Source of the DNA: Candidatus Micrarchaeota archaeon CG10_big_fil_rev_8_21_14_0_10_45_29
GTDB lineage: Archaea > Micrarchaeota > Micrarchaeia > Anstonellales > Anstonellaceae
Assembly: GCA_002778455.1 (NCBI GenBank)
Contig: PFCD01000002.1
Span: 19,203 to 83,202 of the forward strand
Reading direction: 5' to 3'
Length of the DNA stretch: 64,000 bases
The position numbers and the translations under genes were made by a program. The notes beneath the pieces were generated by a model that ran no database searches, was not told the DNA's origin, and saw only the letters and a program-made list of their open reading frames with translations. Shown piece by piece: positions 1 to 64,000 of the stretch. How positions within the stretch are numbered: position 1 is the stretch's first letter; each line of letters opens with the position of its first letter.

Positions 1-1005
1 GCAAAAGAATCCAAGGATCTGGCAAAGCTTATCGCAGCCCTGCGAGGCCTTACAAAAGAGGACCAAACGCTCAAAGTAGAATTAAACCAGGAAACAGGCG
101 AGCACTTAATTTCCGGAATGGGGGAGCTGCACCTTGAAATCATAGAATACAAGATTTCAAAAGAGAAAGGAATTGCCATCACAACCTCCCAGCCTATTGT
201 GGTTTACCGCGAGATGCTTACAGGCAAAATAGACAAGCCTGTTGAAGGCAAATCCCCAAACAAGCACACAAAGCTAAAATTCATTGTCGAGCCCATAGAG
301 CCGGCTGTATTTGACGCAATGATAAAAGGAGACATTCCTGACGGAAAGCCAAAGGGAAAAGTGCTTGTGGAAAAGCTTGTGGAGCTGGGAATGGCCCGCG
401 ACCAGGCAAAATCTGTGATAACAATTCACAACCACAACATGCTTATCAACGACACGCGAGGTATCCAGTATCTTAACGAGATTATGGAGCTTGTGATACA
501 AGGCTTTGAAGAGGCAATGGATAAGGGCCCGCTTGCAAAAGAGAAAGTTGTGGGCACAAAGGTGCGCATAATGGATGCCACCATCCACGAGGACCCTGTG
601 CACCGTGGCCCTGCGCAGATAATCCCTGCCACCAAGCGCCCAATATATGCGGGAATGCTTATTGCAGGGGTAACATTGCAGGAGCCAAAGCAAAAATTGA
701 CTATTCTTGTGCCGCAGGATTATATGAGCAATGTAATCAACCTTGTGCAGGGAAGGCGCGGGCATATGCTCGACATGCAGCAGGAAGGGGAGCAGGCGAC
801 GCTTGTTGCAAAAATAGCGGTATCCGAATTATTCGGCTTTACAAACGACTTGCGCTCAGCAACTCAGGGGAGGGGAATTCCGTATCAGGAATACGAGGGA
901 TACGAGAATCTGCCCAAAGAATTTTTGGCAAAAGTGGTGCGCCAGATTCGCGAGAGAAAGGGCGACAAGCCGGACCCGCCAACCCCGAATGACTTTTTGG
1001 ATTAA
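1..1005 (+). CDS. fusA: Elongation factor 2 (aEF-2), C-terminal ~334 aa; 5' end outside window
   Basis: Frame 1 is open from nt 1 (AKESKDLAKL...). It carries the GELHLEI motif and the diphthamide-loop sequence HEDPVHRGPAQ typical of archaeal/eukaryal EF-2. Confidence 0.93.
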   Translation, partial: AKESKDLAKLIAALRGLTKEDQTLKVELNQETGEHLISGMGELHLEIIEYKISKEKGIAITTSQPIVVYREMLTGKIDKPVEGKSPNKHTKLKFIVEPIEPAVFDAMIKGDIPDGKPKGKVLVEKLVELGMARDQAKSVITIHNHNMLINDTRGIQYLNEIMELVIQGFEEAMDKGPLAKEKVVGTKVRIMDATIHEDPVHRGPAQIIPATKRPIYAGMLIAGVTLQEPKQKLTILVPQDYMSNVINLVQGRRGHMLDMQQEGEQATLVAKIAVSELFGFTNDLRSATQGRGIPYQEYEGYENLPKEFLAKVVRQIRERKGDKPDPPTPNDFLD

Positions 1006-1334
1006 GGGGATTTTCCCTTTTTTATTTTTCCAAGCTTTCTTTATTTTCCATCCCTTTGTCTTTTTTCAATTTCCTATTTTTCTCCCTGTTTCTTTGATTT
1101 TTCATAAAACTTTGGCGCAATTTCGGCAACATTTGGGCAAATCCTTATTAAACGCGAAAATTACTTTTTTATTTGTAGTTAAGATTTGGAGGTGAAAAAT
1201 ATGGGTCCGGGATGCTGTTAAGAAATCCAAAATTTATAGCACACCACCAACCAAAACCTTTTTTTTCTTTTTTAAATCAAAATTCTAATTTTTTATATGC
1301 CTGCTTTTTATACTCTCCAACGCCAACTTATATT

Positions 1335-1565
1335 ATGGCAGAAAATGAGGAAAAAACAATTTATGCCGTCTCCCTCTCAAAAGACGCCCACAAAATACTT
1401 AATGAGGAAGAGGCGGGAATGCTAATCAAGATGCTGGCGCCCGAATTTGAAAAGCATGAGGGAAAAAACGCCTTCGGCTTGAAAAAATTGGGAATCTGGG
1501 TGCTAAAGGAAAAAAACGAGCTTACCATAATAACAGATGAAGAGCACAAGAAGCATGTGAAATAA
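1335..1565 (+). CDS. Small hypothetical protein (76 aa)
   Basis: ATG at 1335 (MAENEEKTIY...) within ORF 1212..1565. Charged soluble sequence with no recognised motif. The upstream part of the ORF is low-complexity. Confidence 0.45.
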   Translation: MAENEEKTIYAVSLSKDAHKILNEEEAGMLIKMLAPEFEKHEGKNAFGLKKLGIWVLKEKNELTIITDEEHKKHVK

Positions 1566-1566
1566 A

Positions 1567-2358
1567 TCACTCATAAACAAAAGGCGCCCGCGCATCCCAA
1601 AATTCTATGTTTTTCGCCTTTGCGTGCCTCAATAAAATCCTGTGGATATCACTGCCATATTGCATTGCTTTTTTCGGCCGCTCATAGGCGCATTTCGGCA
1701 CGCCAAGAGATTTGGCAATTTTTCTCAAAAGCGGCTTTTTCATCTCAACCGTGCCCATCCTCTTCTCAACAGGCACCGATGCAACTTCCTTCACTAATTC
1801 TTTATCCATAAAAGGAAAAGCCGCCTTTATGCCAAAATGCCCAGCAATAGCGCATGTCCTCTTCAAATCACGGGAGGGAAGCGTCTCTATCTCTTTATTT
1901 AATATTTTTTGCAAATCCTCCCCTTTTGAAAACCTGTTGTAATATTTCTGGTAGCCAATAAAATTTTCCTCGGCGCCGGAGCCGAATAATATTATTTTGC
2001 ATCCCAATTCCTGCGCCTTTTTGCAGCACTCATAAGCGCCAACCATTAATTCCACGTCTGTAAGCGTGCCTGGCATCATTTTATAGCAAACCTCATAATC
2101 CTGCAATATTTTCCTCTCATCCAGCACAACTTCATAAAGCGGCAGCCCAAGCTCATCCGCCGCCTCGCGCGCCGCGGCCAAATCATGGCTTCCCTCAACT
2201 CCCATGGCAATTAATTTAGCGCCAAATTTTTGCATCCCTATTTTTGCAATGGTGGCAGAATCCAGCCCGCCTGAAAATGCGATTGCAACCTCTTTTTCAT
2301 TTTCTGCAGAGCGCGCCACCGCCTTCTCTAAAATTTCTGTTAATTCTTTAGTTTGCAT
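1567..2358 (-). CDS. PP-loop ATP pyrophosphatase, asparagine-synthase-like C-terminal domain only
   Basis: AFSGGLDSAT PP-loop motif near the N-terminus. 263 aa with no glutaminase domain. Confidence 0.7.
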   Translation of the reverse strand: MQTKELTEILEKAVARSAENEKEVAIAFSGGLDSATIAKIGMQKFGAKLIAMGVEGSHDLAAAREAADELGLPLYEVVLDERKILQDYEVCYKMMPGTLTDVELMVGAYECCKKAQELGCKIILFGSGAEENFIGYQKYYNRFSKGEDLQKILNKEIETLPSRDLKRTCAIAGHFGIKAAFPFMDKELVKEVASVPVEKRMGTVEMKKPLLRKIAKSLGVPKCAYERPKKAMQYGSDIHRILLRHAKAKNIEFWDARAPFVYE

Positions 2359-2392
2359 AAAAACTCATCCTGCCTAAAATTAATATTTTCAC

Positions 2393-3067
2393 TTATTTTC
2401 TTATTTTGCGCAAAATATCCCCGATAAGCGGATTTAGGAGCTGGTTCATTAAAGGAATAAGGTAAAACGGCATTGCAAATCCTATTATTGCGCCTGTAAT
2501 TTCACGAAGCAAATTGCTGCTCTCGCGCAATCCTATGAATTGGGTGCCTCCGTCAATTGCAATAGGCGCCATTGCAAGCAAAAGCCATATCGGCTTTGGC
2601 CACAATCCACCTGCCTCTTTTCCTTTTGCATAAAATGGCCAGAAAAGCGCGCCTAGAAGCATAAATAAGTAAATTGCAATATCGCGCGAGCAAACTCCCA
2701 ATTTATACCCCACAGCCCCGCCGGCAGAGGCAATTTGCTCGCTTCTTTGCAGCACAAGCCCTTTCTCTTCAGCCACGCAATTCCCTATAATTTGCCCGGA
2801 ATCCGGAAAATAGCATAAAGAGCGCGAGTCAAGCTGATGGCATGTTGCATGAAGCGCCTCATACATCGGATGCGCAATTTCCCCATGCCCTGCAGAGAGA
2901 AGAATTGCGGGCGCAATAACTATTGCGTTAAAGAGAAGCATTGCAATTATATACAAATGCCAGCCATATGCGTTTTCCCACCCTTTTTTGCAAACAGGCT
3001 TTTTTTCCTCTGCCATGTGCGCCTTTTTTTCCATAAATATTTTTAGCACCTTCTCTTTTAAAAACAA
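2393..3067 (-). CDS. DUF2085-like integral membrane protein
   Basis: Several hydrophobic segments and the CHQ..SRS motif (ATCHQLDSRSLCYF). The start may be an internal Met. Confidence 0.6.
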   Translation of the reverse strand: MFLKEKVLKIFMEKKAHMAEEKKPVCKKGWENAYGWHLYIIAMLLFNAIVIAPAILLSAGHGEIAHPMYEALHATCHQLDSRSLCYFPDSGQIIGNCVAEEKGLVLQRSEQIASAGGAVGYKLGVCSRDIAIYLFMLLGALFWPFYAKGKEAGGLWPKPIWLLLAMAPIAIDGGTQFIGLRESSNLLREITGAIIGFAMPFYLIPLMNQLLNPLIGDILRKIRK

Positions 3068-3085
3068 ATAGAGGCATATATTTTA

Positions 3086-3204
3086 CACGCCCCATGAGTT
3101 CGCGGGCGCCGCCTGTTTTGGCAGGCGTGCAAAGCGAATGCCAGCGAACCCCGGCGCCCGCCTAAAGCAGACGGGGCGGCGGGGCTTTAGCTCATGGAGC
3201 GTGC
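3086..3204 (+). ncRNA. Candidate structured GC-rich RNA (three-way junction, ~119 nt; 5S-like size and topology, identity unproven)
   Basis: Three helices are supported by complementarity: 3086-3098/3192-3204, 3102-3111/3152-3161 and 3162-3168/3184-3190. Very GC-rich within an AT-rich spacer, ending 2 nt before the tRNA. Confidence 0.4.
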
Positions 3205-3206
3205 GT

Positions 3207-3340
3207 GGGCCCGTAGCTCAGCTTGGATAGAGCGATGTCCTCCTAAGAAACCTTTTCTTTTCAAAAAAGAAAAGCTTTCATGGAAAAGAAAACTTTTAGG
3301 AGCAAGACAAAGGCCGAGAGTTCAAATCTCTCCGGGCCCG
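3207..3340 (+). tRNA. tRNA-Arg(CCU) with a 59-nt intron at the canonical 37/38 position (intron 3246-3304)
   Basis: Acceptor GGGCCCG/CGGGCCC, D-arm GCTC-AGCTTGGATA-GAGC, T-arm GAGAG-TTCAAAT-CTCTC. Anticodon loop is CT-CCT-AA. Intron TTAGGAG (3296-3302) pairs with the anticodon region in BHB style. There is one A-A mismatch at 27-43. Confidence 0.8.
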
Positions 3341-3511
3341 TTAGAAGGGGCAACATATTTTTAACAAGTTCGCCCCTTTCTAAACCCCTGTATATAACCA
3401 TAGCTTTCGCGCACGCGGCTCCCGGTTGCCCGCTCGCCGCATGTGCTCATTATTCTTTTATCAAAAAACTTTTCTAGCACCAGTTTTCTTCTGTCTTACC
3501 TCTCCATTTTA

Positions 3512-3551
3512 TCGCCAAGCAATATACTGCATTTCTCCGAAAGCTTGGCGA
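3512..3551 (+). promoter_or_regulatory. 9-bp perfect inverted repeat upstream of the surface-protein gene
   Basis: TCGCCAAGC (3512-3520) and GCTTGGCGA (3543-3551) are separated by 22 nt, about 90 nt upstream of the ATG at 3643. Confidence 0.3.
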
Positions 3552-3642
3552 GAATTCGCCGAAAATGCAGGAAATCCCAAATATGTTGCATGATTTTTCG
3601 GCGAATATGATTTTTAAACCTCTTCTCCTTTTTCTATTTGCA

Positions 3643-5058
3643 ATGAAAAAATATCCCATGCAGGCAATGTGCGTTTTTTTGGCATTATTGCTTGCGCCAG
3701 CGGCATTTGCGGCAGAGGCGCCTTTAGACATTTACGTGTCTGTCTATGACGCGCAGGGGCATGTGGTGCCCGATGCCGTAATACTCGTGGATTACCAAAT
3801 AATGGAAGATGGCAACATAAGCGAGAGAACCTTCACCGGCTTCACAGATGTGGGGGGGCAGATGGGCAAAACTCTCTATTTCGGAGAAAACGAGACAATT
3901 TCAAATTATGTTTATATCTGGGCTTACACCCCTTTCTATTCTCCCACCTCACAGCGGCTAAGGGTTCCATTAGGGGGAAAAAGGGAGGTGCAGGCAAACT
4001 TTACAATCCCTTATAATTTTAACACATACCGAATTCTCATAAGCGGAGAGGGCGGAGCCCCCCTCTCAGGAGTAAACGTAAGAACCCTAAGCCCGGCATT
4101 TACAATAAGAAAAACAAACGCAAACGGGCTGGCGCAATTTAGGTTTCCGGAAGGGCTGCCGGTTTTCGGGATTGCCCAGCGCCAGGGAATAATGCAATTT
4201 TTCAACTTAAGCCGGGGGCAGGGGGAAGCATCCGTTTTGCCCCTAACCTTTCCCACAAGCGGGCAGGTCCCCCTTGATATAAACAAAACATACAATTGGA
4301 CCGTGCAGATGCTTGACCCCCACAACAAGGCGCTCTCCTCAATTCCGTTTACATTGCAAACAAGGGGAATAAATGCGACTTACTTTTCAGATTCGCGCGG
4401 ATTTTTGAGAATTTTTGAAATACCTTATAGCGACCTTGTGCTAAGCTGGGAATTATACAACCACACCTATGAGAAGGAAATAAACCTCTCAAAAGAAGCG
4501 CCAGGCAGGATAATATCGGATTCTGTGCTAAAAATACACGAGCCATCCATAATTCACCTCGGGGAATCCTGCTATAGGGTGGAAGTCAATATAACCGACC
4601 CCCGCCAGGGAGTCATCAAGCAGGTTGTTGCCCGCACCGAAGATTTTAACCAGACGCTTGCACTTACTTTAGAGCAAAACCAGTCGTTTAACGAGAGCAA
4701 GATAGCCTTTTACCGCCTTTTCTGCGTGCTTGATGACACAAACTTTGATATCATCGCCTCAAGCCCTTACGAGTATGTCTCCCTGAAGATACAGCTTCTC
4801 AAAAATAAAGAAGTTGTGCAGATAGATTCTCCCGTAGTTGCGCAAAAAAGCCTCCCTCCCGAAGTAGCCATGAAAATGGAAAATGAGAAAAAAATAGAGC
4901 TTATAGTAATACTCATAGAGCTTCTCATGGGGCTGGTATTTCTTTATATTCTTCTTCGTTTCAGGGCGGCAACCAGCTATATCCTGCAGTCCATCTTGCG
5001 CGCGGTGTATTTTCTTGTGCAGGGCGCAAAGAAGCCAAAAGAGCCAAAGGGCTTTTAA
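3643..5058 (+). CDS. Secreted, C-terminally membrane-anchored surface protein, probably N-glycosylated
   Basis: Signal peptide MKKYPMQAMCVFLALLLAPAAFAAEA, 13 N-x-S/T sequons and a C-terminal TM segment (IELIVILIELLMGLVFLYILL) followed by a basic tail. Confidence 0.7.
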   Translation: MKKYPMQAMCVFLALLLAPAAFAAEAPLDIYVSVYDAQGHVVPDAVILVDYQIMEDGNISERTFTGFTDVGGQMGKTLYFGENETISNYVYIWAYTPFYSPTSQRLRVPLGGKREVQANFTIPYNFNTYRILISGEGGAPLSGVNVRTLSPAFTIRKTNANGLAQFRFPEGLPVFGIAQRQGIMQFFNLSRGQGEASVLPLTFPTSGQVPLDINKTYNWTVQMLDPHNKALSSIPFTLQTRGINATYFSDSRGFLRIFEIPYSDLVLSWELYNHTYEKEINLSKEAPGRIISDSVLKIHEPSIIHLGESCYRVEVNITDPRQGVIKQVVARTEDFNQTLALTLEQNQSFNESKIAFYRLFCVLDDTNFDIIASSPYEYVSLKIQLLKNKEVVQIDSPVVAQKSLPPEVAMKMENEKKIELIVILIELLMGLVFLYILLRFRAATSYILQSILRAVYFLVQGAKKPKEPKGF

Positions 5059-5115
5059 ATAATTTGTAGATATGGTATATACATTTATATATTCTCTCCA
5101 TGCATAAATGTAAAT

Positions 5116-5595
5116 ATGATATTAACACTAGTGCGCCCCCGCCTCATATTAAGGGTAAGGGGGGATGATGAAATAGAGCGCTTCTGCCGTTCTATGCAGC
5201 TTGTCTCGCAAAGGGATTTGGACAACACCGTAACTTCGGTGCTGCGCGCAATGCTGGATGAGGGCGCGCGCGGGCCGGTAGGCTCAAGCGAGCTTGCGTC
5301 GCGGGCGCACATAAACAGGGTAACGGTGATACACCACCTTCGCCGCCTTGAGCGCGCGGGAATAGTGGAAAAGGAGGAGAGAAAATACCGCCTCGTGCAA
5401 TCCGGCTTATGCGACGTGGTAAGAAAGATGCGCCTTGAGATGGAGCAAACCCTAAACGAGGCGCAGCTGCTTGCCCAAAAGCTGGACAACTCATACCTTG
5501 CAACCGCGCAGCCGCAAGCGAGGAAGGGGAGAATAGTCCCCATAGAGGAAGAGGAGCAAGTCAAAAAAGCCGCCAAAAAGAAAAAGAAAAAATAA
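5116..5595 (+). CDS. Winged helix-turn-helix transcriptional regulator (ArsR/MarR-like), first gene of the dnaK locus
   Basis: SSELASRAHINRVTVIHHLRRLERAGIVEKEERKYRL wHTH signature, Lys-rich C-terminal tail, 12 nt upstream of grpE. Confidence 0.6.
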   Translation: MILTLVRPRLILRVRGDDEIERFCRSMQLVSQRDLDNTVTSVLRAMLDEGARGPVGSSELASRAHINRVTVIHHLRRLERAGIVEKEERKYRLVQSGLCDVVRKMRLEMEQTLNEAQLLAQKLDNSYLATAQPQARKGRIVPIEEEEQVKKAAKKKKKK

Positions 5596-5607
5596 AGGGG
5601 TTTGAAT

Positions 5608-6288
5608 ATGCAAAAAAACGATTCCCACACTAATGAAAAGAAAGAGCGCGATGCAGAAGAAAAAACATCCGGCAAGGCAAAAGTAAAAACAGAGCCTTGC
5701 GCAGAAGGCAAAATATCCGGCAATTCAAAAAATGACCTGCAGGCGGCGCAGGAGCAGCTTAACCAGTACATACACGACTTAAAGCGCCTGGCGGCAGAAT
5801 TTGACAATTACAAAAAGCGCGTTGAAAAGGAAAAATTGCTTGCAAAAGAGGAGGGGCAGGCGCGGGTATTGCTGCAGCTTCTCACCTTAAGCGATGAATT
5901 TGATTCCGCGCTATCGCATATAAAAAATTCAAAAGATGCGGCCGCGCAGGAAGGATTTGACTTGCTTTCCAAAAAGCTCGCCCAAATACTCTCGTCATTT
6001 TCCGTGAGGGAGATAAAATGCGAAGGCGCTGCCGATCCCCACAAGCATGATGCCATTTTGCAGGTTCCCGGGGGGGATGAGGGAAAAATAGCCCAGGTTT
6101 TGCGAAAAGGGTATATGGTAGGCGAATATCTCTTGCGCCCGGCGCAGGTAAGCGTATATGCCGGAAAGATGGAAAAAGCTGGTGAAAAGGGAGAGAAAGA
6201 AGAAAAAGAGAAAGAAACTGCTGAAAAAGCAAAAGTTGAAAGCAGGGAAAAAAGCATTAAAGAAAATACAAAAGAAGAGAAAAAATAA
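5608..6288 (+). CDS. grpE: Nucleotide exchange factor GrpE
   Basis: LKRLAAEFDNYKKRVEKEK signature. ATG at 5608 is preceded by AAGGGG. K/E-rich N- and C-terminal extensions. Confidence 0.9.
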   Translation: MQKNDSHTNEKKERDAEEKTSGKAKVKTEPCAEGKISGNSKNDLQAAQEQLNQYIHDLKRLAAEFDNYKKRVEKEKLLAKEEGQARVLLQLLTLSDEFDSALSHIKNSKDAAAQEGFDLLSKKLAQILSSFSVREIKCEGAADPHKHDAILQVPGGDEGKIAQVLRKGYMVGEYLLRPAQVSVYAGKMEKAGEKGEKEEKEKETAEKAKVESREKSIKENTKEEKK

Positions 6289-6330
6289 ATGAAAAAAGAA
6301 AATAAAAAATAATATTTAGAGGTGTGAATT

Positions 6331-8238
6331 ATGTCAAAAATAATAGGTATCGATTTGGGAACAAGCAATTCGGCGGCAGCGGTGTTGGAGGGCGGAAGGC
6401 CTGTGCTTATACCCTCGGCAGAAGGCGCAAGCCTTTATGGAAAATCATTTCCATCCGTTGTTGCAATCACAAAAGACGGGCAAAGGCTGGTAGGTGAGCC
6501 TGCAAGGCGCCAGGCAGTTTCAAATTCGCAAAACACCATGACTGCCTTTAAAAGAAAAATGGGCACCTCCTACAAATACAAGCTGGGGGGAAAAGAATAT
6601 TCCCCGCAGGAATTATCCGCAATGGTGCTCTCAAAAATAAAAAAGGATGCGGAGGCTTTCCTTGGCTCAAAAGTAGAGCGCGCGGTAATTACCGTGCCCG
6701 CATATTTTAACGACAACCAAAGGCAGGCAACAAAGGATGCGGGTGAAATTGCGGGGCTAAAAGTTGAGAGAATAATAAACGAGCCTACCGCGGCATCACT
6801 CTCTTACGGGCTTGACAAGGCGGGACAGGAGCAAAAAATCCTTGTCTTTGATTTGGGGGGCGGAACTCTGGATGTCACAATAATGGATTTTGGCGGGGGC
6901 GTATTCGAGGTAAAATCCACCTCTGGAGACACCCAGCTTGGCGGAACCGACATGGACAACGCGCTTGTGGATTATTTGGTGGGAGTTTTTCTGCGCGAGA
7001 GCGGAATAAACATACAAGAGGACCACATGGCAATGCAAAGAATGCGCGAGGCGGCGGAAAAGGCAAAAATAGAGCTTTCCACAACCCTTGATTCTGAAAT
7101 TAATCTGCCTTACCTTACGGCAACAAAGGAGGGCCCGAAGCATTTTGCCCACAAGCTTACCCGCGCAAAGCTTGAGGAAATAGTGGATCCCATTATACAG
7201 CGCTGCAAAGCGCCCATTACAAACTCGCTAAAGGACGCAAAGCTGACTGCCGACAACATAGACAAAATAATTATGGTAGGCGGCCCGACAAGAATGCCTA
7301 TAGTGCAAAAATTTGTTGAAGGGCTTGTGGGAAAGAAAGTCGAGTATGGAGTAGACCCGATGGAATGCGTTGCATACGGCGCAGCAATTCAGGGGGGCGT
7401 GCTGGCAGGGGAGGTAAAAGACGTGCTTTTGCTTGATGTCACCCCCCTTTCCTTGGGAATCGAGACGCTTGGAGGCGTATTCACAAAACTTATTGAGCGC
7501 AACACAACAATTCCCACGAAAAAATCCCAGATATTTTCAACAGCATCAGACAACCAGCCCTCAGTCGACATTAAGGTGCTGCAGGGCGAGCGCTCTATGG
7601 CAGCAGACAATGTGGAGCTTGGGCGCTTCTCGCTTGTAGGAATAGCGCCCGCGCCGAGGGGAATGCCGCAAATAGAAGTAACCTTTGACATTGACGCAAA
7701 CGGAATCATAAACGTTTCTGCAAAAGACAAAGGAACCAACAAAGAGCAAAAAATCCAGATAAGCGCGCCAAACAAAATGCCAAGCGAGGAAATAGAGCAA
7801 AAAATGAAAGACGCGCAAAAATTTGCAGAAGAGGACAAGAAAAGGGCGGAAGAGGCGCAAATACTCAATGAGGCGGAGGCTACGGTGTATCTGGCAGAAA
7901 AAACCCTAAAAGAGCACGGGGACAAGGTGCCTGAGCTAAAAACAGATATTGAAGAAAAATTAAAAGCCCTAAAAGAAGAGCTTGGCAAAAAGCCGGCAGA
8001 CGCGCAAAAAGTAAAATCGGCGCTTGAGGAGCTCAACTCCCACCTGCAAAAAATAGGCGAGAAATTATACAAGCAGCAAGGGGGCTCTCCCGGCTCGGGC
8101 GGCGAAAACGCGGGCTCCGGGGAACAGGGAAATTCCGGCTTCGGCGCACAAGGTGGAGGAGGCGCGGGAAAAAATGAAGGCAGCGGTGGCTCTGGGGGAA
8201 AAGACGAGCCCATTGACGCGGATTTCAAGAAAAAATAA
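6331..8238 (+). CDS. dnaK: Hsp70 chaperone DnaK
   Basis: [10 protein letters not shown] and DLGGGTLDV motifs. 635 aa with a Gly-rich C-terminal tail. Confidence 0.98.
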
Positions 8239-8251
8239 GGGGTGAGAAAAA

Positions 8252-8749
8252 ATGAGCAAAAAAAAGAAAGAGAAGAAGGCGCTTATGCGCCCTGCAATAA
8301 GCGACCCGTTTGAGGAAATGGAGCAGATGCAAAAAAGCATGAACAGGCTTTTTGAGAGTTTTTTTCCAATGTCCATACGGCAGCCGCAATTCATGTTTCC
8401 CACATCCATGCCATCTCTTCAGATGCCGCAAGTAGAGCTAAAAAACGAAAAAGCCAAATACACCGCAATAGTGAGCGGAATTGAAGGCTTCAAAAAAGAG
8501 GATTTTGAAATAGAGGTGCATCCGCACGCCCTAAGAATTCGCGCCGGCTCGAAAAATGAAAAAATCGGGCAGGAAGGGGGGAGAAATTCCTACTCCGGCT
8601 CTTCCGCAAGCTTTTACAGGCAATTTGTGCTCCCGGAAGAGGTGGATGCGCAAAGCACAAAAGCAAAATTCTCTCCAACCAAATTAAGCATAACAATTCC
8701 AAAGCTTCACAAAAAGCCCCCCAAATCGCGCAAAATAAAGGTGGCGTAA
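8252..8749 (+). CDS. Small heat-shock protein, Hsp20/alpha-crystallin family
   Basis: Alpha-crystallin domain pattern ([15 protein letters not shown] ... [12 protein letters not shown] ... KLSITIPK). Located between dnaK and dnaJ. Confidence 0.85.
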
Positions 8750-8831
8750 AGCCCCCCTTTCCCTTTTATTTTTATTTATGCATTAACTTGCAGGTGCCTT
8801 CAAAAAATATTGATTTGCAGGAGACAATCCC

Positions 8832-9944
8832 ATGCCCTCAAAAAAAGATTATTATGAAATACTTGGAGTTAGCCGCAGCGCCAGCGTTGATGAAATAAAA
8901 AAGGCATACAGAAAGCTTGCATTGCAATTTCACCCGGATAAAAATAAAGGAAGCGGCGCAGAGGAAAAATTCAAGGAAATTTCAGAAGCGTATGCGGCCC
9001 TCTCTGACGAGAAAAAAAGAAAAATATATGACCAATACGGGCATTCCGGCTTTGACGCCCGCTTCTCGCAAGAGGATATTTTCAGGGGCGCAAACTTCGA
9101 GGACATTTTCTCCTCAATGGGGATGGATTCCGATTCTTTTGGAGATAGCATCTTTGGCAATATTTTCGGCTCAATGTTTTCCGGCGCAAGGCGCAGGGAA
9201 AGGGGCTCGGATTTGGGCGTGGAAGTTGACATAACCCTTTTGGAGGCATACAAAGGCATCAGCAAGGCAATCTCCCTCTCCCGCACCGAAAGCTGTGCAG
9301 AATGCGGGGGAAACGGCGCCGCAAAGGGAAGCAAGCTCAAAAAATGCCAAACCTGCAACGGGCGCGGGCAGGTGCAAAGAATCGCCTCTTTAGGAGGCTT
9401 TGGAAGGTTTTCATCAATCGCCCCATGCAATGAATGCAGGGCATCCGGAAAAATCCCTGAAAAAACATGCCCAAAATGCAACGGGGCAGGGATGGTGCAA
9501 AGGCAGGAGAAAATAGAAGTGCAAATACCTGCAGGAATTCATGATGGCGCGCGCCTTCGCCTTGAGGGGCTTGGTGATTATTCAGCTGGCGGCTACGGGG
9601 ACTTATATGTTATTGTAAACATAAAGCGGGATTCTCGCTTTAGGCGCGATGGGGATGACCTTTATACTGATGCAAGCATAAGCTTTGCAACTGCGGCAAT
9701 GGGCGGGAAAATTTCAGTGCCAATCCTTGAGGGGGATGTGGAAGTAAAGGTGCCTGCAGGCACCCAGCCGCACACAAGCCTGCGCTTAAAAGGGGAGGGA
9801 ATGCCCTCCCTTCACGGAGGGGGAAAAGGAAGCCTTTATGTAAGAATAATCGTGCAGGTGCCGCAAAAGCTTACTCAAAAGCAAAAAGAGCTTTTGCAGG
9901 AATTTGAAGGAAAAGAGGGGAAAAAAGGCTGGTTCTGCCTTTAG
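8832..9944 (+). CDS. dnaJ: Co-chaperone DnaJ (type I)
   Basis: J-domain HPD (FHPDKN), G/F-rich linker and four CxxCxGxG zinc-finger repeats ([32 protein letters not shown]). Confidence 0.97.
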
Positions 9945-9951
9945 TGTTATT

Positions 9952-10977
9952 ATGTTCAAGCCATTAAGCAAATGGATGCAGGAGAAAAACTCCGCCTATT
10001 ACAAATCCCCCAACACCTTAATTTATGATGATTTTGCAACCTATGCCCAATCAGAAAAAGGCATGCTAACTTCCGCCAACGCGCGCGACTTTTACTCTTA
10101 TGCAAAAAAAATTGAAAAAAAGCAATACAACATATTGGAAGTAGGGGTGGGAAACGGCGCCTTTTGCGCCGGCTTTTTGGAAGAGATTGCCCGGCTTGAT
10201 GAGAAAAACAACACCTCTATTCTCTCAAAAATAAATTACGTGCTTGCAGATTTTTCCAAGCCAGCGCTTGAGAGGGCGAAAAAATTCAATATAAAACTCT
10301 CTATTTTCTGCGAAATAAAAACAATGTTGCTTGATGCCTCAAAAATGCCGGGCACACCTGAAAAACAAGGCGCAAAAAAAGAAAAAAATAAAAACACAGC
10401 AAATTTCAAGGATATAAAATTTGATTTTATACGCTGCAACGAGCTTTTCTCGGATTTGCCTGCAAACCTTTATTTGCAAAACGAGGATGGCATTTTTCAC
10501 GCGTTAATAGATGAAAAAATGCAGCCTAGCCTTGAAATTGCGCAAAATCCGGATGAGCTTGAGAGAAAGCTTCTTCTCTCTTTGCCAAAAAATATGCTTA
10601 TTCCGATAAACCGGGCAGCGGCTGATTCCATCCTTTATTTCTCAAGCCTGCTTGGCGATGGGGGCCGCATGGACATCTTTGACTACGGGTTTTACAAAAA
10701 AGAGGATTTTGGCATACCCGCGCAAATGTGGAATTTTTCAATAGTGCGGGACTTTGGAGGGCAATGGACGGTTGATTTAAATTTTCTCTATCTTGCAACC
10801 CTTTTCTCATCCTTAGGCAAAAGCGCGCACGTTGAGGCGCAAAAAGAGTATGTGCAAAAAATAATGCAAAAAAAGCTCTCATTATCCGAGGAGAACGGGC
10901 TTGATTATTCGCAAAGCAAGGATAATTTCGAGGAGGATGACTCGTTTTACCACATGCGAATCCAAAATAGCGAATAA
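9952..10977 (+). CDS. Class I SAM-dependent methyltransferase (family uncertain)
   Basis: Motif I ILEVGVGNGAF. ATG lies 7 nt after the dnaJ stop, in the position held by prmA-type methyltransferases in bacterial dnaK operons. Confidence 0.55.
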   Translation: MFKPLSKWMQEKNSAYYKSPNTLIYDDFATYAQSEKGMLTSANARDFYSYAKKIEKKQYNILEVGVGNGAFCAGFLEEIARLDEKNNTSILSKINYVLADFSKPALERAKKFNIKLSIFCEIKTMLLDASKMPGTPEKQGAKKEKNKNTANFKDIKFDFIRCNELFSDLPANLYLQNEDGIFHALIDEKMQPSLEIAQNPDELERKLLLSLPKNMLIPINRAAADSILYFSSLLGDGGRMDIFDYGFYKKEDFGIPAQMWNFSIVRDFGGQWTVDLNFLYLATLFSSLGKSAHVEAQKEYVQKIMQKKLSLSEENGLDYSQSKDNFEEDDSFYHMRIQNSE

Positions 10978-11098
10978 CTCTATTGCCGCAACAAAGCCAA
11001 ATATAAAAAAGCCCGCAAGATTCTTCTCAGCCCGGCCGCAAACCCGCGCCCCCGCATGGCGGCTATAAGAATAAAAAGCTCATCTTGTTAGTGTGTGC

Positions 11099-12094
11099 AT
11101 GCAAATGTTTGAAAAATGCAAGACAGCCTTTCTTTTCAACGACTCCCCTGCCCACACAGTCGACTCAAATTTTTACAAGCACGCGGGCGCAGACATTGAC
11201 GGCTCAATTCTTGTGCTAAGAAAAGGGAAAAAAACCCTCATAACAAGCCAACTAAATTTCTCAGAAGCAAAAAAATTATGCAACTTTTCCGTAAAGCTGT
11301 ATCCGAAAGGAAAAATCGCCCCTTTCCTGAAAAAATTTGCGCCAGCAGGCAGCATCGGGCTTGATTTTGAATCCATTTCCGCCGCCCGCCTTTTGCGCCT
11401 GAAAAAAATATTCGGGAAAAGAATAGTTGACATAAGCTCAACTCTTGCATGGCAAAGGGTGCAAAAAACTCCCGATGAAATAGAAAAAATAAAAAAAGCG
11501 GCGAAAATTTCAAGAAAAATTTTAAGCTCGCTTCACCTCTCTTCAAAAGAGAGCGAAATAGATGTTGCAAACCGCCTCAAAATCGAGTGCTTAAAGGCAG
11601 GGGCGGCTCTTGCATACCCTCCAATAGTGGCATCAGGCAAAAACAGCTCAAACCCGCATCATTCACCTACTAAAAAAAAGCTTGGAAACGGGATAGTGCT
11701 AATCGACTTTGGCGTAAAATATGAAAATTATTGCTCAGACCTTACCCGATGCTTCTTTTTGGGCGCATGCAAAAAAGAAAAGCAAAAATACTCTGAAGCA
11801 AAGCAAATATTTTTTGAAATGCTTCATAGCATGCATCGTTTTCGCACCTGCGCCGCAGTTGCCAAATATTCCCAGTCATGCATGAAAAAAGCCGGATGGC
11901 CGGCGCCGGTGCATGCAATAGGGCACGGAATAGGCCTTGACATCCACGAGCATCCCTATTTTTATGCAAAAACAAAAAAAAGGCTTTTGCCAAATTCAAT
12001 TTTTGCAATAGAGCCGGGCTGTTACCTTTCAAATTTCGGGGTAAGGTATGAGGATGACATTCTTTTAACAAGAAAAAAAGCAAAACTAATATAA
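11099..12094 (+). CDS. M24 family metallopeptidase (Xaa-Pro dipeptidase/aminopeptidase-like)
   Basis: HGIGLDIHEHP, EPG and YEDD metal-ligand motifs of the pita-bread fold. Confidence 0.85.
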   Translation: MQMFEKCKTAFLFNDSPAHTVDSNFYKHAGADIDGSILVLRKGKKTLITSQLNFSEAKKLCNFSVKLYPKGKIAPFLKKFAPAGSIGLDFESISAARLLRLKKIFGKRIVDISSTLAWQRVQKTPDEIEKIKKAAKISRKILSSLHLSSKESEIDVANRLKIECLKAGAALAYPPIVASGKNSSNPHHSPTKKKLGNGIVLIDFGVKYENYCSDLTRCFFLGACKKEKQKYSEAKQIFFEMLHSMHRFRTCAAVAKYSQSCMKKAGWPAPVHAIGHGIGLDIHEHPYFYAKTKKRLLPNSIFAIEPGCYLSNFGVRYEDDILLTRKKAKLI

Positions 12095-12170
12095 AAATGA
12101 AAAACTATTTTTAAAATAAAGCAAAAAGCCCGCTAAAAAAGAAATCAATAAAAAATAAAAAATTCGGGTT

Positions 12171-14711
12171 TCAAAGCCCGAATAGTTTTTTCTTCTTAAG
12201 CCCCCAAAACGCAAACGGAAGGGAAATAATCAATGCAGGAAACGCGCAAAGAGTTCCCTCTTCACTGCATTCTCCCCCTACGCATGAATATCCTTCAGGG
12301 CATTGCGAATCATATTCGCATTCAACAGTTGCTTCCATGCAAATTCCCTGGTTGCATATCTGCCCGCCCGTGCAATCCGAATTGCTCTCACAATAAAAGC
12401 CCCCCTGGTAATCAAGCACAATATCAAGAGAGTCAAAATCCTTCCCTCCCTTATTTACTTTTTCCCAGTATTGCTTGTTTGTAATTGTATATGCATCCGG
12501 CTTTTGCGAATATCCGGGCGAATAAGCGCTTATTGTGGCGGTTGCCCCGTAATCCCCGCGAGGCATTGCCAAATCAAGCGATTTTTCATCAGCAGGCAAA
12601 GGCACGCTATACTCATAGTCATAAATATCATAGGGCGGCTCAAATTCTATTTCCACAACAAAAACCGCATCTATGGGGTTGCCAGAATCATCGCGCACAT
12701 TTACCGCAAGGGATGCGCCCTCTTTCGGCTGAATCTTCCTTCTCTCATTTGAGGCAGAATTTAGGGTAACTCCTATTTTCTCCCCGGCATCATACCCCCC
12801 GTTGCCGTTATCATCTTTGAATATTCCATGCGCTATGAAAAGCTCATCCAAATTGTTTATTCCGTCCTTATCCCCATCCTCTTGCAAGTCCCATCCGCCC
12901 TGCGTCTGCGAGGCATCATACAAATCAGCCAAATTGTATATGTTTCCCTCCGTGCCGTCGGAAAATTTATATTTTCCCCTGAAAAAGCTCCAGAATTTCT
13001 CAGCGCTTACCTGCACATAGTCCTCATCAACCTTGTTTTTGCCGTCAACAAAATCCCAAAGAAGGGAGGCGGCAACAATTTCCTCATCAGGCACATTGGG
13101 CCCAACTCCCCTTCCCACAATTTTGTGGTTTACCTCAATATTCTCAACTCCGGTTCCAACAGGGTAAAGAGAGGGGTATTTTCCGCCGTTAAATTCATTT
13201 ACAAGCAATGCAAAAACTTCCGCCCATCCTTCCACTACAGAATCTGTTGAAGTAGGATTTGCATAGCTTCCATGGTTTGTGTCGCCTGTCATGTAAGGCA
13301 TCCGCTCAAACGCGTCATATTGCACATGATGCCCGAATTCATGAAATTCCCTGTTTATGGGCGCATCAGGATATGTGAAAATGGCGCATCTGTCCCCTAT
13401 GGCTATTCCAAACGGGCCTGTGTGATATGCAGTATCATTTTCCGGCGTAATAAGCACCGGCTCTGGAATAGGCGCTTTGCTCATTTTCTCATTTAGCACT
13501 TCCTCCGCATAATTTAGGGAAAGCCAGGTGTTGTAATACACTTTTGCATATGCCTGCATCACCCAATTCTCATCAGCCATGGGCACATCAAAGCGCAAAT
13601 CCTCGCCATTCTCATCTGCAATCAGCTCAACACCGAATGCAAATTCTGCCGGCTTTCCGGAGAAAAATGCCTGGTTTGGGGGCGCCTGATGCCCGCTTCC
13701 CTCTCCAACATAAATTTTGTTGCCCTTATCCTCCATTATCACGCTAAACTCTCCAACCTGCCCCTCAACTATTTGCAAGGGAGGATTAAACTCAATCAAA
13801 TAATCCCCATTCACATTAGTGTAACCCTCATACTCCCTTCCCCCGTATTCAAATTTATAATGCACTTCAAAAAGCCCCCTCTGCTCAAGGGGTGCGATTC
13901 CAAAAAAGGAAGTCGCAAAAGAATCCCACTGGAAATCCTCATAATATATTTTTCCGCCCATGCTCTTTACTTGCGCCGGAACGCATTCGCAATCAGGGTA
14001 AGGCATCTGCGCCTGCCCTTCGGGGCAGTAATCATCGCACTCTTGGGAAATGCACTCGCAATTCGGATAAGGCATTTGCTCCTCCCCCCATTCACAGTAA
14101 TTCTCGCAAACTTGGGGCACATCAGGCATTTTTTCCTTTATTGCATAAAGTGTTGCGCTTACCGCCCTTTTTTGATAAATCGCCAAGTTCCAGTCACAAA
14201 CCCAATTTGGCAGCCAAATTCTCAGGCGCCCTCCGTAATTTGGCATGCTGACTCCTACAACCGCATAATCCTCATCATTTGACTCCCATCCCTCCTGAAT
14301 AGAGCCAGAAAGAGGAATGCCTACTCCGTTGGGCGCTTTGCTTGAATAAAAATATAATTCTGTCTGGTCGTGCGGCACATAATCCGGGAAAGTGCATATG
14401 CCTCCATCCAGCCTATTATACTCTATAACGTATTGGCTGTATCCCTCTCCTCCGCTTACTGCAGGCACCGAAATTTCCCCATAAGCCCCTTCAGGGTCGC
14501 AGCAGGGGTGCGGCGGCAAAACCGCTCCGGGCCCGTCAGTGGGGTTTATCCACGTTCCGCTTGAGGTGGGGGTGCATTTTACGCAATTGGGCCCTCCCTC
14601 AATGCTAACAGAGCCGATTTTCTCATACTCGTAATTGCTTGAAGGCGCCAGTGCAAAGGCAAAAGAGATGCACAAAAAAAGAAAAACCAGGGATTTTTTT
14701 AAAAAAGCCAT
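12171..14711 (-). CDS. Large secreted zinc metalloprotease-like protein with Cys-rich repeats and a C-terminal membrane anchor
   Basis: Signal peptide and HEFGH (HExxH) motif. Duplicated YC..G..QMPYP.CEC module, Asp-rich DxDxDG-like stretches, two C-terminal Cys-rich modules and a TM segment followed by KKKK. Confidence 0.7.
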   Translation of the reverse strand: MAFLKKSLVFLFLCISFAFALAPSSNYEYEKIGSVSIEGGPNCVKCTPTSSGTWINPTDGPGAVLPPHPCCDPEGAYGEISVPAVSGGEGYSQYVIEYNRLDGGICTFPDYVPHDQTELYFYSSKAPNGVGIPLSGSIQEGWESNDEDYAVVGVSMPNYGGRLRIWLPNWVCDWNLAIYQKRAVSATLYAIKEKMPDVPQVCENYCEWGEEQMPYPNCECISQECDDYCPEGQAQMPYPDCECVPAQVKSMGGKIYYEDFQWDSFATSFFGIAPLEQRGLFEVHYKFEYGGREYEGYTNVNGDYLIEFNPPLQIVEGQVGEFSVIMEDKGNKIYVGEGSGHQAPPNQAFFSGKPAEFAFGVELIADENGEDLRFDVPMADENWVMQAYAKVYYNTWLSLNYAEEVLNEKMSKAPIPEPVLITPENDTAYHTGPFGIAIGDRCAIFTYPDAPINREFHEFGHHVQYDAFERMPYMTGDTNHGSYANPTSTDSVVEGWAEVFALLVNEFNGGKYPSLYPVGTGVENIEVNHKIVGRGVGPNVPDEEIVAASLLWDFVDGKNKVDEDYVQVSAEKFWSFFRGKYKFSDGTEGNIYNLADLYDASQTQGGWDLQEDGDKDGINNLDELFIAHGIFKDDNGNGGYDAGEKIGVTLNSASNERRKIQPKEGASLAVNVRDDSGNPIDAVFVVEIEFEPPYDIYDYEYSVPLPADEKSLDLAMPRGDYGATATISAYSPGYSQKPDAYTITNKQYWEKVNKGGKDFDSLDIVLDYQGGFYCESNSDCTGGQICNQGICMEATVECEYDSQCPEGYSCVGGECSEEGTLCAFPALIISLPFAFWGLKKKKLFGL

Positions 14712-14809
14712 GCCTTTTGCACGTTTTTATCATTTATAATGTTTTTCCGCCGAAAAATTCCACTCATTTTTCAATTTTCTCGCATTTTTTCCATAAGGCG
14801 CAAAAAGCT

Positions 14810-15280
14810 TCAGCCCACCCTTATATTGCCTGTTGCGCGCAAAATTATCTGCTTTGAAATATTTTTTGTGCTGCAAGGGGTGTCAAACACATATTTTTTC
14901 CCTTTTGCATGCACCACAAGCTGCGCCGCAATAAAAAGAGTGTCAAAAAAGCCGGTTTTATATATGGATTTTTCTTTTTCAATATCAGAATATTTTATGA
15001 AAAAATTCTCCTTGTCTTGCGCAAGAAGCTTCCCAATGCTTTTTCCCGCGCCCTTTTTCCTTTTCTCATCTATTGCCGGCTGCGTGCTTGCATAAAACGC
15101 AATCGCCCCCCCTGTTCCCCCTGCCGCGTTTCCAAGCATCGCGCTAACCGTAGTGGAAGTTCCCAAAAATATGCACGCAATGCCTGTATCTGCAAAAACC
15201 AAATCACACGTCTTTTTCATAAGAGCGCCCGGCGGCTTTGCCTGCACGTTCTCAATTATGCCTATTATCCTCTCTTTCAT
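14810..15280 (-). CDS. Hypothetical protein (156 aa)
   Basis: ATG at 15280 (MKERIIGIIE...). No recognised motif. The longer ORF to 15412 would overlap the rps6e start. Confidence 0.45.
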   Translation of the reverse strand: MKERIIGIIENVQAKPPGALMKKTCDLVFADTGIACIFLGTSTTVSAMLGNAAGGTGGAIAFYASTQPAIDEKRKKGAGKSIGKLLAQDKENFFIKYSDIEKEKSIYKTGFFDTLFIAAQLVVHAKGKKYVFDTPCSTKNISKQIILRATGNIRVG

Positions 15281-15380
15281 AAGTTTCTCCTTAGGCGAAT
15301 ATATATAAATACCCATAAGCATAATTTGCATGCTAAGATATTTTCTCTTAGAAGAATTACCGCTAAAGGAGAGTAAGTAT

Positions 15381-15770
15381 ATGAAATTGGTTATATCAGA
15401 AAAAGATGGCAAAAGCTACCAGCTTGAGGTTCCAAAGGCGGCGGAAGGCTCGCTTTTGGGAAGAAAAGTCGGGGACGAGATAGACGGAAGCGCATTGGGC
15501 GCGGCCGGATACACCCTCAAAATTACGGGCGGCTCGGACACTGCCGGCTTTCCCATGCGAAAAGACGTTGACGGCCCGAGAAAAAAGAAGCTTCTTTTGG
15601 GCAATTCGCCCGGAATAAGGGGCGCGGTGCACGGAGAGAGAAAAAAGCGAATTGTGCGCGGCAGAATTATCTCGGACGAAATAATGCAAATCAACTGCAT
15701 TGTTTTGCAGGCAGGCGCAAAGCCCCTCCCAGAGCTTTTCCCCAAAAAGGAAGGGGAGAAAAAAGAATAA
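15381..15770 (+). CDS. rps6e: 30S ribosomal protein S6e
   Basis: MKLVISEKDGKSYQLE...GYTLKITGGSDTAGFPMR is typical of S6e. Confidence 0.93.
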   Translation: MKLVISEKDGKSYQLEVPKAAEGSLLGRKVGDEIDGSALGAAGYTLKITGGSDTAGFPMRKDVDGPRKKKLLLGNSPGIRGAVHGERKKRIVRGRIISDEIMQINCIVLQAGAKPLPELFPKKEGEKKE

Positions 15771-15782
15771 GCAGGTTTTATT

Positions 15783-16982
15783 TTGCAGGCAGAAATAAAC
15801 ATCGGACTTGTGGGTCATGTGGACCATGGCAAGACATCCCTAACAAAAGCGCTGACCGGCAAATGGACCGATACTCATTCTGAAGAGCTGAAAAGGGGAA
15901 TCACAATCCGCGTGGGATACGCGGACACCGCATTTTACAAAAATACCTTAAGCGGAAAATATTTCTCCCGCCACCAAATCCCAAAGGGCGAGGAAGAGCA
16001 TTACAAATTAACAAGAGAAGTCTCATTTTTGGACGCCCCCGGGCATGAGACGCTTATGGCGACAATGATCTCTGCGGCAAGCATTGTAGATGCCGCGCTT
16101 TTGATAATAGCCGCAAACGAGCCCTGCCCGCAGGCGCAGACAACCGAGCATTTGATGGTGCTTGACATTTTGGGGATAAAAAACATAGTAATAGTGCAAA
16201 ACAAAATAGATTTGGTTTCCGAGGAGGAGGCATTGGCTCATTATGAGCAAATAAAAAAATTCACAAAAGGGACGGTAGCGCAAAACGCGCCCGTAATTCC
16301 CATCTCCGCAAATTACCATACAAACATAGACACGCTAATAGAGGCGATAGAGGAGAGCCTTCCCACCCCAAAAAGGGATTTGAAAGCGCCTGCAAAAATG
16401 TATATTGCCCGCTCATTTGACATAAACCGGCCGGGGCAGGAAATTCCCAAGCTTAGCGGAGGGGTGCTTGGCGGCTCAATAATATGCGGGCAGGTAAAAG
16501 TAGGCGACACTCTCTCTTTGCGCCCGGGCCTTTTGAAAAAAGTAAAAGACAAGGATTCATTTGTGCCGGTTGATGTGGGTGTGTTAAGCCTTAATTGCGA
16601 AAATGGAAAGCTTGAGAGCGCACACCCCGGCGGGCTTATAGGCGTCGGCACAAAGCTTGACCCTGCCGTTGTAAAAGGGGATTTGCTTGTAGGGCAAATA
16701 TTGGGGCATAAGGATGCGCTTGGGGAAGTGCTTGACTCGCTTGAGCTTGAATATCTGCTTATAAAAAGAGAAGGGTTTGAAAACCCGCTTCTTCGCGCAG
16801 GCGAGCCTTTGGTAGTATCCATCGGCACCGCCACCTCTATCGGCACCATCACAAAGCTGAAAGGAAAAACCCTTTCCATCAAATTAAAAAGAGCCGTATA
16901 CGCCGAGAAAGGCGCAAAAGTCGCGCTATCGCGAAGAATGGGGCAAAGATGGCGCCTTTCCTGCTTTGGCACCGTAAAATAA
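15783..16982 (+). CDS. eif2g: Translation initiation factor aIF2 gamma subunit (TTG start)
   Basis: GHVDHGKT, DAPGHE and NKID GTPase motifs, with EF-Tu-like domains II/III. Only a TTG is available as start after the rps6e stop. Confidence 0.93.
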   Translation: MQAEINIGLVGHVDHGKTSLTKALTGKWTDTHSEELKRGITIRVGYADTAFYKNTLSGKYFSRHQIPKGEEEHYKLTREVSFLDAPGHETLMATMISAASIVDAALLIIAANEPCPQAQTTEHLMVLDILGIKNIVIVQNKIDLVSEEEALAHYEQIKKFTKGTVAQNAPVIPISANYHTNIDTLIEAIEESLPTPKRDLKAPAKMYIARSFDINRPGQEIPKLSGGVLGGSIICGQVKVGDTLSLRPGLLKKVKDKDSFVPVDVGVLSLNCENGKLESAHPGGLIGVGTKLDPAVVKGDLLVGQILGHKDALGEVLDSLELEYLLIKREGFENPLLRAGEPLVVSIGTATSIGTITKLKGKTLSIKLKRAVYAEKGAKVALSRRMGQRWRLSCFGTVK

Positions 16983-17060
16983 ACTTTTCCAAAATTTCAA
17001 ACCAAAAAACAATTGCCTATAAAATGCCCTATCTATTTGCAAACCGGCCGCAAGCGCCTT

Positions 17061-17100
17061 AAGCCCGCTTTGTCTTTTTCAGGCAATGGCGGGCTTTTGC
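17061..17100 (+). terminator. Hairpin plus T-run downstream of aIF2 gamma
   Basis: AAGCCCGC (17061-17068) pairs with GCGGGCTT (17089-17096), followed by TTG. Confidence 0.3.
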
Positions 17101-17149
17101 CAAATAAATTATATGTTTTTGTTTTGTTGTTTTTGCATGCGGTGCATTT

Positions 17150-18241
17150 ATGGGAAAAAGAAATTCAAAAAAGCATGATTTAACTACCTTTGAGGGGCGC
17201 ATGCAGCCTGCCGAAGAGCAATGGCTCATTCGGCAGTCGCATCCCCAAATTGACCGGCACGAATATTTCAATTTGAGGATAGCAAAGCAGGGCTATCACA
17301 AGGCGGGTGCCCATTCCGCCGCCAAGATGTGCAAATACGCAAAAGATTCTATTTTGAAAAAAGGCGCATGCTACAAAAACAAATTTTACGGCATCTCATC
17401 CCACCGCTGCCTGCAGTGCTCGCCAGTTTTGCAATTTTGCAACCTCTCATGCAAATTCTGCTGGCGTTTAATTCCGGAAGTAAAAGAAGGGTGGCTGAAA
17501 ATGCCCCCCTCCTTTGAGTGGGATTCCCCCGAATTTATAGCAGATGCGCTAATAGCAGAGCAAAAAAGAATAATGTCCGGTTTTTTGGGAAATGAAAAAG
17601 CGGATGCCTCCTTGGCAAAAGAGGCAATGGAGCCGAACCAGGTGGCTCTTTCCCTAATAGGCGAGCCGGCAATGTATCCGCACCTTGGAAAACTTCTTGA
17701 AATTTTTCATAAAAAGAAAATGACCACTTTTCTTGTGACAAATGGCACTTTTCCAAAGGCGCTCGAGCGCCTAAAGCCGCTTCCCACCCAATTATACATC
17801 TCCCTAATAGCCCCGGACGAGAAAACTCATGCATATGTGGCGCAGCAAAGTGAAAATGCGGAAAAATTAATATGGAAAAATTACCTCTCCTCCCTTGACT
17901 TTCTAAAAAAAGCGGGAGAGAAAACCCGCACCGTATTGCGCATGACGCTCACACGGGGGCTAAATGATAATAATTTGCCCGGCTATGCAGAATTGATAAA
18001 GCGAGCAATGCCTCATTATGTGGAAGTAAAATCCATGGTTTATGTGGGGGGCGCAAGAAATTCCTCGCGCGGGCTGCAACTCTCCGACATGCTCTCTGTG
18101 CCAGAAATAGAGGCGATTGCAGAGCAGCTCTCTGACTTAACAGGCTATATTGTGGTGGACACCCACGCCCCCTCACGCGTCACTTTGCTCGCAAGGGATA
18201 AAAACTGTGCTGCAAAAAGATTTTTATGCAAAACGAAATAG
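17150..18241 (+). CDS. taw1: tRNA 4-demethylwyosine synthase Taw1/TYW1 (radical SAM)
   Basis: CNLSCKFC radical-SAM cluster motif preceded by a second Cys cluster (CLQCSPVLQFC). Size and layout match archaeal Taw1. Confidence 0.85.
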   Translation: MGKRNSKKHDLTTFEGRMQPAEEQWLIRQSHPQIDRHEYFNLRIAKQGYHKAGAHSAAKMCKYAKDSILKKGACYKNKFYGISSHRCLQCSPVLQFCNLSCKFCWRLIPEVKEGWLKMPPSFEWDSPEFIADALIAEQKRIMSGFLGNEKADASLAKEAMEPNQVALSLIGEPAMYPHLGKLLEIFHKKKMTTFLVTNGTFPKALERLKPLPTQLYISLIAPDEKTHAYVAQQSENAEKLIWKNYLSSLDFLKKAGEKTRTVLRMTLTRGLNDNNLPGYAELIKRAMPHYVEVKSMVYVGGARNSSRGLQLSDMLSVPEIEAIAEQLSDLTGYIVVDTHAPSRVTLLARDKNCAAKRFLCKTK

Positions 18242-18477
18242 AAGGCATAAAAGCAAGAAACGCCCGCGTTGAGGCAGACAAGGCGTGGGAAACAAGCATC
18301 ACAAGGCGAATAATTATAGCAATAGCAACCTATATCTGCATAGCCGTATTTTTAGTGCTGATAAACGCCCCAAACCCGTATTTTAATTCCCTTGTGCCAA
18401 CAGCAGCTTATATTCTCTCAACGCTTAGCATGCCTTTTCTCAAAAATTTCTGGATAAAGAATTTTTACAAAAAATAA
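18226..18477 (+). CDS. Small membrane protein (83 aa, 2 TM)
   Basis: Overlaps the taw1 stop by 16 nt. N-terminal amphipathic helix (RVEADKAWETS) then two hydrophobic segments. Confidence 0.55.
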   Translation: MQNEIEGIKARNARVEADKAWETSITRRIIIAIATYICIAVFLVLINAPNPYFNSLVPTAAYILSTLSMPFLKNFWIKNFYKK

Positions 18478-18569
18478 ATATTTGCAAAATTTTCGCTTCA
18501 GCCAAGTTTTTAATGCCTTCCGCTCTCCTGCTTTAAATATGTTATTTTGCATATATATCTGTGAATTCT

Positions 18570-20072
18570 ATGGCTAAACTTATTGAACAGAGCACTTTTT
18601 TTCCAGATAAAAATAAATTAATGCAAAATTTTAACTCATCTTTTGAAAAGCTTCTTCCTTTCCCCCAAAGAACCCTTATGGCGCAGAGCGCCATAGAGCA
18701 AATAAGGCAGTCATTAAGCAAGGAAAATTTCAAAAAATACGAAAATGTTTGCAAAATTGTGGGGCGCCTGGCAGAGCATGCCGAATACTTATCAAATATT
18801 GATTATGATAAAATAAGCTTTGAGAGAAAAAAAGACATCCTCTCAAAAGTGGATGTGTGCATTGACGGAATATGCTTAAAATTAGCAGAAATTGCGCAAA
18901 TAGAGCTTCCCACTTACAAGCATTTGTTCAACGAAGGGGAGAAAAAATCCGATACTCCGGTTCTGCTCTCAGAATATAAAGCCAATGCCGATTTCATTAC
19001 TGAGCCCATGTCCAAAAGAGAGATAATGGACGATATGTCTGATAGCTATTCTCCAAGAAATCTGGCAAGGCGGCTTCCCTCTCTTAAGAAAAAATATCTT
19101 TCTCTTCTCACAATCCACGGGGAAATTGCAAAAATAGAGCAAAAGCTAAAGCCGCTGCGCGCAAATGAAGAAAAAGAATTCTTAGACAAATATGACAGGG
19201 ATTGCGGCCTTCCTGCAAGGGATTTGAGAAAAGAGCTTGTGCGGCTTTTGGAAAAAGTTGAGGAAAGCTGCGGCGAAGCCATCGGCTCCAGATATGCATA
19301 TCCGTCTCAAGCCGCAAATTCAATATATCCCTCGCAGGGTGTTGCTTTGGAAAATTTCGAAAATCTTATGAAAGAGGAAATTCCCACCCTTTCTCCAAAA
19401 ACAGATTTTGGCAAAAATGCTCTAAACAAGCTAAAAGAGAAAATGGGGGAAAATTTTGAAAAATTTGAAGGCATTTGCAATGCCGCCGCGCGCCTGGCAG
19501 AGCATGTGCAATACATCTCACAGCAGGATTTGGCAAATTTCGGGCTTCACCAAAAAGCATTATGGCTTACAAAGGCAACTCTTGCAATAATGGGGCTTTA
19601 TCCGCGCATGTTTGAGCGGGCAGGCCTAAGCGAGCCCTCCATAGCAAATGACCATGTATATTTATTCTTTGGAGAAGAGCCATACTTAAAATTGCTCACA
19701 CCAATGCATTATCGCACCCTTATACATTTAATCCAAGATGAGGGCTATGAATATTCTGAGAAAAGCGTCCCTCAGCTTGAAGAAGAGCTCTGTGAAATTG
19801 AGAGAAAATATCTCCATCTTCTTCCCTTGCACGCTCTTCTCCAAGATATCTCTCTTTCCCTGGAACCCCTAACGCGCAATATTCACACAAACCGCATGCA
19901 ATTTATGGCAAATGCGTCCAGTCATAATGACTTTGCCAATTTATCCAAGTTCTGGGATTTAGTTGAAGAGCTTAACTTCCAAAGCAAAAAGCAGGGATAT
20001 ATCAATCAACTGCCGGACGGCATATTCTACGCGGCTAATTACTTAAAGGTTAAAGACCGCTATTCAATTTAA
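18570..20072 (+). CDS. Hypothetical protein with an internal duplication
   Basis: Two halves share ...F.K.E..C.....RLAEH.(E/Q)Y(L/I)S... and ...(K/R)KYL.LL..H......L.(L/E)PL. No known motif. Confidence 0.6.
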   Translation: MAKLIEQSTFFPDKNKLMQNFNSSFEKLLPFPQRTLMAQSAIEQIRQSLSKENFKKYENVCKIVGRLAEHAEYLSNIDYDKISFERKKDILSKVDVCIDGICLKLAEIAQIELPTYKHLFNEGEKKSDTPVLLSEYKANADFITEPMSKREIMDDMSDSYSPRNLARRLPSLKKKYLSLLTIHGEIAKIEQKLKPLRANEEKEFLDKYDRDCGLPARDLRKELVRLLEKVEESCGEAIGSRYAYPSQAANSIYPSQGVALENFENLMKEEIPTLSPKTDFGKNALNKLKEKMGENFEKFEGICNAAARLAEHVQYISQQDLANFGLHQKALWLTKATLAIMGLYPRMFERAGLSEPSIANDHVYLFFGEEPYLKLLTPMHYRTLIHLIQDEGYEYSEKSVPQLEEELCEIERKYLHLLPLHALLQDISLSLEPLTRNIHTNRMQFMANASSHNDFANLSKFWDLVEELNFQSKKQGYINQLPDGIFYAANYLKVKDRYSI

Positions 20073-20118
20073 GGAAAATCTCACTCCAATCAAAGGGAGC
20101 GGCTTATGCAGGAAAACA

Positions 20119-20721
20119 CTAGCCTTTTTTCATCTCTTTTGCTTTTTGCAAAAAATACTCATGAATTTTGCAAGTGCTCATCTCGGGGTGGCACGCTGCG
20201 CCCAAATAATATTTTCCCTCTTTTTCCTGCTCAATAATTGCCGCCCCGCCATCCGGCAATTTTGCCAATACATTAACGCCTGCCCCAATACTCTTTATTT
20301 TGGGCGCGCGTATAAACATTATTTTCTCATCATCAAGCAAAGCGCAGGAAAGGACGCTCTCAAAAGAGTCAAGCTGGCTGCCATATGCGTTTCTATCTAT
20401 CTCAACATCCATCAACTCAAGCCCTTTTTGCCCCTCTATTTTGCCGTTTGCTTTTTTTGCCATTAAAATAAGCCCCGCGCAGGTGCCAAATATTGCATTT
20501 ATTTCCTTCAAAAGCCCAAGCATCCCTGCTCTCTCAAGCAATAAGCTCAAAGTAGTGCTCTCACCCCCCGGCAAAATAATGGCATCCAGCCCTTCCAAAT
20601 CCTGCGCATCCCTTGCCTGCACCACTTGCGCCTCAATCCCGCAAGCTTCGCTCGCCTTCTGCATCGCCTTAACATGCTCTATTACGTTTCCCTGCAAAGC
20701 CAATACTCCTATTTTTAGCAT
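20119..20721 (-). CDS. pdxT: Pyridoxal 5'-phosphate synthase glutaminase subunit PdxT
   Basis: GVLALQG, GGESTT, GTCAG (nucleophile Cys) and HPE motifs. Confidence 0.93.
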   Translation of the reverse strand: MLKIGVLALQGNVIEHVKAMQKASEACGIEAQVVQARDAQDLEGLDAIILPGGESTTLSLLLERAGMLGLLKEINAIFGTCAGLILMAKKANGKIEGQKGLELMDVEIDRNAYGSQLDSFESVLSCALLDDEKIMFIRAPKIKSIGAGVNVLAKLPDGGAAIIEQEKEGKYYLGAACHPEMSTCKIHEYFLQKAKEMKKG

Positions 20722-20822
20722 AATATTATTTGCACATAAATTCATTTAAGCCGTATTTAGGTGGTTTTATAAAGCATAATATGTATAATAAGAATAGAAC
20801 AAACAAAAAAGGTGCGTGCATT

Positions 20823-21290
20823 ATGATTCAACTGCAAGCAACAGATGTTCCCAAGAAAAATATTCAGGCTAACGAAAACGGCGCGGGTGCCGCAACCTCA
20901 ATTCTTTTTAGAAAGCGCATGTTTAGCGATTGCACAAGCGGCTTTCCTCCGCTGGCATTGGGGCTTGTTTCCATTTACACCGAAGAGATAAAAAAAGTGT
21001 CAAAAATCAAGGATTCTGATGAGCGCTCAAAAAATTTCCAAACAATTGCCAATCTTATAGCATATGAGCCAAAAGAGGCATTAGACAATAAAAAGAAGCA
21101 AGAGCTTTTCAAAGAGCTTTTCCAAACAGCCGCAGAAGCTGGAAAAAATGATGGCAAGTCATATCTGAAAACAAGGGAAACTTTGAACTCAATACTAAAG
21201 AGCATTCACAACTGCACTACTTTCACAACTTCGGAAGCAATTAAATTTACTTCAACTATTATTGCCTCATTTTGGAATCTTAAGGATTAA
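20823..21290 (+). CDS. Hypothetical protein (155 aa)
   Basis: ATG at 20823 is preceded by AAGGTG. No recognised motif. The 3' end overlaps the convergent aminotransferase gene by 11 nt. Confidence 0.4.
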   Translation: MIQLQATDVPKKNIQANENGAGAATSILFRKRMFSDCTSGFPPLALGLVSIYTEEIKKVSKIKDSDERSKNFQTIANLIAYEPKEALDNKKKQELFKELFQTAAEAGKNDGKSYLKTRETLNSILKSIHNCTTFTTSEAIKFTSTIIASFWNLKD

Positions 21291-22593
21291 TTTCCTCATT
21301 TTTATACTCTTCAAACAGTTTTGCAAACAGCTCAGGCACCAAAGCCATACGCTCCGGCGCCTCAACATACGCTATTCTCATCTGCTTTTTCCCCGGGTTC
21401 TCCTCCCCATCAGCAACAGAGTAAAATCCTTCCATAGGCGCCACAAGCAAAGTCATTTGTTTGCCTTCAATTTCAACGCTTCCCTCGCGCGCGCAATACA
21501 TCACAAACTCTTTTGCATCAAATTTTTCATTGCAAATTTTGCTTACATCAACAACAGAATACATGGATGCATCAGGGCTTGAGACAATTAACCCCGGCAT
21601 TTTCTCCCGCAACCCGCTGCTCACCTCAAGCATCATCTTTTTGTAATGCCCCCTCTGCTTCTCATACCATTTTTGCAAATTCTCATGGCTCTCATGCGCC
21701 AAAGCCCCAAATATGTATTGCCCTATTGCGTTGGGGCATAAATTAGCCGTATATTCTGCCACGCTCTTTTCATGAAACTCCTTATTATCTGTTACAAGGG
21801 CGCCTATGCGAAGCCCGCATGCATTCCACACTTTAGATGCCGTCTCAATGCTAATTCGTTTTCCCTCAATTCCAGAAACAATTTTATTATCAATTGCCCA
21901 AACGCTGGAGGGCTTCTCCCCCGTATAATGCAATTCCCTGTATGCCTCATCAGACACCATCCACATATCGTATTTTACGCACAATTTTGCAAGCGCATTC
22001 ATCCTCTCCTGCGAAAAGAATTGCCCGGTTGGATTATCATAAGGAATCACAACCATCGCGCCCGGCTTATGCCTTTTTATCATCTCCTCTATTTCCTCCA
22101 TTTTAGGCAAAGAATATTTTCCGTCCTCCCCCAAAGCACGCCTCACAGAAATCGTTTTTCTTCCCACTCTTTGCGCAAAAAGCATATAATTTGTATAAGC
22201 AGCATCAATTAGCAAAAGAGGCGCTTCCGAGCTTCCCGCAGCGCCGCAGCAGCCGACAATTGCCAATTCCATTCCCATGCTGCCCCCATCCAATATTTGG
22301 CTGTATAGCCCTGCAGTTTCAAACCCGCTTGAGGCAATCACATTTAGAACCGCCTTATTTGCCTCCGCTTCCCCGCGAGTTGCAGTATATTTCACCGCCC
22401 CGCTCTCAAAAGGGCTTCCCGCCGCCCCAAGCTCTTTCATTCTTTTTTGCATTGCAGGGTGCATAGGCAAAGAAACATTTCCAATCGCAACATTTATTGC
22501 CTCAATTCCTTTTCCTCTTTTTGCAAATTCAATGGAGGCAAGCCTTATTGCAGAGGGCGCCCTTGCCTTAAAATGCTTTGAAATTTCAGCCAT
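21280..22593 (-). CDS. PLP-dependent aminotransferase, class I/II
   Basis: SKVWNACGLRIG (PLP-lysine motif), YDNPTG and 437 aa. Confidence 0.85.
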   Translation of the reverse strand: MAEISKHFKARAPSAIRLASIEFAKRGKGIEAINVAIGNVSLPMHPAMQKRMKELGAAGSPFESGAVKYTATRGEAEANKAVLNVIASSGFETAGLYSQILDGGSMGMELAIVGCCGAAGSSEAPLLLIDAAYTNYMLFAQRVGRKTISVRRALGEDGKYSLPKMEEIEEMIKRHKPGAMVVIPYDNPTGQFFSQERMNALAKLCVKYDMWMVSDEAYRELHYTGEKPSSVWAIDNKIVSGIEGKRISIETASKVWNACGLRIGALVTDNKEFHEKSVAEYTANLCPNAIGQYIFGALAHESHENLQKWYEKQRGHYKKMMLEVSSGLREKMPGLIVSSPDASMYSVVDVSKICNEKFDAKEFVMYCAREGSVEIEGKQMTLLVAPMEGFYSVADGEENPGKKQMRIAYVEAPERMALVPELFAKLFEEYKNEEINP

Positions 22594-22709
22594 TTATCCA
22601 CCCGTTTTAAATATATTTTTTCACCCGGCCACTTCAAATTTGCCAAGCCCTTTTTTCAGCCCGCTTTTTATTTGTTCAACATTTGCTTTTGAATTACATA
22701 TGTTCCTAA

Positions 22710-23363
22710 TCACTTAAATATTCTCCCCGCCCCCTCGCTCCAGAAAAGCAAATCAAGGTGCGCGATAGGCACTTTTGCAACAGAGGAGAATTCAAGCATT
22801 TTTTCCTCAATTTCCATATATCTCTTTTTTCCAAGTGATGCCGGAATTTCCTCAATTGCCCCGTATTTTAGCAAATTTTTCATTATATGCCTGTCAAGTA
22901 TTGCCACATCTTCCCCATACCCGATATTTCTCAAAAAATGCCCCGCCTCTTTCATTCCAAGCCCCTTAACATCCGCAGCCAGCGCATTTCTCACTTCTCG
23001 CGCATTTGCATATTTTTTCAAATAAGCAGAAAGCTCCCCTTTCCCAACAAGTTTCTCCCTTGCCTCAATTATAAATTTTGCCTTGTTATTATGAAACCTT
23101 ACTCCGGCTTCCAGCAAAACTTTTGCAATTTTCTTGCCATTTTTAGAGAAAAGAAGCCCTTCCGCCTGCAATTTCTGCTGAGCCTTCCACGCGGCGGCGG
23201 CAGAGGAATTTGCGGCGCATATGCAAAAGCAAAGCTCACCCGCAATAATCTTTGAATCCGCGCCCCTCAATTTCTCAAAATCGCAGAGGCGCAAAACAAT
23301 TTCATTCTTTTTCTTATTATATTGTTTAAGAAGAATCTCTCTATTGGAAAATTCTTTTTTCAT
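22710..23363 (-). CDS. ogg: 8-oxoguanine DNA glycosylase/AP lyase, archaeal Ogg (HhH-GPD)
   Basis: HhH motif GLGMKEAGHFLRNIG with catalytic Lys, then ILDRH Asp. About 217 aa, like archaeal Ogg2-type enzymes. Confidence 0.8.
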   Translation of the reverse strand: MKKEFSNREILLKQYNKKKNEIVLRLCDFEKLRGADSKIIAGELCFCICAANSSAAAAWKAQQKLQAEGLLFSKNGKKIAKVLLEAGVRFHNNKAKFIIEAREKLVGKGELSAYLKKYANAREVRNALAADVKGLGMKEAGHFLRNIGYGEDVAILDRHIMKNLLKYGAIEEIPASLGKKRYMEIEEKMLEFSSVAKVPIAHLDLLFWSEGAGRIFK

Positions 23364-23378
23364 GGAAGCTCACATATT

Positions 23379-24269
23379 TTAGTTTCCTCTAACAGAGAGC
23401 TTCTCTTTCTCATCCATGGTGCGCACATCCAAGCTATTCATGCAATCTCCCAGCCCTTCGCTCACCCGCGCGATAAGCGAGGCATCCTCAAAATGCGCAA
23501 CCGCCTCAACAATCGCTTTTGCCCTCTCTTTCGGATTAGCTGATTTGAATATTCCCGAGCCCACAAACACGCCGTCGCAGCCCATTTGCATGCAAAGCGC
23601 CGCATCCGCCGGCGTGGCAATCCCTCCCGCCGCAAAATTCACGACAGGCAATTTTCCAACAAGCTTTACTTTTTCAACAAGCTCAAATGGCACTCTCATC
23701 TCTTTAGCCATTTTTTCCATCTGCCCCGCATCCGCGCCCTTCAAATCCTCAATCGCCACAAATACTGAGCGCATATGCCTCATAGCTTCCACAATGTTTC
23801 CGGTGCCTGCCTCCCCTTTGGTGCGAATCATTGCCGCCCCCTCATTTATTCTTCTTAACGCCTCCCCTAAATTCCTGCATCCGCAAACAAATGGCACATT
23901 AAATTTATTTTTCTTAATATGCCTCTCCTCATCCGCAGGAGTAAGCACTTCCGATTCGTCAATATAATCAACTTTTAGCGCCTGCAACACCTGCGCCTCC
24001 ACAAAATGCCCTATCCTGCATTTTGCCATCACAGGAATTGTCACAGCCGCCTTTATTTCCTTAATTTTGAGCGGGTCGCTCATCCTTGCAACCCCGCCGT
24101 CCCTTCTGATATCTGCAGGCACCCTCTCCAATGCCATTACCGCAACCGCCCCTGCCTCCTGCGCAATCTTCGCCTGCTCAGCGTCTGTAACGTCCATTAT
24201 TACGCCGCCCTTTAGCATCTGGGCAAGGCCTGCCTTAATCTCAAAAGGTGTGCTCTCCTGTGATTCCAT
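23379..24269 (-). CDS. pdxS: Pyridoxal 5'-phosphate synthase lyase subunit PdxS
   Basis: [12 protein letters not shown] and [12 protein letters not shown] motifs. The ATG at 24269 has GGGAGGAAA upstream. An alternative ATG lies at 24287. Confidence 0.96.
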
Positions 24270-24293
24270 AATTATTTCCTCCCGCATATATAT

Positions 24294-24387
24294 GGGGGGA
24301 AATGTTTTTTATTGCCTATAGTATGGAAAAATTAGGAAAAGGGGGGAAATGTTTTTTATTGCCCATAGTATGGAAAAATCAGCAAAA
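24294..24387. repeat. Tandem 47-bp duplication in the pdxS upstream region
   Basis: GGGGGGAAATGTTTTTTATTGCC(T/C)ATAGTATGGAAAAAT... occurs at 24294-24340 and 24341-24387. The copies are near-identical. Confidence 0.9.
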
Positions 24388-24419
24388 AAAAATAAGCAAA
24401 AAATGGCTTCTTTGGCGTT

Positions 24420-24764
24420 TTAGCAAAATGCGCCCGATGAGAGAAGGTATGAGAAGCTCGGGCCCTGTTTAATCCCTATCTCCCCTTCCTTGCCGATGGT
24501 ATAGGGATTTTCCGAAATTTCGCCTTTTGCGACCGCCTTTTGCGCCTGCGCGAAAATAGCCGCGCTTCTCTTCTGCAATTCTCCGTTTTTCAAAAGCCCG
24601 TTTTTTTTGTCTTTCAACAAATTAACATATTTTTGCTCAAGCAATTCCAGCGAATCCATGCCTTTGTCTGCTTTTTTAACCGCAATTTTCATGGCATATG
24701 CGCTGCCGTTTCCGTTTGTTTTGCCATTCTTAAAATCCCCGTTTTTATATCCAACAACGCTCAT
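24420..24764 (-). CDS. Hypothetical protein (114 aa)
   Basis: ORF with a Gly/Lys/Asn-rich N-terminus. No recognised motif. Confidence 0.4.
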   Translation of the reverse strand: MSVVGYKNGDFKNGKTNGNGSAYAMKIAVKKADKGMDSLELLEQKYVNLLKDKKNGLLKNGELQKRSAAIFAQAQKAVAKGEISENPYTIGKEGEIGIKQGPSFSYLLSSGAFC

Positions 24765-24912
24765 TTTAACTAACCTCTTTGTTTTATCTGTTCTACTTCC
24801 TCTGGACTGCTATACTTTCTCTGGCATTCTGCCCATATTTAAATGCTGTGTCATATTTGGCGCAAATCCATATGCTTTTTACTCAAATAAGTAAAAAGAG
24901 GCATAAACAGGT

Positions 24913-25755
24913 TCAAATCCAGGGCATCAAAGCCAAGAACTTTTCCGAAGGCGCATCCCCGGCGCCGGCTTCAACTCGTCCAGTGATATCATGCAATAAT
25001 TGTTCAAACTTCACATAGCCCGCTTTCTCATTAAAATGCCCCGCGCCCGGCACAATGGTAAGCGCTGTTCCCAGTTTTTTTGCCAGATGCTTTCCCAGCT
25101 CCATCGACACATACGGGTCATCTTCAGATTGGAAAAGGGTAAGCAAGCCCGCGTTTCTTTTTATTTTCCTCATTGGCAACGGCTCTTGTATAAACGTCTC
25201 AAACATCGGGTCATACTCAGGCATCCCAAGGGGCTTGAGAAAGCCTGCAACAAGGTATGCCGCCCTTACAGGGCTGTCTAATTTTGAGAGAATATGCAAA
25301 ATAAGCGCCGCGCCTATGCTATGGCCTATCAGCACAGTATTCTTGCCAAACTTTGGGCTATGCCTCTCAAGCTCGGCCATCCAGTTTTCAAGAGTCTGGC
25401 CTTGCGGGGTCGGAAAATTAGGCACAGTCACCTTATGCCCCCTTGCCTCCAGCTCCTTTTTCAGGTAAGGGAACCAATTCTCTTCAGAATGCCCAAGGGT
25501 GCCATGAAAAATATACACGTCCAGAAATTCCGGAATTTTTTGAATGCTTTCTGGAGAAGGCTTTGCCGCATGGCACCTTCGCCCAACGGCAGCATCCCCG
25601 CTATTTGCATATGCGTTTTCCTGCCCGTACATCGGGCTGCCCCCTGAAATAGAGGCAAATGCACGGATAAGAAACCCTGGCTCGGCTATTTTTATAGCAT
25701 TTGGGGGGGTTCTTGCCGCTTTCTCATTTTTCCCAAAAATTCTCAAGGCTTTCAT
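24913..25755 (-). CDS. Alpha/beta hydrolase (YdeN/RBBP9-like serine hydrolase) with N-terminal extension
   Basis: GHSIGA nucleophile elbow and a PGAGHF His region. Its start lies 1 nt after the stop of the upstream gene. Confidence 0.7.
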   Translation of the reverse strand: MKALRIFGKNEKAARTPPNAIKIAEPGFLIRAFASISGGSPMYGQENAYANSGDAAVGRRCHAAKPSPESIQKIPEFLDVYIFHGTLGHSEENWFPYLKKELEARGHKVTVPNFPTPQGQTLENWMAELERHSPKFGKNTVLIGHSIGAALILHILSKLDSPVRAAYLVAGFLKPLGMPEYDPMFETFIQEPLPMRKIKRNAGLLTLFQSEDDPYVSMELGKHLAKKLGTALTIVPGAGHFNEKAGYVKFEQLLHDITGRVEAGAGDAPSEKFLALMPWI

Positions 25756-25756
25756 T

Positions 25757-26425
25757 TTAACCCCTCATTCTTACAAACGCCTCTTTCACAACATCATTGT
25801 CCATGAATATCTTGTCTGCCCTGTCCAAATACCTTGCCATAATGAGAGGAATCTCAGCCTCAAACTGGTATTCGTTTCCAGGCCTTGCCTGGCCCCCGAA
25901 TTCGGCATAAGGGCCCATGCTTCCAATAGTCATGTTGTGCTGCACTATCATCTGGGTTCTAAGCTCTGCTCTTGTGTCCCTCATCATGGCGCAGAACTCG
26001 CGATTTCCCTTCGCATTTGGAAACACGGCCACTATGGTGGTGAGATTGGTTTTTGCATTCAAAAAATTCTTGTCAGAGAACTCAAGCTGGTCTGCCAGCA
26101 GGTTTATCACCTTCTTCATGCTCTCGTAAGAAACGCTTTTGTGCCCGTCCAGAAAAACCCCCAACGAAAAGCCGTTTTCCTGCAGGATGTATTTTACGAA
26201 AGGGCAGTATTTGTTTTCACTCACCTTGTGAAAATACGCCGTTGCCTCTACTATTGCAGGATGCGCTGTGCGCACAATTCCTCCGCCTGAAAACTTGTCA
26301 GGATTGCTTATGTATTTGAAAAAGTCAGTGCCCTTAACCGACTTTTGCGGCGCAAGCGCTATGCCGCAATTTGCCGCATCATTTGCTTTCAATTGAGCAA
26401 GATTTAGCATTTTCATAAAAATCAC
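25757..26425 (-). CDS. Hypothetical protein (222 aa), middle gene of a three-gene operon
   Basis: Tightly packed between 26436..27278 and 24913..25755. No motif that I can assign confidently. Confidence 0.55.
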   Translation of the reverse strand: MIFMKMLNLAQLKANDAANCGIALAPQKSVKGTDFFKYISNPDKFSGGGIVRTAHPAIVEATAYFHKVSENKYCPFVKYILQENGFSLGVFLDGHKSVSYESMKKVINLLADQLEFSDKNFLNAKTNLTTIVAVFPNAKGNREFCAMMRDTRAELRTQMIVQHNMTIGSMGPYAEFGGQARPGNEYQFEAEIPLIMARYLDRADKIFMDNDVVKEAFVRMRG

Positions 26426-26435
26426 CTTTCAGGAA

Positions 26436-27278
26436 TTAACAGAAAAATCCTCCGGGATTTAACATGCGCCCGGTTTTTGGGTCTATTAAATGTTCGGGCC
26501 TGTTGTCCTTTTTTGCCATAATGAAAACCGGATAACTGAGGGGAATAAGGGGCTCCTGAGAAAAATATCCGGCCGGCCCGGCATAATGGATTTCTATCTC
26601 CTGAGCCGTGAATTTCTCGCGGTTTTCCAGCATGCGCATTCCAACATATTGCTCCAGGCCCATCTTGTCAGGATTTTTTGACATCGGGCCCATGGTCATG
26701 TGATATGCTGCCGGACGGATTCCGCCGGTAATTCTCATTACCTCGCTGAAATGTTTCTCTCCGCTCAAATCAACAAGGCGCGAGTACTCCTCTTGGCTGT
26801 ATGGGCCAAATGCCATGAGAAGAAGGGTGGAATCCCCCTTCCCGCTGTCAAAGAAAGCCCCTATTCTCTCGGCCGCCAGGTCCATCACATAGGGCAGCGG
26901 ATAGGTCGCCTTGCGATAATCTATTGGGAAAAGGCCGAACATAAGCGGGACCATGTCGTATTCGTCCGAGAGGGGGGAGTAAACCACAATGGTTTTTCCC
27001 ATTATCTTTTCCTTCATCTTCTGAAAATACGTCACCCCGTCGCCGCGCACGCGGCTCTCAATCTTCTCGCCATGGCCCTCCCCGGCCATTTTGATTATCT
27101 CCTCCAGCCCCACAAGTTTCTTTCTCCTGACCTCCACCTCCACGCGTTCATCGACCGGGAATTTCGCCATGGCTATCGCCCTCTCCATGGCAGTGGGTCT
27201 GAACACGGAGTTGTTTTTTCTCTGGGTTTGTTCTTTGTTATGCACATTGTTCTCATTTTTTTTGATTTCAGCTTTCAT
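26436..27278 (-). CDS. Hypothetical protein (280 aa), first gene of a three-gene operon
   Basis: ATG at 27278 (MKAEIKKNENN...). The longer ORF to 27458 would run into the divergent gene. Confidence 0.5.
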   Translation of the reverse strand: MKAEIKKNENNVHNKEQTQRKNNSVFRPTAMERAIAMAKFPVDERVEVEVRRKKLVGLEEIIKMAGEGHGEKIESRVRGDGVTYFQKMKEKIMGKTIVVYSPLSDEYDMVPLMFGLFPIDYRKATYPLPYVMDLAAERIGAFFDSGKGDSTLLLMAFGPYSQEEYSRLVDLSGEKHFSEVMRITGGIRPAAYHMTMGPMSKNPDKMGLEQYVGMRMLENREKFTAQEIEIHYAGPAGYFSQEPLIPLSYPVFIMAKKDNRPEHLIDPKTGRMLNPGGFFC

Positions 27279-27385
27279 TTTAATCACCAGTAAATGTTTT
27301 GTATCCTTCTCTGCCTCCAGCTTCAACTTAAAGCTTCTGTCACAAATGGCATATATTAATAAATATTTACTCATATATGATATGT

Positions 27386-28024
27386 ATGGCACAAATAGAC
27401 AAACTGGTGGAAAGCTATCTGCTGCAAAATCCGGCAATAGCGAAGGCATACTCTGCAAAGCTTATCAACAGGCGCGCCCTCGCGAGAAGGATAATCGAGG
27501 AAAACAGGGAAATTTCCTTAAGAAACTTCGAGGCGGTGATAGCCGCGCTAAGGCGCGCGAAATTTGACAAAGAAAATGTTGCCTCCAAAAAGATATCCTC
27601 CTCTTTTCGCGTATCCGTAAAAGACGACATAATGGTGGCATCTTTGGCAAAAACAAAGGACATAATGCGAAATACCGAGCGCCTCATGCAAAAAATCTCA
27701 TATGAGAAAAACGAAACATTCAAATTCGTGCTTGGCTCTGATTCCATCAAAATATTCTTGGACGAGAAAAACCTGCATCTCATAGATTCCATAGCAACAA
27801 AAAAGGACATTTTATACATTCGCAGGAAAATTTCAGAATTTTCCCTCCATTTTGGCGAGTCGGCCTCCTCCTCAAAAGGGATTCTCTCCTACGTCTCCTC
27901 CGCCCTCTCAATAAACGACATCGCGATAGAGGAATTTCTAACCTGCTCTCCTGAGTTGCTTATTTATGTTGATGAGAAAAACACGCTAAAGGCGTACGAC
28001 ACCCTTAAAAAAATGCAAAAATAA
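27386..28024 (+). CDS. Conserved-looking hypothetical protein, possible N-terminal HTH plus C-terminal ACT-like fold
   Basis: MAQIDKLVESYLLQNPAIAKAY... A beta-alpha-beta-like C-terminal region (GILSYVSSALSINDIAIEEFL). Assignment is tentative. Confidence 0.4.
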   Translation: MAQIDKLVESYLLQNPAIAKAYSAKLINRRALARRIIEENREISLRNFEAVIAALRRAKFDKENVASKKISSSFRVSVKDDIMVASLAKTKDIMRNTERLMQKISYEKNETFKFVLGSDSIKIFLDEKNLHLIDSIATKKDILYIRRKISEFSLHFGESASSSKGILSYVSSALSINDIAIEEFLTCSPELLIYVDEKNTLKAYDTLKKMQK

Positions 28025-28042
28025 CGTGCGCATCCAAAATGC

Positions 28043-28199
28043 GCCCTCCAGCAAAGAAAGCATCGCCTAAAAGTTTGCCAAAAACCCCCGCGCCAAAAAA
28101 ACACAAAAATAACAAATACAGCAAAAACAAGCCCTCCAGCAAAGAAAGCATCGCCTAAAAGTTTGCCAAAAACCCCCGCCCGCCAAAAAAACACAAAAT
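28043..28199. repeat. Two ~67-69-bp direct repeats, period 88 bp, downstream of mcm
   Basis: GCCCTCCAGCAAAGAAAGCATCGCCTAAAAGTTTGCCAAAAACCCCCGC..GCCAAAAAAACACAAAA occurs at 28043-28109 and 28131-28199. The copies differ by a 2-nt indel. Confidence 0.9.
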
Positions 28200-28234
28200 A
28201 AATTTCTAAAATTTAAGCAAACCCTTTTACAAAT

Positions 28235-30295
28235 TTAAGCAAACCCTTCCACAATCTTCACATATCCTGGCTTTACCTTGTACAAATCTCCTTTGTAAAT
28301 AAGCTCGTCAATTATCCTGCGCGCTTCCGACTCGTCGATATGCGCTTTTTTCGCCTCCTCCAGCACCTTGTTTATTTCCACCATGTCAAACTGCTCGTTC
28401 AATTCCTTCACAAAGCCGAATATGGTGTTTATCTTGTTTACTCTTGACTTGGGGTTTCCTGTGGCAATGATGTCAATGTCAAAGTTTCCTGTCTCCTTGT
28501 CCTTTAGTATCTGGTCATGCATAAAATCAAGAAGCTCGGTTGCCCTCTGGGCATCATCTGCATCCGCAACATCCGACGCCCTCACCTTTGCGGACGCCTC
28601 GGTCAATCTCACAATCCCCTCTATCTGCCTAGGGGTAATAGGCACAGAGCCTTGCTGCGCCCCTCTAACGCGCAAGTCCACATAATAATCTTTTATTTTT
28701 TTGGCAGCTTCGGGGGATAATTGCGGGTTCATGTTTCGCCTCATGTATGCAATATATTTTCTCAAAAGCTCGCGCGATATCCCCTCTTTCTCAACTTCTG
28801 CCAATTTCTCATATTCAATGTGCGCAGTCAATATTTTATCCGCCATTTCCGAATCCTTCACCCTGTCCAGCACGTCATAAATTACAAAAATCAAGTCAAA
28901 GCGCGAAAGAAGGGTGGGCGGAATGTCAAACTGCTCTGCAGGAAGCCTGTTTTTATCAAACCTTCCGAATTTGGGGTTGGCAGCTGCCAATATGGAGCAT
29001 TTTGTTTTAAATGTGGCAACAATTCCCGCCTTTGCAACAGAGACTGTCTGAGATTCCATTGCCTCATGCATAGAGCTTCTGTCCTCCTCCCGCATTTTAT
29101 CAAACTCATCAATGCATGCAAGCCCGCCGGAGGCAAGCACTAAAGCGCCTGCCTTTAAAGTCCAGCCCCCGTCTCCCAATTCATCTTTTTCCGCAGCAGC
29201 TGTAAGCCCCGCCCCTGTGGCGGATTTTCCTGAAACCATTATTCCCTTAGGCACCAAATCTTTTGCATATTGCAGCATCCTGCTTTTTGCGCTTCCAGGG
29301 TCTCCTATTAAAAGTATGTGGATATCCTCGCGTATGGGCATGTTGCCTGGCATTTTCTTGCCCTTTGCCCCCCCAAACATTTGCATCACAACTGCCTTTT
29401 TTACCTCGTCATGCCCGTAAATGCCCGGCGCCACCGCCTTTTGGATATGCTCATATATTTTCGGGTCTTTTGAGAGGGCCTTTATTTGCTTCTCTTCCTC
29501 CTCGCTAATTTCTATTTCCTCAAAATCCCGCCTTAAGCTGTTAATATAATTTACCTCAAAATAGCGCGAATACATGCTTCCTGCAATCGTCTCTCCCTTG
29601 TATTTTGATTTTGTAGGCGGGCGCAGGCGCAGGCACCCTGTAACCTCTATTGATTCACCCGGCACAAGCAAATTAACCAAATCATCCTCAACCATCAGCT
29701 CAAGCTTTGCAGCAGGCGCATTTCCCCGTATTCTCTCAAGCAATTCCTGAAATTCTGCCCTCTGTATATCCACAAAATAAGAGCCTTCCTCATCAAGCTT
29801 CAAAGAGCGCCTCTTGCATTCGGGGCAAACCTCCGGCGCAATCATTTTGCGCGTAATGGGAACGCGCATTACATGCTCGCACATAAGGCATTTGTAAATC
29901 GCAATCCTTACCTTATGCATAACTTCCGCGCGCTTTATCACAACTCCCTTTACCGTGATAAGCTTGTCAATATGGGATGAGGAAACATCCTGTATAAGAA
30001 GGTTTGAATCCGGTATGCCGAAAATTCTCACATGCGGCTCAAAAACAATATCCATTACGCCCGCCGTGGGCTTTTTTATAACTTTTTCAAAAGCAGGCAA
30101 AGCAATATCCGGGCGTTCAATTAGAAAATCCGCCAATTCGCCGTTAAATTTTGAAATATCTGCAAAATCCACCTGCAAGCTTCTTTTTGTAGGGTAATTT
30201 GCCTCAAGCTTCGCTAACGCATCAGCACAATACCCTTGCGCAAACTCCTCCCACAAAGAAATCAGGTGGGAGTCATCAAAAAGGTTGTCCGGCAT
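28235..30295 (-). CDS. mcm: Replicative helicase MCM
   Basis: Zn finger CLMCEH...CPECKRR, Walker A GDPGSAKS, Walker B CIDEFDKM and Arg finger SRFDLIF. 686 aa with no intein. Confidence 0.97.
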   Translation of the reverse strand: MPDNLFDDSHLISLWEEFAQGYCADALAKLEANYPTKRSLQVDFADISKFNGELADFLIERPDIALPAFEKVIKKPTAGVMDIVFEPHVRIFGIPDSNLLIQDVSSSHIDKLITVKGVVIKRAEVMHKVRIAIYKCLMCEHVMRVPITRKMIAPEVCPECKRRSLKLDEEGSYFVDIQRAEFQELLERIRGNAPAAKLELMVEDDLVNLLVPGESIEVTGCLRLRPPTKSKYKGETIAGSMYSRYFEVNYINSLRRDFEEIEISEEEEKQIKALSKDPKIYEHIQKAVAPGIYGHDEVKKAVVMQMFGGAKGKKMPGNMPIREDIHILLIGDPGSAKSRMLQYAKDLVPKGIMVSGKSATGAGLTAAAEKDELGDGGWTLKAGALVLASGGLACIDEFDKMREEDRSSMHEAMESQTVSVAKAGIVATFKTKCSILAAANPKFGRFDKNRLPAEQFDIPPTLLSRFDLIFVIYDVLDRVKDSEMADKILTAHIEYEKLAEVEKEGISRELLRKYIAYMRRNMNPQLSPEAAKKIKDYYVDLRVRGAQQGSVPITPRQIEGIVRLTEASAKVRASDVADADDAQRATELLDFMHDQILKDKETGNFDIDIIATGNPKSRVNKINTIFGFVKELNEQFDMVEINKVLEEAKKAHIDESEARRIIDELIYKGDLYKVKPGYVKIVEGFA

Positions 30296-30499
30296 TCTAC
30301 CTCCCGCACTTTATATGCGAGCAGGAGTTTAAATACAAATAAGCTTGAGGAAGGGTTAATAATAGCAGCTTAAGCAAACCTTTTTCAACGCCTGAAAGTG
30401 CCAGCAACCTTTATATTAGCAATAAAAATTTAAAAAAAGGAAAAAAAGAAAATTTAAGAAAGCTAAAATGGCAGAATAAAAACCTGCCAGCTAATTTTT

Positions 30500-31783
30500 C
30501 TAAACCTCTACCTTATCCCCCGCCACAGGCGCGGACGCGTCAAAGCCCTCTAATTTAAGCTCTTCTGCAAACCCTTCGCAATTATCCCCATGCACGCAAA
30601 CGACTTTTTTGGGATTAGCGCGCTTCACATAATCAAAAAGCTCGCTTCTGCCTGCATGCGCCGAGAAGTCAAGGTATTTTACAGGCACGGACGGCACTAT
30701 TCTCTCCCCGTCTTTTTCAACATACCCGAAATTTAGCAAATTATGCCCGTTTGTGCCCTCAACGCAATAGCCTGTAAAAATAATTTCAGACTGCTCATTT
30801 AATGAGAGCAAATACTGCATCGCGGGCCCGCCCTGAAGCATTCCCGCGGTGGAAATTATTACCGAAGGCGTAGAGAGCACCTTTTTGCGCTCCCTCATAT
30901 CCTTTACTGTTTTGCAGCCTGCAAAATATTGCCTGAATTTTCTCACATCCCTCACATACGCCGGATAGCCGGAAACAATTTTGGATGCCTCAACGCCCAT
31001 CCCGTCAACCCATACCGGTATTTCCGGGGCATGCCTTTGCATTATAGAGAGAAGCTCCTGCGTCCTTCCGACAGCAAATGCAGGAAGAAGCAAATTTCCC
31101 CCATCCACTACAATTTCGCGCGCCCGCTGCACAAGCTGGGATTCCAAATCAAGGCGGTTTGGGTGGTCCCGCGAGGCGTAAGTGCTCTCAATTATAAGCA
31201 AATCAACGTCTTTTTCAACCTGCGCCGCATTGTGCATCTGAGTGTCTGAGAGCTTGAAATCTCCCGAATACAAAAGCCTTTTTCCTCCTTCTTCCACAAG
31301 CACGCCGGAGGAGCCGGGCACATGCCCCGCATCCATCAGCTTGATGGAAGTATCTCCCAGGCTTATGATTTCATTATAAGAGCGCAGGGAAAATGCTTTC
31401 ATCGCCTTTGCGTGAGAGCTTCTTTTATACGGCAATACTCCCGTATCCTCTAAAATGATTTTTGCAGAGTCAAGAAGCAGCAATTCCGCAATATCGCGGG
31501 TGGGCGGAGTGGCATATACTGCCGGGTTGTAATGGTCAAACACCGAAGGCAAAAATCCCACATGGTCCAAATGCGCATGCGAGAGCACCACCGCATCCAC
31601 TCCCAGCGGGGGCGGAAGCGGATATTGGTGCGGCGCCTCCTTATTATGTATTTTCAACCCGCAGTCAAGCATGATTTTTTTGTCGGTATTTACAATAAAG
31701 CATGAGCGGCCGACCTCGCGGCTCGCTCCGAGCATGTCTATATACACTAAATTACCTCTTTTGCCGGCACAGGCTTGCTCCAA
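30500..31783 (-). CDS. Beta-CASP metallo-beta-lactamase RNase (aCPSF2-like, no KH domains)
   Basis: HAHLDHVG motif and beta-CASP layout. 427 aa. Confidence 0.85.
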   Translation of the reverse strand: MEQACAGKRGNLVYIDMLGASREVGRSCFIVNTDKKIMLDCGLKIHNKEAPHQYPLPPPLGVDAVVLSHAHLDHVGFLPSVFDHYNPAVYATPPTRDIAELLLLDSAKIILEDTGVLPYKRSSHAKAMKAFSLRSYNEIISLGDTSIKLMDAGHVPGSSGVLVEEGGKRLLYSGDFKLSDTQMHNAAQVEKDVDLLIIESTYASRDHPNRLDLESQLVQRAREIVVDGGNLLLPAFAVGRTQELLSIMQRHAPEIPVWVDGMGVEASKIVSGYPAYVRDVRKFRQYFAGCKTVKDMRERKKVLSTPSVIISTAGMLQGGPAMQYLLSLNEQSEIIFTGYCVEGTNGHNLLNFGYVEKDGERIVPSVPVKYLDFSAHAGRSELFDYVKRANPKKVVCVHGDNCEGFAEELKLEGFDASAPVAGDKVEV

Positions 31784-31928
31784 AGAGTTGCCTTTTAGCC
31801 GGAAATTTTAACTAACCCTATCAGGTTTGCACGCTTTATAAGCATTCACTCACCTAAACCGCGGGAAGGGGAGACCCCCACTCCCACGAAAGAGTGCAAA
31901 AAGCTTTATCTTCTAGGGATTGTGGAGA

Positions 31929-31958
31929 CTATGTGATTTTTAAAACTTTTTCACATAG
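31929..31958 (+). promoter_or_regulatory. Palindromic operator-like element bracketing a TATA-like box
   Basis: CTATGTGA (31929-31936) and TCACATAG (31951-31958) flank TTTTTAAAACTTTT, centred about 26 nt upstream of the ATG at 31967. Confidence 0.45.
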
Positions 31959-31966
31959 CCTCTAAT

Positions 31967-32884
31967 ATGGGAAATGAAATTACCTACCTTGATTTGGCTG
32001 TTTTGAAAAAACTTGACTCTGAATCAACTGTAGAAAAATTCGGAATGAAAATAAACACCTCTTTCTTCGATGCCGCCAATCTGCTCGGTTCCATGAAAAT
32101 AAAAGGGCTTATTGACATGCAATCCTCGATAGGGGGGCAGTCGCCCATAACAATTGCCAGCGAGGGAAAAGAGCTTCTCTCAACTGCCATACAGCGCGCG
32201 GCAGAGCCTATAAACAGTCTTGACCAGGCAATATTGAGCACCCTTGTAACCGGCGTGCGCGAGCTTGGCTCATTGCAAAATTCAATTAATATAAGAAGCA
32301 AGGATTTGGCGTTTCACCTCTACAAATTAAAGGCATATGATTATGTTGATGACTCTATCCAATCCGCAAAAGTGAGCTTCTCGCTCACAGAAAAAGGATT
32401 TCTTCTCACAAGAAGCTACCGCTCAAGCGCAAGCGCAGCTGAAATGGCTCCAAAAAAAGAGGAGGAAAAAGCGCCGGAGCCCCAGGAGAAAAAGCACGGA
32501 ATAGAGGATGAAATAAAAGATTTATTCAATCTTTCCTCTTTCCGCCGCCCTGCGGCAAAAAAGGTTCCTGTTTCAAGCATAAGCGAGGTTCAAAAAGAAA
32601 AGCAAGGCGCCCCGTTTGTGCAAGGCATTCCATCCTCTTCAGGGGAAACTAAAGCTGTGCAGGCAAGCGCTCTGGCAGCAGAGGGCGGAGGGATAAAAGT
32701 GCCGCAAAAGGCAGAGCCTCCTCCGTGGATGAGAAAGCCTGTTGCAAAAAAGCTTGACCAAAGCAAGATGCTTGCCTCAAAAACGGAATTTTATCTGCAA
32801 AGGTATGGGGTGTTTCTCCTGCTTCTTGCAATCTTTTTCGCAATAGTGGTAATTGCAATAATTTTTGCGGTTGCGCTCTCATAA
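31967..32884 (+). CDS. Membrane-anchored protein with two N-terminal wHTH-like repeats
   Basis: Repeated LD.A(V/I)L..L... modules, a low-complexity K/E/P/A linker and a C-terminal TM segment (VFLLLLAIFFAIVVIAIIFAVAL). Confidence 0.5.
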   Translation: MGNEITYLDLAVLKKLDSESTVEKFGMKINTSFFDAANLLGSMKIKGLIDMQSSIGGQSPITIASEGKELLSTAIQRAAEPINSLDQAILSTLVTGVRELGSLQNSINIRSKDLAFHLYKLKAYDYVDDSIQSAKVSFSLTEKGFLLTRSYRSSASAAEMAPKKEEEKAPEPQEKKHGIEDEIKDLFNLSSFRRPAAKKVPVSSISEVQKEKQGAPFVQGIPSSSGETKAVQASALAAEGGGIKVPQKAEPPPWMRKPVAKKLDQSKMLASKTEFYLQRYGVFLLLLAIFFAIVVIAIIFAVALS

Positions 32885-32950
32885 GCAAAAACGCGCGGGC
32901 ATATTCCCCCGCCGCTTTTGCAACCTCACAGTAATACAAGGTTTTTCACC

Positions 32951-33586
32951 ATGGCGTCCAAGACAGGTCAAAACTCTACAATGGACTTTACGCTCCTCTC
33001 CAAGTACAATATACCATGCCTCCCGTTTGCATTTGCAAAAAACGCGCAGGATGCCTGCATGCATGCAAAAAAAATCGGCTTTCCTGTAGCGCTAAAGCTA
33101 ATTTCCTCAAAAGTTTTGCACAAATCCGAGCATCATGCGCTCTCCCTTAATTTAAAGGACGAATATTCGGTAAAAAAAGAATATGCGCGCCTGCAAAAGC
33201 TCACGCCGCCGCACGACCCCATATTAGTGCAAAAATTCTCCCCTTCCACAATAGAATTAATTGCAGGCGGAAAAATGGATTCTCAATTCGGCCCCACAAT
33301 AATGGTGGGGCTTGGGGGAATTTATACTGAAATATTAAAAGACGTCTCAATTCGCATTTGCCCTGCACAAGAGAGGGACATTCGCTCAATGATAGCCCAG
33401 CTAAAATCTTTTCCTGTGCTAAAGGGCGCGCGCGGGCAGAGCGGAATAAGCCTTTCCCAGCTTGCAAAAATTCTGCACAGCCTCTCTCTTTTAATGGAAA
33501 AAGAGCAGCCGGCAGAGATTGACATAAACCCGCTTCTTCTTACAAGCGATGGGCTTGTTGCGGCGGATGTGAGGGTGCTATGGTGA
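32951..33586 (+). CDS. acdB: ADP-forming acetyl-CoA synthetase, beta (ATP-grasp) subunit
   Basis: ATP-grasp pattern (GFPVALKLIS..VLHKSE, ELIAGG..D..FGP..MVGLGGIY.E) and ends with INPLLLT.DG..A.D.R. Confidence 0.8.
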   Translation: MASKTGQNSTMDFTLLSKYNIPCLPFAFAKNAQDACMHAKKIGFPVALKLISSKVLHKSEHHALSLNLKDEYSVKKEYARLQKLTPPHDPILVQKFSPSTIELIAGGKMDSQFGPTIMVGLGGIYTEILKDVSIRICPAQERDIRSMIAQLKSFPVLKGARGQSGISLSQLAKILHSLSLLMEKEQPAEIDINPLLLTSDGLVAADVRVLW

Positions 33587-35097
33587 AAAGAAAAAAAACC
33601 AAAAGCCGCCCTACCCAAAAACCCAAAAAAAATAGCGGGTTTCCAAATCCCAAGCCGGTTTTTTTTGCAAAGAAACCTCTTTCCCCAATTCACGCGGAAG
33701 GGGAAATAAAGCTTAGAAAACAGGTGCAAAACCTCTCCTATGTTTTCAACCCCTCATCAATCGCGATAGTGGGCGCCTCGCGCAACCCCTCAAAAATAGG
33801 CAACGCAATTTTGCGCAATTTAATTCACGGCGGTTACTCAGGGCAAATTTATCCTATCAACCCGAATGCGGATATTGTGGAAAATTTGCGCGCATACCCC
33901 TCCCTCTCACAAGTGGGAAAAAAAATAGACTGCGCAATAATATGCATTCATGCAAAAGACGTGCCGCACGCATTGCAGCAGGCGGCAGGCGCAAAAATTC
34001 CTTCAGCAGTAATAATTTCCGGCGGATTTGCGGAAATCGGAAATGTGCACGGCGAGATGCAAATAAAGCAAATAGCCAACAAGCATGATATGGCGGTAAT
34101 AGGCCCTAATTGCATGGGAGTGCTAAACCCGCAAAATAAAGTAGACTCGGTGTTTCTTCCTCTTCATAAAATGGGGCGCCCGGGCGCAGGCTCTATTTCC
34201 TTTATTTCCCAATCCGGCGCAGTAGGCGGCTGCATTGTGGATTTGGCAGGGGCGCAAAGGGTGGGAATGGCAAAATTTATCTCATACGGCAACGGCACAG
34301 TAATAAATGAGACAGACCTTCTCTCCTACTTGATGCATGATGAAAAAACAAAATCCATAATTTCCTATATTGAGGGAGTTAATAACGGGCGGGAATTTAT
34401 GCATGCCGCCTCCTCTCTTACAAGAAAAAAGCCGCTTGTGGTGCTAAAGGCGGGAAAAACTTCAGCAGGCTCGCAAGCCGCCCGCTCGCATACAGCGTCC
34501 CTTTCAGGTTCTGCAGAAGTTTTCTCTGCGGCGATGGAGCAGTGCGGCGCAATACAGGCACAAAATTTGGAAGAGCTTTTTGACCTTGCAAAAATATTTG
34601 AAATTCCGGCATTTTTAGGCTCAAAAATAGCGGTGCTAACAAACGGGGGAGGCAACGGAGTATTGGCGGCGGACGCGATAGAGCGCGAGCACCTGCGCCC
34701 CTCGATTTTTAGCGCAAAAACAATAAAACAGCTTAAAAAAATCCTTCCCCCGACCGCGCACGCGCTAAACCCTCTTGATATCATAGGGGATGCAGATTCT
34801 GCAAGATATGAGGCATGCTTGCAGCTTTTGCTAGAGGATGAGAATGTGGACGCAATAGTTGCAATAGCATTAATGCAAACAGCATCCCTTGATTCCTCAA
34901 TAGTAAATGTGATAGCGCGCGCCGCGCACTCTGGCAAAAAGCCCATAATAGTTGTAAGCACAGGGGGGGAATACACCCAGCTTCACAAAAAAATACTTGA
35001 TGACTACGGAGTGCCGACATTTGATTCTCCTTCAAGCGCCATAAGCGCGCTTGCAAAGGCGCTAAAATACAACATATACAAGCACACAAAACCCTAA
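33580..35097 (+). CDS. acdA: ADP-forming acetyl-CoA synthetase, alpha (CoA-binding/ligase) subunit
   Basis: IAIVGASRNPSKIGN CoA-binding motif and phosphohistidine loop ARSHTASLSGS. The start overlaps the acdB stop (ATGGTGA). Confidence 0.88.
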   Translation: MVKRKKTKSRPTQKPKKNSGFPNPKPVFFAKKPLSPIHAEGEIKLRKQVQNLSYVFNPSSIAIVGASRNPSKIGNAILRNLIHGGYSGQIYPINPNADIVENLRAYPSLSQVGKKIDCAIICIHAKDVPHALQQAAGAKIPSAVIISGGFAEIGNVHGEMQIKQIANKHDMAVIGPNCMGVLNPQNKVDSVFLPLHKMGRPGAGSISFISQSGAVGGCIVDLAGAQRVGMAKFISYGNGTVINETDLLSYLMHDEKTKSIISYIEGVNNGREFMHAASSLTRKKPLVVLKAGKTSAGSQAARSHTASLSGSAEVFSAAMEQCGAIQAQNLEELFDLAKIFEIPAFLGSKIAVLTNGGGNGVLAADAIEREHLRPSIFSAKTIKQLKKILPPTAHALNPLDIIGDADSARYEACLQLLLEDENVDAIVAIALMQTASLDSSIVNVIARAAHSGKKPIIVVSTGGEYTQLHKKILDDYGVPTFDSPSSAISALAKALKYNIYKHTKP

Positions 35098-35152
35098 AGG
35101 TTGATTTTTTAATATTTGTTTGCAATAAGCTATCCTTAAATAGCGTGTTTTT

Positions 35153-36316
35153 ATGCAGCTTCCAAACATTTACGCAGGAGATTACAAAAGATTTATGGCG
35201 TTGCCGATAATTCTGGCACTTCTCTCCCTATCTATAGTATTTTTCATCTCTCCCATAAAAATGGGAATAGATTTTAGGGGCGGAATAGATGTGGAAATGC
35301 TCTCTGACGCACAGCCTGATTTGCAGGCGCTCTCATCCGCGCTTGAAAACGGGGGCTACAGGGTGGATTCAATCTCCTCGGAAGCAAGCCCTTCCGGCTT
35401 TGTGACAAAATTAGGGCTTGCGCGCTCTCAAACTGTAGTGGATGCAGATAAAATAAAGCTTGAATATTTTGAGCTTAAGAAAGAGGCATCCAAACTGGAA
35501 GCCGAGGCAATAGTTTCAAACGACTCTGCCGCAATGGCAAAATATTTGCAAAGCCGTGTAGGGCTTGATGAGACAGCAAACAAAATGCTTTCCCTCGCCT
35601 CTTTTGAGCAAAACGCATCAGAATATGATGCCACTTACCTTTTAACAAAAGGGGTAATGTTGGCATATGCAAATATTACCGAAAAAGAGGATGCCGCGCG
35701 CCAGAAATTATTTGCATCAGCCGCGCCGGCAGATGCGACAATTTCATTTAAGGAAATAACAGCCTCTCTCTCAGATGACTTTATTGACAGGGCGGTGATG
35801 GTAGTAGTCTATTCTGTAATTCTCACCTCTCTTGTTGTGTTTCTAATATTTCGCTCACTTGTCCCCTCATTCGCGGTTCTCTCAGGCGCCGCCGCGGACG
35901 TAATATTTGCGCTTGGCGCAATGGCAATATTCGGCATTCCGCTCACCCTTGCCTCTTTTGCAGCTCTTTTGATGCTAGTGGGCTTCTCGCTTGACACAGA
36001 TATTTTGCTTACCATGCGGGTAATGAAAAGGCGGGAAGGGACAGCGGCTCAGCGCGCATACGAGTCAATGAAAACAGGAATGTCAATGAGCGCATCCACC
36101 ATGGTGGCATTTTTGTGCCTGTTTGCAATAGCATTAATATCTCACATAGGAATTTATTATGAAATTTCCGCAGTAGTAATCGCAGGGCTGATAGGAGACC
36201 TTATCGCAACATGGGCTTTCAACGCGCCTATAATTCTCTCACATATGCAGGATATGGAAAAGAAAGGAAAAATTGCGGTAGAGCGCTCGCTCCTAAGCTT
36301 TATATTCAGAAGTTGA
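35153..36316 (+). CDS. secF: Protein-export membrane protein SecF
   Basis: N-terminal TM, ~190-aa external loop, then five TM with an RND-like pattern (GFSLDTDILL). Confidence 0.85.
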   Translation: MQLPNIYAGDYKRFMALPIILALLSLSIVFFISPIKMGIDFRGGIDVEMLSDAQPDLQALSSALENGGYRVDSISSEASPSGFVTKLGLARSQTVVDADKIKLEYFELKKEASKLEAEAIVSNDSAAMAKYLQSRVGLDETANKMLSLASFEQNASEYDATYLLTKGVMLAYANITEKEDAARQKLFASAAPADATISFKEITASLSDDFIDRAVMVVVYSVILTSLVVFLIFRSLVPSFAVLSGAAADVIFALGAMAIFGIPLTLASFAALLMLVGFSLDTDILLTMRVMKRREGTAAQRAYESMKTGMSMSASTMVAFLCLFAIALISHIGIYYEISAVVIAGLIGDLIATWAFNAPIILSHMQDMEKKGKIAVERSLLSFIFRS

Positions 36317-36322
36317 TGAAAC

Positions 36323-37981
36323 ATGGCAAAAAACATAGTATTTGAAATATTCTCGGAAAAAAAGGTGCTTTTGCTCCTTTTGCTCACGCTTGGCGCCATC
36401 ACATTTCTATTTGCAACAGGCGGCCCATTTAATGGCGGGCTAAAATTCGGGATAGAATTCTCAGGCGGCTTGCGCATTCCCGTATTGTTGGAGCAGGCAG
36501 TCGAGCCCAACATTATGCGGGAAATGGTAAAAAACATAGAGACTCGCGCTGCAACCTTCGGGCTTTCCGAAGTAAAAGTCACCCCTGTAGGAGATACGCA
36601 AATCTATGTGGAAGTCTCAAAAACCAATCCCCAATTAGTTAGTGATATTCGGCGCATTCTCTCACAGCAAGGCGTTTATCAGGGGATAGTTGACGGGAAA
36701 GTTGCTGTAGGCGGAGAGAATATTTATCCTGACACCGTAAGGCAGGAGAGCCCCTCATATTACTCCGGAAGCGACTGGGTGGTAGCATTTTCGCTTCGTA
36801 CAGAAGGGCAGGAGCATTTTATAAAAACCGTTAGAGGGAAAGGAAATTATCCTCTTTACATGTATCTTGACAGGCCAAATGACGCCATAATCGTAATATC
36901 GCGCGAAGATTTGCTAAAGCACCAAATAAGCGAGAGCGGCTATGACTTTAACTTAAGCGAATCCGAGGCAATAAAAATAGCGATAAATGCGCTCAACCTT
37001 GAGAATACCCAGCTTCCAATTTATTTGCAGGAAGAGCTTCCATACCAACTGGAAGAGGAAGGGCTAACTCCGGCAACAAATTCAACAAAGGCAATAATTT
37101 CAGAGGATGCGCCTCAGGAATTAAAAGACAAATTAACTTCGCTCGGCTTTGCATTAAGCGAGAAAACCTCCCTTGCAATGCAGCCAATATACGGAAGCGC
37201 GGGCGCAGGGCTTGGCACCATAATTAACAGGTGGGACGCAGTAGGGCTAAAGTCGGCGCCCACACTAAACCCTGCTCTTACGGAAGGCGCGCCTTCAGTC
37301 TCATATGTGATAACAGGAAGCTCGCGCGGAAAAGGGCAGGAGAGGGCGATAAACGCGGATATTGAGGCGCGCGAAATAATGTCTGTGCTAAAGGGAGGGG
37401 CCTTGCCTGTGCAAATTTCCCTTGGCTCTGTGCAGGAAGTGCCTGCAAAATTCGGGCAGGAAGTATTGCGCCTCTCACTTTTAGGGCTTGTATTTGCAAT
37501 TTTGGTAATCTCTATTTTTGTGGCATTTTTATACCGCACTCCGGCGGTTGTATTGCCAATTGTGCTCACTTCTGTGAGCGAAATAATTTTGCTTACCACC
37601 ATTATCGGGTATTTCACAATAGATCTGGCCGCAATGGCGGGAATAATCGCCGCGGTAGGAGTTTCCGTTGACGCGCAAATAATAATTACAGACGAAATTA
37701 TCAAAAGGCGCGAAGGGGAAGACGCGCAACACCTTCTGGATAATGCGTTTCACATCATAATGACAAACGCCACCGTCGCAATAGTTGCAATGGCGCCCCT
37801 TCTTCTTTTCTCAGGGCTTGTGCAAATTATCGGCTTTGCCACAGTTACTGTAATAGGCTACATATTGGGAGTTGCCATCTCGCGCCCCGCATACGCGGTT
37901 GTTGCAAAAAAGCTTTTTGGAATAAAGAAAATCTCGCATGAGCCGCCCCAGCAGCCGGAACCTGCCGCATTTGGCGCATAA
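36323..37981 (+). CDS. secD: Protein-export membrane protein SecD
   Basis: N-terminal TM, ~360-aa external domain and C-terminal six-TM bundle (GVSVDAQIIITDE). Starts 6 nt after secF. Confidence 0.85.
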   Translation: MAKNIVFEIFSEKKVLLLLLLTLGAITFLFATGGPFNGGLKFGIEFSGGLRIPVLLEQAVEPNIMREMVKNIETRAATFGLSEVKVTPVGDTQIYVEVSKTNPQLVSDIRRILSQQGVYQGIVDGKVAVGGENIYPDTVRQESPSYYSGSDWVVAFSLRTEGQEHFIKTVRGKGNYPLYMYLDRPNDAIIVISREDLLKHQISESGYDFNLSESEAIKIAINALNLENTQLPIYLQEELPYQLEEEGLTPATNSTKAIISEDAPQELKDKLTSLGFALSEKTSLAMQPIYGSAGAGLGTIINRWDAVGLKSAPTLNPALTEGAPSVSYVITGSSRGKGQERAINADIEAREIMSVLKGGALPVQISLGSVQEVPAKFGQEVLRLSLLGLVFAILVISIFVAFLYRTPAVVLPIVLTSVSEIILLTTIIGYFTIDLAAMAGIIAAVGVSVDAQIIITDEIIKRREGEDAQHLLDNAFHIIMTNATVAIVAMAPLLLFSGLVQIIGFATVTVIGYILGVAISRPAYAVVAKKLFGIKKISHEPPQQPEPAAFGA

Positions 37982-37997
37982 ACAATATTTTCCCGAA

Positions 37998-38035
37998 AAA
38001 AGAGGCTCTATTAAAATTTTAAATCGCCCTCTTTT
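37998..38035 (+). terminator. Hairpin downstream of secD
   Basis: AAAAGAGG (37998-38005) pairs with CCTCTTTT (38028-38035). Confidence 0.3.
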
Positions 38036-38151
38036 CCAAAAAGCCTACGAAAAAAAGCGGGCCATATAATTTTTTTGGGGTTTGGCAGGCGCAAAAGAAT
38101 TAATCTGCCTCAAAGCAAATGCTTCTTAAACTTTAATTCCCTCTATATGCT

Positions 38152-41127
38152 ATGGTTAGGCGTATAGAGGCAGCTCTCAAGCCCGACTTTGCGGACCCGA
38201 AGGCGGATGCCATCCTGCAAAGAATAAGGGATGATTTTGGCGCAACTTCTTTGCATCTTATCCGCCGCGCAAACGTATGCTCATTTGAAAAAGAATTAAG
38301 CGAAGCCGATGCAACAGTTGTTGCTGGGCAAATCTTATGCGACCCGGTAAACCAGCAATATTGCCTTGACAGGCCTATTGATACTTTTTTCAATTATGCA
38401 ATAGAGATAGGCTTTCGCCCCGGAGTAAAAGACAATGTCGCAGACACGATTCGCATCGCATGCGAAGATGCGCTTAACAAAAAAATAGAGGGGGGAATTT
38501 ACACTTCCACATTATATTTATTTTATGGGGAATTTCCAAAAAGGCGCGCAAAAGAGATATGCGAGAAGCTTCTTTGCAACCCCTTAATAGAGCGCTACAG
38601 CGAATTCACGCCATTAAACGCGCGAAAATATTATCTCAAAGCCAGCCTTCCAAAAGCAGGCGAGCAAGCCATGGGGAAAACATTGGCAATAAAGCTTCCT
38701 GCAGGAAAAAAAGCACTCGAGAGGCTATCAAAAAAGCGCCTGCTTGCGCTCACCGCCGAGGAAATGCTTGAAATAAAAAAGCATTATGCAAAGCCCTCAA
38801 CAAAAAAAACAAGAAAAAAGCTGGGGCTCCCCCCCGCACCAACCGACGTGGAAATTGAATGCATTGCCCAAACCTGGTCAGAGCATTGCAAGCACAAAAT
38901 ATTCAACGCGCAAATAGATTACATTGACAAGACGCAAAAGCCCCATAAGCGCCAGAGAATAAATTCGCTTTTCAAAACATATATTGCAGGAACCACACAA
39001 AGAATAGAGGTGGCGCAGCCTTACCTTCTCTCCGTCTTTGAAGACAATGCAGGCATAATCGCGATTGATGATGAATGGGCGCTTGCCCTAAAGGCAGAGA
39101 CTCACAACACCCCATCCGCCCTTGACCCTTACGGAGGCGCACTCACAGGAATTTTAGGGGTGAATAGGGATGTGCTTGGCAGCGGGCTTGGCGCAAAACC
39201 CATATTCAACACAGATGTTTTCTGCTTTGCCCATCCAAATTATGATAAAAAGCTCCCTCCGCGCATTTTGCATCCAAAAAGAGTTTTTGAGGGCGTGCGC
39301 GCAGGAGTTGAGAGGGGGGGAAATGCATCAGGCATTCCGACCGTTAACGGCTCAATAGTATTTCATGACTCTTATTTGGGAAAGCCTCTTGTATACTGCG
39401 GCACAGGGGGGATAATGCCACGCAGGCTTGCAGACGGGCGCGAAACCCACATAAAAAGAGTGCAGGCAGGCGCGCGCATTTTCATGGTGGGGGGCAAAAT
39501 AGGAAAAGACGGAATCCACGGCGCAACATTCTCCTCAATAGAATTAAACGAAGCCTCTCCGACATCTGCCGTGCAATTGGGAGACCCGTTTACGCAAAAA
39601 ATAATGCTTGACTTTCTGCTTGAATCCCGCGACAAGGGGCTTCATAGCGCCCTCACAGACAACGGCGCGGGCGGGCTTTCCTCATCTGTTGGGGAAATGT
39701 CGCAAATGAGCGGGGGGGCGCAAATTCATCTTGAAAAATGCCCTCTAAAATACCCGGGCTTAAATCCGTGGGAAATTTTTGTCTCAGAATCACAGGAGCG
39801 AATGACTGTTGCCGTGCCTCCTCAAAATTGCGAGGAATTTATCTCTTTGGCAAAAAAATTCGGCGCAGAAGCAACAGACATCGGAGAATTTACCTCAACA
39901 GGAAATTTAGTTGCAAATTACCATGGCAAAACCGTCCTTTGCCTTCCTTTGGAATTTTTGCACGGCGGCCTGCCAAAAATGAAATTAACCGCCATATTGC
40001 AAAACAAAAAAATTCATAGCGAAACTTTTCCTATTCCAAATAACCTTACCTCCCAGCTTCTCTCTCTTTTGCAAATGCCTGATATTTGCTCAAAAGAATC
40101 CATTGTGCGCCAATACGACCACGAGGTGCAGGGAATGGGCGTAATAAAGCCGTTGTGCGGAGTAAACGGCGCCGGCCCGTCGGATGCCGCAGTGTTGCAG
40201 CCCTTTTATGGCAGGCGCACAGGCATTGTAATATCGCACGGAATCTGCCCCCGCTTCTCGCAATATGATGCTTATGACATGGCACAGCTGGCAGTTGATG
40301 AGGCGGTGCGAAATTATATCGCAACAGGGGGGGACCCGCGCCACTGGGCGGCGCTTGATAATTTCTGCTGGCCCGACCCTGTGCAAAGCAAAAAAAACAA
40401 AGACGGCGCGCACAAGCTTGCCCAGCTTGTGAGGGCAAACCAGGGAATGGCGGACGCATGCCTTCATTACAACCTTCCCCTAGTATCAGGCAAGGATTCG
40501 ATGAAAAATGATTACTCATTCGGCAAAATAAAAATTTCCGTGCTTCCCACCCTTCTTATCAGCATGTGCGGCGTAATGCTGGATGCAAGGCGCGCGGTTT
40601 CAACAGATTTCAAAAAATCCGGCGACATAATTTATGCGCTTGGAAAAACCAGAAATGAAATGCGCGGAAGCCAATACTGCCAAATGCATGAAAAAGAGGG
40701 AAAAGAGCATCCAAAGGTGAATTTGCACGAGAATTATATTCTTTACAAAAATTTGCACCATGCAATGCAAAAAGGGCTCATAAGCGCGGCGCACGATGTC
40801 TCTGACGGCGGAATAGCAGTAACCCTTGCCGAAATGGCAATTGGCGGGCAGCTGGGAATGCATGTAAAATGCGCCTCTATCCCGCATGAGGGAGGAATGC
40901 GCGATGATGAAATTCTTTTTAGCGAAACTGCCGGGCGCTTTATAGTAACTATAAAAGCGCAAGATGCAGGTGAATTTGAGAAAATAATGCAGGATTGCGA
41001 ATTTGCAAAAATAGGAAACGTGATATCCGGCACCCAGTTTGTGGTAGGGGGGGCAAATCCCTCCTCGCACATAACAACAAGCGTAAAAGAGCTGGAGAGC
41101 GCTTTCAAAAAAACAATAACATGGTAG
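38152..41127 (+). CDS. purL: FGAM synthase II with two fused N-terminal PurS-like repeats (PurS-PurS-PurL)
   Basis: Residues ~1-85 and ~86-170 each resemble PurS (...LKPDFADPKADAI... and ...FRPGVKDNVADTI...CEKLLCNPLIERY). The PurL core follows (WSEHCKHKIF, ETHNTPSALDPYGGA). 991 aa. Confidence 0.9.
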   Translation: MVRRIEAALKPDFADPKADAILQRIRDDFGATSLHLIRRANVCSFEKELSEADATVVAGQILCDPVNQQYCLDRPIDTFFNYAIEIGFRPGVKDNVADTIRIACEDALNKKIEGGIYTSTLYLFYGEFPKRRAKEICEKLLCNPLIERYSEFTPLNARKYYLKASLPKAGEQAMGKTLAIKLPAGKKALERLSKKRLLALTAEEMLEIKKHYAKPSTKKTRKKLGLPPAPTDVEIECIAQTWSEHCKHKIFNAQIDYIDKTQKPHKRQRINSLFKTYIAGTTQRIEVAQPYLLSVFEDNAGIIAIDDEWALALKAETHNTPSALDPYGGALTGILGVNRDVLGSGLGAKPIFNTDVFCFAHPNYDKKLPPRILHPKRVFEGVRAGVERGGNASGIPTVNGSIVFHDSYLGKPLVYCGTGGIMPRRLADGRETHIKRVQAGARIFMVGGKIGKDGIHGATFSSIELNEASPTSAVQLGDPFTQKIMLDFLLESRDKGLHSALTDNGAGGLSSSVGEMSQMSGGAQIHLEKCPLKYPGLNPWEIFVSESQERMTVAVPPQNCEEFISLAKKFGAEATDIGEFTSTGNLVANYHGKTVLCLPLEFLHGGLPKMKLTAILQNKKIHSETFPIPNNLTSQLLSLLQMPDICSKESIVRQYDHEVQGMGVIKPLCGVNGAGPSDAAVLQPFYGRRTGIVISHGICPRFSQYDAYDMAQLAVDEAVRNYIATGGDPRHWAALDNFCWPDPVQSKKNKDGAHKLAQLVRANQGMADACLHYNLPLVSGKDSMKNDYSFGKIKISVLPTLLISMCGVMLDARRAVSTDFKKSGDIIYALGKTRNEMRGSQYCQMHEKEGKEHPKVNLHENYILYKNLHHAMQKGLISAAHDVSDGGIAVTLAEMAIGGQLGMHVKCASIPHEGGMRDDEILFSETAGRFIVTIKAQDAGEFEKIMQDCEFAKIGNVISGTQFVVGGANPSSHITTSVKELESAFKKTITW

Positions 41128-41133
41128 GTTGAT

Positions 41134-42000
41134 ATGGCAATTGCAAGAGCGGCGGTATTGTGCGGATTCGGAATAAACTGCGAGGATGAGACAGCGCACG
41201 CCCTGCGCATTGCAGGCGCAAAAACAGAGCTTGTGCATTTTAATTCTTTGCAAAAATCCCCGCAAGAGCTTCAAACCTACCAGCTTCTGGCATTGCCGGG
41301 GGGCTTCTCTTTCGGAGATGATATACAGTCTGGGCGCGTGCTGGCAAATAAATTCAAATTCAAAATATTCTCATCTTTGAAAAAATTTGTTGATGAGGGA
41401 AAGCCGGTAATAGGAATCTGCAATGGCTTTCAGGCGCTGGTGCAGCTTGGCGCCCTTCCCGGATGGGACGGGTGGGAGGCGCGAAACCTTACATTAATGG
41501 CAAACAGAAACGGCAAATTCGAGGACAGGTGGGTGCGGCTTCGCACAGAGAGCTGCGCCTGCCCTTTTGCTCAGGGAATGGATGCGGTTTTCTCCCTTCC
41601 CATAAGGCATGGCGAGGGGCAAGTGGCGCTCTCTGACCTGCACACTCTTGAGAAGCTCTCCGATAATCGGCAGATAGTTTTCAGGTATGCCGGAAAAGAC
41701 GGAATGAAAGCAACTTCTTATCCCGACAACCCAAACGGCTCTGCAGATGCAATTGCAGGCTTATGCAACCAATACGGCAATGTGCTTGGAATGATGCCTC
41801 ACCCTGAATGCCATGTGCGTTATTTGCAAAACCCCTTATGGACCGCAAATCCGCCGCAAATAGGGGAAAGAAAAGAAGAGGACGCCCTCTCGGGCATTTT
41901 GAAAAAAATCGGGCTGCACGAGGGCGAAAAACTCCCGGGGGATTATGGAAACTGCATTCCCTTTTTTCAAGGCGTTGTAAATGCCGCAAAAAGGCATTAA
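41134..42000 (+). CDS. purQ: FGAM synthase I, glutamine amidotransferase subunit PurQ
   Basis: GGFSFGDD, ICNGFQ (nucleophile Cys) and MMPHPE motifs. Confidence 0.93.
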   Translation: MAIARAAVLCGFGINCEDETAHALRIAGAKTELVHFNSLQKSPQELQTYQLLALPGGFSFGDDIQSGRVLANKFKFKIFSSLKKFVDEGKPVIGICNGFQALVQLGALPGWDGWEARNLTLMANRNGKFEDRWVRLRTESCACPFAQGMDAVFSLPIRHGEGQVALSDLHTLEKLSDNRQIVFRYAGKDGMKATSYPDNPNGSADAIAGLCNQYGNVLGMMPHPECHVRYLQNPLWTANPPQIGERKEEDALSGILKKIGLHEGEKLPGDYGNCIPFFQGVVNAAKRH

Positions 42001-42073
42001 AAATAAATATCTCATCAAATTCAGCCAAAAAGGCATCAGTAACAAATATATTCAGGAAGGTGCATAAATTGTT

Positions 42074-43534
42074 ATGAAAGAAATTTCTGATTATACGCTA
42101 AGGGAGGAATGCGGGGTTGTTGCAGCCATTTCCCCTACAGGAAAAGACGTTTCCCAGGCGCTTTACCGCGCACTTATTGCATTGCAGCACCGCGGGCAGG
42201 ATAGCGCAGGAATGGCGGTCTTTAACAATAAAAAAATCACGCTTCACCGGGACCTTGGGCTGGTTGCGGATGTTTTCTCAAAAAAAGATTTGGAAAATTT
42301 GCAAGGCCCGCTGGGGGTTGCGCATGTGCGCTATCCCACAATAGGTGCCGGAGGGCCTCAGGACGCGCAGCCCTTTTTGCAAAAATCAAAAATAGGCGAC
42401 ATTGCCCTTGCCCACAACGGCAACATAGCAAATTACGGAAATGTTCGCGAGAGGCTTGAGAAATTAGGGCACAAATTTTCCTCCACCTGCGATGCCGACC
42501 TTATACTTGCGCAATTTGTGCAAGGGCTTGAGGAAAACCAGGATGTTTTCAACTCTATCTCCAAACTCATGGATTCCCTCGACGGCTCATATTCCGTGTG
42601 CGCAATAACCACAAACAATGACCTTATTGTTTTTCGCGACCCGAATGCAATACGCCCCTTATGCTGGGGAAAAAATGGCGACATGCTGATGTTTGCCTCG
42701 GAATCCGTAGCCCTTGACATTAACGGCATCTCTTTGGAAGGGGATATCGCCCCCGGCGAGGCGCTCATAGTCACCAGAATGGGAATTGCAAAAAAACAGG
42801 CGGTAAAAAAAATCTCAAAAAGGCATTGCGCTTTTGAATACGTGTATTTCTCACGCCCTGATTCTGTGCAGGAGGGGCGCACTATTTATGAGGTGCGCAT
42901 GATGATGGGAAAGCTTCTTGCAAAAGCATCTCCCGCAAAGGCGGATATCGTGGTGCCTGTGCCGGATACCTCCCGCCCCGCCGCACTCGGCTTTAGCGAG
43001 GAATCCGGAATAGAGCTTGTTGAAGGGCTTATGAAAAACCGCTACATCGGCAGGACATTCATAATGCCATCGCAAAAAGAGAGATTGGAGGCAGTGCGCC
43101 TGAAATTAAACCCTTTGCGCCATGCAATAAAAGGGAAAAAAATAGTGCTAATAGATGATTCCATAGTGCGCGGCACAACCGCCGGCCCCATCGTTTCCCT
43201 TCTAAAAAACGCGGGAGCCGAAGAGGTGCATTTGCGCGTTGCCTGCCCGCCCGTAATCTCCCCCTGTTTTTACGGGGTGGATTTGCCAACTTTTGATGAG
43301 CTTATCGCCTCAAAGCAAAGCGTGGAGCTTATACGGCAAAAATGCGGGGCAGACTCGCTTGCATACCTTTCAATAGAAGATTTGGTAAAGGCGATAGGCA
43401 TGGCAAAAAAGGATTTGTGCCTCGGCTGCCTTAACGGGCAATACCCAACCGCGTTTGGCGAGAAGCTTGCAACCCTTATGAAAACAAAGGGCAAAGCAGA
43501 TGATGTGCGAATTTGGGAAGAGAAAATCATCTAA
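42074..43534 (+). CDS. purF: Amidophosphoribosyltransferase PurF
   Basis: Propeptide then the ECGVVA N-terminal nucleophile, PRTase motif VLIDDSIVRGTT and C-terminal Cys cluster. Confidence 0.95.
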   Translation: MKEISDYTLREECGVVAAISPTGKDVSQALYRALIALQHRGQDSAGMAVFNNKKITLHRDLGLVADVFSKKDLENLQGPLGVAHVRYPTIGAGGPQDAQPFLQKSKIGDIALAHNGNIANYGNVRERLEKLGHKFSSTCDADLILAQFVQGLEENQDVFNSISKLMDSLDGSYSVCAITTNNDLIVFRDPNAIRPLCWGKNGDMLMFASESVALDINGISLEGDIAPGEALIVTRMGIAKKQAVKKISKRHCAFEYVYFSRPDSVQEGRTIYEVRMMMGKLLAKASPAKADIVVPVPDTSRPAALGFSEESGIELVEGLMKNRYIGRTFIMPSQKERLEAVRLKLNPLRHAIKGKKIVLIDDSIVRGTTAGPIVSLLKNAGAEEVHLRVACPPVISPCFYGVDLPTFDELIASKQSVELIRQKCGADSLAYLSIEDLVKAIGMAKKDLCLGCLNGQYPTAFGEKLATLMKTKGKADDVRIWEEKII

Positions 43535-43616
43535 ACCGGCTTTTTTATAAAAACGCACTTTCTTCAAAAAAGCAAGCAATAAAAAGCACAGCTCCCCACT
43601 CTTTTTCAGGTATTTT

Positions 43617-43931
43617 ATGCAAAAGAAAAAATCAAAGCCCCTTGCCCGCCTTGAGCAATCCATAACTCTCTCAAATTTATGGCTTTCAATACTCTCGCTT
43701 GCAAAACAAAAGCCCATTTATGCATATGCCCTCCCCTCCAAAATAAAAGAGAGTTTCGGATTCTCCCCAAGCCGGCTTCTCACCTACCTTGTGCTCTACC
43801 GCCTTGAAGGCGAGGGGCTTCTTACCTCAAAACAGGAAGGGCAGAGAAAATATTATTCTCTAACTTCTTCCGGGAAAGCCTCTCTTGAGAGTGCAAAAAA
43901 GCTTCTTTATAAAAGGGCAAAAGAGCTGTAA
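43617..43931 (+). CDS. PadR-family winged-helix transcriptional regulator
   Basis: YAYALPSKIKESFGFSPSRLLTYLVLYRLEGEGLL....G.RKYYSLT..G pattern. Confidence 0.75.
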   Translation: MQKKKSKPLARLEQSITLSNLWLSILSLAKQKPIYAYALPSKIKESFGFSPSRLLTYLVLYRLEGEGLLTSKQEGQRKYYSLTSSGKASLESAKKLLYKRAKEL

Positions 43932-43933
43932 AA

Positions 43934-44485
43934 ATGGATAATAAAGAAATAATCATTTTAACAGGCACCCCCGGCACCGGAAAAACCACTATCGCAAAAA
44001 TGTTTTGCAAAAAGCACAAATTCGCCTATTTTTCCCTCTCCTCTTTTGCAAAAAAATATAAATTATATTCAAAAAAAGACAAAGACGGCGCCCTCATAGT
44101 AAAATTATCCCAATTGCAAAAAAAAGCAAATGCATTTATTTCATCCTCTAAAAAATCCGCCATAATAGACGGGCATCTTGGCGCAGACATAAAATTAAAT
44201 GCAAACAAAATAATTATTTTGCGCCTTAACCCAAAAAATTTAAGCACACGCCTCTCAAAAAGAAAATATTCAAAAGAGAAACTCTCGCAAAACCTTCTTT
44301 GCGAGGCGCTTGACTACTGCACAATCTGCTCCGAAAAAAATTATTCCCCAAAAAAAATATTTGAAATAGATGCAACGGGCATGAAAAAAGAAAAGCTTCT
44401 AAAAAAAATCGAAAGCATCATATTTAGCAAAAAACCTGCCAAAAATAAAAAAATAGACTTTAGCTCATTTTTGCTAAGCGCCTAA
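43934..44485 (+). CDS. Adenylate kinase isoenzyme 6 / Fap7-like NTPase
   Basis: P-loop GTPGTGKTT at the N-terminus. ~180 aa. Starts 2 nt after the PadR stop. Confidence 0.7.
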   Translation: MDNKEIIILTGTPGTGKTTIAKMFCKKHKFAYFSLSSFAKKYKLYSKKDKDGALIVKLSQLQKKANAFISSSKKSAIIDGHLGADIKLNANKIIILRLNPKNLSTRLSKRKYSKEKLSQNLLCEALDYCTICSEKNYSPKKIFEIDATGMKKEKLLKKIESIIFSKKPAKNKKIDFSSFLLSA

Positions 44486-44535
44486 AGCCATTAAATAAAA
44501 TAATGGGGATTTTCCGCCCCGGCAAAAAGCTTCTC

Positions 44536-44922
44536 TTATTTTGCATCCTGATACGCATCATATGCCGCATAAATATTTGGCAAAAACCCTGCAGGCAGGC
44601 AAATGATTCCAAACCCTAAAGTAAATACCGCTCCAAACACCACAATGCTCCAGATAATCATGGATGCAATAAACATTACTATTCCTTTCATCCATTTTCC
44701 GTTATATGCCTGCCCAAGCCCGGGGATAAAAAAGCTTAAAACAGCCGCAAGAGCAGAATTTTTTGAGCCTTTTTTCCCTCCTGAATGCGATACTGTTCCC
44801 GAAGAGTGTCCCTGTGCCTTTGCAGCTGCGCTGCCATCAAACGGAAAACCGCATTTTGGGCATGCTTTCGCCCTTCTTGATATCCGAGCTCCGCATTCAG
44901 AGCAATATTTCATTGTTGCCAT
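44536..44922 (-). CDS. Zinc-ribbon plus TM2-domain membrane protein
   Basis: CSECG...CPKCG ribbon followed by a TM2-like segment (AAVLSFFIPGLGQAYNGKWMKG). Confidence 0.65.
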   Translation of the reverse strand: MATMKYCSECGARISRRAKACPKCGFPFDGSAAAKAQGHSSGTVSHSGGKKGSKNSALAAVLSFFIPGLGQAYNGKWMKGIVMFIASMIIWSIVVFGAVFTLGFGIICLPAGFLPNIYAAYDAYQDAK

Positions 44923-45021
44923 AACTAAGCTAAAGAGCAAAAAATTAAAAAACAAATTTTATTACGCCTTTGAATACTTATGCCCACTTAAGCTATTTAA
45001 AGCGGCTTTTGCAAAAGAGAA

Positions 45022-45303
45022 TTATCCTCTCCTCTTCTTATTTTTCCCGGGCAAAATAATTATGCACGCGTTTGCAAGCGCTATTAGCGCCGCCAGAGAA
45101 TTCAGCGCCATAAAAATAAAATCATTTATCAAATAAGCATGCGCAGCCAAAAAGGCAGAGCCAAATAAATAAAGCATCACAAACTTCAAATTCAAATTCT
45201 TTCCCTTCTCTTTATAATTTTGCAAAGTTTCCGGAATCCATGCAATCACAAGGAGCGCAAGCCCGGCAAAGCCCAGATATTGCAAAACCATATGCAAAAA
45301 CAA
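45022..45303 (-). CDS. Small 3-TM membrane protein, PQ-loop/SemiSWEET-like (tentative)
   Basis: 93 aa with three hydrophobic segments. A WIPE..Q.YK motif follows TM1 and resembles PQ-loop proteins. Confidence 0.35.
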   Translation of the reverse strand: MFLHMVLQYLGFAGLALLVIAWIPETLQNYKEKGKNLNLKFVMLYLFGSAFLAAHAYLINDFIFMALNSLAALIALANACIIILPGKNKKRRG

Positions 45304-45343
45304 CTCTTGCCGCGTTTAAAACGTTATTCTTTAAAAAAAGAAA

Positions 45344-45997
45344 TCATTTTTTGGACGCTTTTGCCTTCTCATAATCATCCAAAAACATCTTTATTCCCTT
45401 GTCTGTGAGCGGATGGGAGAAAAGCTGCGCGAATATTTTTGCAGGCACTGTTGCAATATGCGCCCCAACAAGCGCGGCATCATTTACATGCTGCGCCGAG
45501 CGCACAGAAGCCACAATAACTTCTGTCTCAAATCCGTAATTTGAATAAATTTGCACAATATCAGAGACCAGTTTCATCCCTGTGCCTGAAACATCATCAA
45601 GCCTTCCGATAAACGGCGAGACAAATGAAGCCCCTGCTTTGGCAGCAAGCAATGCCTGCGATGCGCTAAATACAAGCGTAACATTCGTCCTTATGCCCCC
45701 CTGCTCAAGCTCTTTTACTGCCTTCATTCCCTCCTCTGTCATGGGAATTTTGACAACAACATTTGGCGCCCATTTCGCGAATTTCTTTCCCTCACTTACC
45801 ATTCCCTTCGCATCCTGAGCTATCACTTCGGCGCTAACAGGCCCCTGCACAATAGAGCAAATCTCTTTTGTAACCTCTTCCTGATTTCTGCCGCTTTTCA
45901 TAATAAGCGTGGGATTTGTGGTAACCCCGTCAACAAGCCCGCAGGCGGCATATTTTTTTATCTCCTCAATTTGCGCAGTATCCAAAAACAATTTCAT
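45344..45997 (-). CDS. tal: Transaldolase / fructose-6-phosphate aldolase (TalC/Fsa type)
   Basis: [14 protein letters not shown] and Schiff-base Lys in VVKIPMT. 217 aa. Confidence 0.93.
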
Positions 45998-46009
45998 TTT
46001 AACAACCCC

Positions 46010-47005
46010 TTATTTTTTTGCAATTGCCTCTTTGCAGGCTTTTGCAATTCCTTTTGCGTCAAGCCCAAAATGTTTTATTAATTCCATTCCGTTTTTTGCG
46101 CTCTCTCCAAAGCCCCTCATTCCCACTCTCACAACAGGCACCGGCTTTTTTTCTGCCAACACTTCGCAGACCGCGCTTCCCATTCCTCCATCCACCTGAT
46201 GCTCCTCAGCAGTTACCATGCACCCGCATTTAGAAGCATACTCAACAATAGTTTTCTTATCAATAGGGCTTATTGTGTGGCAGTTTAGCACCGCCGCATC
46301 AATTCCCTCCTCAGCCAAATCTTTTGCCGCCTTTAGCGCCTCAAACACTTCCACTCCGCACGCAACTATGCAAACATCTGCCCCCTCTTTTAGCACATTT
46401 ATTTTCCCTATTTCAAAAGGCGTACTCTCCCCTGTAAATACCGGCAATTTCTCACGCCCTAAGCGAATATAAACAGGCCCGGCACGCGCCGCAGCCGCCT
46501 GCGCGCATTTGTAGCTTTCCCTCTCATCGCATGGCACAAGCACACACACATTGGGCAATACGCGCATTATTGCAATATCCTCTAATGCCTGATGAGTTGC
46601 CCCGTCGGGGCCAGTGGTAATGCCCGCATGCGCCCCTGAAAATTTTACATTTAAATTATTGTAAGCAATTCCCACCCTTATCTGGTCCCAATTTCGCCCC
46701 GGCGAGAATACCGCAAAAGATGAGAAAAAAACAATTTTTCCCTCTAACGCAAGCCCGCTTGCAACTGAAGCCATATTCTGCTCCGCAACTCCGCAATTGA
46801 AAAACCGCTGCGGAAATTCCTTTTCAAACCAATTTGTTCTCACAGAGCCTGATAAATCCGCGGTAAGCGCAACAATATTTTTGTTTTTTTTGCCTAAATC
46901 AAGAAGCGCTTTTCCCCATCCGTCGCGCGTAGGCGCTTTCTTTATTTGCAAAGAGAAAATATCTGTCTCAAGATTCATTTTCTCGTTTATTGTAAATTCT
47001 GCCAT
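46010..47005 (-). CDS. tkt: Transketolase, C-terminal (pyrimidine-binding) subunit
   Basis: GVAEQNM and the typical Pyr/C-terminal domain layout. ATG at 47005 (a GTG at 47014 is also possible). Confidence 0.92.
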   Translation of the reverse strand: MAEFTINEKMNLETDIFSLQIKKAPTRDGWGKALLDLGKKNKNIVALTADLSGSVRTNWFEKEFPQRFFNCGVAEQNMASVASGLALEGKIVFFSSFAVFSPGRNWDQIRVGIAYNNLNVKFSGAHAGITTGPDGATHQALEDIAIMRVLPNVCVLVPCDERESYKCAQAAAARAGPVYIRLGREKLPVFTGESTPFEIGKINVLKEGADVCIVACGVEVFEALKAAKDLAEEGIDAAVLNCHTISPIDKKTIVEYASKCGCMVTAEEHQVDGGMGSAVCEVLAEKKPVPVVRVGMRGFGESAKNGMELIKHFGLDAKGIAKACKEAIAKK

Positions 47006-47014
47006 GAATATCAC

Positions 47015-47863
47015 TTATTTTGCCCCAAGCTCTTCAAGCATTTTTTTTGCCTCTTCCCCTTTAGGCGCAATTCCGTGCCACTTATAATCCCCTTCAATGG
47101 ATTTTATTCCCTTCCCCGCAACCGTGTCCGCAATTATTACAGTTGGCGCGCACCTGCACCCATCCCTTGCTTTCTCTGCCGCCTTTTTCAAAACATTGTA
47201 AATTTTTTCCATGTCATTTCCATCAACTATTTCAACATTCCAGTTAAATGCCTTGTATTTTTCCGCCAGCGGGGTAAGGGGCATAACATCAACCGTCTTT
47301 CCGTCTATTTGAATATAATTTCTGTCAATTATTTGCACCAAATTCCCTAATTTATATTTGGCTGCAAGCATTGCCGCCTCCCACGTCTGCCCCTCCTGAT
47401 GCTCTCCGTCTGATGTTAAACAAAACACAACATGCTTTTTTTCATCTATTTTTGCCGCCAGCGCCATTCCGCATGCAGTGGAAAGCCCCTGCCCCAGCGG
47501 GCCTGATGAGGTTTCCACGCCCGGCACGCTTCCCAAATGTGGATGCCCTTGCAAAGGCGAGCCAAGCTCCCTTAAATGCATTAATTTCTCTTTCTCAAAG
47601 TATCCGCACTCTGCCAGAGCGGCATAAAGCACAGGGCAAATATGCCCATTTGAGAGCACTACCCGATCCCTCTCCCCCCATTTAGGATTTTTCGGCTCAT
47701 GCCTAAGCACGCCAAAATAAAGAGCCGCAAAAACGTCTGCCATTCCCAGCGAGCCTGCGGTATGCCCGCTTCCTGCTTTTTCCAGCATTCTGATTATGCT
47801 AATGCGCAATATGTTTGCCTTTTGCTTTAGTCCATCAACTGATGAGATATTTTCAAACGGCAT
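47015..47863 (-). CDS. tkt: Transketolase, N-terminal (TPP-binding) subunit
   Basis: SGHTAGSLG, LSNGH and SDGE..EG motifs. Confidence 0.92.
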   Translation of the reverse strand: MPFENISSVDGLKQKANILRISIIRMLEKAGSGHTAGSLGMADVFAALYFGVLRHEPKNPKWGERDRVVLSNGHICPVLYAALAECGYFEKEKLMHLRELGSPLQGHPHLGSVPGVETSSGPLGQGLSTACGMALAAKIDEKKHVVFCLTSDGEHQEGQTWEAAMLAAKYKLGNLVQIIDRNYIQIDGKTVDVMPLTPLAEKYKAFNWNVEIVDGNDMEKIYNVLKKAAEKARDGCRCAPTVIIADTVAGKGIKSIEGDYKWHGIAPKGEEAKKMLEELGAK

Positions 47864-47872
47864 ATTTTTCCC

Positions 47873-48529
47873 TTATTTTATATCGTTTGCAAGCTTTTTA
47901 AGCCCCTTATATGCCTCATCCGGGCCTTTTCTTGAGAAAATTGCGCTTGCGGCAACCAGCCTGTTTGCCCCCGCCCTTATTGCGCCGGGCGCAGTATTTG
48001 CGTCAATCCCCCCGTCAACCTCAATTATGGCATCAGGGTATTTTTCGCGCAGCTGCCTTATTTTTCCCTCTACTTCAAAAATATATTTTTGCCCCGATTT
48101 TCCGGGATGCACTCCCATAACAAGAATTTCCTGTGCATCCTGCATTATTTTCTCAAGCGCACCTGCAGGAGTAGGCGGGTTTAGCGCCCAGCAAAGAAGG
48201 CTTTTCTTGCGCCTCACAAGGGCGGCTATCTCTTTTGCCTGCGCCTCATTTATGCCCTCCGCATGCACCTGAAAAATGCTATTCTCCCCGCCGGGAAGCT
48301 TCTCTATCCATTTTTGAGGCTCTTTCACCATCAAATGATATTCAATTATTTTCTCGCGCGGCAATGCGCCAAGCCCCTCTATTCCCACAGTAGTGTTTTC
48401 AACGAATTTGCCGTCCATCAAATCCACCTGCAGTATGGGCGCAGAAGGCACGGCTGCGCATTTTTTTGCAACTTCTTCCGCCTCTTTGCAAAGTATCGCG
48501 GGCACTATCTCGATTATTTCATCATCCAC
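47873..48529 (-). CDS. rpe: Ribulose-phosphate 3-epimerase
   Basis: VDLMDGKFV, MGVHPG and EVDGG motifs. Confidence 0.9.
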   Translation of the reverse strand: MDDEIIEIVPAILCKEAEEVAKKCAAVPSAPILQVDLMDGKFVENTTVGIEGLGALPREKIIEYHLMVKEPQKWIEKLPGGENSIFQVHAEGINEAQAKEIAALVRRKKSLLCWALNPPTPAGALEKIMQDAQEILVMGVHPGKSGQKYIFEVEGKIRQLREKYPDAIIEVDGGIDANTAPGAIRAGANRLVAASAIFSRKGPDEAYKGLKKLANDIK

Positions 48530-48666
48530 AAAATTTCCCCTTAAAATTCAGGTGAAAAAATATGATTTCAAATACTAATAAACCTTTCATATGCATTAAA
48601 ATTTCTTTTTTGAAAAAATACAATTCCCTTATAAGATTTACTTCATAAATTAAAACGGGTTTTTTT

Positions 48667-49638
48667 ATGGCAAACGAAATATCTAATTTTATAAAAACGC
48701 ATTATAAGCACTTTAATGCCGCCACCCTCAAAGACGCGGCAGAAGGCTACAAAAAGCACATTGAGGCGGGCGGAAAAATGATGGTGACTCTTGCAGGCGC
48801 CATGAGCACAGCAGAATTGGGCATCTCATTGGCCGAAATGATACGCGCAGGAAAAGTGCATGCCATCTCCTGCACCGGCGCGAATTTGGAGGAGGATTTA
48901 TTCAACCTTGTTGCAAACAAATCCTACAAGCGCATCCCAAATTACCGCGACCTAACTCCGGCAGATGAGCAAAAGCTTCTTGATTCTCATTTAAACCGCG
49001 TCACAGACACCTGCATTCCCGAAGAGGAAGCGATGAGAAAAATAGAGGCAGTAGTGCTTCGCAGATGGATGAAAACCGAGGCAAACGACAACCGCCTTTT
49101 TCCGCACGAATATTTATACAACATAATAAAATCAGGCGAGCTTGAAGCAGGTTATGATATTGAAAAGAAAAATTCCTGGCTTGTTGCGGCGGCGGAAAAG
49201 GATTTGCCAATTTTCATAGGCGGCTGGGAGGATTCCACATTAGGCAATTTCTTTGTCTCAAATTTCATAAAAAACAAAATAGATAAAATGACTCACATGA
49301 AAACCGGGCTTGAATATATGAAAGAGCTTGTAGACTGGTACCAAAAAGAGAGCGCAGGGCACTCAATAGGCTTTTTCCAAATCGGCGGCGGAATTGCAGG
49401 CGATTTTCCAATTTGCGTGGTCCCGCTTATTGAGCAGGATTTGCAAAAAAACGTGCGAAAATGGGGCTATTTCTGCCAAGTTTCCGACTCCACCACCTCA
49501 TACGGCTCATATTCGGGCGCAGTGCCGAATGAGAAAATCACCTGGGGCAAATTAGGGGTAGAAACCCCGCGCTACATAATAGAGAGCGATGCAACCATTG
49601 TGGCGCCGCTAATATTTGCCTATGTTCTAGGCTGGTAG
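48667..49638 (+). CDS. dys: Deoxyhypusine synthase
   Basis: TLAGAMSTAE, ISCTGANLEED, GGG.AGDF and WGK motifs. Confidence 0.9.
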   Translation: MANEISNFIKTHYKHFNAATLKDAAEGYKKHIEAGGKMMVTLAGAMSTAELGISLAEMIRAGKVHAISCTGANLEEDLFNLVANKSYKRIPNYRDLTPADEQKLLDSHLNRVTDTCIPEEEAMRKIEAVVLRRWMKTEANDNRLFPHEYLYNIIKSGELEAGYDIEKKNSWLVAAAEKDLPIFIGGWEDSTLGNFFVSNFIKNKIDKMTHMKTGLEYMKELVDWYQKESAGHSIGFFQIGGGIAGDFPICVVPLIEQDLQKNVRKWGYFCQVSDSTTSYGSYSGAVPNEKITWGKLGVETPRYIIESDATIVAPLIFAYVLGW

Positions 49639-49747
49639 GCGCCAAATATATTTGCATATGCCTTAGAAGGATATACCCCGCATTTGCCTATGCGCCCGGC
49701 TGCTGGAAAATAGACATTTTTTCACTTATGCAATTGAGGGATTATTT

Positions 49748-50014
49748 TCACAGCCCCGCAAAATCCGCAGCCATTTTCCCTTTAGGAAAGAATTTTCCCG
49801 CCACTCCCCATACAGGCAAATCCATCTCATTTGCAACCCTGAATAATTCCCCTGCATTCACGTTTCTCTCAACTTTTAAAAACGGCACAACAATATCCCC
49901 TATTTTCTCTCTCACAACCTTAAATTCAAAGCGCTGGCGCATCCCTGAGTGCAAAACAAGAATTTCTGCCTTTCCCTCTTTTAATATTTTTTTCCTGCCT
50001 ATTTTCTCATCCAT
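49748..50014 (-). CDS. Hypothetical protein (88 aa)
   Basis: ORF only. Co-directional with the two upstream small genes. Confidence 0.4.
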   Translation of the reverse strand: MDEKIGRKKILKEGKAEILVLHSGMRQRFEFKVVREKIGDIVVPFLKVERNVNAGELFRVANEMDLPVWGVAGKFFPKGKMAADFAGL

Positions 50015-50023
50015 AAAATTCCC

Positions 50024-50299
50024 TCACTCAAATATGTAAACAACATAAACCCTTTTCCCCGCATCATCTTTTTCCAGCTTTATTTCCGCCTTTATGCCCT
50101 GCTTTGCGTATTTTTCCGCCTCCTCTTTGGCAGAATTTGCATAAGGCGTCACATACACCACGCGCTTGCCGTGCTTCCCTGCCCCGAATTTTTTCGGGCG
50201 CATAGGAACAGCAGGTTTTTGCGTAAGCCTTCCTCTCACGGCCTCCCGCCTCTCATCCCTTTGCTTTACCCCGTGCTTTCTTGAATACAAATCAGGCAT
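50024..50299 (-). CDS. Hypothetical basic protein (91 aa)
   Basis: ATG at 50299 (MPDLYSRKHG...). Arg/Lys-rich N-half. No motif recognised. Confidence 0.4.
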   Translation of the reverse strand: MPDLYSRKHGVKQRDERREAVRGRLTQKPAVPMRPKKFGAGKHGKRVVYVTPYANSAKEEAEKYAKQGIKAEIKLEKDDAGKRVYVVYIFE

Positions 50300-50413
50300 A
50301 ACAAAACCCTTTTTCAAATTTTAATTTTTCCCGCATTTTTAACTTTTTTTGCATTTTTAACGCTTATGCTTTTTCTGTTTTATTTAACCTTTTTTACCTC
50401 TTTTTTCATTATT

Positions 50414-50839
50414 TTATTTCTTTCCAGCCCTGCCTTTTTTTATTTCTCTCTCCTTTGCCCCTATCGTTTTATTTAGCTTTTTTATAAGCGCATCAATTTG
50501 CTTATCACTCATCCCGTGCGCAGCGCATCCCTCATATAGCGTCTCAAACCCTGCCGCCGGGCACCCAACGCAATGCATCCCTGCCTCCATCAAATCTGCC
50601 GCCAATTGCGGATACTTCAAAATAATTAGCTCAATAAGGCTATCCCGTTCTATTTTCACAAGATTTTTAAGCGCGCCCGCACCTTTCAAATTTGAAAATT
50701 CAATTTGCGAATATTTCACGTCTCCTCCTCTTTTCTCTTTCGGCTCAATCAACGGCACGCTAATGGAATTTTTGCCCTTTTTTTCTTTTTTCTTTTCCGT
50801 TTTCTTCCCTTCTTTTCCCATGCTAAAATTTAGACGCAT
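50414..50839 (-). CDS. DUF1858-type redox-disulfide domain protein with Lys-rich N-terminus
   Basis: AGMHCVGCPAAGFETLYEGCAAHG matches the hybrid-cluster-associated disulfide motif. Confidence 0.6.
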   Translation of the reverse strand: MRLNFSMGKEGKKTEKKKEKKGKNSISVPLIEPKEKRGGDVKYSQIEFSNLKGAGALKNLVKIERDSLIELIILKYPQLAADLMEAGMHCVGCPAAGFETLYEGCAAHGMSDKQIDALIKKLNKTIGAKEREIKKGRAGKK

Positions 50840-50914
50840 CCCTTTTTATACTCCCCTCTGCCAAATAAGTGTATAAATGCTTAAAATTAAAATTAAAAAT
50901 AAGCGCGTGATTTT

Positions 50915-51319
50915 TTGAAGAGCTATGAAGAACTTTTAAAAAATGCAAAAAAGAACCTTCCGGACAAAATGCAGGGGGGCGAGAGGTTCGAGCCTCCGAG
51001 AGCAAGGGTGCAGCTGCAGGGAAGCAAGGCAATAATACAAAATTTTGACATAATCTGCCAAAAGCTCAGGCGCGACCCTAAATTTTTGGCAAAATACCTT
51101 GGAAAAGAATTGGCGGTGCCAAGCGCGATAGACGGGCCCCGGCTTATTTTGCACGGCAAAATATATGAGAGGCAAATTAACGAGCGGCTTTCAAATTTCA
51201 TAAAAGCATATGTTATATGCAACGAATGCTCCCGCCCGGATACAAAAATAGTTGAAAGCGGAAGCGGAGTAAAAATGCTTGTGTGCGAGGCGTGCGGAGC
51301 GCGCGCGCCCGCAAAATAA
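50915..51319 (+). CDS. eif2b: Translation initiation factor aIF2 beta subunit (TTG start)
   Basis: YEELLKNA..., central helix-turn-helix region and C-terminal zinc ribbon CNECSRPDT...CEACGA. Confidence 0.9.
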   Translation: MKSYEELLKNAKKNLPDKMQGGERFEPPRARVQLQGSKAIIQNFDIICQKLRRDPKFLAKYLGKELAVPSAIDGPRLILHGKIYERQINERLSNFIKAYVICNECSRPDTKIVESGSGVKMLVCEACGARAPAK

Positions 51320-51328
51320 GGTGAATAT

Positions 51329-51697
51329 ATGCCAAAGCCAAGAGGACGAGGAAGAGGAGGGGGCGGATACCACGGCGGGCAGGGCGGGCACAGAAAAGGC
51401 GGGCCGGTTCCAGAAGGCCCGATTCGCGTGCGCCTGCCCCGCGAAGGTGAGATGCTTGGCACCGTAATTCAAACCGTTGGCGGAGGGCGCCTGCAGGTGC
51501 AATGCAAAGACGGCAAGGAAAGAATGTGCCGCATCCCGGGCAAAATAAGGCGCAACATCTGGGTGCGCCCCGGCGACATCGTGCTCATTAAGCCATGGGA
51601 TATTCAGGGCGACACAAAAGCCGACGTTGTGTGGCGCTATAACTATTTGCAGGCAAACTGGCTGCGCGAGCGCGGGCACCTTGACGGCATGCAGTAA
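51329..51697 (+). CDS. eif1a: Translation initiation factor aIF1A with Arg/Gly-rich N-terminal tail
   Basis: OB fold RVRLPREGEMLG.V....GGGRL.V.C.DG..R.CRIPGK.RR.IWV..GD.VL..PW. N-terminus is MPKPRGRGRGGGGYHGGQGGHRKG. Confidence 0.93.
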   Translation: MPKPRGRGRGGGGYHGGQGGHRKGGPVPEGPIRVRLPREGEMLGTVIQTVGGGRLQVQCKDGKERMCRIPGKIRRNIWVRPGDIVLIKPWDIQGDTKADVVWRYNYLQANWLRERGHLDGMQ

Positions 51698-51763
51698 ATT
51701 TTCTTCTTTTTTGCCAAAGCATTTTCTTTATTAATCTTATCTCCCTCTTCTCTTTTGATATTT

Positions 51764-52075
51764 ATGGACGAAGAAGATGAAAAAATAGACAAAGACGGAA
51801 TAGAATACACCTCTGCCTTAAGAAAAAAAATAAGGGAAAAATACAGCCAGCACATAGTGCTTGAAAATTACAAGCTTTCAAAGAAAAACATGTGGTTTGC
51901 AATCGTGCTCGGCTTTGTGTGCCCCCCTGCCGGCTATGCGTATTTGCACCGCTTTGACTTTATGGCAATGAATATCCTTACCCTAAATTACGGGCTAATA
52001 TTCGGCTTTGCCATAGCTCCTGTGCACATTTACCTTATGCTGCAGGATGCGCATGAGCGCACCAAATGGATTTAA
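51764..52075 (+). CDS. Small membrane protein (103 aa)
   Basis: Acidic N-terminus then two hydrophobic segments. ATG at 51764 (a TTG at 51755 is possible). Confidence 0.45.
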   Translation: MDEEDEKIDKDGIEYTSALRKKIREKYSQHIVLENYKLSKKNMWFAIVLGFVCPPAGYAYLHRFDFMAMNILTLNYGLIFGFAIAPVHIYLMLQDAHERTKWI

Positions 52076-52214
52076 GGAAAAAAATATCTCCCATAAAAAA
52101 CACTAACTTCTTTTCCTAAGCTTAGCCTTTGCTGCAATAAGTTTTTTGCTTTTTCTTTTTTCTAAAATTCGCTTATACTCAAGCTTAATTAACTCACAAA
52201 CCCCTAATTCTTTT

Positions 52215-52919
52215 ATGTCTATGAAGCTCTCAAAGAAAAAGCGCCCCCGCCGAGAGGACAAAATAGCCGATTTGCAATGGCCTTTGGAAGAGGGGGTATT
52301 TGACAGAAATTCACTCCTTACTTTGGAAAAATTTACAAAAAAAGGAATTTTTCGCACCCTTGACTATTGCATCGCAGAGGGAAAAGAGGCAAACATTTAC
52401 CGCGGCACAAACAAAGAAGGCGGGCATGTTGCCATAAAAATGTACCGCCTGCGCTCCCCCTCTTTTTTGCATATGCAAAAATATGTTGAGGGAGACAAGC
52501 GCTTCTCCCACGGGGCGCAAAGCAAGCAGGGGATAATTTTCACCTGGACGCGAAAAGAATTTTCCAACCTGAAGATACTTCATGCGGCAGGGCTTCCCGT
52601 GCCCGAGCCGATAGCATTTAAGCACAACGTATTGGCAATGCAGTTTCTGGGGGAAGAAGGAATCCCCTATTCCCAACTCTGCGAAGTTGGCCCCCAAAAC
52701 CCCAAAAAAGACTATGCAACGCTGAAAAAATTGCTTGAGAAAATGAAAAGGGCGGGAATAGTGCACGCAGATTTTTCAGAATACAACATCTTAACCGATG
52801 GCACAAACTTTTTTATAATAGACGTGGGGCAGGCAGTATTAACAACCCACCCCAACGCCGAGGAATTTTATGAGCGGGATATGAAAAACCTCAAAAAATA
52901 TTTTGCAAAGTTCATTTAA
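52215..52919 (+). CDS. rio: RIO-type serine protein kinase
   Basis: GKEANIY, VAIKMYR, HADFSEYNIL and IIDVGQAV motifs. Confidence 0.9.
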   Translation: MSMKLSKKKRPRREDKIADLQWPLEEGVFDRNSLLTLEKFTKKGIFRTLDYCIAEGKEANIYRGTNKEGGHVAIKMYRLRSPSFLHMQKYVEGDKRFSHGAQSKQGIIFTWTRKEFSNLKILHAAGLPVPEPIAFKHNVLAMQFLGEEGIPYSQLCEVGPQNPKKDYATLKKLLEKMKRAGIVHADFSEYNILTDGTNFFIIDVGQAVLTTHPNAEEFYERDMKNLKKYFAKFI

Positions 52920-52963
52920 GCAAAACACACCTATTTTAAATATTTCACACACATAAATATAGC

Positions 52964-53245
52964 ATGGAAAAACAAGCAGCCATAACAGCAGCCGGCGCAA
53001 AAAAGCCAAATAGCCCTTTCACAAAAGAAAAAACCCTTATCGAACTGTATTTTCTTGCCAACGGCGGCTCGCAAAAAAACGAGAGCCATTACAAAATAGT
53101 GCACCACGGCGCAATAGACAAAATTCCTCCAAAAGGATGGGAAGATTATTCCCCGCACACAAAGAAAAAAAGGCGATACCTTGACACAAGCGAGGATTTA
53201 AACTCAAATATGTGCCGCCTCACGCATGATTTGGAAGACAAATAA
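52964..53245 (+). CDS. Hypothetical protein (93 aa)
   Basis: ORF only. First gene after the drop in GC. Confidence 0.35.
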   Translation: MEKQAAITAAGAKKPNSPFTKEKTLIELYFLANGGSQKNESHYKIVHHGAIDKIPPKGWEDYSPHTKKKRRYLDTSEDLNSNMCRLTHDLEDK

Positions 53246-53301
53246 TTTTTTTCCCAAAAATTTTACACAGCTTTAAATATTTGTGCCCGGTAAACAATTA
53301 C

Positions 53302-54141
53302 ATGAGTTTTGCCAAGCCGGAAATTATACAAAAGTGCACAAAAAAAATTGACGGCGCCCGGCAAACTACTTTTAACAACCATAAATACCCCGAAGTTTAC
53401 TGCCAGCTGATAAAGAACATAAAAAACAGGAATTCTGACAGGAGTCCCCCATTCCGGCATTTTCTCCCCGTCTTTGAAGAATTGCGCCAGGATAGGGAAA
53501 AAAAGCCGGCTGACTTTTTATACACTATGGATTTCCTGCTCAAAGGAATCGCCGAAATAAATTCCAACTATCTTACTGATTACAATAAGGTTATTGTGGA
53601 TTGCATCAGAAACGCCACAAAATCTTATGTAGACAATAAAGGGGTGGAGCATTTTGCACAGCGCGCCAAGAAGCTGCAAACGCTGACAATGCTTGCAAAA
53701 AGCGAGCTTTATGCAAAAAATAAATTCTGCAGGTATGTATTGGGCATAAAAGAGGATATAATACAAGAGGCAGAAAAACTTTTTCAGGTTCTAAAAGAGA
53801 AGAGCTACAGCCGCTCGAATGAGCTTAAGGGCTTTGTCCCTCAAAACGGCAGCCCCTTAAATGAAATCGCTCAACGAAATTTCAGCTTTGAGAAATATTT
53901 TGCAGAAATAAAAGAAACACCCATCCCAGATTCCGGGGAGAAAAAAACAATGGTTGCAAGCGACATAATGCTTTATTTTGACATAGCAATACCTCGCCTA
54001 AAAACAATAGGCAAAGAATACAATGAAAATTCTTATGCAGACCAGGTTTTCTCCTGCACTTTTGATTGCATGGAAACAATTTACGCCGGGCTTTACATTT
54101 CATTTGACGCGGGAAAAGAGATCATGTACCCATATACATAA
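53302..54141 (+). CDS. Hypothetical protein (279 aa)
   Basis: Long ORF with no recognised motif. ATG at 53302 (a TTG at 53281 is possible). Confidence 0.5.
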   Translation: MSFAKPEIIQKCTKKIDGARQTTFNNHKYPEVYCQLIKNIKNRNSDRSPPFRHFLPVFEELRQDREKKPADFLYTMDFLLKGIAEINSNYLTDYNKVIVDCIRNATKSYVDNKGVEHFAQRAKKLQTLTMLAKSELYAKNKFCRYVLGIKEDIIQEAEKLFQVLKEKSYSRSNELKGFVPQNGSPLNEIAQRNFSFEKYFAEIKETPIPDSGEKKTMVASDIMLYFDIAIPRLKTIGKEYNENSYADQVFSCTFDCMETIYAGLYISFDAGKEIMYPYT

Positions 54142-54185
54142 GCTGTTACTGCTCTTTTTAAATTTTTCAAAGCATAAATAATTCT

Positions 54186-54413
54186 ATGGTGCATCCGGGT
54201 TTTGCAGCGGCGGCTGCGCAGGCATTCAAAAATTTTTGGGGCAAAAAGCCCAAGCATAAGGTAAAGGACTCATTTTTTCATCGTTTTATGGCAAACAGGC
54301 GCGCCAAAAAATTGCATAAAGAGAGGGAAAAACTCAGGGAAGAAACCAAAAACTTTGAAATAGCCAAGCTTCCTCCAGATATGCTTGAATTGCCTAAAAA
54401 TGAGCATAAATAA
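54186..54413 (+). CDS. Small basic hypothetical protein (75 aa)
   Basis: Lys/Arg-rich helical sequence. Followed by the post-stop motif copy at 54416-54434. Confidence 0.4.
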   Translation: MVHPGFAAAAAQAFKNFWGKKPKHKVKDSFFHRFMANRRAKKLHKEREKLREETKNFEIAKLPPDMLELPKNEHK

Positions 54414-54415
54414 AT

Positions 54416-54434
54416 ATTCTTTTAGTAAAACTAA
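54416..54434 (+). repeat. Post-stop 19-nt motif, copy 1 (ATTCTTTTAGTAAAACTAA)
   Basis: Starts 2 nt after the TAA of 54186..54413. Confidence 0.8.
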
Positions 54435-54517
54435 TACTATATTAGTATAGTATATTTACTAATACCTATTTAGTCACACCAATAAAGTATTAGTATTTAC
54501 ACTTATACAAGAAATAG

Positions 54518-54536
54518 TTAGAATTACTAAAAGAAT
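54518..54536 (-). repeat. Post-stop 19-nt motif, copy 2 (ATTCTTTTAGTAATTCTAA on minus strand)
   Basis: Starts 7 nt after the TAA of 54544..54822. Confidence 0.8.
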
Positions 54537-54543
54537 ATTAGAA

Positions 54544-54822
54544 TTATTTTAAATCACGTGTTTTTGACATGATTTTAATATAATTGGATTCCACATTAAA
54601 GCTAAGCACCCAATTGCACAAGGTTTTTTTCATGCCCATACCTACATATTCCCTTTGATGCTCGCATTTTCCCTTATAAAGGCATTCTTCAAAAAGAGGC
54701 AGCTTCTCTATAGCCCTTCCGTAATTCGCGCCTCCGGGGCAGGGTTTTGCCACTACCGGGCTAGTAATAGGTTTAAGCATATTCAACTCTTTTGAAGAAT
54801 CATGCTTAAAATACTTTGCCAA
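54544..54822 (-). CDS. Hypothetical protein (92 aa, TTG start; alternative ATG at codon 15)
   Basis: ORF with four Cys. No recognised motif. Confidence 0.4.
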   Translation of the reverse strand: MAKYFKHDSSKELNMLKPITSPVVAKPCPGGANYGRAIEKLPLFEECLYKGKCEHQREYVGMGMKKTLCNWVLSFNVESNYIKIMSKTRDLK

Positions 54823-54834
54823 AACTAAAATATA

Positions 54835-54853
54835 TTAGAAAAACCAAAAGAAT
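54835..54853 (-). repeat. Post-stop 19-nt motif, copy 3 (ATTCTTTTGGTTTTTCTAA on minus strand)
   Basis: Starts 6 nt after the TAA of 54860..55582. Confidence 0.8.
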
Positions 54854-54859
54854 ATTAGC

Positions 54860-55582
54860 TTAATAATTTTTTACAATCTTTTTTGCCTCGTCGTATGCAT
54901 CAAGTTTTTTGCCAATATTTGCAATTCTTAGAGAATAAGCATAACCCGCCCCGTAGCGGAAAATGGTTTTTAGCCCCTTTATTCCTATTACCCCAATGCC
55001 AATATAAAGAGCCCGATAACCCACCTCACCCATGACACCGGTCAGGCGGTTGCAGCCCCCAAGAATAATGCCTGTCAATCCTACCGCCCAGCCCAGTGCC
55101 CGGAACTCTGCAAGCCGATAATCATCAAAAAGCCCCCTCCAGCTCTCCTGTCTTATTTCAAGATTTTCTTTTCTTGCTTTAATAGTTTCAATGCTTTTTT
55201 CAACCTCAGGAATATTTGCTATTTCAGCAGCCAGCTCAGTGCACTTTTTCTTATAAGGAGCTATGGCAATATCATAATCTGATTCAGAAACACCAATATT
55301 ATACAAAGCTTGCCTTGCCTTGTAATATGCTTTATCTATTTCATCAAATTCTTTTAATTTTTTTATTACATACTTATCATGTTTTTTCTGCAATTTCCAC
55401 GCATCTGCAGAATTTTTGATTTCTTTTCTTTTTTCCGCCCTTTCAAGCCGTTTTTCTTTTGCCATTGTTTTCCTGGCCAATTTTTGCAAAGCATTTGCAT
55501 GATTGCAGCTAACAGAAATTTCATTACTTTTTGAAAAATACATTGTTTTCACGCGCTGCAAAATAGGTCCCATATTAATCAC
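54860..55582 (-). CDS. Coiled-coil protein with C-terminal glycine-zipper-like membrane segments
   Basis: K/E-rich helical N-part, then WAVGLTGIILGGCNRLTGVMGEVGYRALYIGIGVIGIKG. Confidence 0.5.
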   Translation of the reverse strand: MINMGPILQRVKTMYFSKSNEISVSCNHANALQKLARKTMAKEKRLERAEKRKEIKNSADAWKLQKKHDKYVIKKLKEFDEIDKAYYKARQALYNIGVSESDYDIAIAPYKKKCTELAAEIANIPEVEKSIETIKARKENLEIRQESWRGLFDDYRLAEFRALGWAVGLTGIILGGCNRLTGVMGEVGYRALYIGIGVIGIKGLKTIFRYGAGYAYSLRIANIGKKLDAYDEAKKIVKNY

Positions 55583-55686
55583 TTGTTTTCAATAGTAAAT
55601 TTATGTGTATTCTCCTTTATATTTGTTGCCTATCGTCAATATTTTTCCTAAAAAGCTTTATATTCTACTATTTGCTATAACAATAT

Positions 55687-56229
55687 ATGCTGCTTAAACA
55701 AAAGGATTTAGCTTCCGGCATAAAAAAAGATTCTCCTACACTAGTATACAAATTCTCAAGGTTCAACGCTTTGACTGAATATGCCACAAAGAAAACGTCA
55801 GACAAGGGGCGAGTTTCTGACTCTGATTTTCGCAAAATGGCTGCCTTTCTTATTTCAAATGTTTCACACCAGGTAAAGCACCTGGAAGGCCTCTCTGATG
55901 ATGAAATTAAGGCATTTAAGCAACTAATGTTCTTGCCGTGGGAAAATAAATGCCCAAGAACAATATTTGATTTAGGCGGACCGGGAGATATAGATAATGC
56001 CATAAATATTAATTACAAGAAAATTCTTTTAGAAAAAACCTCAAAAATTGAAAAAGAGAAAGTAAAAACATTTTTTATGACATTTTTTGAAATTATGCAA
56101 CAATTAGATTCAAACCACCATGGACTGCTTGATAATGATGACCCAAAACACCAAACTTACCAGGCATTTGCCTGTGTTGCATTAGTTTCTGCCCGTTTTA
56201 TGCGAATTGCCATAACTTCTACGACGTAA
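55687..56229 (+). CDS. Hypothetical protein (180 aa)
   Basis: ORF only. Followed by the hairpin TTGCTCA/TGAGCAA at 56253-56278. Confidence 0.45.
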   Translation: MLLKQKDLASGIKKDSPTLVYKFSRFNALTEYATKKTSDKGRVSDSDFRKMAAFLISNVSHQVKHLEGLSDDEIKAFKQLMFLPWENKCPRTIFDLGGPGDIDNAININYKKILLEKTSKIEKEKVKTFFMTFFEIMQQLDSNHHGLLDNDDPKHQTYQAFACVALVSARFMRIAITSTT

Positions 56230-56338
56230 AACTTCATGAATGGCATAATCTATTGCTCACAGGGTAGCCCTTGAGCAAGAAAAGTAGTGTGTTTTTGCCT
56301 CTCTTTTTTGCTTACAAAATGAGCAAAAAACAGCTATA

Positions 56339-56563
56339 GTAAACCAGCACATACACTTACTTACTGCTTTGGTAAACCGGCATTAATTTAGCATGCCAAA
56401 GCCCAGGGCCGCAAAAAACTGATGGTTTACAATTACAATATTGAGCTGGCTATGTGGCAGATGCAATCTGGCTTAAACGCGCGAAGTTTTGAAATAGCCG
56501 GGAATTAGATGTTTTGCTATGGTTTTGGGTACTGGTATGATGTTTTGGAGGTGGGGGGTTTAC
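56339..56563. repeat. Four GTAAACC/GGTTTAC boxes in a 350-bp non-coding gap
   Basis: GTAAACC at 56339-56345 and 56372-56378. GGTTTAC at 56424-56430 and 56557-56563. Confidence 0.8.
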
Positions 56564-56579
56564 TGAGAAGGTAAAATAA

Positions 56580-57023
56580 TTAAAGAAATTGCTTCAATCT
56601 GGAAAACTCGTTATCTCCGGCGTTTGTTAAAGTCCAGCCTTTTTCTTTATAAAATTTGAAATATTCTTTTTTCTTGCTAGCCAAGATGGCGCTTATCCTT
56701 TGCGGATGCAAACCCCCAGAATACCCTAATCTTTTGCATGCAAGATATACTTCCTTGGACGATTTCAGATTAAGCGTTCCTATCACCAAAACTAACTGTT
56801 GCCAACCATGCAGTTCTTTAGGCAGAATCAATTCTTCTGCGAGTGTTGTTTTGTCTAGCTTATTTAGAAGATTCAGACGCCTGGTCTCAAGATCCAGCTC
56901 TTTGGTAGTTGTAGCTGTTCTTACCCTTATTGCAGTTTCAATTCGGCCATGAGACACTTTAGTCCGGGCAACTGCATCACTTTTTGTTTTGTCATTGAAG
57001 TTTTTTGCTTCATTCTTGACCAT
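56580..57023 (-). CDS. Hypothetical protein (147 aa), possible C-terminal winged-helix
   Basis: ORF only. The wHTH impression comes from EVYLACKRLGYSGGLHPQRISAILA. Confidence 0.4.
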   Translation of the reverse strand: MVKNEAKNFNDKTKSDAVARTKVSHGRIETAIRVRTATTTKELDLETRRLNLLNKLDKTTLAEELILPKELHGWQQLVLVIGTLNLKSSKEVYLACKRLGYSGGLHPQRISAILASKKKEYFKFYKEKGWTLTNAGDNEFSRLKQFL

Positions 57024-57125
57024 ATAATTCCTAAATGCTTTTAGAGGATATAAATCTATCTAAGCTAAGAGAGTATTAGCTTTTCTAATACGTTATATAA
57101 ATATGCTAGTAATACTAGTAATCTT

Positions 57126-57144
57126 TTAGAAAAACTAAAAGAAT
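57126..57144 (-). repeat. Post-stop 19-nt motif, copy 4 (ATTCTTTTAGTTTTTCTAA on minus strand)
   Basis: Starts 6 nt after the TAA of the GNAT gene. It forms the hairpin CTTTTAG-TTTTT-CTAAAAG. Confidence 0.8.
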
Positions 57145-57150
57145 TACTTA

Positions 57151-57501
57151 TTAAAGCTCAAAATGCATCTGAATGGTCTCCCTTCCGGCTAAATCCGCAA
57201 TATAGGTATAAAAGCCCTTTTTCTTGTACCAAGAGATTACTTTCTCCTTATTGTATGCATGCGCAAGCAAATATGTGCAGCCTATTTCTGCCCTTATGCT
57301 TATCGCCTTCTTGACGGCAAAATCCAGCAATATGCTTGCAGCCCCTCTCCCCTCTTCGTTTTTGTCTGTAGCAAGTTTTCCTATAAGAAGAGCAGGGAAT
57401 GATTTCGGAAAGTCCTTGGGGTAATCCTTGAGCTTTTTATTGCAGAAAACAAATTCTTCGCTTTTCTCCGGCAACTTCATGGCGCCCATGCTTAGAGCCA
57501 T
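57151..57501 (-). CDS. GNAT N-acetyltransferase, toxin-like; ATG-initiated part only
   Basis: Acetyl-CoA motif EEGRGAASILLDFAV. The same frame stays open 83 codons further upstream (to 57750) and encodes the expected GNAT N-terminus (ISILREEHSPLLEKFDCENAELNEFLQKDALGY...). That stretch has no ATG/GTG/TTG start. Confidence 0.65.
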   Translation of the reverse strand: MALSMGAMKLPEKSEEFVFCNKKLKDYPKDFPKSFPALLIGKLATDKNEEGRGAASILLDFAVKKAISIRAEIGCTYLLAHAYNKEKVISWYKKKGFYTYIADLAGRETIQMHFEL

Positions 57502-57707
57502 ATATGAGAGAATCTTCCCCGTTTGCCGGCTTATAAGTAGATAGGTGACACCCAGGTGGAGCGTTTGGTACCCTAAGGCATCCTTTTGGAGAAACTCGTT
57601 AAGCTCCGCATTTTCACAATCAAATTTCTCAAGCAGGGGACTATGTTCTTCTCGCAGAATTGAAATAAAAGTAGAAATAGGGCTGTATCCGGCACCCAGA
57701 AAAACAC

Positions 57708-57845
57708 CTATCTTATCTCGATATTGAGCTTTCTTGCCCTTCGCATAGTTTCATCCCTTGCCGGATTTTTCCTGCCTATACTGGCCAAAAAGCGCTTTGC
57801 CTCTTCAACTGTTAATTCGACCACATAGTCAATTGCCTTTGCCAT
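57708..57845 (-). CDS. Small ORF (45 aa) in the antitoxin position upstream of the GNAT gene
   Basis: MAKAIDYVVELTVEEAKRFLASIGRKNPARDETMRRARKLNIEIR. It overlaps the open GNAT frame. Not listed in the ORF track because it is under 60 aa. Confidence 0.4.
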   Translation of the reverse strand: MAKAIDYVVELTVEEAKRFLASIGRKNPARDETMRRARKLNIEIR

Positions 57846-57960
57846 ATCTATAACCACTATAGAGATATCTAATATAAATCTACTCATTTAGAATATAAAA
57901 AACCAGCATATTTCTAATTTCGCCAGCCAAACGTCCCCACGATTAAAATTATCCATCTTA

Positions 57961-58197
57961 TCACTCTAAGTATTTGTTCCAGGCTTTGCTCTCTTTTGGA
58001 TCATTCCAGTAATCAAGATTGGAGTTTTCCATGGCAAAACGGCTAATCTCCTCGTTTTCTGCTATTTTCTTTCTCTCCTTCTCGTCAAAGTCCCTCAATG
58101 CCATGCGCAGAATTTCCACTTTTGAACCCCCGTATCCTTTTTTGACATATTTTTGTATAAGCTCCTCGTAATAGTTGCCCAAATTAAAGTTAACCAT
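57961..58197 (-). CDS. Ribbon-helix-helix (CopG-like) protein, orphan antitoxin/regulator
   Basis: MVNFNLGNYYEELIQKYVKKGYGGSKVEILRMALRDF fits beta-strand, helix, helix. No partner gene lies in the 115 nt downstream. Confidence 0.55.
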   Translation of the reverse strand: MVNFNLGNYYEELIQKYVKKGYGGSKVEILRMALRDFDEKERKKIAENEEISRFAMENSNLDYWNDPKESKAWNKYLE

Positions 58198-58431
58198 GTT
58201 AAAGCACCAATTGTATATGTGCAATAAATGCTTAATAAATGTATCTTTAATATACATAGAAGCACCCAAAATGGCGGAAAAAGGGAGATACAAGCCTTAA
58301 GCAACAATCCATAAGGAAATATCGAAAATCTCTAATCCAAATCCCCTCACATCAAGTTTGCCCCATGTATGGGCGGGAAGGCTTGCGCCCTCCCCTCTCC
58401 CCTTAACCGCCATCCTGCCTGCAGGCAAGCG

Positions 58432-58842
58432 TTAATCCTTCAGATTCACCTTCCAATTCCATGAGGAGAGAAAAGAATCCATGCGCACCTTTTTCTTCTC
58501 AAGGGCGGTTATTTTGGCAAGAAGCTCCTTTTGGGGCACTTGGAAAATCCTGCGCTTTTCATCCCTAAAGCCCCAGCTTTTTTCCTTGTAATCCGCGCGC
58601 AATTTCTCAAGGGAGGAGAGTTCGGAGCGCATATCTCCCACATAGTGTATTGCCTCTGCCATGCCCATCTTCCCCTCCGGAGTGTCTATAAAATTTGAGT
58701 GGTTTGCCTCCTCCACCTTTATTTTGAGCTTTCGTATCTCTTTTGAGAGGGCGCCTATTTGGGAGGTTAGGCCTTCAAACTTCTCGTCGGCGGCAAAATC
58801 CCGCCCCTCCTCGCATGAAAAAGAGCTCTCGCGGGCCTCCAT
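58432..58842 (-). CDS. Coiled-coil hypothetical protein (136 aa)
   Basis: Heptad-rich sequence. GC content is like the core genome. Confidence 0.45.
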   Translation of the reverse strand: MEARESSFSCEEGRDFAADEKFEGLTSQIGALSKEIRKLKIKVEEANHSNFIDTPEGKMGMAEAIHYVGDMRSELSSLEKLRADYKEKSWGFRDEKRRIFQVPQKELLAKITALEKKKVRMDSFLSSWNWKVNLKD

Positions 58843-58974
58843 AAGGCGGGAGAGCTTTGGACTTTTTGCTCTTTAGCTCAAGCAAAGCCTCGCCCAGATT
58901 CATAAAATCACCCGCTAAAAATGGCGAAGGCGCGCATTAAGGGTGTTTGCAAAGGGGAGTTTTCCGCTTATTTT

Positions 58975-59712
58975 TTATCCCAGAGTCCAGCCGCCATCCA
59001 CAACTAAAATTTGCCCTGTAATGTATTCCGCCTTGTCCGAGCACAAAAACGTTGCCACTGTGGCTATATCTTTGGGCGTTCCGCGCCTTTTCCAGGGTAT
59101 TCTTGCGGCAATCTGCTCCCTTGCTTTTGCATCCATGGAACCCTTTGTTCCAGGCGTATCTATGCCTCCGGGCGCAATTGCGTTTATGTTAATTTTTTTA
59201 GATGCAAGCTCTAAAGCCGCAGAGCGCACAAGCGCATTCATTCCCCCCTTTGAGGCGCAGTAATGGGAGAGGCCTGAAAAGCCAATCATTGAGGCAATAG
59301 AGCTAATCATCAAGATTTTTGAGCCGGGCTTCATTATTTTAGATGCTTCCTTTATGGCAAAGAAACTGCCCTTCAAATTAGTATCAAGGACCAAATCCCA
59401 GTCTTTTTCCTCTATTTGGCTTATGGATTTGAAGGGGTAAATGCCTGCATTATTTACAAAAATATCTATTTTTTTGAATTTGTTTTTTGTTGTTTTTATG
59501 AGATTTCTTATTTGATTTGTATCTGAAACATCACAGGCAATTCCAAGCGTTTTTACCTTGTATTTTGAGGCGATTTTTTTGGCTGTTTTTTCGCAGTCTT
59601 TCTGGTTTAGGGAGGCAATAATTACTGTTGCTTTTTCTTTTGCAAACTCTTCTGCTATCCCAAGCCCTATTCCCTTTGTAGAGCCGGTTATTATTGCTAC
59701 TTTATTTTTCAT
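58975..59712 (-). CDS. Short-chain dehydrogenase/reductase (FabG-like)
   Basis: TGSTKGIG cofactor motif, NNAG and catalytic YCASK. 245 aa. Confidence 0.92.
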   Translation of the reverse strand: MKNKVAIITGSTKGIGLGIAEEFAKEKATVIIASLNQKDCEKTAKKIASKYKVKTLGIACDVSDTNQIRNLIKTTKNKFKKIDIFVNNAGIYPFKSISQIEEKDWDLVLDTNLKGSFFAIKEASKIMKPGSKILMISSIASMIGFSGLSHYCASKGGMNALVRSAALELASKKININAIAPGGIDTPGTKGSMDAKAREQIAARIPWKRRGTPKDIATVATFLCSDKAEYITGQILVVDGGWTLG

Positions 59713-59742
59713 TGAAAAAGAGAGGGGGAGGGAGTTTAAAAG
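59623..59742. repeat. Direct repeat A (120 bp): SDR promoter-proximal region plus codons 1-30
   Basis: 114/120 identical to 61878-61997 by hand alignment. Confidence 0.95.
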
Positions 59743-59826
59743 AAAGAGGGGTTAGCTTGTTGGTTTCAGTTTTACTTTGCCAAAGCCAGATACCATGGAG
59801 AGAGAAGAGAGATAAATGACAAAAAA

Positions 59827-60972
59827 CTATTTCTTTGCCTCAAGCCCCTTCACGAAACCAATCAGTTTTTCATGAAGAGTTATCAACAGACTTTTATCAT
59901 AAAATGGTTTATTGGATTTCTCAAGGAGAAGATTAATTTCCTTGTAAGTTTCCCAGAACTGCATCTCCTTGAGTGTAGCTTTATTATCCTCCGCACTTCG
60001 GATAAAAAATTTGTAAGTTATATCCACATTGCTATTGCTTAGGCGAGCAGACACCAAAGTGCGTATGCGTATGGCTTCTGAGAGAAGTTCAGACAAATCA
60101 GCCTTTGGGCTTTTATTTGAATGATAATTTGTTATAGCTTTTTCTAGAGTAGCCAAATCCTGTTGGGATGGGTTTATCGGCTTCTCCGCAATCTTTGCAA
60201 AGAACATTCTCAGAGGTTCAGTCGGCTCTTTTTCAGGGATGTTTGTTAATTGTCGGTAGTTAATATAAGGGTCAAATTCTTTTTCATTTTCTAGTGCCAT
60301 CGTGTGAATGGGAGAACCTAAACAATCAGCATATCCAATCTCATAATGGCAGTAAGTACTTTTTAGTTGGTAGTTTTTTGAGGCGACGACAATGATACTC
60401 TTGGAATTTCGTATGGAATCCTTTATTCCGGGGTGCCATTCCTTCCCGTGTTTAAGATCCTTGTGGGCTATGAATGCAATGTAATCAGCACGCTCTAGAA
60501 TTTGTTCAACTGCTTTGGCAATATCATAATCGTAGCTTGAATGACAGATGAAAAAATCCACCCCCTTAGTGCTATTTTTAGGAATGTCAATTCTAGAGTC
60601 TATTAACCGTGTAAGATTTTCGGGAGTTAGAACGTCACCATCTTTCAAAACAGTCCTTCTAGTTCTAATCCGCGATATTAAAGCTGGAGAATGAAGGCGA
60701 ATTGTGTCCAATAACCTAGATACAGTTCCATTCTTTACAAAAATTCCATAAGAGATTGAATCTTTTATTGAAGTCAATCCAGCGATGCTGTCCTTTAATT
60801 CAGATACGGCCGCATGATCCCACGAAGGATCCACAATCTCTAATAGCCCCTTTATCTGTGAACATATATCTACACATTTTCCCTTAAACTTATCAAAGGA
60901 ATATGTCGTATAAGCAGGGATATAACTAAGATCAGCTTCGAGGTTATTCAGTTCAGAATCGCTCAACGCCAT
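59827..60972 (-). CDS. TIR-domain protein with unassigned N- and C-terminal domains (381 aa)
   Basis: Central region VDFFICHSSYDYDIAKAVEQIL...GKEW...IRNSKSIIVVASKNYQLKSTYCHYEIG matches the TIR pattern (D-F-F-I-S/C-H, ...ivV.S.n...S.w...E). Confidence 0.8.
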   Translation of the reverse strand: MALSDSELNNLEADLSYIPAYTTYSFDKFKGKCVDICSQIKGLLEIVDPSWDHAAVSELKDSIAGLTSIKDSISYGIFVKNGTVSRLLDTIRLHSPALISRIRTRRTVLKDGDVLTPENLTRLIDSRIDIPKNSTKGVDFFICHSSYDYDIAKAVEQILERADYIAFIAHKDLKHGKEWHPGIKDSIRNSKSIIVVASKNYQLKSTYCHYEIGYADCLGSPIHTMALENEKEFDPYINYRQLTNIPEKEPTEPLRMFFAKIAEKPINPSQQDLATLEKAITNYHSNKSPKADLSELLSEAIRIRTLVSARLSNSNVDITYKFFIRSAEDNKATLKEMQFWETYKEINLLLEKSNKPFYDKSLLITLHEKLIGFVKGLEAKK

Positions 60973-61172
60973 GTTAGTTCCCCTGATGCTTTCTCTAGTC
61001 GAGAGTACATAAAAAACTACGCTAGGCTATCTCACTGCCTTAAACTCCAATTTTTTCCCTATTTTGAGTGTGCAGACAAGCTCCACGGATTCAAAATTTT
61101 TCCCAAAAACTTCAATTTCAAGCAAGTTTAGATAATGTTTTACCAGACATTGTCGTTGGTCTCTAAAAGTAC

Positions 61173-61664
61173 TTATCTAATGGCATTTCTAAGATCAACC
61201 AGTTCACTCCTTATTTCCTTATTTATACGAATATCCTGCTTATGTTTACGTTCCAGGTCTGACAAATATTTCTCGTTGGACTTTATGATATTACGTATAA
61301 ATCTATTTATGTGATACGAACTTGGAACTCTGGAGTTCCTTTTGTTCCCCGTAGGTTTATGCAAAGATAATACAAGCGCCTCGAGATCCTTGACATATTT
61401 TACTTTTTTTATTATGATCAATTTGAATCTATCCCATTTTTTTGCATGTCTATCTTTTATGTGGTCTTTAACCCGTTTATGTAGATTATTTGCCAAACCA
61501 ACATAATAAAGCTCATCGTCTTTGTATAATCCATATATCCCTGAATATTTTCTAAGAAGAGTCTTGATCTCATCTTTCAACCAGAAATTTTCTAGAATGT
61601 CACCTGGAAGTGGCTTTGAAATCTCTTTTACCAGAGAACCGCGGCTACTTTTCTTTTTAGGCAT
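61173..61664 (-). CDS. GIY-YIG nuclease-domain protein (163 aa)
   Basis: SGIYGLYKDDELYYVGLANNLHKRVKDH plus a downstream Glu (DLEALVL) fit the GIY-YIG core. Helical charged C-terminus. Confidence 0.75.
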   Translation of the reverse strand: MPKKKSSRGSLVKEISKPLPGDILENFWLKDEIKTLLRKYSGIYGLYKDDELYYVGLANNLHKRVKDHIKDRHAKKWDRFKLIIIKKVKYVKDLEALVLSLHKPTGNKRNSRVPSSYHINRFIRNIIKSNEKYLSDLERKHKQDIRINKEIRSELVDLRNAIR

Positions 61665-61826
61665 ACTCAGCTACAATAGCCACAGCGTAAGGAATATTTT
61701 TATGACTTACCATATAGCCACTGGATTCATGACAGCTATTTTTATAGGAACCCGCATAAAAGAGTAGCATGGAGCAGCGACTTATTAATGGATACCTAGC
61801 AGGCATTGGCAGTATCACTGCCACCA

Positions 61827-61967
61827 TTATGCTTGGCATATACACACTAAATAATCTTTGGGCGTACCAACCCAGACTACTGCTGCTTTTTCTTTTGCAA
61901 ACTCTTCTGCTATCCCAAGCCCAATTCCCTTTGTGGAGCCGGTTATAATTGTTACTTTATTTTTCAT
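61827..61967 (-). pseudogene. Truncated SDR 5' fragment (46 codons)
   Basis: MKNKVTIITGSTKGIGLGIAEEFAKEKAAVV then divergence and a stop. The first 30 codons lie inside direct repeat B. Confidence 0.8.
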
Positions 61968-61997
61968 TGAAAAAGACAGGGGGAGGGAGTTTAAAAG
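61878..61997. repeat. Direct repeat B (120 bp)
   Basis: 114/120 identical to 59623-59742. Confidence 0.95.
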
Positions 61998-62106
61998 GGT
62001 TTAATATTGGGCGTGAGAAATGTACTAGGTCACATGAGAATTTTTATATGCTACTGGGTTGGCACCTCTAGGTAGGAATTTAAAGTAATGGAGTTAAATA
62101 AGACCG

Positions 62107-64000
62107 ATGGATTTTATCACCCTTGGAAAAGAGAAAAAGAAAATACCGGTGGCTATCAGCTACGGGATAATATCACTTTTTTCAAAAGGTCTATACAAAA
62201 GTGGTAACAAGGCAATCGAGGAACTCGTTACAAATTCGTTTGATGCGATGGCCAGTAATGTATATGTTGAGTTTCCGGATGACCATACTGACAAAGACGC
62301 AAAAATAGTTGTGATAGATGATGGAGAAGGCATGGATGATTCTGGATTTGAAAACCTTTGGAAAGTTGGAAAGAGTTATAAGCGAGAACATGAGATAGCT
62401 GGAAGAAGAAAATCCATAGGGAAATTTGGAATAGGAAAGCTGGCAACATACATACTAGCATCTAAATTGACTCACATCTCCAAGAGAGATGGAAAATTTT
62501 TAGCAACCACAATGGATTATGAAGATATCGATAAAGAGGGAGATGGAGAGATTAGGACCAAAGAGAGAAAAATAAGCATGCGTGAGCTAAGCCGAGAAGA
62601 GGTTGAAAAGGTAATACAGCAGCTTCCTGAATTCCCTCCAGGAGATCGTACAACATATAATGATAAACTTTTGGGGGTAAGGGCGTCTAAAACCTGGACT
62701 ATTGCTATTATGTCCAAACTAAAAGATCTGGCTCGAGGAGTTCAACGAGGGAGATTAAGATGGATCCTAGAAACTGCCATGCCACTCAGAGACGATTTCA
62801 ATATTTTTCTGAATAGGGAAAAGCTGAAGCCATCTAAGATCAAGTTTGAGAAATACGGTAAGTGGGTTCTCGGAAAAGATATCAAGGCAAAGGAACTTGG
62901 ACCGACCGCTTCAGATAAATGGGAAGCTCTTAAAGATGGAAAAAAGAACTATTTTTTGACACATCCTGAACTAGGAAAAATCTGGGGCTATGCTGAGCTA
63001 TACAAAGATATCTTGGAAGGTGGAAAATCTGACACGACTGGAAGAAGCAATGGATTTTTTGTCTATGTGAGAGAAAGACTTGTGAATATAGAAGATCCGT
63101 ATTTTGGTCTGGACAGTAACAAGCTCTGGCACGGGACATTCTCAAGGTTCAGATTAGTGATTCATATTGATTCACTCGATGAGGAACTGCGCTCGAGCAG
63201 GGAGGTCGTGCAAGAAGGAGTACTAATGAATACAACAAATAATCTACTTTATTCAGTATTTAACTTCTTGGACAAAGAATACAAAAAAAAGAAAAAACAA
63301 GATGATCCTGATCGCAAGACGACTGCACGAGTTGAAGGAGTTGCTAGAAGCCTCACTCGGAGACCAATTCTATATGCCTTGAGGAGATCCATCGAGGAGG
63401 ATATTTCCTTAAAATATATGAAATTTGGAGAGATATCGAAAAGCAAAGATAAAAAACAAGCACTCGAGTTTCTAAGTTCTAAGACAAAGGAGGGAGAGTT
63501 TTTCAAAGAGTTTTCAGTAGAACCTACTGGGGACCAGTACGTGTTGACCTTTGATATCGAAACTGGAAGGGTGGTAATCAACAGCTTGCACCCATATATA
63601 TGTCTCTTGATGGGGGATTATAATCTCAATCCGGCTCAGTTGCAATTATTTGCAGTGTCTGAAATATTGCTTGAGGCTTATTTGTATGAGGCAGGCATAG
63701 CATATTCACAGATTATGGATATTCTTGAGACGAGAGATGAGATATTCCGGGAACTAGCCAGAACGTCAAGCAGAAAATCGGCTTATGCCATTGCACAGAA
63801 TCTCTGTGATTCCGCGAACGATGAGAAGAAACTGGAACAGGCACTGGTCGAATGTTTCGAATCCTTAGGTTTCTATGACGTTGCACCCATATCTGGAAAG
63901 GGGGAACCAGATGGAATTGCCAGCGCAAGATTACCTTACAGTGATGGAAAGCATCAGTCATACAAGGCTACGCTGGAAGCAAAGAGTAAACAAAAACCCG
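62107..64000 (+). CDS. GHKL (Hsp90/MORC-like) ATPase fused to a PD-(D/E)xK (Mrr-like) nuclease region; 3' end outside window
   Basis: Not in the ORF track because there is no stop in the window. Hand translation from the ATG at 62107 is open to nt 64000 (631 codons). It has N-box EELVTNSFDA, G1 DDGEGMD and G2 GKFGIGKL. Near the end, ECFESLGFYDV..GKGEPDGIA...(x19)...LEAKSK fits D...ExK. Confidence 0.8.
   Translation, partial: MDFITLGKEKKKIPVAISYGIISLFSKGLYKSGNKAIEELVTNSFDAMASNVYVEFPDDHTDKDAKIVVIDDGEGMDDSGFENLWKVGKSYKREHEIAGRRKSIGKFGIGKLATYILASKLTHISKRDGKFLATTMDYEDIDKEGDGEIRTKERKISMRELSREEVEKVIQQLPEFPPGDRTTYNDKLLGVRASKTWTIAIMSKLKDLARGVQRGRLRWILETAMPLRDDFNIFLNREKLKPSKIKFEKYGKWVLGKDIKAKELGPTASDKWEALKDGKKNYFLTHPELGKIWGYAELYKDILEGGKSDTTGRSNGFFVYVRERLVNIEDPYFGLDSNKLWHGTFSRFRLVIHIDSLDEELRSSREVVQEGVLMNTTNNLLYSVFNFLDKEYKKKKKQDDPDRKTTARVEGVARSLTRRPILYALRRSIEEDISLKYMKFGEISKSKDKKQALEFLSSKTKEGEFFKEFSVEPTGDQYVLTFDIETGRVVINSLHPYICLLMGDYNLNPAQLQLFAVSEILLEAYLYEAGIAYSQIMDILETRDEIFRELARTSSRKSAYAIAQNLCDSANDEKKLEQALVECFESLGFYDVAPISGKGEPDGIASARLPYSDGKHQSYKATLEAKSKQKP

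Follow-up and report, generated by a model that had tools for sequence, protein, structure and literature searches.

A TIR and GIY-YIG gene cassette between two copies of an SDR gene start in a Micrarchaeota defence island

In the 64-kb stretch of DNA that we analysed (the window), two genes, one for a TIR-domain protein and one for a small GIY-YIG nuclease-domain protein, lie between two copies of the start of an SDR gene, each comprising its promoter and first 30 codons. The copies have sharp homology borders and differ by 5 %, one heads an intact gene and the other a stub, and no mobility gene accompanies the cassette. The host is an archaeon, as a preliminary description of this DNA had claimed, namely a groundwater Candidatus Micrarchaeota (DPANN). 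We tentatively propose that the TIR and GIY-YIG module was passively acquired from a related lineage by homology-anchored import that displaced the old SDR 5′ end. From the anatomy of the locus, we infer the direction of the event, its donor and the recombination pathway.

The duplicated SDR gene start

The preliminary description placed a 120-nt direct repeat at 59623-59742 and 61878-61997, and its coordinates are exact: the two copies are identical at 114 of 120 positions. Also correct is its account of what the repeat covers, namely about 30 nt ahead of the ATG and the first 30 codons of the SDR gene on the minus strand, and of an intact 245-aa SDR at the left copy and a 46-codon stub at the right one. 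The features of the locus are as follows.

58975..59712, minus strand: intact SDR / FabG-like oxidoreductase, 245 aa, headed by the left repeat copy
59623..59742, minus strand: left, gene-proximal repeat copy, with a TATA-like box, spacer, ATG and codons 1-30 of the intact SDR
59743..61877, minus strand: segment between the repeats, 2135 bp, 37.6 % GC, both genes co-oriented with the SDR
59827..60972, minus strand: TIR-domain protein, 381 aa, with an N-terminal domain (1-135), a TIR domain (~138-245) and a helical C-terminal domain
61173..61664, minus strand: small GIY-YIG nuclease-domain protein, 163 aa (Pfam PF01541, E 4e-7)
61827..61967, minus strand: SDR 5′ stub ORF, 46 codons, residues 1-31 SDR-like (adh_short, E 6e-6), the rest unrelated
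61878..61997, minus strand: right repeat copy (114/120), with the same TATA-like box and 30 codons, then unrelated sequence
62107..64000, plus strand: HATPase_c_3 protein similar to BbrUII/HgiDII-family restriction enzymes, cut off by the end of the window (full length 826 aa)

This repeat is the sole one of its kind in the whole window. Neither a third copy of the 120-nt site nor further SDR stubs, of the kind that serial displacement or tandem accretion would leave, were found in the window or in the 9 kb to its right.

The left copy has a TATA-like TTTTAAA box at -29..-23, followed by a 22-nt spacer and the ATG at 59712. Since the repeat begins exactly at this box, each copy amounts, by the usual geometry of archaeal promoters, to a full minimal promoter plus a gene start. 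A scan of this archaeal DNA for promoters and terminators with bacterial-type models gave only background-level signal.

Of the six differences between the copies, one lies ahead of the ATG, at position -10, and the other five are in the coding part; of these five, three are synonymous (codons 7, 11 and 15), as counted previously, and two are not (codon 6, A/T; codon 29, T/A). This ratio weakly suggests two functional genes diverging under selection, although by our binomial estimate it is not significant (p ~0.1). At codon 6, the stub has the derived state, A6T; alanine is the majority residue here among the closest listed SDR homologues. The repeats share an identical run of 39 nt.

On both sides, the homology ends abruptly. 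In local alignments, the 150 nt beyond either end of the repeat score no higher than shuffled sequence, and the only sequence shared across the cassette ends is the 120-nt SDR block, with both outer junctions dropping to random. Such edges, where 95 % identity gives way to chance similarity, indicate recombination junctions rather than gradual decay.

Several contigs terminate within the repeats (L004 and L103), as might be seen if the repeat were an assembly or chimera artefact. However, these ends lie in or near the 39-nt identical run, where de Bruijn graphs are expected to break, and the two copies differ at six positions. Contigs from several separate samples, drawn from JGI, ENA and Logan, span the full structure without a mismatch, at 100 % identity, which rules out an assembly artefact; we give that explanation virtually no credence. 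A single further JGI contig differs, solely by a 25-nt duplication. Samples in which this population is represented include Logan SRR6240789, ENA ERZ27293414 and JGI 3300004208, 3300004209, 3300004210 and 3300025850.

Content of the cassette and the surrounding island

The preliminary description reported two genes and no integrase or transposase in the 2135 bp, and family searches agree: apart from the TIR_2 protein (Pfam E 8e-13) and the GIY-YIG protein (E 4e-7), nothing has a family match. Searches for integrase, recombinase and transposase families were negative in the cassette, in ~6 kb to its left and ~9 kb to its right, and in the ~11-kb island described below. Terminal inverted repeats are absent from the cassette ends and from that island. 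The marks of a transposon, IS or casposon are likewise missing, in that the cassette contains no transposase or Cas1 and the duplication is 120 bp long and imperfect. Non-coding sequence makes up only some 500 nt of the cassette, too little to contain an integrase remnant. Within this portion, the 84 nt between the TIR stop codon and the left repeat are unlike the region downstream of the SDR.

The low GC content that had been taken to set the cassette apart is real (37.6 % vs 45 %) but not distinctive. Positions 1-50000 of the window have 45.4 % and the whole window 44.3 %, whereas the left neighbours (50000-58400) have 40.1 %, the right flank 40.2 % and the SDR 5′ part 34 %, and the whole 53-71 kb region is similar. 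GC content thus does not distinguish the cassette from the DNA next to it. Within the SDR gene, GC3 changes from ~0.29 in codons 1-100 to ~0.49 in codons 101-245. We considered this shift as a possible recombination breakpoint and rejected it: GC is equally low in both repeat copies, so the shift is older than, or independent of, the cassette event.

The cassette is the opening unit of a restriction-modification island of ~11 kb directly upstream of the SDR. The gene for the HATPase-type restriction enzyme would be the first of the older part of this island. It and the stub diverge, and the 139 nt of intergenic DNA between them resemble an original promoter region. Beyond the window, the island continues with two methyltransferases, HNH, MjaV and a YhcG/NucS-like nuclease, followed by an MBL-fold gene at the window-equivalent of ~71 kb.

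The TIR domain resembles the ThsB-type TIR proteins of Thoeris. It matches several PADLOC ThsB models, with E values from 5.6e-9 for the best to 1e-3, and has the conserved glutamate (E211) within a C-x-Y-E motif. Unlike ThsB, the protein carries extra N- and C-terminal domains, and no ThsA partner (SIR2/SLOG or Macro) lies near it: neither SIR2, SLOG nor Macro is matched among the neighbouring GIY-YIG, SDR, HATPase-type restriction enzyme and methyltransferase proteins. Among 5.8 billion clusters, just one homologue of the protein was found. That homologue has no GIY-YIG neighbour, and the gene upstream of it is related neither to the N-terminal domain of the window TIR protein nor to the GIY-YIG protein.

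The GIY-YIG protein, by comparison, belongs to a large family of at least 1,600 clusters. Its motif residues (Y44 of GIY, Y53/Y54 of YYVG, R64, H68, E95 and N107) are invariant in nine homologues. Pfam and family models detect no recognizable DNA-binding domain in it, and its AlphaFold model has a single long C-terminal helix (116-162) predicted at low confidence (pLDDT 60). In a profile search, the best 150 family representatives included 68 with RAMA, 44 with DUF4357, 4 with HARE-HTH and 1 with EVE, and the RAMA-fused representatives matched the family profile at E ~1e-33 to 1e-28. Judged by sequence, these fusions are a restriction-type set and not a homing-endonuclease set. Two-domain nucleases in which GIY-YIG is joined to RAMA or DUF4357 are predicted to be modification-dependent, type IV-like restriction enzymes (PMC11037411). 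The window domain is clearly homologous to theirs and shares the conserved catalytic residues. However, RAMA, DUF4357, HARE-HTH and EVE are all missing from the window protein and from its nearest relatives; these proteins of 136-163 aa have just a basic N-terminus and the long C-terminal helix. We think that the two cassette products, a putative NADase-type TIR effector and a putative restriction-type nuclease, probably act independently and form neither a functional pair nor a mobility apparatus.

Origin of the arrangement

The preliminary description offered two scenarios, an insertion that restored its target gene or an import together with donor flank, and the anatomy fits: a sharp 120-bp duplication with an intact gene at one end and a stub at the other. 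In the import that we tentatively favour, the TIR and GIY-YIG genes would be an accessory, probably defence, module and the innermost unit of the ~11-kb island. The module would have come most likely from a related Micrarchaeota lineage, about 5 % diverged, on a piece of DNA that also bore the donor's version of the SDR gene start, with its core promoter and 5′ coding part. Integration may then have been the work of the host's recombination machinery: the SDR sequence would have served as homologous anchor, and the far end would have been joined to the resident SDR illegitimately, at codon 31/32, a case of homology-facilitated illegitimate recombination. A single crossover with a circular fragment bearing the 120-bp homology would be topologically equivalent and give the same product. 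In either case, the incoming promoter and 5′ end would now head the intact SDR, and the resident promoter and first 30 codons would have been displaced outward to become the stub, beside their original divergent neighbour, the restriction-enzyme gene. To our knowledge, next to nothing has been established about how DPANN archaea take up and recombine DNA, which counts against this reading.

The proposed distance to the donor has a counterpart in a related lineage. The only close relative on record, L017, is a 1-kb contig that covers the SDR 3′ end alone, where it is identical to the source genome at 145 of 153 positions (8/153 mismatches). The lineage is seen in JGI 3300037810 (contig Ga0376277_0672555). 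The 5 % divergence between the repeat copies equals the divergence between the two lineages at that end. The downstream neighbour of the SDR in L017 differs from that in the source genome, so the SDR is conserved while its flanks vary. Otherwise, the SDR has few near relatives: its 90 % cluster holds one extra member, a 53-aa fragment, and no other full-length protein, and the next-best full-length homologues in a protein search are only 66-68 % identical.

The SDR protein search, the SDR 90 % cluster and scans of metagenomes and genomes put no donor, intermediate or empty form on record. A degenerate 62-nt pattern (SDR residues 8-28), which matches both window copies as a control, and the exact 39-nt core each gave 0 matches in metagenome_contigs, a collection that returns no source-population contigs either; the 39-nt core also gave 0 in viral_contigs. 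The search of genome contigs, a collection from which the source genome is absent, returned only distant bacterial SDRs (≤40 % identity). More distant Micrarchaeia SDR loci (61 % amino acid identity) have no stubs and no islands, which leaves the idea of a recurrent recombination hotspot at this site unsupported. When the 5′ ends of four Micrarchaeia SDR loci were each compared with themselves, no duplication appeared, and a search of 84 loci for second SDR-like segments found no stubs, with a distant second SDR-like gene in L021.

An unlikely alternative is that the repeats are the attL and attR sites of a site-specific element that targets the SDR 5′ end and brings a replacement promoter with it. 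Such an element would be non-autonomous, its integrase lost or supplied in trans, much like a cis-mobilisable element. The repeat block indeed makes up a functional unit and its borders are sharp, the cassette and its target are co-oriented, and the 120-bp unit of promoter plus 30 codons resembles a target-restoring attachment site (PMC10111431). Integrases that cross over inside a gene, such as icd or a tRNA gene, typically restore the target and leave imperfect identity blocks of up to ~250 bp (PMC10111431). As in those islands and prophages, the insert is bounded on each side by a long, imperfect identity block; the interrupted gene end is replaced by the element-side copy, which keeps the gene functional, and the displaced fragment lies at the far end. 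Against this, the cassette is only 2.1 kb with two genes, and no integrase or recombinase family is matched in its 2135 bp, in the ~11-kb island or in the 6 kb to the left; its ~500 non-coding nucleotides could not house a remnant. The restored end is the 5′ end with its promoter rather than the 3′ end, no attB or attP form and no excised or empty form has been observed, and the lack of a third site copy in the window or within 9 kb speaks against tandem accretion. An older in-situ event, in which a local duplication of the SDR or of its 5′ end was followed by replacement of most of the upstream copy by incoming genes and by divergence of the copies, seems to us more doubtful still. It would dispense with an SDR-bearing donor, and the A6T change of the stub is what a decaying copy should show. 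However, at each end the similarity collapses from 95 % to the random level over a few bases, without any gradient of decay, the 84 nt next to the left repeat do not resemble the SDR downstream region, and the duplication unit would need to have ended right at the left border. The three synonymous changes among five also weakly suggest selection in two functional genes rather than decay.

The preliminary description further proposed that the GIY-YIG enzyme could be a homing-type mobiliser, cutting cassette-free SDR alleles and driving the copying of both genes as a self-mobile defence cassette. The catalytic residues are intact and invariant, members of the family occur in variable regions and islands beside tRNA or toxin-antitoxin genes, and there is a match to TIGR01453 (group I intron endonuclease), although at 19.9 bits it is far below the cutoff of 56. 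I-TevI and the T4 Seg enzymes likewise combine a GIY-YIG catalytic fold with a small gene in a variable region. The comparison fails in other respects. In the window protein, we found neither a linker nor an I-TevI/Seg-type DNA-binding module, the locus lacks any phage or intron setting, and the domains fused to its relatives are DNA readers of the restriction type. Homing copies an element without duplicating its flanks, so a duplication at the flanks is not what homing would leave. Nor do other loci point to a mobile pair: TIR and GIY-YIG genes co-occur in no other recovered locus, an outcome that the preliminary description had itself named as refuting its model, the partner gene differs in each locus examined and is never TIR, and the contexts of the GIY-YIG homologues are unrelated and include no SDR gene. 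At three other GIY-YIG loci, there are no flanking direct repeats, DNA similarity to the closest of the other loci is confined to the ORF, and viral contigs contain no relatives. We consider homing very improbable. There is a slightly better, but still slim, chance that the cassette represents a new type of non-autonomous archaeal mobile unit, with the SDR promoter and 30 codons as attachment or homing site and the target always restored. Such a unit would move between Micrarchaeota through an unrecognised recombinase acting in trans or through GIY-YIG breaks in cassette-free SDR alleles.

Displacement as a possible route into defence islands

The import that we propose has a bacterial precedent. 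Homology-facilitated illegitimate recombination was put forward to explain displaced fragments in Vibrio T6SS effector-immunity arrays and in Rhs/CDI loci (PMC5361080). As proposed there, incoming DNA and resident locus would share one conserved segment, the module would land beside a conserved gene, and the old gene end would be pushed outward together with a short block of homology. In neither case is there a dedicated recombinase, and in both the pathway is deduced. The arrays have a constant 5′ toxin-gene body with displaced 3′ ends and immunity genes, whereas here the constant gene is the SDR and the displaced part is its promoter and 5′ end. The present locus differs further in its housekeeping-type SDR, its unrelated defence-type cargo and its DPANN archaeal host.

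The locus draws attention to two poorly known proteins, a TIR protein almost without relatives and a short branch of a large GIY-YIG family that is otherwise fused to restriction-type readers. More broadly, little is known about how DPANN archaea, with their very small genomes, acquire and exchange defence genes. Here we have a clean, independently re-assembled case in which an accessory module has been inserted with no mobility gene and with the neighbouring gene not inactivated. If the reading by recombination only is true, then DPANN defence islands can grow by displacement, as has been proposed for bacterial toxin arrays.

The duplicated SDR gene end and its island

A 120-nt direct repeat (59623-59742 and 61878-61997, 114/120 identical), the only long dispersed repeat pair in the 64-kb window, brackets a 2135-bp cassette that encodes two proteins, both in the orientation of the SDR gene. 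In minus-strand orientation, both copies open with a TATA-like TTTTAAA box at -29 to -23 from the ATG and end with codon 30 of a gene of the SDR/FabG-like type. The copies differ at six positions: one, at -10, precedes the ATG, and five are coding, of which three are synonymous (codons 7, 11 and 15) and two are not (A6T and T29A). Past both repeat ends, similarity between the left and right loci is at the level of shuffled sequence, so the borders are sharp junctions rather than decayed homology.

Features of the SDR locus and the adjoining island
58975-59712, minus: intact SDR, 245 aa, left repeat copy at its head (adh_short_C2, E 3e-71)
61878-61997 (right copy), minus: head of the SDR stub, 46 codons
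within 59743-61877, minus: TIR protein, 381 aa, TIR domain central (TIR_2, E 8e-13)
within 59743-61877, minus: GIY-YIG protein, 163 aa (PF01541, E 4e-7)
first island gene right of the stub: 826-aa HATPase_c_3 protein resembling BbrUII/HgiDII-type restriction enzymes
rest of the island, rightward: methyltransferase; HNH protein; MjaV-type endonuclease and second methyltransferase; YhcG/NucS-like nuclease

The repeat structure is not an assembly artefact, a reading that the preliminary description had allowed for and to which we give almost no credence: the arrangement is 100 % identical in contigs of separate JGI, ENA and Logan samples, and one more JGI contig carries it with a 25-nt duplication. 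Contigs ending within the repeats do so in or near a 39-nt identical run, the kind of break expected from de Bruijn assemblers. In JGI 3300004208 (locus L016:1390-1440), a 25-nt tandem duplication, TAACTCTTCATGAAAAACTGATTGG, at ~59856, toward the TIR gene's 3' end, frameshifts the final 9 TIR residues to give a 375-aa variant (protein P0136); it could be a population polymorphism or reflect relaxed selection on TIR.

The TIR protein matches PADLOC ThsB models (best E 5.6e-9) and keeps the conserved Glu at position 211. Thoeris was ruled out because ThsA is absent. An ORF of 62 codons, lying between the GIY-YIG gene and the stub, had no family match, and a search for inverted repeats at the cassette ends found none. 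The right-hand island begins 139 nt from the stub, in divergent orientation, and its restriction-type genes continue to an MBL-fold gene at window-equivalent ~71 kb, making the cassette the innermost unit of a ~11-kb defence island. The recovered locus L102:1-9300 (window-equivalent 62.1-71.4 kb) appears to contain a pair of type II restriction-modification units, in which the BbrUII/HgiDII-like HATPase enzyme and MjaV are each accompanied by a methyltransferase.

Leftward from the SDR gene to ~53 kb, the window carries a DUF6847 gene, orphan ORFs and pairs that resemble toxin-antitoxin modules, followed by core genes (RIO kinase, eIF-2 beta, eIF1A and pentose-phosphate enzymes). The toxin-antitoxin-like genes at 57151-58293 encode a ParD/RHH-like protein and a GNAT-type protein preceded by a small ORF; their presence shows that the SDR gene is flanked by the variable region on either side. 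No integrase or transposase family was detected in the cassette, the island or the left stretch to ~53 kb. On this absence within the cassette, on the repeat coordinates and identity, on three of five coding differences being synonymous and on the 245-aa and 46-codon ORFs, our results agree with the preliminary description. Its low-GC cassette holds against positions 1-50000 (37.6 % versus 45.4 %), but the flanks are similarly low (40.1 % in 50000-58400 and 40.2 % in 61998-64000), and GC3 is ~0.32-0.42 in island genes versus ~0.44-0.52 in core genes. The composition is common to the whole variable region, not distinct from it. GC3 within the SDR gene is ~0.29 in codons 1-100 and ~0.49 in codons 101-245; this shift was rejected as evidence for a recombination breakpoint and is not assignable to the cassette event, because both repeat copies are equally AT-rich.

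Other features of the window include a 25-nt repeat (57821-57845 and 58638-58662, 88 %) encoding MA[KE]AI[DH]YV, once in a 59-aa ORF beside a GNAT-type gene and once in the DUF6847 gene. Such a match would not be expected between genes that are unrelated; it could be a further minor relic of recombination. There are intergenic tandem duplications at 28007-28182 (2 x 88 nt, 84 %) and 24294-24387 (2 x 47 nt, 94 %). An Rfam tRNA spanning 134 nt (3207-3340, 47 bits), missed by ARAGORN, is probably an intron-containing archaeal tRNA, and an eIF1A-like ORF with a Gly/Arg-rich N-terminal extension (51329-51697) forms the regional GC peak at 60.7 %.

Relatives of the cassette proteins

Only one homologue of the TIR protein was found in a database of 5.8 billion clusters; it is 57 % identical across the TIR and C-terminal parts and different at the N-terminus. 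The gene upstream of this homologue encodes an unrelated protein of 198 aa, and its 14.7-kb locus contains no GIY-YIG gene. A word-based search returned eight GIY-YIG homologues, and three kinds of context were examined. Downstream of the 70 %-identical homologue is a protein of 306 aa with only a weak HEPN-like signal, downstream of a 42 %-identical one is a DUF2971 protein (260 aa) abutting tRNA-His, and a third is solitary among NERD, HNH, Schlafen-like helicase and Fic genes. TIR gene, SDR gene and flanking direct repeats are absent from all three, and at the DNA level the window resembles the closest GIY-YIG locus only across the GIY-YIG ORF (61666-61306, 75 %). The two genes thus do not co-occur in the other loci recovered from the available data, an outcome that the preliminary description had named as counting against its reading.

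Short GIY-YIG relatives at two recovered loci (L006:10001-11535 and L009:8001-9356) each have a different same-strand downstream gene at gaps of 84-122 nt, one encoding the 306-aa protein, with a weak RiboL-PSP HEPN signal, and the other the 260-aa DUF2971 protein. The nuclease could be one that exchanges partners, or the adjoining genes could be mere island neighbours.

A family profile built from nine GIY-YIG sequences matched 1,620 cluster representatives at E <= 1e-3 and 599 at E <= 1e-10. Among the best 150 of the 1,620, fused domains were RAMA (68/150), DUF4357 (44/150), HARE-HTH (4/150) and EVE (1/150), all of them modules with which restriction-type proteins read DNA or its modifications. 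Fusions of GIY-YIG to RAMA have been described as candidates for modification-dependent restriction enzymes (PMC11037411). Against the curated group I intron endonuclease model the cassette protein scored 19.9 bits, below the cutoff of 56; matches to PDB sequences were marginal (UvrC 0.002, I-TevI 0.29), and no relatives were found in viral contigs. Its AlphaFold model is poor (pLDDT 60), with a beta-beta-alpha-beta-alpha core, one long C-terminal helix and no separate DNA-binding domain seen. The catalytic residues are invariant among homologues, and the protein is therefore probably an active nuclease. Its kin, judged by sequence, are restriction-type rather than homing enzymes.

Origin of the arrangement

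The 90 % cluster of the SDR protein contains the query and one 53-aa fragment, and the next full-length homologues are at 66-68 % identity. No empty site (one SDR 5' end without the cassette) was found in metagenome_contigs, viral_contigs and genome_contigs, in scans that did not return the source population's own contigs. The contig that carries this fragment, from a related lineage (JGI 3300037810; L017:1-700 versus window 58984-59136) matches the SDR 3' end at 145/153 positions (94.8 %), so a lineage ~5 % diverged exists, and this divergence equals that between the two repeat copies. Similarity ends at the SDR stop codon, and a 154-aa membrane protein takes the place of DUF6847. The SDR gene is conserved, with both flanks variable between lineages. 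In more distant Micrarchaeia (61 % amino acid identity) the SDR gene lies amid transporter genes, and no stub was found at those loci.

Of five readings we prefer, tentatively, homology-anchored import from a related lineage. The anatomy and the negative findings were observed directly, and we infer the donor, the direction and the pathway: incoming DNA carrying GIY-YIG, TIR and the SDR promoter and 5' region would have recombined with the resident SDR gene through shared SDR sequence, and illegitimate joining at codon 31/32 would have fixed its far end. Next to the divergent gene that had originally adjoined them, the resident promoter and 30 codons would survive as the stub. The same product would result from a single crossover with a circular fragment that shares the 120-bp homology. 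Import requires no mobility genes and so fits their observed absence. The outcome parallels the displacement model put forward for T6SS, Rhs and CDI arrays (PMC5361080).

An integrase-mediated element with a target-restoring att block has precedent at icd and tRNA genes (PMC10111431), but the recombinase is absent here and the cassette has no room for an integrase remnant, which makes this reading unlikely. Less probable again is an old local duplication followed by replacement, against which the sharp repeat borders count. Homing leaves flanks unduplicated. The preliminary description's homing-type nuclease is thus highly improbable, given the duplicated flanks, the restriction-type kin with their fused reading modules, the sub-threshold intron endonuclease score and the lack of viral-contig relatives. 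Its self-mobile cassette is the least supported part of that finding, the pair being unlinked in the other loci recovered and the nuclease lacking homing kinship.

The structure belongs to none of the homing-endonuclease, transposon or casposon families, and membership among integrase-type islands fails for want of an integrase. It adds a new case to kinds of event already known, with a gene end duplicated at a genomic-island edge and a displaced gene fragment, in a host from an under-studied archaeal group and with two cargo genes that are each obscure.

Follow-up and report, generated by a model that had tools for sequence, protein, structure and literature searches.

Adjoining TIR, GIY-YIG and GHKL-Mrr genes of a Micrarchaeota genome are probably independent modules of a defence island

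The window analysed here is a stretch of 64,000 nucleotides from the genome of Candidatus Micrarchaeota archaeon CG10_big_fil_rev_8_21_14_0_10_45_29, a DPANN archaeon. Genes for a TIR-domain protein, a GIY-YIG nuclease and a GHKL ATPase are all present at positions 59743-64000. The features of this region and of the short-chain dehydrogenase (SDR) gene at its border are the following.

58975..59712, minus strand: intact SDR/FabG-like short-chain dehydrogenase gene, 245 aa (ORF; Pfam adh_short_C2, E 2.9e-71)
59623..59742, no strand: proximal copy of a 120-nt direct repeat (repeat search, 95% identity; alignment and mismatch positions)
59827..60972, minus strand: TIR-domain protein, 381 aa (ORF; Pfam TIR_2, E 8.3e-13 at aa 140-217)
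61173..61664, minus strand: short GIY-YIG nuclease, 163 aa (ORF; Pfam GIY-YIG, E 4.1e-7)
61657..61845, minus strand: small ORF of 56-62 aa, putatively coding, which overlaps the start of the GIY-YIG gene (ORF call; no Pfam match)
61827..61967, minus strand: 46-aa ORF whose first 30 codons copy those of the SDR gene, after which the two differ (frame translation; called as a gene with a weak adh_short match on the identical metagenome contig L005)
61878..61997, no strand: distal copy of the same repeat (120 nt), outer boundary of the TIR/GIY-YIG cassette (repeat search, alignment)
62107..64000, plus strand, running off the window: first 631 of 826 codons of a GHKL (HATPase_c_3) ATPase whose C-terminal part is predicted to be an Mrr-like PD-(D/E)xK domain (HATPase_c_3, E 6.4e-26)

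A sequence-only reading of this DNA had described three consecutive genes in AT-rich surroundings, two of them 200 nt apart within one repeat-bounded cassette and the third divergent and outside it, and this description holds. ORFs and Pfam matches place the TIR, GIY-YIG and GHKL genes in that order; the GC content is 0.36-0.43 in this region, compared with 0.45-0.49 for the window's core part; the gap between the TIR and GIY-YIG genes is exactly 200 nt (60973-61172); and the repeats that enclose these two genes (59623-59742 and 61878-61997) end before the GHKL gene begins on the opposite strand at 62107. By inspection of the sequence, each of the three genes has its own TATA-like box and 3' oligo-T run; for the TIR gene these are a TATA-like TTTTTTAT, accompanied by AGGGG, 5' of the ATG and a T6 run directly 3' of the stop codon.

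The cassette that holds the TIR and GIY-YIG genes is 2.25 kb long, and its flanking 120-nt direct repeats are 95% identical. The proximal copy covers the SDR promoter, with a TATA-like TTTTAAA box approximately 31 nt 5' of the ATG, and runs through the first 90 nt of SDR coding sequence. The locus would thereby document an unusual event, the insertion of 2.25 kb at the 5' end of the SDR gene with duplication of an archaeal promoter and of the first 90 nt of the target gene. The 46-aa ORF is presumably a leftover of the SDR gene or a second copy of its 5' end. It is proposed that the TIR gene lies beside the GIY-YIG gene because both arrived, or were assembled, in this one insertion. No integrase was found among the ORFs and Pfam matches of the cassette, and no cassette-free SDR site was found among all contigs that encode the exact SDR protein, every one of which carries the cassette. 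A circular form of the cassette was considered and rejected: a 2,276-nt Logan contig that spans the cassette exactly from one repeat to the other, with 21 nt of overlap between its ends, is an assembly-graph break. The two repeat copies have an identical stretch of 39 nt, and the contig stops at the last 31-mers around it that are specific to one copy.

The TIR protein comprises a helical N-terminal region (residues 1-130), a TIR domain (approximately residues 138-260) and a helical C-terminal domain (residues 265-381). Its AlphaFold model matches the TIR domains of SARM1, SPARTA, AbTir and ThsB (Foldseek probability 1.0), and in an alignment Glu211 (in STYCHYE) falls at the position of the Glu in the plant TIR motif SSWCLDE (WC..E). 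The catalytic role of this Glu is established for SARM1 and plant TIRs. A HMMER search of 1.84 billion representative proteins produced 334 matches, only one of which shares residues 134-380, and found no relatives of residues 1-130, a region that is modelled with low confidence; one close relative (P0001) differs at the N-terminus while retaining both the TIR and the C-terminal part. A metagenome scan for the subfamily recovered a single locus (P0013), already in the set, and no relatives were found in 2.9 million viral contigs. Judged by these comparisons, the protein is nearly an orphan. Its PADLOC matches are to ThsB profiles (weak, 5.6e-9) and to the single-gene candidate PDC-S66. As a single polypeptide with a variable N-terminus and a TIR domain it resembles stand-alone TIR NADase defence proteins such as PDC-S66 and fusions of TIR with sensors, but the PDC-S66 match is partial and weak (6e-8) and the C-terminal helical domain is common to only one other known protein.

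In the GIY-YIG protein a basic, conserved N-terminus precedes the GIY-YIG core, and a single long helix forms the C-terminus; the structure model of the protein is poor (pLDDT 60) and places the nuclease core and the helix with low confidence. Apart from a weak match to a group I intron endonuclease model (5.9e-4), it matches GIY-YIG only in Pfam, NCBIfam and PADLOC. In one alignment of relatives the catalytic-type residues Y44, Y53/Y54, R64, H68, E95 and N107 are invariant; in another, of 64 sequences, which numbers residues one lower (R63 for R64, H67 for H68, E94 for E95), R63, H67 and E94 show no variation, with Y43, Y52, Y53 and N106 nearly invariant. Relatives occur at 70 genome loci across bacteria and archaea and in three further metagenome contexts, with none in 2.9 million viral contigs. 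GIY-YIG-RAMA fusions are, according to a published proposal, candidate modification-dependent (type IV) restriction enzymes (PMC11037411). The window protein belongs to the same clade, shares its invariant residues and has relatives in restriction-modification neighbourhoods, but it lacks RAMA/DUF4357, which is present in 45 of 64 relatives, and ends in the single long helix. RAMA-less forms are a minority, mostly archaeal, and the window protein places such short forms of the clade in DPANN archaea. The genes immediately beside the relatives belong to 72 Pfam families downstream and 62 upstream, the commonest being restriction-modification methylases. The closest homologues (70%, 46% and 42% identity) each have unrelated adjoining genes, encoding a 306-aa protein, a DUF2971/PDC-S31 protein and a convergent 124-aa protein. 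A common partner was rejected after BLASTP found the downstream genes to be unrelated, one of them being the stand-alone candidate PDC-S31. Another gene downstream of a close homologue has a sub-threshold HEPN match only (0.014).

The full GHKL protein of 826 aa was read from L005, an identical metagenome contig of 12.5 kb. In 28 homologues there is no variation at D602, E624 and K626 of its C-terminal PD...ExK motif. Mrr_cat falls below the Pfam cut-off of 21 bits in the protein itself (18.1 bits, E 0.003) and scores 28.6 bits (1.6e-6) at the aligned position of a homologue (P0256). Just past the end of the window, 48 nt 3' of the GHKL gene and on the same strand, the same contig encodes a 427-aa N6_N4 methyltransferase (PADLOC MTase_II, 6.8e-44; N6_N4_Mtase, 2.7e-15) with the motifs FCGCG and SPPY. 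Full-length homologues of the GHKL protein number more than 1,767, at approximately 845 aa and 42-46% identity. In two unrelated bacterial contexts (L094-96 and L097-99) the GHKL homologue is followed, 15-65 nt 3', by a methyltransferase homologous to that of L005 (BLASTP E approximately 1e-33 to 1e-35); the pair therefore appears to be a restriction-modification-like module of its own. The pairing of the genes is observed directly; the GHKL protein is the predicted restriction component, and the biochemistry of the pair is likewise predicted. Some homologous loci add ResIII/SNF2 helicase genes. PADLOC assigns the GHKL protein to REase_II (1.3e-10), and its ATPase domain, the adjoining type II-like methyltransferase and the conserved gene order all resemble those of type II restriction-modification systems in which the endonuclease carries a GHKL/HATPase_c_3 domain at its N-terminus. 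It differs from the BbrUII/HgiDII group (NCBIfam NF050001), however, in scoring 58 bits against a cut-off of 550 over residues 28-161 (the ATPase domain) only, and in belonging to a separate large family of proteins of approximately 845 aa with an Mrr-like C-terminus. Searches of the PDB with the protein sequence and profile returned Hsp90-type ATPase domains only; a plasmid search returned distant N-terminal matches only, and the 2.9 million viral contigs a single distant N-terminal match. These comparisons define a large and conserved, uncharacterised pairing of GHKL-Mrr proteins (more than 1,700 homologues of approximately 845 aa) with methyltransferases.

The sequence-only reading had weighed a cautious interpretation, a defence island of independent modules, against a bolder one in which a TIR signal generator is coupled to nuclease effectors. 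The comparison of neighbourhoods supports the former and tells against the latter: no two of the three genes are linked in any homologue examined, whether at the 70 + 3 GIY-YIG contexts, the three TIR contexts or the two GHKL contexts, an outcome which that reading had itself named as refuting the coupling. Within 6 kb of the 70 GIY-YIG loci there is neither a TIR gene (by an HMM built from 225 domains) nor a GHKL relative (by phmmer). No GIY-YIG or GHKL gene occurs near TIR relatives in the available contexts, which number only three because the TIR protein is so rare, and no TIR or GIY-YIG gene occurs in the two bacterial GHKL contexts, where the conserved partner is the methyltransferase. 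The best reading, with a probability of roughly 0.75, is a defence island in which three or more modules function independently: the GHKL-methyltransferase pair, the TIR protein and the GIY-YIG protein, each with a putative activity of its own. The methyltransferase would mark host DNA and the GHKL ATPase-nuclease would cut unmarked incoming DNA. The TIR protein would work alone as a sensor-effector, its lineage-specific N-terminal region, swapped in one close relative, sensing infection, upon which NAD+ consumption by the TIR domain, which has the catalytic-type Glu211, would arrest growth. The GIY-YIG protein would be a stand-alone DNA nuclease from a clade that in bacteria usually carries RAMA and lies in restriction-modification neighbourhoods. 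The main use of the analysis is to prevent wrong annotation of three adjacent genes for nucleotide- or nucleic acid-directed proteins as a new TIR-nuclease system.

Among the alternatives, the best placed, though unlikely, is that the GIY-YIG gene is a selfish, homing-endonuclease-like element that moved into the SDR gene with the TIR gene as cargo, its role being mobility rather than defence. The very different neighbourhoods of the family, the DNA similarity to the 70% identical homologue, which stops at the edges of the coding sequence, the want of an integrase in the cassette and the weak group I intron endonuclease match are consistent with such an element. However, 120-nt direct repeats of the target are not a product of homing; domain searches found no I-TevI-type DNA-binding module; the gene is not inside an intron or intein, as distinct from those of GIY-YIG homing endonucleases; and a search around four related loci returned no cassettes bounded by repeats. 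The absence of relatives from the viral contigs also argues against selfish mobility, as does the resemblance of most relatives, with RAMA and beside methylases, to restriction enzymes.

More doubtful is the proposal that the TIR and GIY-YIG genes are a minimal two-gene Thoeris-like system in which infection leads the TIR protein to make an ADP-ribose-derived signal that directs the GIY-YIG nuclease to degrade DNA. Thoeris combines a ThsB TIR protein with a signal-activated effector. The window TIR protein, with its catalytic-type Glu and weak ThsB matches, is adjoined in the same orientation, within one cassette, by a potential effector enzyme with intact catalytic residues, and Thoeris types with DNase effectors have been predicted by a recent survey (10.64898/2025.12.03.692087), although neither "GIY" nor PF01541 occurs in its text or in the supplements examined. 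The differences from Thoeris are several. The 163-aa GIY-YIG protein has no room for known signal-binding domains such as SLOG, Macro, SAVED and CARF and no match to them, nor a recognisable signal-binding domain in Pfam, NCBIfam or PADLOC. The pairing of TIR and effector is not conserved (none of three TIR contexts, none of more than 70 GIY-YIG loci), the 200 nt between the genes contain a T5 run and a separate TATA-like box, and the TIR protein is extended at both ends by further domains, as are stand-alone sensor-effector TIR proteins. The shared repeat-bounded cassette is the sole remaining argument for coupling: since the two genes are adjacent and co-oriented inside the same pair of repeats, they were perhaps acquired as a unit. 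The cassette shows physical co-location and not conserved linkage, and closeness does not demonstrate joint function. Had the pair formed only recently, comparisons would show no sign of it, and it is a long shot, fainter again than the minimal Thoeris-like system, that the two genes are a very young or very rare DPANN TIR-signalling system, with a 163-aa effector devoid of known ligand-binding domains, that moves as a 2.25-kb integrase-less cassette rebuilding the promoter and 5' end of its target.

It is very improbable that one or both cassette genes are decaying, inert passengers; the pair is known from one strain-level sequence only, 100% identical in every recovered contig, and the N-terminal region of the TIR protein has no relatives and a low-confidence model, but both reading frames are intact with all catalytic-type residues conserved. 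A single three-component system of TIR, GIY-YIG and GHKL-nuclease, favoured by physical proximity within low-GC DNA only, is scarcely credible and, as far as gene neighbourhoods indicate, already contradicted, given that the GHKL gene is divergent, lies outside the repeats with its own TATA-like box, is paired elsewhere with a conserved methyltransferase where neither TIR nor GIY-YIG is present, and has no relative at the 70 GIY-YIG loci or the TIR loci. Since DPANN archaea have tiny genomes, so dense a defence island is of some ecological interest.

The three genes in question are best explained as members of a defence island of three independent modules, in which a GHKL-Mrr protein and a methyltransferase would carry out restriction-modification, a TIR protein would act as a stand-alone sensor-effector, and a short GIY-YIG protein would act as a stand-alone nuclease. 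The sequence-only reading had placed these genes in low-GC DNA, with the TIR and GIY-YIG genes 200 nt apart inside a repeat-bounded cassette and the GHKL gene divergent and outside the repeats. ORF positions and domain matches confirm the genes, and the layout holds in each of these respects (window coordinates; SDR, short-chain dehydrogenase):

61997-61878, minus-strand order, distal 120-nt repeat
61967-61827, minus, 46-aa SDR-fragment ORF
61845-61657, minus, small ORF
61664-61173, minus, GIY-YIG gene
61172-60973, 200-nt spacer between the GIY-YIG and TIR genes
60972-59827, minus, TIR gene
59742-59623, minus-strand order, proximal 120-nt repeat
59712-58975, minus, intact SDR gene
62107 to past the window end, plus, GHKL gene

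The GC content is 0.45-0.49 in core metabolic genes and 0.36-0.43 from ~53 kb onwards, where the genes are hypothetical or defence-like. An intron-containing tRNA at 3207-3340 (Rfam, 47 bits; missed by ARAGORN) is consistent with an archaeal origin of the window. In NCBI, both the GIY-YIG protein and the GHKL protein belong to a Crystal Geyser MAG of Candidatus Micrarchaeota, where they are encoded on a 372-kb contig.

The GHKL gene could be read to its end on L005, one of five metagenome contigs 100% identical to the window. The full protein of 826 aa matches HATPase_c_3 (Pfam, E 6.4e-26) and has more than 1,767 full-length homologues (~845 aa, 42-46% identity); a PD...ExK motif in its C-terminal part is invariant across 28 homologues, and Mrr_cat is sub-threshold (E 0.003) in this protein and significant in one aligned homologue. 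The N-terminus matches PADLOC REase_II (1.3e-10) and, far under the family cut-off, the ATPase domain of the BbrUII/HgiDII restriction family (NCBIfam). On the same strand, 48 nt downstream, is a 427-aa type II-like DNA methyltransferase (L005 5468-6751; N6_N4_Mtase 2.7e-15, PADLOC MTase_II 6.8e-44) with FCGCG and SPPY motifs. A homologous methyltransferase follows the GHKL homologue by 15-65 nt in two unrelated bacterial contexts, both of which lack a TIR or GIY-YIG gene. GHKL-Mrr proteins paired with a methyltransferase seem to make up a large restriction-modification-like family that is still uncharacterised. Because the GHKL gene has its own methyltransferase partner and its own TATA-like box outside the repeat (AATTTTTATAT, read from sequence), it is assigned to a restriction-modification-like module and not to the cassette. 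In bacteria, ResIII/SNF2 or Z1 helicase genes sometimes accompany the pair.

The GIY-YIG protein (Pfam GIY-YIG, 4.1e-7) has Y44, Y53/54, R64, H68, E95 and N107 invariant in nine relatives and invariant or nearly so over 64 aligned sequences; a word-based search gave nine relatives, and a genome scan located 70 loci in many bacterial phyla and DPANN archaea. A C-terminal RAMA/DUF4357 domain is present in 45 of the 64 relatives, most members being 230-260 aa; the window protein lacks this domain and is one of the short forms. GIY-YIG-RAMA fusions have been noted as candidate type IV restriction enzymes (PMC11037411). The adjoining Pfam families are heterogeneous (72 downstream, 62 upstream), most commonly restriction-modification methylases and helicases. 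No TIR or GHKL relative was found in the scanned loci by tblastn, nor within 6 kb of them a TIR (HMM built from 225 TIR domains) or a GHKL relative (phmmer). The three closest homologues adjoin unrelated genes, one being the stand-alone defence candidate PDC-S31, and DNA similarity to a 70%-identical homologue stops at the coding-sequence borders. The GIY-YIG gene is without a conserved partner.

Short GIY-YIG homologues on three other contigs lie beside three different genes, all defence-type (L019 2580-6495, L033 3651-6405, L010 8001-9278): in one case there is a 20-nt overlap with the end of a 1,126-aa Eco57I/MmeI-like enzyme, in another the homologue comes after an AAA_13 ATPase, and in the third it precedes a DUF2971/PDC-S31 protein. 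The 70%-identical gene, from another Micrarchaeota genome (L007), is in a segment flanked by two tRNA-like 3' ends (6515-6540 and 10386-10411), possibly a variable stretch lying between tRNA genes. A basic motif in residues 1-25, M-x-KKKS-x-RG-x-LV, kept in archaeal and bacterial members at ~40% overall identity, may be a DNA-binding arm.

The TIR protein (381 aa; Pfam TIR_2, 8.3e-13) has an AlphaFold model with pLDDT of 80-93 across the TIR and C-terminal domains, which matches SARM1, RPP1, SPARTA, AbTir and ThsB (Foldseek). In an alignment, its Glu211 falls on the Glu of the plant 'WC..E' motif, the catalytic residue of enzymatic TIRs. A word search gave one homologue, and exhaustive HMMER over 1.84 billion representatives gave 334 TIR matches, among which residues 134-380 are shared by a single relative (P0001), residues 131-298 are found in three further relatives, and the N-terminal 130 residues have no relative; the protein is nearly an orphan. 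P0001 has a different N-terminus, which suggests that the TIR and C-terminal parts form a constant body to which exchangeable sensor regions are joined. GIY-YIG and GHKL genes are absent from the contexts of P0001, P0011 and P0013, the relatives compared (the contigs of P0012 being too short).

With no conserved linkage of any of the three pairs in the homologue contexts examined, a single TIR-GIY-YIG-GHKL system is not borne out, and this absence together with the GHKL gene's own methyltransferase favours the defence island of independent modules. A minimal TIR-nuclease pair of TIR and GIY-YIG, kept in consideration given the rarity of the TIR subfamily, is quite improbable; the adjacency of the two genes is its sole positive support. 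Independent transcription is plausible from the signals: the GIY-YIG gene has a ATAAAAATAT box ~35 nt upstream (read from sequence) and a T5 run 63 nt past its stop; upstream of the TIR gene are TTTTTTAT and AGGGG, and its stop is followed at once by a T6 run. The 2.25-kb cassette is the sole evidence of a shared TIR/GIY-YIG history, and bears on co-location, not function. Its repeats (95% identity) differ by six mismatches, of which three are synonymous, two non-synonymous and one non-coding, as if the copies came from two functional alleles. Each repeat opens with a TATA-like box, which precedes the SDR start by ~31 nt, and takes in the gene's first 90 nt; insertion therefore preserved a complete SDR gene and duplicated an archaeal promoter and 5' end, the second promoter copy (in the distal repeat) being directed into the cassette. 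No integrase was found in the cassette, no empty site among contigs encoding the exact SDR protein, and no similar repeats around four related loci; the insertion could be site-specific or a single-crossover integration of a circular element with a related SDR 5' segment.

The island extends past the window end: L005 455-4858 contains an HNH endonuclease gene and an MjaV-type restriction-modification pair, whose enzyme matches PADLOC REase_II (1.4e-22) and whose methyltransferase matches MTase_II (3.5e-96), followed by a YhcG/NucS-like protein (PDC-S02, 4.5e-49). At the island edge, a small GNAT acetyltransferase adjoining a 59-aa ORF and a ParD-like ribbon-helix-helix protein (57151-57501, 57708-57887, 57961-58293) look like toxin-antitoxin modules.

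Follow-up and report, generated by a model that had tools for sequence, protein, structure and literature searches.

A TIR protein with orphan flanking domains in a Micrarchaeota archaeon: a possible stand-alone NAD-cleaving immune protein

Introduction

For the eukaryotic protein SARM1, it has been shown experimentally that the clustering of TIR domains is followed by the cleavage of NAD+. Among bacterial proteins, the stand-alone TIR NADase SpbK is activated when its TIRs are clustered by a phage protein (PMC12847820), and in archaea the depletion of NAD+ by TcpA depends on a glutamate residue (PMC10937652). A systematic survey, in which 341 TIR clusters comprising 81,720 proteins were reported, treats stand-alone TIRs as NAD-depleting effectors (bioRxiv 10.64898/2025.12.03.692087). 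Defence islands hold many stand-alone TIR proteins that carry additional, uncharacterised domains, and TIR NADases from archaea have been demonstrated before.

Here we analyse a 381-aa TIR protein that is encoded within a 64,000-nucleotide stretch of archaeal DNA (hereafter, the window). Like SpbK from the Bacillus subtilis element ICEBs1 (PDB 9phb), it is one polypeptide that joins a non-catalytic region to a TIR, it has no dedicated effector gene and it is apparently carried on mobile DNA; moreover, the trigger-driven clustering of TIRs and subsequent cleavage of NAD+ that we propose for it have been shown for SpbK (PMC12847820). The SpbK TIR is recovered by Foldseek at rank 15 (probability 1.00) and by a broad TIR profile at 25 bits. 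However, the PADLOC spbK model matches with an E-value of only 0.16, such that the similarity is that of TIRs in general; the match in SpbK lies near the C-terminal part of the protein (residues 106-218 of 290), whereas the TIR of the present protein is central and is followed by a conserved 119-aa bundle; and the host of the present protein is an archaeon.

With ThsB of the Thoeris systems (types I-XI), the protein shares a small prokaryotic TIR of the TIR_2 type, an EIGYA-like motif and location in a defence island, but neither ThsA nor any other recognised Thoeris effector occurs near the gene, the BB-loop is of the form RD-x-x-x-G as opposed to DW-x-D...MP-x-x-PN in ThsB-like relatives of ~170 aa, and large orphan domains lie on both sides of the TIR. 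SARM1 (ARM-SAM-TIR), the top Foldseek match (7anw, E = 3.7e-4), is likewise built of several domains, the helical, non-catalytic ones controlling an NADase TIR whose catalytic Glu is in alphaC; it differs in being eukaryotic and in its domain order, the present protein shows no homology to ARM or SAM, and alignment beyond the TIR is meaningless (rmsd 23 Å). TcpA from Theionarchaea and TcpO from Methanobrevibacter olleyae are also archaeal TIR proteins, but they have other architectures and genomic contexts and are not from DPANN. The bacterial proteins AbTir, BtpA/TcpB and BtTir resemble the present one in having a helical (coiled-coil) N-terminal region followed by a TIR (matches to 8g83, 4lzp, 7uxr and 7uwg have E-values of 1.7e-7 to 3.9e-6 under the broad profile and of 0.02 to 0.09 under that of the family); however, specific similarity is confined to the TIR, they are without the C-terminal bundle, and several of them are secreted virulence factors rather than defence-island genes.

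Results

The gene for the TIR protein extends over positions 59827..60972 of the minus strand, precisely as an earlier note on this DNA had placed it, and runs from an ATG start to a TAG stop in the list of open reading frames; the identical 381-aa protein is called on six public contigs. Inspection of the adjacent sequence reveals a GGGG Shine-Dalgarno-like motif ~10 nt upstream of the gene, a T-rich TATA-like box ~40 nt upstream and a run of six T residues directly after the stop codon. With what appear to be promoter-like and terminator-like signals of its own, the gene looks monocistronic. The archaeal origin proposed by the earlier note is borne out by the gene content of the window, which encodes MCM and an archaeal-type SecD, the MCM being 76% identical to that of a Candidatus Micrarchaeia MAG, and the host belongs to the Micrarchaeota (DPANN). 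Pointing the same way, a 134-nt stretch of the window matches the 71-position Rfam tRNA model at a site where ARAGORN made no call; we read it as an intron-bearing tRNA.

The TIR domain itself (residues 136-262; 60187..60567, minus strand) is genuine and complete, and its assignment is far beyond chance. The Pfam TIR_2 model (PF13676) matches at E = 8.3e-13, with 49.3 bits against a gathering score of 28 bits, and the Pfam TIR model (PF01582) with 30.5 bits against a cut-off of 21.3; of the ThsB and TIR models of PADLOC, those for ThsB match best, with E-values from 5.6e-9 to 1e-5. Its two relatives, P0001 and P0002, likewise pass the Pfam TIR thresholds, and TIR profiles also match solved TIR structures. 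In the AF2 model of the TIR (pLDDT 80-95), five strands, at residues 138-143, 166-168, 190-197, 222-226 and 241-244, alternate with helices, and Foldseek returns a probability of 1.00 for the TIRs of SARM1, SPARTA TIR-APAZ, RUN1, SpbK, TLR and MyD88. Thus, both the profile searches and the structural-neighbour search that the earlier note had recommended uphold its recognition of a TIR, the first with scores above the Pfam thresholds and the second by superposition on solved TIRs. The extent of the domain was underestimated in that note, which had placed it at ~147-235 with about 145 aa on each side: because the TIR spans ~136-262, the flanks amount to 135 aa (97 helical residues plus a 38-aa basic linker of low confidence) and 119 aa.

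All three sequence motifs by which the TIR was originally recognised were found again: DFFICH covers residues 139-144, GKEW 176-179 and SIIVVAS...YCHYEIGYA 192-215. Assigned to structural elements, the motifs of the domain are DFFICH in betaA, AHKDLKHGKEWH in the BB-loop, which is of the canonical (K/R)D-x-x-x-G type, SIIVVAS in betaC and YCHYEIGYA in alphaC, and the lineage as a whole can be described by DFFICH...AHK-x-x-x-x-G-x-x-WH...YCHYEIGYA. When the profile of the three-member family was compared with solved structures, the best E-value was 2e-3, so the structures include no close relative and offer no guide to the type of product.

The earlier note was also right in locating a glutamate at the position that is catalytic in NADase-type TIRs. 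This residue, Glu211 (codon 60340..60342, minus strand), lies in YCHYEIG and is unchanged across an alignment of 22 sequences; its column aligns with the Glu of TLR2 (WCKYEL), TLR6 (WCHYEL), Roq1 (WCLEEL) and 8btn (WMPWELG), as well as with the WxxxE Glu of BtTir and Cat1. The Glu of the GKEW motif, Glu178, was ruled out as a candidate for this position, as it sits in the BB-loop and is replaced by Asp in both relatives. The Trp that usually stands four residues before the catalytic Glu is replaced by Tyr (Tyr207) in each of the three family members. Because a conserved Glu is also found in the aligned TIR sequences of animal TLRs, which are non-enzymatic scaffolds, Glu211 alone is no proof of catalysis; from the sequence, NADase activity of the protein is predicted.

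Neither flank could be assigned to a family in Pfam, PHROGs, PADLOC or NCBIfam, in agreement with the original failure to name any motif in them. The N-terminal orphan domain (residues 1-97; 60682..60972, minus strand) is acidic (pI 4.9) and is modelled by AF2 entirely as helices, albeit at low confidence (pLDDT 55-74, pTM 0.50); searched alone against 5.8 billion clusters, it yielded no homologue at E ≤ 10, and a MipZ-like match in the PDB (E = 0.34) was taken as chance. The linker that follows (residues 98-135; 60568..60681, minus strand) was delimited by its composition (pI 10.7) and by pLDDT values below 50, and is probably flexible.

The C-terminal orphan domain (residues 263-381; 59830..60186, minus strand), which was delimited by the AF2 model and by homology, is basic (pI 9.1) and is modelled as a bundle of six helices with a pLDDT of 85.5. 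A fold search of this model against the PDB and BFVD returned nothing below E = 0.47 and only generic helical bundles, such that the domain, as modelled, is a generic helical bundle without an enzymatic signature. An exhaustive HMM search of 1.84 billion representatives recovered only P0001, in which the bundle is 52% identical, and P0022. Because the score of the latter, a 732-aa tandem-repeat protein, is the sum of seven stretches of ~11 bits, it was dropped, leaving P0001 as the sole credible relative. A PADLOC PDC-S13 match to residues 251-349 (E = 0.0058, 14 bits) was likewise taken as chance.

The three family members differ most at their N-termini. Across a 251-aa module comprising the TIR and the C-terminus, the present protein is 56% identical to P0001, yet the N-terminal domain is swapped in P0001 for an unrelated one, possibly a wHTH, and is missing altogether from P0002. 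This pattern, a swapped or absent N-terminus with a conserved TIR and C-terminus, fits a variable sensor mounted on a conserved engine rather than an effector. From the pattern of conservation and the class of fold, we infer that the N-terminal domain is a variable sensor and that the C-terminal bundle aids oligomerisation.

The TIR gene is situated at the margin of a low-GC defence island rich in restriction-modification genes. The island opens with an 826-aa gene of the HATPase_c_3 / type II REase-like kind (62107..64000, plus strand; gene calls and Pfam), which runs off the window and was followed into contig L002, a contig that continues the window at 100% identity and whose extension contains PADLOC matches to REase_II and MTase_II. 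Nearby island genes comprise two type II restriction-modification pairs, an HNH/PtuB-like gene and a PDC-S02 nuclease.

Searches of this context gave no sign of the established partners of TIRs: in keeping with the earlier note, which had seen none in the protein or its neighbours, no SIR2/SLOG, pAgo/APAZ, STING, CD-NTase, RT or NLR-type ATPase occurs in the TIR protein or in the ~20 kb around it. Specifically, no Thoeris effector module (SIR2-SLOG, Macro-TM, caspase-like, DUF2270, SLATT and others) was found over positions 52-64 kb of the window and the adjoining 7 kb. For SPARTA, the Foldseek alignment is limited to the TIR (~160 columns), and neither the protein nor its neighbours match pAgo or APAZ. 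For CBASS and Pycsar, the CAP12-PCTIR_TIR model scores 17.6 bits against a cut-off of 24.7, with no match to SAVED, STING, CD-NTase or cyclase. For the TIR-NLR, Avs and retron-TIR systems, there is no STAND or P-loop NTPase or RT match, and the NCBIfam Retron_TIR model reaches 21.7 bits against a cut-off of 600.

Two genes adjoin that of the TIR protein. Separated from it by a gap of 200 nt, the upstream neighbour encodes a 163-aa GIY-YIG nuclease (61173..61664, minus strand; Pfam GIY-YIG, 30.6 vs 22.6 bits), which also has a weak PADLOC PDC-S14 match. Its translation contains the GIY, YVG, Arg, His, Glu and Asn motif residues, and the nuclease looks catalytically intact. Its start codon is overlapped by the stop of a small, putatively coding ORF (61657..61845, minus strand) of 62 aa, or 56 aa according to public gene callers. 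Directly downstream of the TIR gene is an intact SDR (FabG-like) gene (58975..59712, minus strand; adh_short_C2, 240 bits, and NCBIfam SDR/FabG).

A search for repeats showed that the TIR and GIY-YIG genes were inserted together, within a 2,135-bp segment that is bracketed by direct repeats of 120 nt. The right repeat (59623..59742) contains the TATA-like box of the intact SDR gene and its first ~90 nt; the left repeat (61878..61997), confirmed by local alignment, holds a truncated 5' remnant of an SDR gene, represented by a 46-aa ORF (about 61827-61967, minus strand) that the gene calls on contig L002 mark as a weak fragment of adh_short. The local alignment shows six mismatches in 120 nt (95% identity). 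The SDR gene is the apparent target of the insertion, and because the repeats comprise its TATA-like box and first ~30 codons, it remained intact thereafter. An SDR acting as an NAD-linked partner of the TIR was considered and rejected, because the insertion explains their adjacency and neither homologue has a neighbouring SDR. Two further candidate features of the insert were set aside: a 15-nt match ('GTPKD'), which would have meant that 3' sequence survives in the SDR remnant, scored within the range of shuffled sequences, and contig L005, both ends of which fall inside the two repeat copies, was read as a break in the assembly at the repeats rather than as a sign of a circular form.

The lineage is represented by only three proteins among 5.8 billion clusters, and the terminal domains and neighbours differ in each. 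No member was found in 185,579 species-representative genomes, and searches of IMG/VR viral contigs, phage records and plasmids gave no relatives save for one weak, TIR-only match on a plasmid. The wider neighbourhood of the family in TIR sequence space consists of TIR-only proteins of ~170 aa. In all three members, a small gene on the same strand lies 76-200 nt upstream of the TIR gene, but it is a different gene each time: the GIY-YIG gene here, a gene for a 198-aa membrane protein at the locus of P0001 (L001) and one for a 103-aa protein at that of P0002 (L006), with no similarity among the three products. A survey of homologous neighbourhoods, which the earlier note had advised, thus revealed no neighbour shared across the three loci, a number for which statistics are weak. 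The view that the protein has no partner is correct insofar as no GIY-YIG gene occurs beside P0001 or P0002, but it overlooked that the TIR gene shares a repeat-bounded cassette with one.

Discussion

The explanation that best accounts for these observations, to which we assign a probability of about 0.5, is that the gene encodes a stand-alone immune protein in three parts, a sensor-TIR NADase that acts by abortive infection and is SpbK-like in the sense of a functional class, not of a homology family. What places it in this class is that a single gene joins a TIR to a non-catalytic region and has no conserved partner across variable neighbourhoods. In an uninfected cell, the helical domains would keep the TIRs apart or autoinhibited until the variable N-terminal domain recognises a cue derived from a virus or plasmid. 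Recognition would then lead to head-to-tail clustering of the TIRs, with the C-terminal bundle assisting self-association, and the clusters would complete composite active sites around Glu211. Conversion of NAD+ to nicotinamide and either ADPR or a cADPR isomer would result in metabolic collapse, thereby aborting the infection. The GIY-YIG gene is most likely that of a separate nuclease, serving defence or mobility, that resides in the same cassette and is not an obligatory partner.

An alternative is that the TIR is one half of a Thoeris-like pair, being a sensor and synthase of the ThsB type that produces a cADPR-like or ADPR-derived signal for an effector encoded by the small upstream gene. 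The PADLOC results point in this direction, given that ThsB models are the best matches, as do the TIR-only relatives of ~170 aa, which match the solved protein 8btn, presumably a Thoeris ThsB, at E = 4.5e-29, the best match of the broad TIR profile. When the profile is restricted to the three-member family, however, the match to 8btn falls to E = 0.066, and the Pfam ThsB_TIR model remains below its threshold (16.7 vs 21.2 bits). The upstream genes, small, similarly oriented and different in each of the three members, could be read as interchangeable effectors, for which there is precedent in that a single TIR cluster pairs with several effectors, DNases and membrane proteins among them, that are unrelated to one another (Yirmiya et al.). 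Against this, the upstream proteins are not only mutually dissimilar but without a match to any known Thoeris effector, the 163-aa GIY-YIG protein has neither room for nor a match to a ligand-sensing domain (SLOG, Macro, SAVED or CARF), and the TIR gene is set apart from it by the 200-nt gap and by an apparent promoter-like box of its own. On balance, we consider such a pairing unlikely.

Should a pairing of this kind exist, the lineage might even form the signal-generating half of an unrecognised Thoeris-like module that travels on small gene-restoring cassettes with tiny, interchangeable upstream effectors, which could be the GIY-YIG DNase here and the 198-aa membrane protein or the 103-aa protein elsewhere. 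This more specific version is very unlikely, but, if true, it would mean that an ultra-small, symbiotic archaeon of the DPANN group uses TIR-made second messengers in immunity, with a minimal nuclease as the effector.

Among homing endonucleases, GIY-YIG is a classic fold, and the locus could instead be primarily a selfish mobile cassette, either homing-like or a miniature integrative element by which the target gene is restored, with the TIR as cargo or as an addiction-type toxin and not as an antiviral sensor. Several features of the insert favour this: a short segment between nearly identical direct repeats has left the SDR intact, its GC content, 0.375, is lower than that of the island (0.39) and of the window's core (0.454), and the motif residues of the GIY-YIG nuclease are retained. 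However, the 2.1-kb cassette contains no integrase or transposase. A search for an empty or second insertion site with the exact SDR and GIY-YIG proteins returned only contigs that are 100% identical to the window, as are all six that carry the locus, and a scan of metagenomes with the SDR found only SDRs of 27-40% identity. In addition, the GIY-YIG protein has no relatives in viral contigs or phage records, and the homologues of the TIR protein travel without it. Mobility is, in any case, compatible with a function in defence and does not replace it, and we regard a primarily selfish cassette as decidedly unlikely.

To our knowledge, every prokaryotic TIR protein characterised so far functions in a conflict system. 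A role outside of defence, either as a catalysis-free scaffold or adaptor or as an enzyme of NAD homeostasis or of NAD-capped RNA ('deNAMing') in normal physiology or in the interaction between DPANN and host, is highly improbable: although the BB-loop and alphaC motifs are as much like those of TLR scaffolds as of enzymes, archaeal TcpA removes the NAD cap from RNA (PMC10937652), and the basic linker and C-terminal domain would suit the binding of nucleic acids, the gene lies in an inserted cassette within a restriction-modification-rich island, and so rare and patchy a family is distributed in a manner opposite to that of housekeeping genes.

Read as a stand-alone sensor-TIR NADase, the protein is a rare new architecture of a known NAD-cleaving defence protein and no new kind of system, and current understanding is not overturned. 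What it adds are two compact domains without detectable relatives, which are candidate modules for trigger recognition or assembly, and, in the variable N-terminus that accompanies a conserved core of TIR and C-terminal domain, a natural experiment in the swapping of sensors. The repeat-bounded insert, for its part, shows how a metabolic gene can receive a defence gene at its 5' end and yet stay intact. If the proposed mechanism is true, NAD+-cleaving TIR immunity reaches the Micrarchaeota; and because a DPANN cell is host-dependent and has a minimal genome, abortive infection would have unusual consequences at the level of the population.

Results

The minus-strand ORF at 59827..60972, which the ORF list gives an ATG start and a 381-aa product, carries all of the motifs that an earlier note had read in it (DFFICH at residues 139-144, GKEW at 176-179 and SIIVVAS...YCHYEIGYA at 192-215). 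The note's assignment of a TIR domain is upheld by profile searches, on which it is secure: Pfam TIR_2 matches at 49.3 bits (E 8.3e-13; threshold 28 bits), Pfam TIR at 30.5 bits (threshold 21.3), and several PADLOC ThsB/TIR models match down to E 5.6e-9. The fold agrees, in that an AlphaFold2 model from an input alignment of 22 sequences predicts a five-stranded beta/alpha domain at residues 136-262 (pLDDT 80-95), for which Foldseek returned only TIR structures at probability 1.00 (SARM1, SPARTA TIR-APAZ, RUN1, the SpbK filament, TLRs and MyD88). Because the modelled domain covers 136-262, it is longer than the ~147-235 first proposed, and the flanks, described as ~145 aa each, measure 135 and 119 aa; that no family can be assigned to them holds across Pfam, PHROGs, PADLOC and NCBIfam.

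The N-terminal flank (residues 1-135), besides matching nothing in these four collections, has no homologue at E<=10 among 5.8 billion protein clusters; AlphaFold2 predicts an all-helical, acidic domain at residues 1-97, with pLDDT of only 55-74, and a basic linker at 98-135 (pLDDT <50). The C-terminal flank (263-381) shares 52% identity with the C-terminus of one close relative, P0001, and a model of it on its own is a six-helix bundle predicted with confidence (pLDDT 85.5). When 1.84 billion representatives were scanned exhaustively with this domain by HMMER, only P0001 and one other protein matched. The latter, P0022, is a 732-aa metagenomic protein of near-perfect ~90-aa tandem repeats, and was rejected as spurious: its E-value of 2e-16 comes purely from the summed scores of seven weak repeats, an example of HMM significance inflated by repeats. 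Fold searches with the bundle found no significant neighbour in the PDB (best E 0.47, to designed bundles, FliS and CheA-P1/HPt) or in the viral BFVD, and the domain bears no recognisable signature of an enzyme or of ligand binding.

A Glu at the catalytic position of NADase-type TIRs, as the note had claimed, is present as E211 of the YCHYEIG motif, in line with the Glu of TLR2 (WCKYEL), TLR6 (WCHYEL), 8btn (WMPWELG), Cat1 (WCWDEL), BtTir (WTEYEL) and Roq1 (WCLEEL). Its column is among just seven that are invariant in the 22-sequence alignment; at position -4, usually Trp, the three close family members all have Tyr207. Since animal TLR TIRs, which are non-enzymatic scaffolds, retain the same Glu in these alignments, catalysis by the TIR protein is presented here as a prediction. 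E178, the Glu of GKEW, was rejected as the catalytic residue because it sits in the BB-loop and is Asp in relatives. The loop, with the sequence HKDLKHG, conforms to the canonical pattern (R/K)D-x-x-x-G.

A profile of the TIR and C-terminal module retrieves three kinds of protein. P0001 (342 aa, E 6e-155) shares the TIR and the C-terminal bundle, behind an unrelated N-terminus, possibly a winged helix, the sole hint being HTH_Crp_2 at E 0.23. In P0002 (393 aa, E 7e-22) the TIR comes first, at the N-terminus, and a different helical region of ~240 aa comes after it, with similarity ending near residue 297. Below these two come only ~170-aa TIR-only proteins with the motif WCPWEIGYAD. No member of the lineage turned up in 185,579 species-representative genomes, in IMG/VR viral contigs or in phage records, and a plasmid collection gave just one weak, TIR-only match. 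Because a three-member profile of its TIR matches solved TIRs weakly and diffusely (E 2e-3 to 0.1; TLRs, plant TIRs, AbTir and 8btn), we regard it as a divergent lineage of its own.

The window also encodes MCM, archaeal-type SecD, PurL, PurF and DnaK. Its MCM shares 76% identity with the counterpart in a Candidatus Micrarchaeia MAG and 64-67% with MCMs from MAGs of Anstonellaceae and other Micrarchaeota; by these markers the source is a DPANN archaeon of the Micrarchaeota, and the label 'archaeal' is therefore correct. An Rfam tRNA match at 3207-3340 (plus strand), 134 nt for a 71-position model, is read as a tRNA with a long intron; ARAGORN reports no tRNA anywhere in the window. The 991-aa PurL (38152-41127, plus strand) has ~215 extra N-terminal residues, of which 83-149 weakly match the small FGAM-synthase subunit model PRK06423, and is possibly a PurS-PurL fusion. 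The bacterial-type DnaK gene (6331-8238, plus strand; 867 bits to the DnaK equivalog) adjoins other chaperone-region ORFs.

Six public contigs, from at least four samples, encode the identical TIR protein; four of these were retrieved, each 100% identical to the window, and one, L002, runs 7 kb past its end. GC is 0.454 across the first 52 kb and drops to 0.394 across the last 12 kb. The TIR gene lies between an upstream 163-aa GIY-YIG nuclease with intact motif residues (61173..61664, minus strand) and a downstream FabG-like SDR (58975..59712, minus strand). Beyond the nuclease is a defence island (62107-64000, plus strand, in the window, and 1-8866 of L002, past the window end). It comprises an 826-aa HATPase_c_3/REase-like gene paired with a type II methyltransferase, an HNH/PtuB-like gene, a restriction enzyme of MjaV type together with its own methyltransferase, and a PDC-S02 (YhcG/NucS-like) nuclease. 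The note's observation that no known partner domain accompanies the TIR protein was borne out, as Pfam/PADLOC-type profile searches of the protein and its neighbours found no SIR2, SLOG, Macro, pAgo, STING, SAVED, CD-NTase, RT or STAND NTPase. Beside the SDR, in the low-GC region, lie minus-strand genes for a small GNAT acetyltransferase (57151-57501), a ParD-like RHH protein (57961-58293) and a DUF6847 protein (58432-58842), all matched below Pfam thresholds; the first two may be remnants of a toxin-antitoxin module.

Discussion

The best-supported reading, to which we give a probability of about one half, is that the TIR protein is a stand-alone sensor-TIR enzyme. Fold, motif, architecture and context were observed directly. 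From them we infer an activity, a trigger and roles for both flanks: the variable N-terminal domain would recognise an infection cue, the TIR domains would cluster head-to-tail, self-association being aided or gated by the conserved C-terminal bundle, and a composite site around E211 would cleave NAD+, so that infection aborts. In its working the protein would be most like regulated TIR NADases of the SpbK or SARM1 type. Such a course of events has been demonstrated for SpbK, as its NADase is switched on when a phage portal clusters its TIR domains (PMC12847820). The reading agrees with archaeal TcpA, which depletes NAD+ in a Glu-dependent manner (PMC10937652), and a systematic survey sets stand-alone TIRs apart as likely NAD+-depleting effectors (bioRxiv 10.64898/2025.12.03.692087).

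In the main rival, which we consider unlikely, the protein would belong to a Thoeris-like pair, with different small upstream genes as interchangeable effectors. The neighbourhoods of the two homologues differ: the gene upstream of P0001 encodes a 198-aa protein for which membrane helices are predicted (L001 9231-9827, plus strand), with a HAD hydrolase and HsdM nearby, and the one upstream of P0002 a 103-aa protein (L006 3174-3485, plus strand), with an AAA_25 ATPase nearby. Each upstream gene is on the same strand as its TIR gene, neither product could be assigned to a family, and GIY-YIG is absent from both loci. According to the survey cited above, a single TIR cluster can be paired with numerous effectors, DNases and membrane proteins among them (bioRxiv 10.64898/2025.12.03.692087). 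However, the GIY-YIG protein is too small for a signal-binding domain, none of the upstream proteins matches a known effector, and ThsB membership is equivocal. In profile terms the protein stands closest to ThsB-type prokaryotic TIRs. Independent expression is suggested by signals of the TIR gene's own: a T-rich box ~40 nt upstream, a GGGG ribosome-binding motif, and a T6 run right after the stop codon.

Two copies of a 120-nt direct repeat (6 mismatches, 95% identity) consist of a TTTTAAA TATA-like box and the SDR gene's opening ~30 codons; the one on the right (59623-59742) heads the intact gene, and the one on the left (61878-61997) is a 46-aa SDR remnant. As only a small ORF and the GIY-YIG and TIR genes lie between them, these two genes look to have arrived together as a ~2.1-kb insert (GC 0.375), regenerating the 5' end of its SDR target. 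Since the insert holds no integrase, and exact-protein look-ups, identical contigs and a metagenome scan yielded no empty or alternative site, we infer mobility from structure only. A 2,276-bp Logan contig (SRR6240789; window 59638-61913) ends inside both repeat copies, most likely through an assembly-graph break at the repeats; a less likely alternative is that the cassette was present as a circle or in excised form. That the segment is a selfish cassette, which would be compatible with defence, seems to us quite improbable, and a non-defence scaffold or NAD-RNA role, disfavoured by context and patchy distribution, very improbable.

Membership in Thoeris, SPARTA, CBASS/Pycsar, Avs or retron-TIR systems is not demonstrable for the protein, since the partners or fused domains that define these systems were looked for and are absent. 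Archaeal TIR NADases are already known, and defence islands commonly hold TIR proteins with unknown accessory domains; what is new is the architecture, in which an orphan helical domain, a TIR and an orphan six-helix bundle follow one another, together with the lineage's extreme rarity, the DPANN host and the gene-restoring GIY-YIG and TIR insert. Across the family the TIR is kept, with or without the bundle, and the termini are swapped, the pattern that would be expected of a catalytic engine with exchangeable recognition modules.

Follow-up and report, generated by a model that had tools for sequence, protein, structure and literature searches.

Fusions of a GHKL ATPase with a restriction endonuclease were predicted to occur in restriction-modification (R-M) systems in 2008 (PMC2292703, PMC2441816). 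One of these studies described the R.VeiORF1182P subfamily as putative Type II restriction endonucleases, with 19 members at the time (Orlowski & Bujnicki 2008, PMC2441816). In Vibrio cholerae, phage defence by VcSduA needs both ATPase and nuclease residues (PMC12137116). Literature searches for biochemistry, genetics or a solved structure found no experimentally characterised member of the family considered here; they returned nothing beyond the predictions of 2008 and VcSduA, which is of the Shedu type. The window, the whole 64,000-nucleotide stretch of DNA analysed, ends inside a gene of this kind. The gene, which begins at position 62107, probably encodes the restriction subunit of a two-gene R-M module on an archaeal chromosome.

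Architecture of the protein encoded at 62107

The open frame beginning at 62107 (frame 1) runs for 631 codons without a stop to nucleotide 64000, as a sequence-only reading of the window had claimed and as translation reproduced; the frame was missing from the list of open reading frames only because it crosses the window end. The complete gene and its downstream neighbours, which that reading had proposed to recover, were obtained from contig L001. Its sequence overlaps that of the window, with L001 position 3211 corresponding to window position 62107, and reaches 7.4 kb past the window end. The gene ends at the equivalent of window position 64587 (L001 3211-5691), and its chosen start codon matches the N-termini of homologues. 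The full-length product, P0001, has 826 amino acids and is identical to a protein in a public database. This R protein is composed of a GHKL ATPase domain, a middle domain of the Hsp90/MORC type, a helical linker, a PD-(D/E)xK nuclease domain resembling that of FokI and a small C-terminal helical domain. The features that lie within the window are as follows.

61878..61997, no strand: right-hand member of a pair of 120-nt direct repeats; the left-hand member, 59623-59742, is 95% identical to it
61968..62106, no strand: intergenic region 5' of the R gene, from sequence reading and repeat coordinates
62107..64000, + strand: 5' part of the putative restriction (R) gene, 1894 nt, codons 1-631 of 826
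62200..62589, + strand: GHKL (Bergerat-fold) ATPase domain, aa 32-161, from the HATPase_c_3 match and motif conservation
62692..63216, + strand: middle/transducer domain, aa ~196-370, from fold matches of the full model and conservation
63217..63822, + strand: helical linker, aa 371-572, from the secondary structure of the model and conservation
63823..64000, + strand: first part of the FokI-like PD-(D/E)xK nuclease domain (aa 573-~700), of which the window includes residues up to aa 631
63835-63837, 63910-63912, 63976-63978 and 63982-63984, + strand: nuclease motif codons E577, D602, E624 and K626, from conservation

Evidence for the ATPase came from both a family model and individual residues. 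The Pfam model HATPase_c_3, an HMM that the sequence-only reading had suggested searching with, matches aa 32-161 with an E-value of 6.4e-26 and a score of 91 bits, where the cut-off is 25, well past chance. All the Bergerat-fold boxes that had been quoted from the N-terminus were found: E38/E39-LVT-N43-SF-D46-A47 (ExxxNxxDA), D71-D-G73-E-G75-M76 (DxGxGM) and G105-K-F107-G108-I-G110 (GxFGxG). Across 44 homologues, E38, N43, D46, D71, G73, G105, G108 and G110 are invariant, and G75 is conserved in at least 90%. By these motifs, the R protein is a member of the GHKL ATPase superfamily, and its ATPase appears to be catalytically intact.

The full-length model of the R protein (mean pLDDT 79) matches the N-terminal and middle domains of TRAP1/Hsp90 (4z1i, TMt 0.58) and the ATPase module of MORC2 (9cdj/9cdh, TMt ~0.5), the matches spanning ~410-430 columns. 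When the full-length profile was searched against PDB sequences, only Hsp90 N-domains were returned. Next to the GHKL domain, the middle domain is the most conserved region of the protein in the 44 homologues, and the model predicts that the two together form an ATPase module of the Hsp90/MORC type. Membership of the MORC family proper was rejected because the MORC-specific S5 signature is absent; Pfam gave no S5 match in P0001 (E<=0.1) or in any of the 44 homologues (E<=0.01).

The sequence-only reading had assigned the last visible part of the frame (ALVECFESLGFYDV...GEPDGIA...LEAKSK), a string that the translation does contain, to an Mrr-type restriction endonuclease. The C-terminal domain is a member of the PD-(D/E)xK nuclease superfamily, as the conserved motif and fold matches indicate, but the Mrr-type label is only approximate. 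Non-conservation of the motif in homologues had been named as grounds for abandoning the assignment; in the 44 homologues the motif is conserved, with E577, D602 and K626 invariant and E624 conserved in at least 90%. The isolated domain was modelled with a pLDDT of 91.8 and has the expected alpha-beta-beta-beta-alpha-beta topology. Searching PDB sequences with the nuclease-domain profile yielded nothing meaningful (only ArsA, E 0.43), and this uninformative outcome made fold comparison necessary. Eight fold matches passed E<1e-3, and every one of them is a chain from one of four restriction endonucleases: FokI, HindIII, the R.BspD6I small subunit or MspJI. The best is the FokI cleavage domain 2fok_B (E 6.1e-6, TMq 0.63, 187 columns). 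The Mrr-like structure 1y88 matched at E 0.11. Mrr_cat (PF04471) scored 18.0 bits (E 0.0033) on the R protein domain against a gathering threshold of 21 bits, and matched six of 17 homologues (best 9.1e-8). The FokI relationship is predicted from modelled structure. At the sequence level, the Pfam model FokI_cleav_dom gave a marginal, sub-threshold match (best E 0.014), identity to FokI is ~14%, and hhalign of the domain profile with FokI was weak (probability 11%); this alignment, used for residue correspondence alone, sets D602/E624/K626 opposite FokI D450/D467/K469.

The linker (aa 371-572) has no recognisable family and no Pfam match, and it is at its residues 421-480 that conservation falls lowest in the whole R protein (0.29-0.40 in the 44 homologues). 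At the C-terminus, aa 745-826 form a helix-helix-helix-strand-strand-helix unit in the model. This secondary-structure pattern, taken alone, suggests a winged helix, and the unit could be a DNA-binding domain of the R protein's own.

The methyltransferase partner and the surrounding island

A gene 48 bp 3' of the R gene, on the same strand and outside the window, encodes a 427-aa DNA amino-methyltransferase (M). It has motif I (FCGCGTT) near its N-terminus and motif IV (TSPPY) ~170 residues further on, and it matches the Type II methyltransferase model PDLC03322 over its full length (6.8e-44). In the family as a whole, motif I is conserved and TSPPY is invariant. Because motif IV has a serine, N4-methylcytosine is suggested as the product, with N6-methyladenine as the alternative.

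The pairing is not peculiar to this contig. A homologous methyltransferase of ~410 aa is present at 81 of 84 R-homologue loci, and in about 75 of 80 genome loci, from more than 15 phyla, it is co-oriented with R and lies within ~150 bp of it. There are 22 pairs in which the R and M genes overlap by four bases, and the identities of the two proteins co-vary across pairs (r = 0.77). No third conserved gene was found around the R homologues, where the large extra neighbour clusters are shadow ORFs over R and M. The adjacent and co-oriented methyltransferase, the co-divergence and the absence of a third gene together argue for a mobile R-M module of two genes, in which the R gene encodes the restriction subunit. 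The methyltransferase found with the window R is far more diverged than its partner, with a median identity to its family of 25%, compared with 40% for R; a functional match between the two is assumed.

Relatives of R have a patchy distribution. Of 185,579 species genomes, 457 contain them, and these span more than 15 phyla of bacteria and archaea; the nuclease domain falls into 811 clusters at 50% identity. Among Microbacterium, Brachybacterium and Brevibacterium, R is 98.7-99.2% identical and M 98-99% identical. A search of a plasmid collection returned a single distant match, to the N-terminal part, so the R family is not plasmid-borne in the collection searched. The patchy spread, the near-identical pairs in three genera and the location in a low-GC island mark the R-M pair as a mobile module.

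The defence island in which the R gene sits does extend past the window, as the sequence-only reading had suggested. The genes beyond the window on L001 include the methyltransferase, an HNH pair, an MjaV-like R-M pair and a PDC-S02 nuclease. That reading had also drawn attention to the TIR/GIY-YIG cassette beside the R gene. The cassette is indeed a neighbour, but a secondary one: the two copies of the 120-nt repeat bracket it as a 2.3-kb unit. The repeat was copied from the 5' end of an SDR gene and the region upstream of it, and the opening 31 codons of that gene recur in a 46-aa ORF at 61827-61967, with 28/31 identical. The left part of the intergenic region before the R gene, to 61997, falls within the repeat; the intergenic region as a whole is likely the R gene promoter region. 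TIR/GIY-YIG genes were found beside R homologues only on this contig. Given the flanking direct repeats and the absence of the cassette beside homologues, it is an insertion distinct from the R-M pair, and a functional tie between the two was rejected on the same grounds. The island is clarified to this extent: R and M form a module of their own. At a subset of R-homologue loci, Type I HsdM/HsdS or Z1/ResIII genes are neighbours, and these are regarded as island context, not as system components.

Proposed mechanism and alternative readings

In the mechanism proposed here, the methyltransferase would mark host copies of a recognition sequence, and the R protein would attack unmarked incoming DNA. 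ATP binding would dimerise the N-terminal GHKL domains and so close a clamp, by analogy with MutL, Hsp90, MORC and the ATPase subunits of type II topoisomerases. FokI-type cleavage domains make double-strand cuts only when two domains are brought together. Given this need for pairing, ATP-gated dimerisation is, by analogy, likely to be what licenses cleavage of both strands, and ATP hydrolysis would reset the enzyme. DNA would be read either by the variable regions of the R protein (aa 421-480 or aa 745-826) or by a complex of R and methyltransferase. No sequence-recognition domain was identified, and no swappable hypervariable specificity block was found in R or M, whether from per-domain conservation (44 homologues) or from mismatch profiles of 114 closely related pairs. 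In those pairs the mismatches are spread diffusely along both R and M, so the profiles do not indicate which partner reads the DNA. Tentatively, the family may represent a mechanistically distinct class of ATP-dependent restriction, in which a GHKL clamp, and not an SF2 helicase or AAA+ motor, pairs two FokI-like domains on unmethylated DNA, with target recognition perhaps supplied by M.

A variant of the R-M reading, possible but doubtful, is a Type III-like hetero-complex. Here the R protein would have no specificity of its own and the methyltransferase would recruit it to unmethylated sites, as Mod does Res, the GHKL clamp standing in for the SF2 helicase motor in communication between sites or DNA looping. 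The even conservation of R, free of a hypervariable specificity block, is consistent with this model, although M too lacks an obvious hypervariable target recognition domain (TRD) in the 114 closely related pairs. The tight coupling of R and M, with four-base overlaps and co-divergence, is also what such a complex would predict, but both properties are common in ordinary Type II pairs. Looping of DNA between recognition and cleavage sites has been proposed for paraMORCs (PMC2292703). Against recruitment by M, the C-terminal helical unit of the R protein could itself bind DNA. Identity with the Res subunit of Type III systems proper was rejected for want of an SF2 helicase motor: Pfam detected no helicase or ResIII domain in P0001 or the 44 homologues, and GHKL is the only NTPase.

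It is improbable that the R protein is a stand-alone sensor nuclease of the Shedu-like (paraMORC3/VcSduA) type, acting independently of methylation beside an independent or orphan methyltransferase. VcSduA does share the plan of N-terminal GHKL domain, middle domain and C-terminal PD-(D/E)xK nuclease, and it defends as a single gene (PMC12137116; bioRxiv 10.1101/2023.08.10.552793). However, Pfam and PADLOC gave no DUF4263/Shedu match for R or for homologous proteins, not even when the domain was searched by itself at E<=1, and the 50 listed PDB fold matches of the nuclease model include no Shedu structure. A methyltransferase gene that is adjacent, co-oriented and co-diverging in the great majority of genomes is, moreover, unexpected for an unrelated neighbour. 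Identity as a GHKL-Shedu protein was rejected, as no DUF4263/SduA match was found and the methyltransferase linkage is obligate.

A modification-dependent (Type IV-like) nuclease, cutting foreign methylated DNA while the methyltransferase serves another target, is very improbable. This reading draws on the resemblance of the nuclease model to the catalytic domain of the modification-dependent enzyme MspJI (E 8.6e-4), a match that ranks under FokI, HindIII and BspD6I and is accounted for by the common FokI-like fold. Modified-base readers (SRA, EVE, PUA, DUF262 and others) were not detected in P0001 or its homologues, and obligate pairing with an apparently active DNA methyltransferase is the classical signature of R-M systems. 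Effectively refuted is a housekeeping GHKL protein (a MutL-like repair factor, an HtpG/Hsp90 chaperone or topoisomerase VI-B), which the sequence-only reading had named as a refuting outcome and which was not seen: despite best whole-model fold matches to Hsp90/TRAP1 and a weak N-terminal HMM likeness to HSP90-family and MutL models, the scores against NCBIfam equivalog cut-offs are 41.5 bits versus 455 for the HSP90 family and 21.5 versus 180 for MutL, over the ATPase domain only, and the rarity of relatives among species genomes, the low-GC island, the nuclease fusion and the methyltransferase pairing all speak against it.

Comparison with known systems

The best NCBIfam match of the R protein is NF050001, the family of R.HgiDII/BbrUII, characterised Type II enzymes that likewise carry an N-terminal GHKL domain. 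The match scores 58 bits, where the cut-off is 550, and covers only the ATPase (aa 28-161); with no full-length match, membership of the BbrUII/HgiDII family was rejected. The C-terminal domain of HgiDII is assigned to no fold and is unrelated to the nuclease of the R protein. Two GHKL-containing restriction endonuclease models in PADLOC also match over the ATPase domain only, which places the R protein outside the modelled GHKL endonuclease families. Pfam, NCBIfam and PADLOC contain no full-length model of the R family. If the present reading is true, this is a widespread R-M family of which the searched defence and annotation libraries recognise the methyltransferase alone, and such loci would then probably be annotated as an "ATP-binding protein" beside an orphan methylase.

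MutL, together with MutH, and MORC resemble the R protein in that GHKL and transducer domains work with a PD-(D/E)xK nuclease and with a mark set by methylation, and they supply the clamp concept (PMC2292703). In the MutL system, however, the nuclease is a separate protein, MutH, whereas in the R protein it is fused and the distribution is patchy and mobile; the MutL C-terminal domain was absent from P0001 and the 44 homologues in Pfam searches. In paraMORC3/VcSduA the domain order is alike: a GHKL domain is followed by a middle domain like that of Hsp90/MORC, and a PD-(D/E)xK nuclease bearing E-D-ExK motifs lies at the C-terminus (PMC2292703, PMC12137116). The difference lies in the nuclease and its setting: VcSduA has a Shedu DUF4263 nuclease and is a stand-alone gene, whereas the R protein has a FokI-like, perhaps also Mrr-like, nuclease and a methyltransferase as its partner. 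The R.VeiORF1182P subfamily, whose namesake is a putative enzyme listed in REBASE, shares by description the N-terminal GHKL domain, the C-terminal PD-(D/E)xK nuclease and the R-M context.

FokI and other Type IIS enzymes, including the R.BspD6I small subunit, have a separate cleavage domain; that of FokI is superposable on the model of the R protein domain, with aligned catalytic residues. If true, the present reading describes a natural FokI-type cleavage module controlled by an ATP-driven dimerisation engine, which bears on the action of MORC-like ATPases of prokaryotes on DNA, a question standing since 2008, and on the design of switchable nucleases. The cleavage module of FokI is non-specific and requires dimerisation, properties that would suit such an engine. 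FokI itself couples this module to N-terminal winged-helix recognition domains and has no ATPase, whereas the R protein carries a GHKL ATPase.

The R protein: an ATPase joined to a nuclease

The open frame that begins at window position 62107 (frame 1) runs for 631 codons to 64000 without a stop in the translation, and it is missing from the ORF listing because it passes the end of the window. The sequence-only reading had proposed a GHKL ATPase fused to an Mrr-type nuclease. The frame and all of the motifs quoted for it were found in the translation, and the ATPase assignment is borne out by a Pfam HATPase_c_3 match at aa 32-161 (E 6.4e-26; 91 bits, cut-off 25). A database search recovered the identical full-length protein, P0001 (826 aa), on four public contigs. 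The longest, L001 (12,490 bp; JGI metagenome 3300004210), carries the start of this gene, here called R, at position 3211 and reaches ~7.4 kb past the window. The R gene is real, and the overall interpretation given to it is supported.

An AlphaFold2 model of the R protein, with 44 homologues as input, has a mean pLDDT of 79. Residues 1-~420 of the model match structures of the Hsp90/TRAP1 N-terminal and middle domains and the MORC2 ATPase module (TMt 0.5-0.58), and are, as modelled, a GHKL plus transducer engine. Within the family, no residue of the nucleotide-binding motifs varies apart from G75, whose conservation is at least 90%. Residues 371-572 form a helical region without a match to any known family. 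Residues 745-826 show a helix-helix-helix-strand-strand-helix pattern in the model and could be a winged helix.

Residues 573-700 are predicted to fold as alpha-beta-beta-beta-alpha-beta, with E577 on the helix, D602 opening one strand and E624-x-K626 ending the next. Across the 44 homologues, which are 40-47% identical to the query, E577, D602 and K626 do not vary, and conservation of E624 is at least 90%. When aa 556-739 were modelled separately (pLDDT 91.8, pTM 0.89), the PDB matches at E<1e-3 were eight chains, all from four restriction endonucleases: FokI (E 6e-6, TMq 0.63), HindIII, the R.BspD6I small subunit and MspJI. A weak profile alignment (probability 11%), using a FokI cleavage-domain sequence checked against 1FOK/2FOK, places D602, E624 and K626 opposite FokI D450, D467 and K469. 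Mrr_cat scores 18 bits against a cut-off of 21 on the isolated domain and is detected in 6 of 17 homologues (best 9e-8); FokI_cleav_dom is also detected in 6 of the 17 (best 0.014), and the Shedu domain DUF4263 in neither the isolated domain nor any of the 17. On this evidence the nuclease assignment is sound. “Mrr-type” was roughly right, but a FokI-like PD-(D/E)xK cleavage module fits better.

A conserved restriction-modification pair

Past the window edge, R is followed by an amino-methyltransferase gene, M.

R gene: 62107 to window-equivalent 64587
M gene: L001 5740-7023 (window-equivalent 64636-65919), same strand as R and 48 bp downstream, 427 aa

M has N6_N4_Mtase matches and a full-length match to the REBASE-derived Type II methyltransferase model PDLC03322 (6.8e-44). 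A homologue of M is present in 81 of the 84 R-family loci examined (80 from genomes and 4 on metagenome contigs). A pair was scored in 80 loci: M lies downstream of R in 71 of them and upstream in 8, in both cases in the same orientation as R; spacing is usually within ~60 bp, with a 4-bp overlap in 22 loci. Clustering of all flanking ORFs found no third conserved gene, and the identities of R and M co-vary (r = 0.77 over 2,556 locus pairs; means 50% and 48%). Since M is linked to R across loci, the identities co-vary and no third gene is shared, what is conserved is an R-M module of two genes, of which the window gene is the R half. This is the key addition to the sequence-only reading.

Motif I of the M family, LDPMxGSGT at ~aa 60, reads FCGCGTT in the window's copy, and motif IV, TSPPY at ~aa 247, is invariant. 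The serine variant of motif IV in amino-methyltransferases is typical of N4-cytosine enzymes; as a lead from sequence, the window's M may modify N4-cytosine. The window's M is also unusually divergent, with a median identity to the family of 25% (best 34%, an uncultured archaeon) against 40% for its R, whereas R and M divergence is roughly equal in the remaining members. The excess could reflect changed specificity or an archaeal sub-lineage.

The ATPase and nuclease motifs of R are intact, as is the linked M, and both genes are co-inherited. M would protect host sites while R attacks unmodified DNA. The GHKL domains of R would dimerise upon ATP binding, as in MutL, Hsp90, MORC and topoisomerase ATPase subunits, so that two FokI-like domains meet and cut both strands, and ATP hydrolysis would then reset the enzyme. 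In VcSduA, a different GHKL-nuclease defence protein, from Vibrio cholerae, defence is lost when either the ATPase or the nuclease is mutated (PMC12137116). No swappable hypervariable block for sequence reading was found in R or M, and target reading by a Type III-like R-M complex is a live alternative. The finding would gain weight only if an ATP-gated FokI-like mechanism or methyltransferase-guided targeting proved true.

A scan of species-representative genomes placed R relatives in 457 species, spanning Planctomycetota, Acidobacteriota, Proteobacteria, Actinobacteria, Chloroflexota, Nitrospirota, Gemmatimonadota, Verrucomicrobiota, Bacteroidota and others, together with an uncultured archaeon. 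A profile of the nuclease domain, searched exhaustively, gave 811 clusters at 50% identity, the best 150 of which all have the R architecture or are fragments of it. The plasmid collection searched contains essentially no members of the family, and some loci adjoin Type I HsdM/HsdS or Z1/ResIII genes. In Microbacterium, Brachybacterium and Brevibacterium, a clade with M upstream of R and a 4-bp overlap, R is 98.7-99.2% and M 98-99% identical; this near-identity indicates, at the sequence level, that the module recently moved by horizontal transfer among the three genera.

The archaeal locus and its defence island

Features in and beyond the window (strand where assigned)
3207-3340, +: tRNA, 134 nt (Rfam match, 47 bits; missed by ARAGORN)
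28235-30295: MCM
48667-49638: deoxyhypusine synthase
52146-52919: RIO1 kinase
L001 7041-8166 (window-equivalent ~65937-67062), -: HNH endonuclease, 177 aa, overlapping a 199-aa protein
L001 8546-9954 (window-equivalent ~67442-68850): second Type II R-M pair, convergent overlapping genes
L001 10891-12036, -: PDC-S02 candidate defence nuclease, 381 aa (PADLOC PDC-S02, 4.5e-49), with a NucS_C/YhcG_C PD-(D/E)xK domain

The window encodes MCM, RIO1 kinase, deoxyhypusine synthase, DnaK, PurL and SecD. With these housekeeping genes and a tRNA that is probably an archaeal one with an intron, which would explain the ARAGORN miss, the host is an archaeon and the R locus chromosomal. Past the RIO1 gene (~53 kb), GC drops from ~0.46 to 0.36-0.40. 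It is lowest (0.36-0.38) directly after RIO1 at 53281-58842, where ORFs of 110-286 aa are essentially without family matches, with weak ones only (GNAT, ParD-like RHH, DUF6847); this stretch is probably the left part of a variable island.

A 120-nt direct repeat (95% identical; 59623-59742 and 61878-61997, 2255 bp apart) is made up of the 5' end of an SDR gene plus the sequence upstream of it. On the right, the copy yields a 46-aa ORF (61827-61967, -), a pseudo-start of the SDR gene that duplicates its first 31 codons (28 of 31 identical). The repeats enclose genes for TIR (381 aa), GIY-YIG (163 aa) and 56-aa proteins at 59827-61664. Because repeats lie at both sides, the cassette is a separate ~2.3-kb insertion, and R and the SDR gene were divergent neighbours before it arrived. 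The cassette looks like a discrete mobile element that duplicated or carried the 5' end of its target, with the GIY-YIG protein as a possible homing nuclease. TIR and GIY-YIG homologues adjoin the R family on this contig only among the 84 loci; for a repeat-bounded insertion seen once, adjacency does not imply a functional link to the R-M pair. Three independent metagenome contigs (L002-L004) with an identical R gene have 5' ends 189-315 nt before the R start, within or beside the 120-nt repeat, which suggests either that assemblies broke at the repeat or that the population is heterogeneous for the insertion.

The proposal that a defence island continues beyond the window also held, since L001 carries four more defence-type features past the R-M pair. 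The HNH protein, with weak PtuB and PDC-M01B-like matches, and its 199-aa partner, with no family matches, are convergent with M and found only on this contig set; they may form a further small module, either defensive or mobile. By its matches, the second pair is an orthodox Type II R-M pair, with a MjaV-like Type II endonuclease (206 aa; PDLC03511, 1.4e-22) and a beta-class N6/N4 methyltransferase (269 aa; PDLC03295, 3.5e-96). Two small unannotated ORFs (168 and 80 aa) adjoin the PDC-S02 gene.

Comparison with known GHKL-nuclease systems

Literature searches found no experimental work on the R family. The closest other protein is at most 47% identical, no model in Pfam, NCBIfam or PADLOC spans the whole R protein, and no solved structure matching its sequence beyond the GHKL domain was found. 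Matches to the HgiDII/BbrUII family and the PADLOC GHKL-REase models cover the ATPase domain only. Iyer, Abhiman and Aravind predicted that MORC/paraMORC GHKL proteins act in R-M systems, and described paraMORC3 as GHKL, S5 and an RE-fold nuclease (PMC2292703). The paraMORC3 type is today counted as GHKL-Shedu (DUF4263), mostly encoded by genes that stand alone; the R family, in contrast, lacks DUF4263 and is not stand-alone. Among the Type II REases in REBASE, Orlowski and Bujnicki listed five subfamilies that have a GHKL domain at the N-terminus, including the R.VeiORF1182P subfamily (19 putative members), which has a C-terminal PD-(D/E)xK domain (PMC2441816). By domain description only, R.VeiORF1182P is the closest precedent. 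A GHKL-REase in an R-M module is a biochemically uncharacterised kind of system that has been predicted since 2008, and the window's R is therefore a new, rather divergent member of the GHKL-REase R-M systems and not a new kind.
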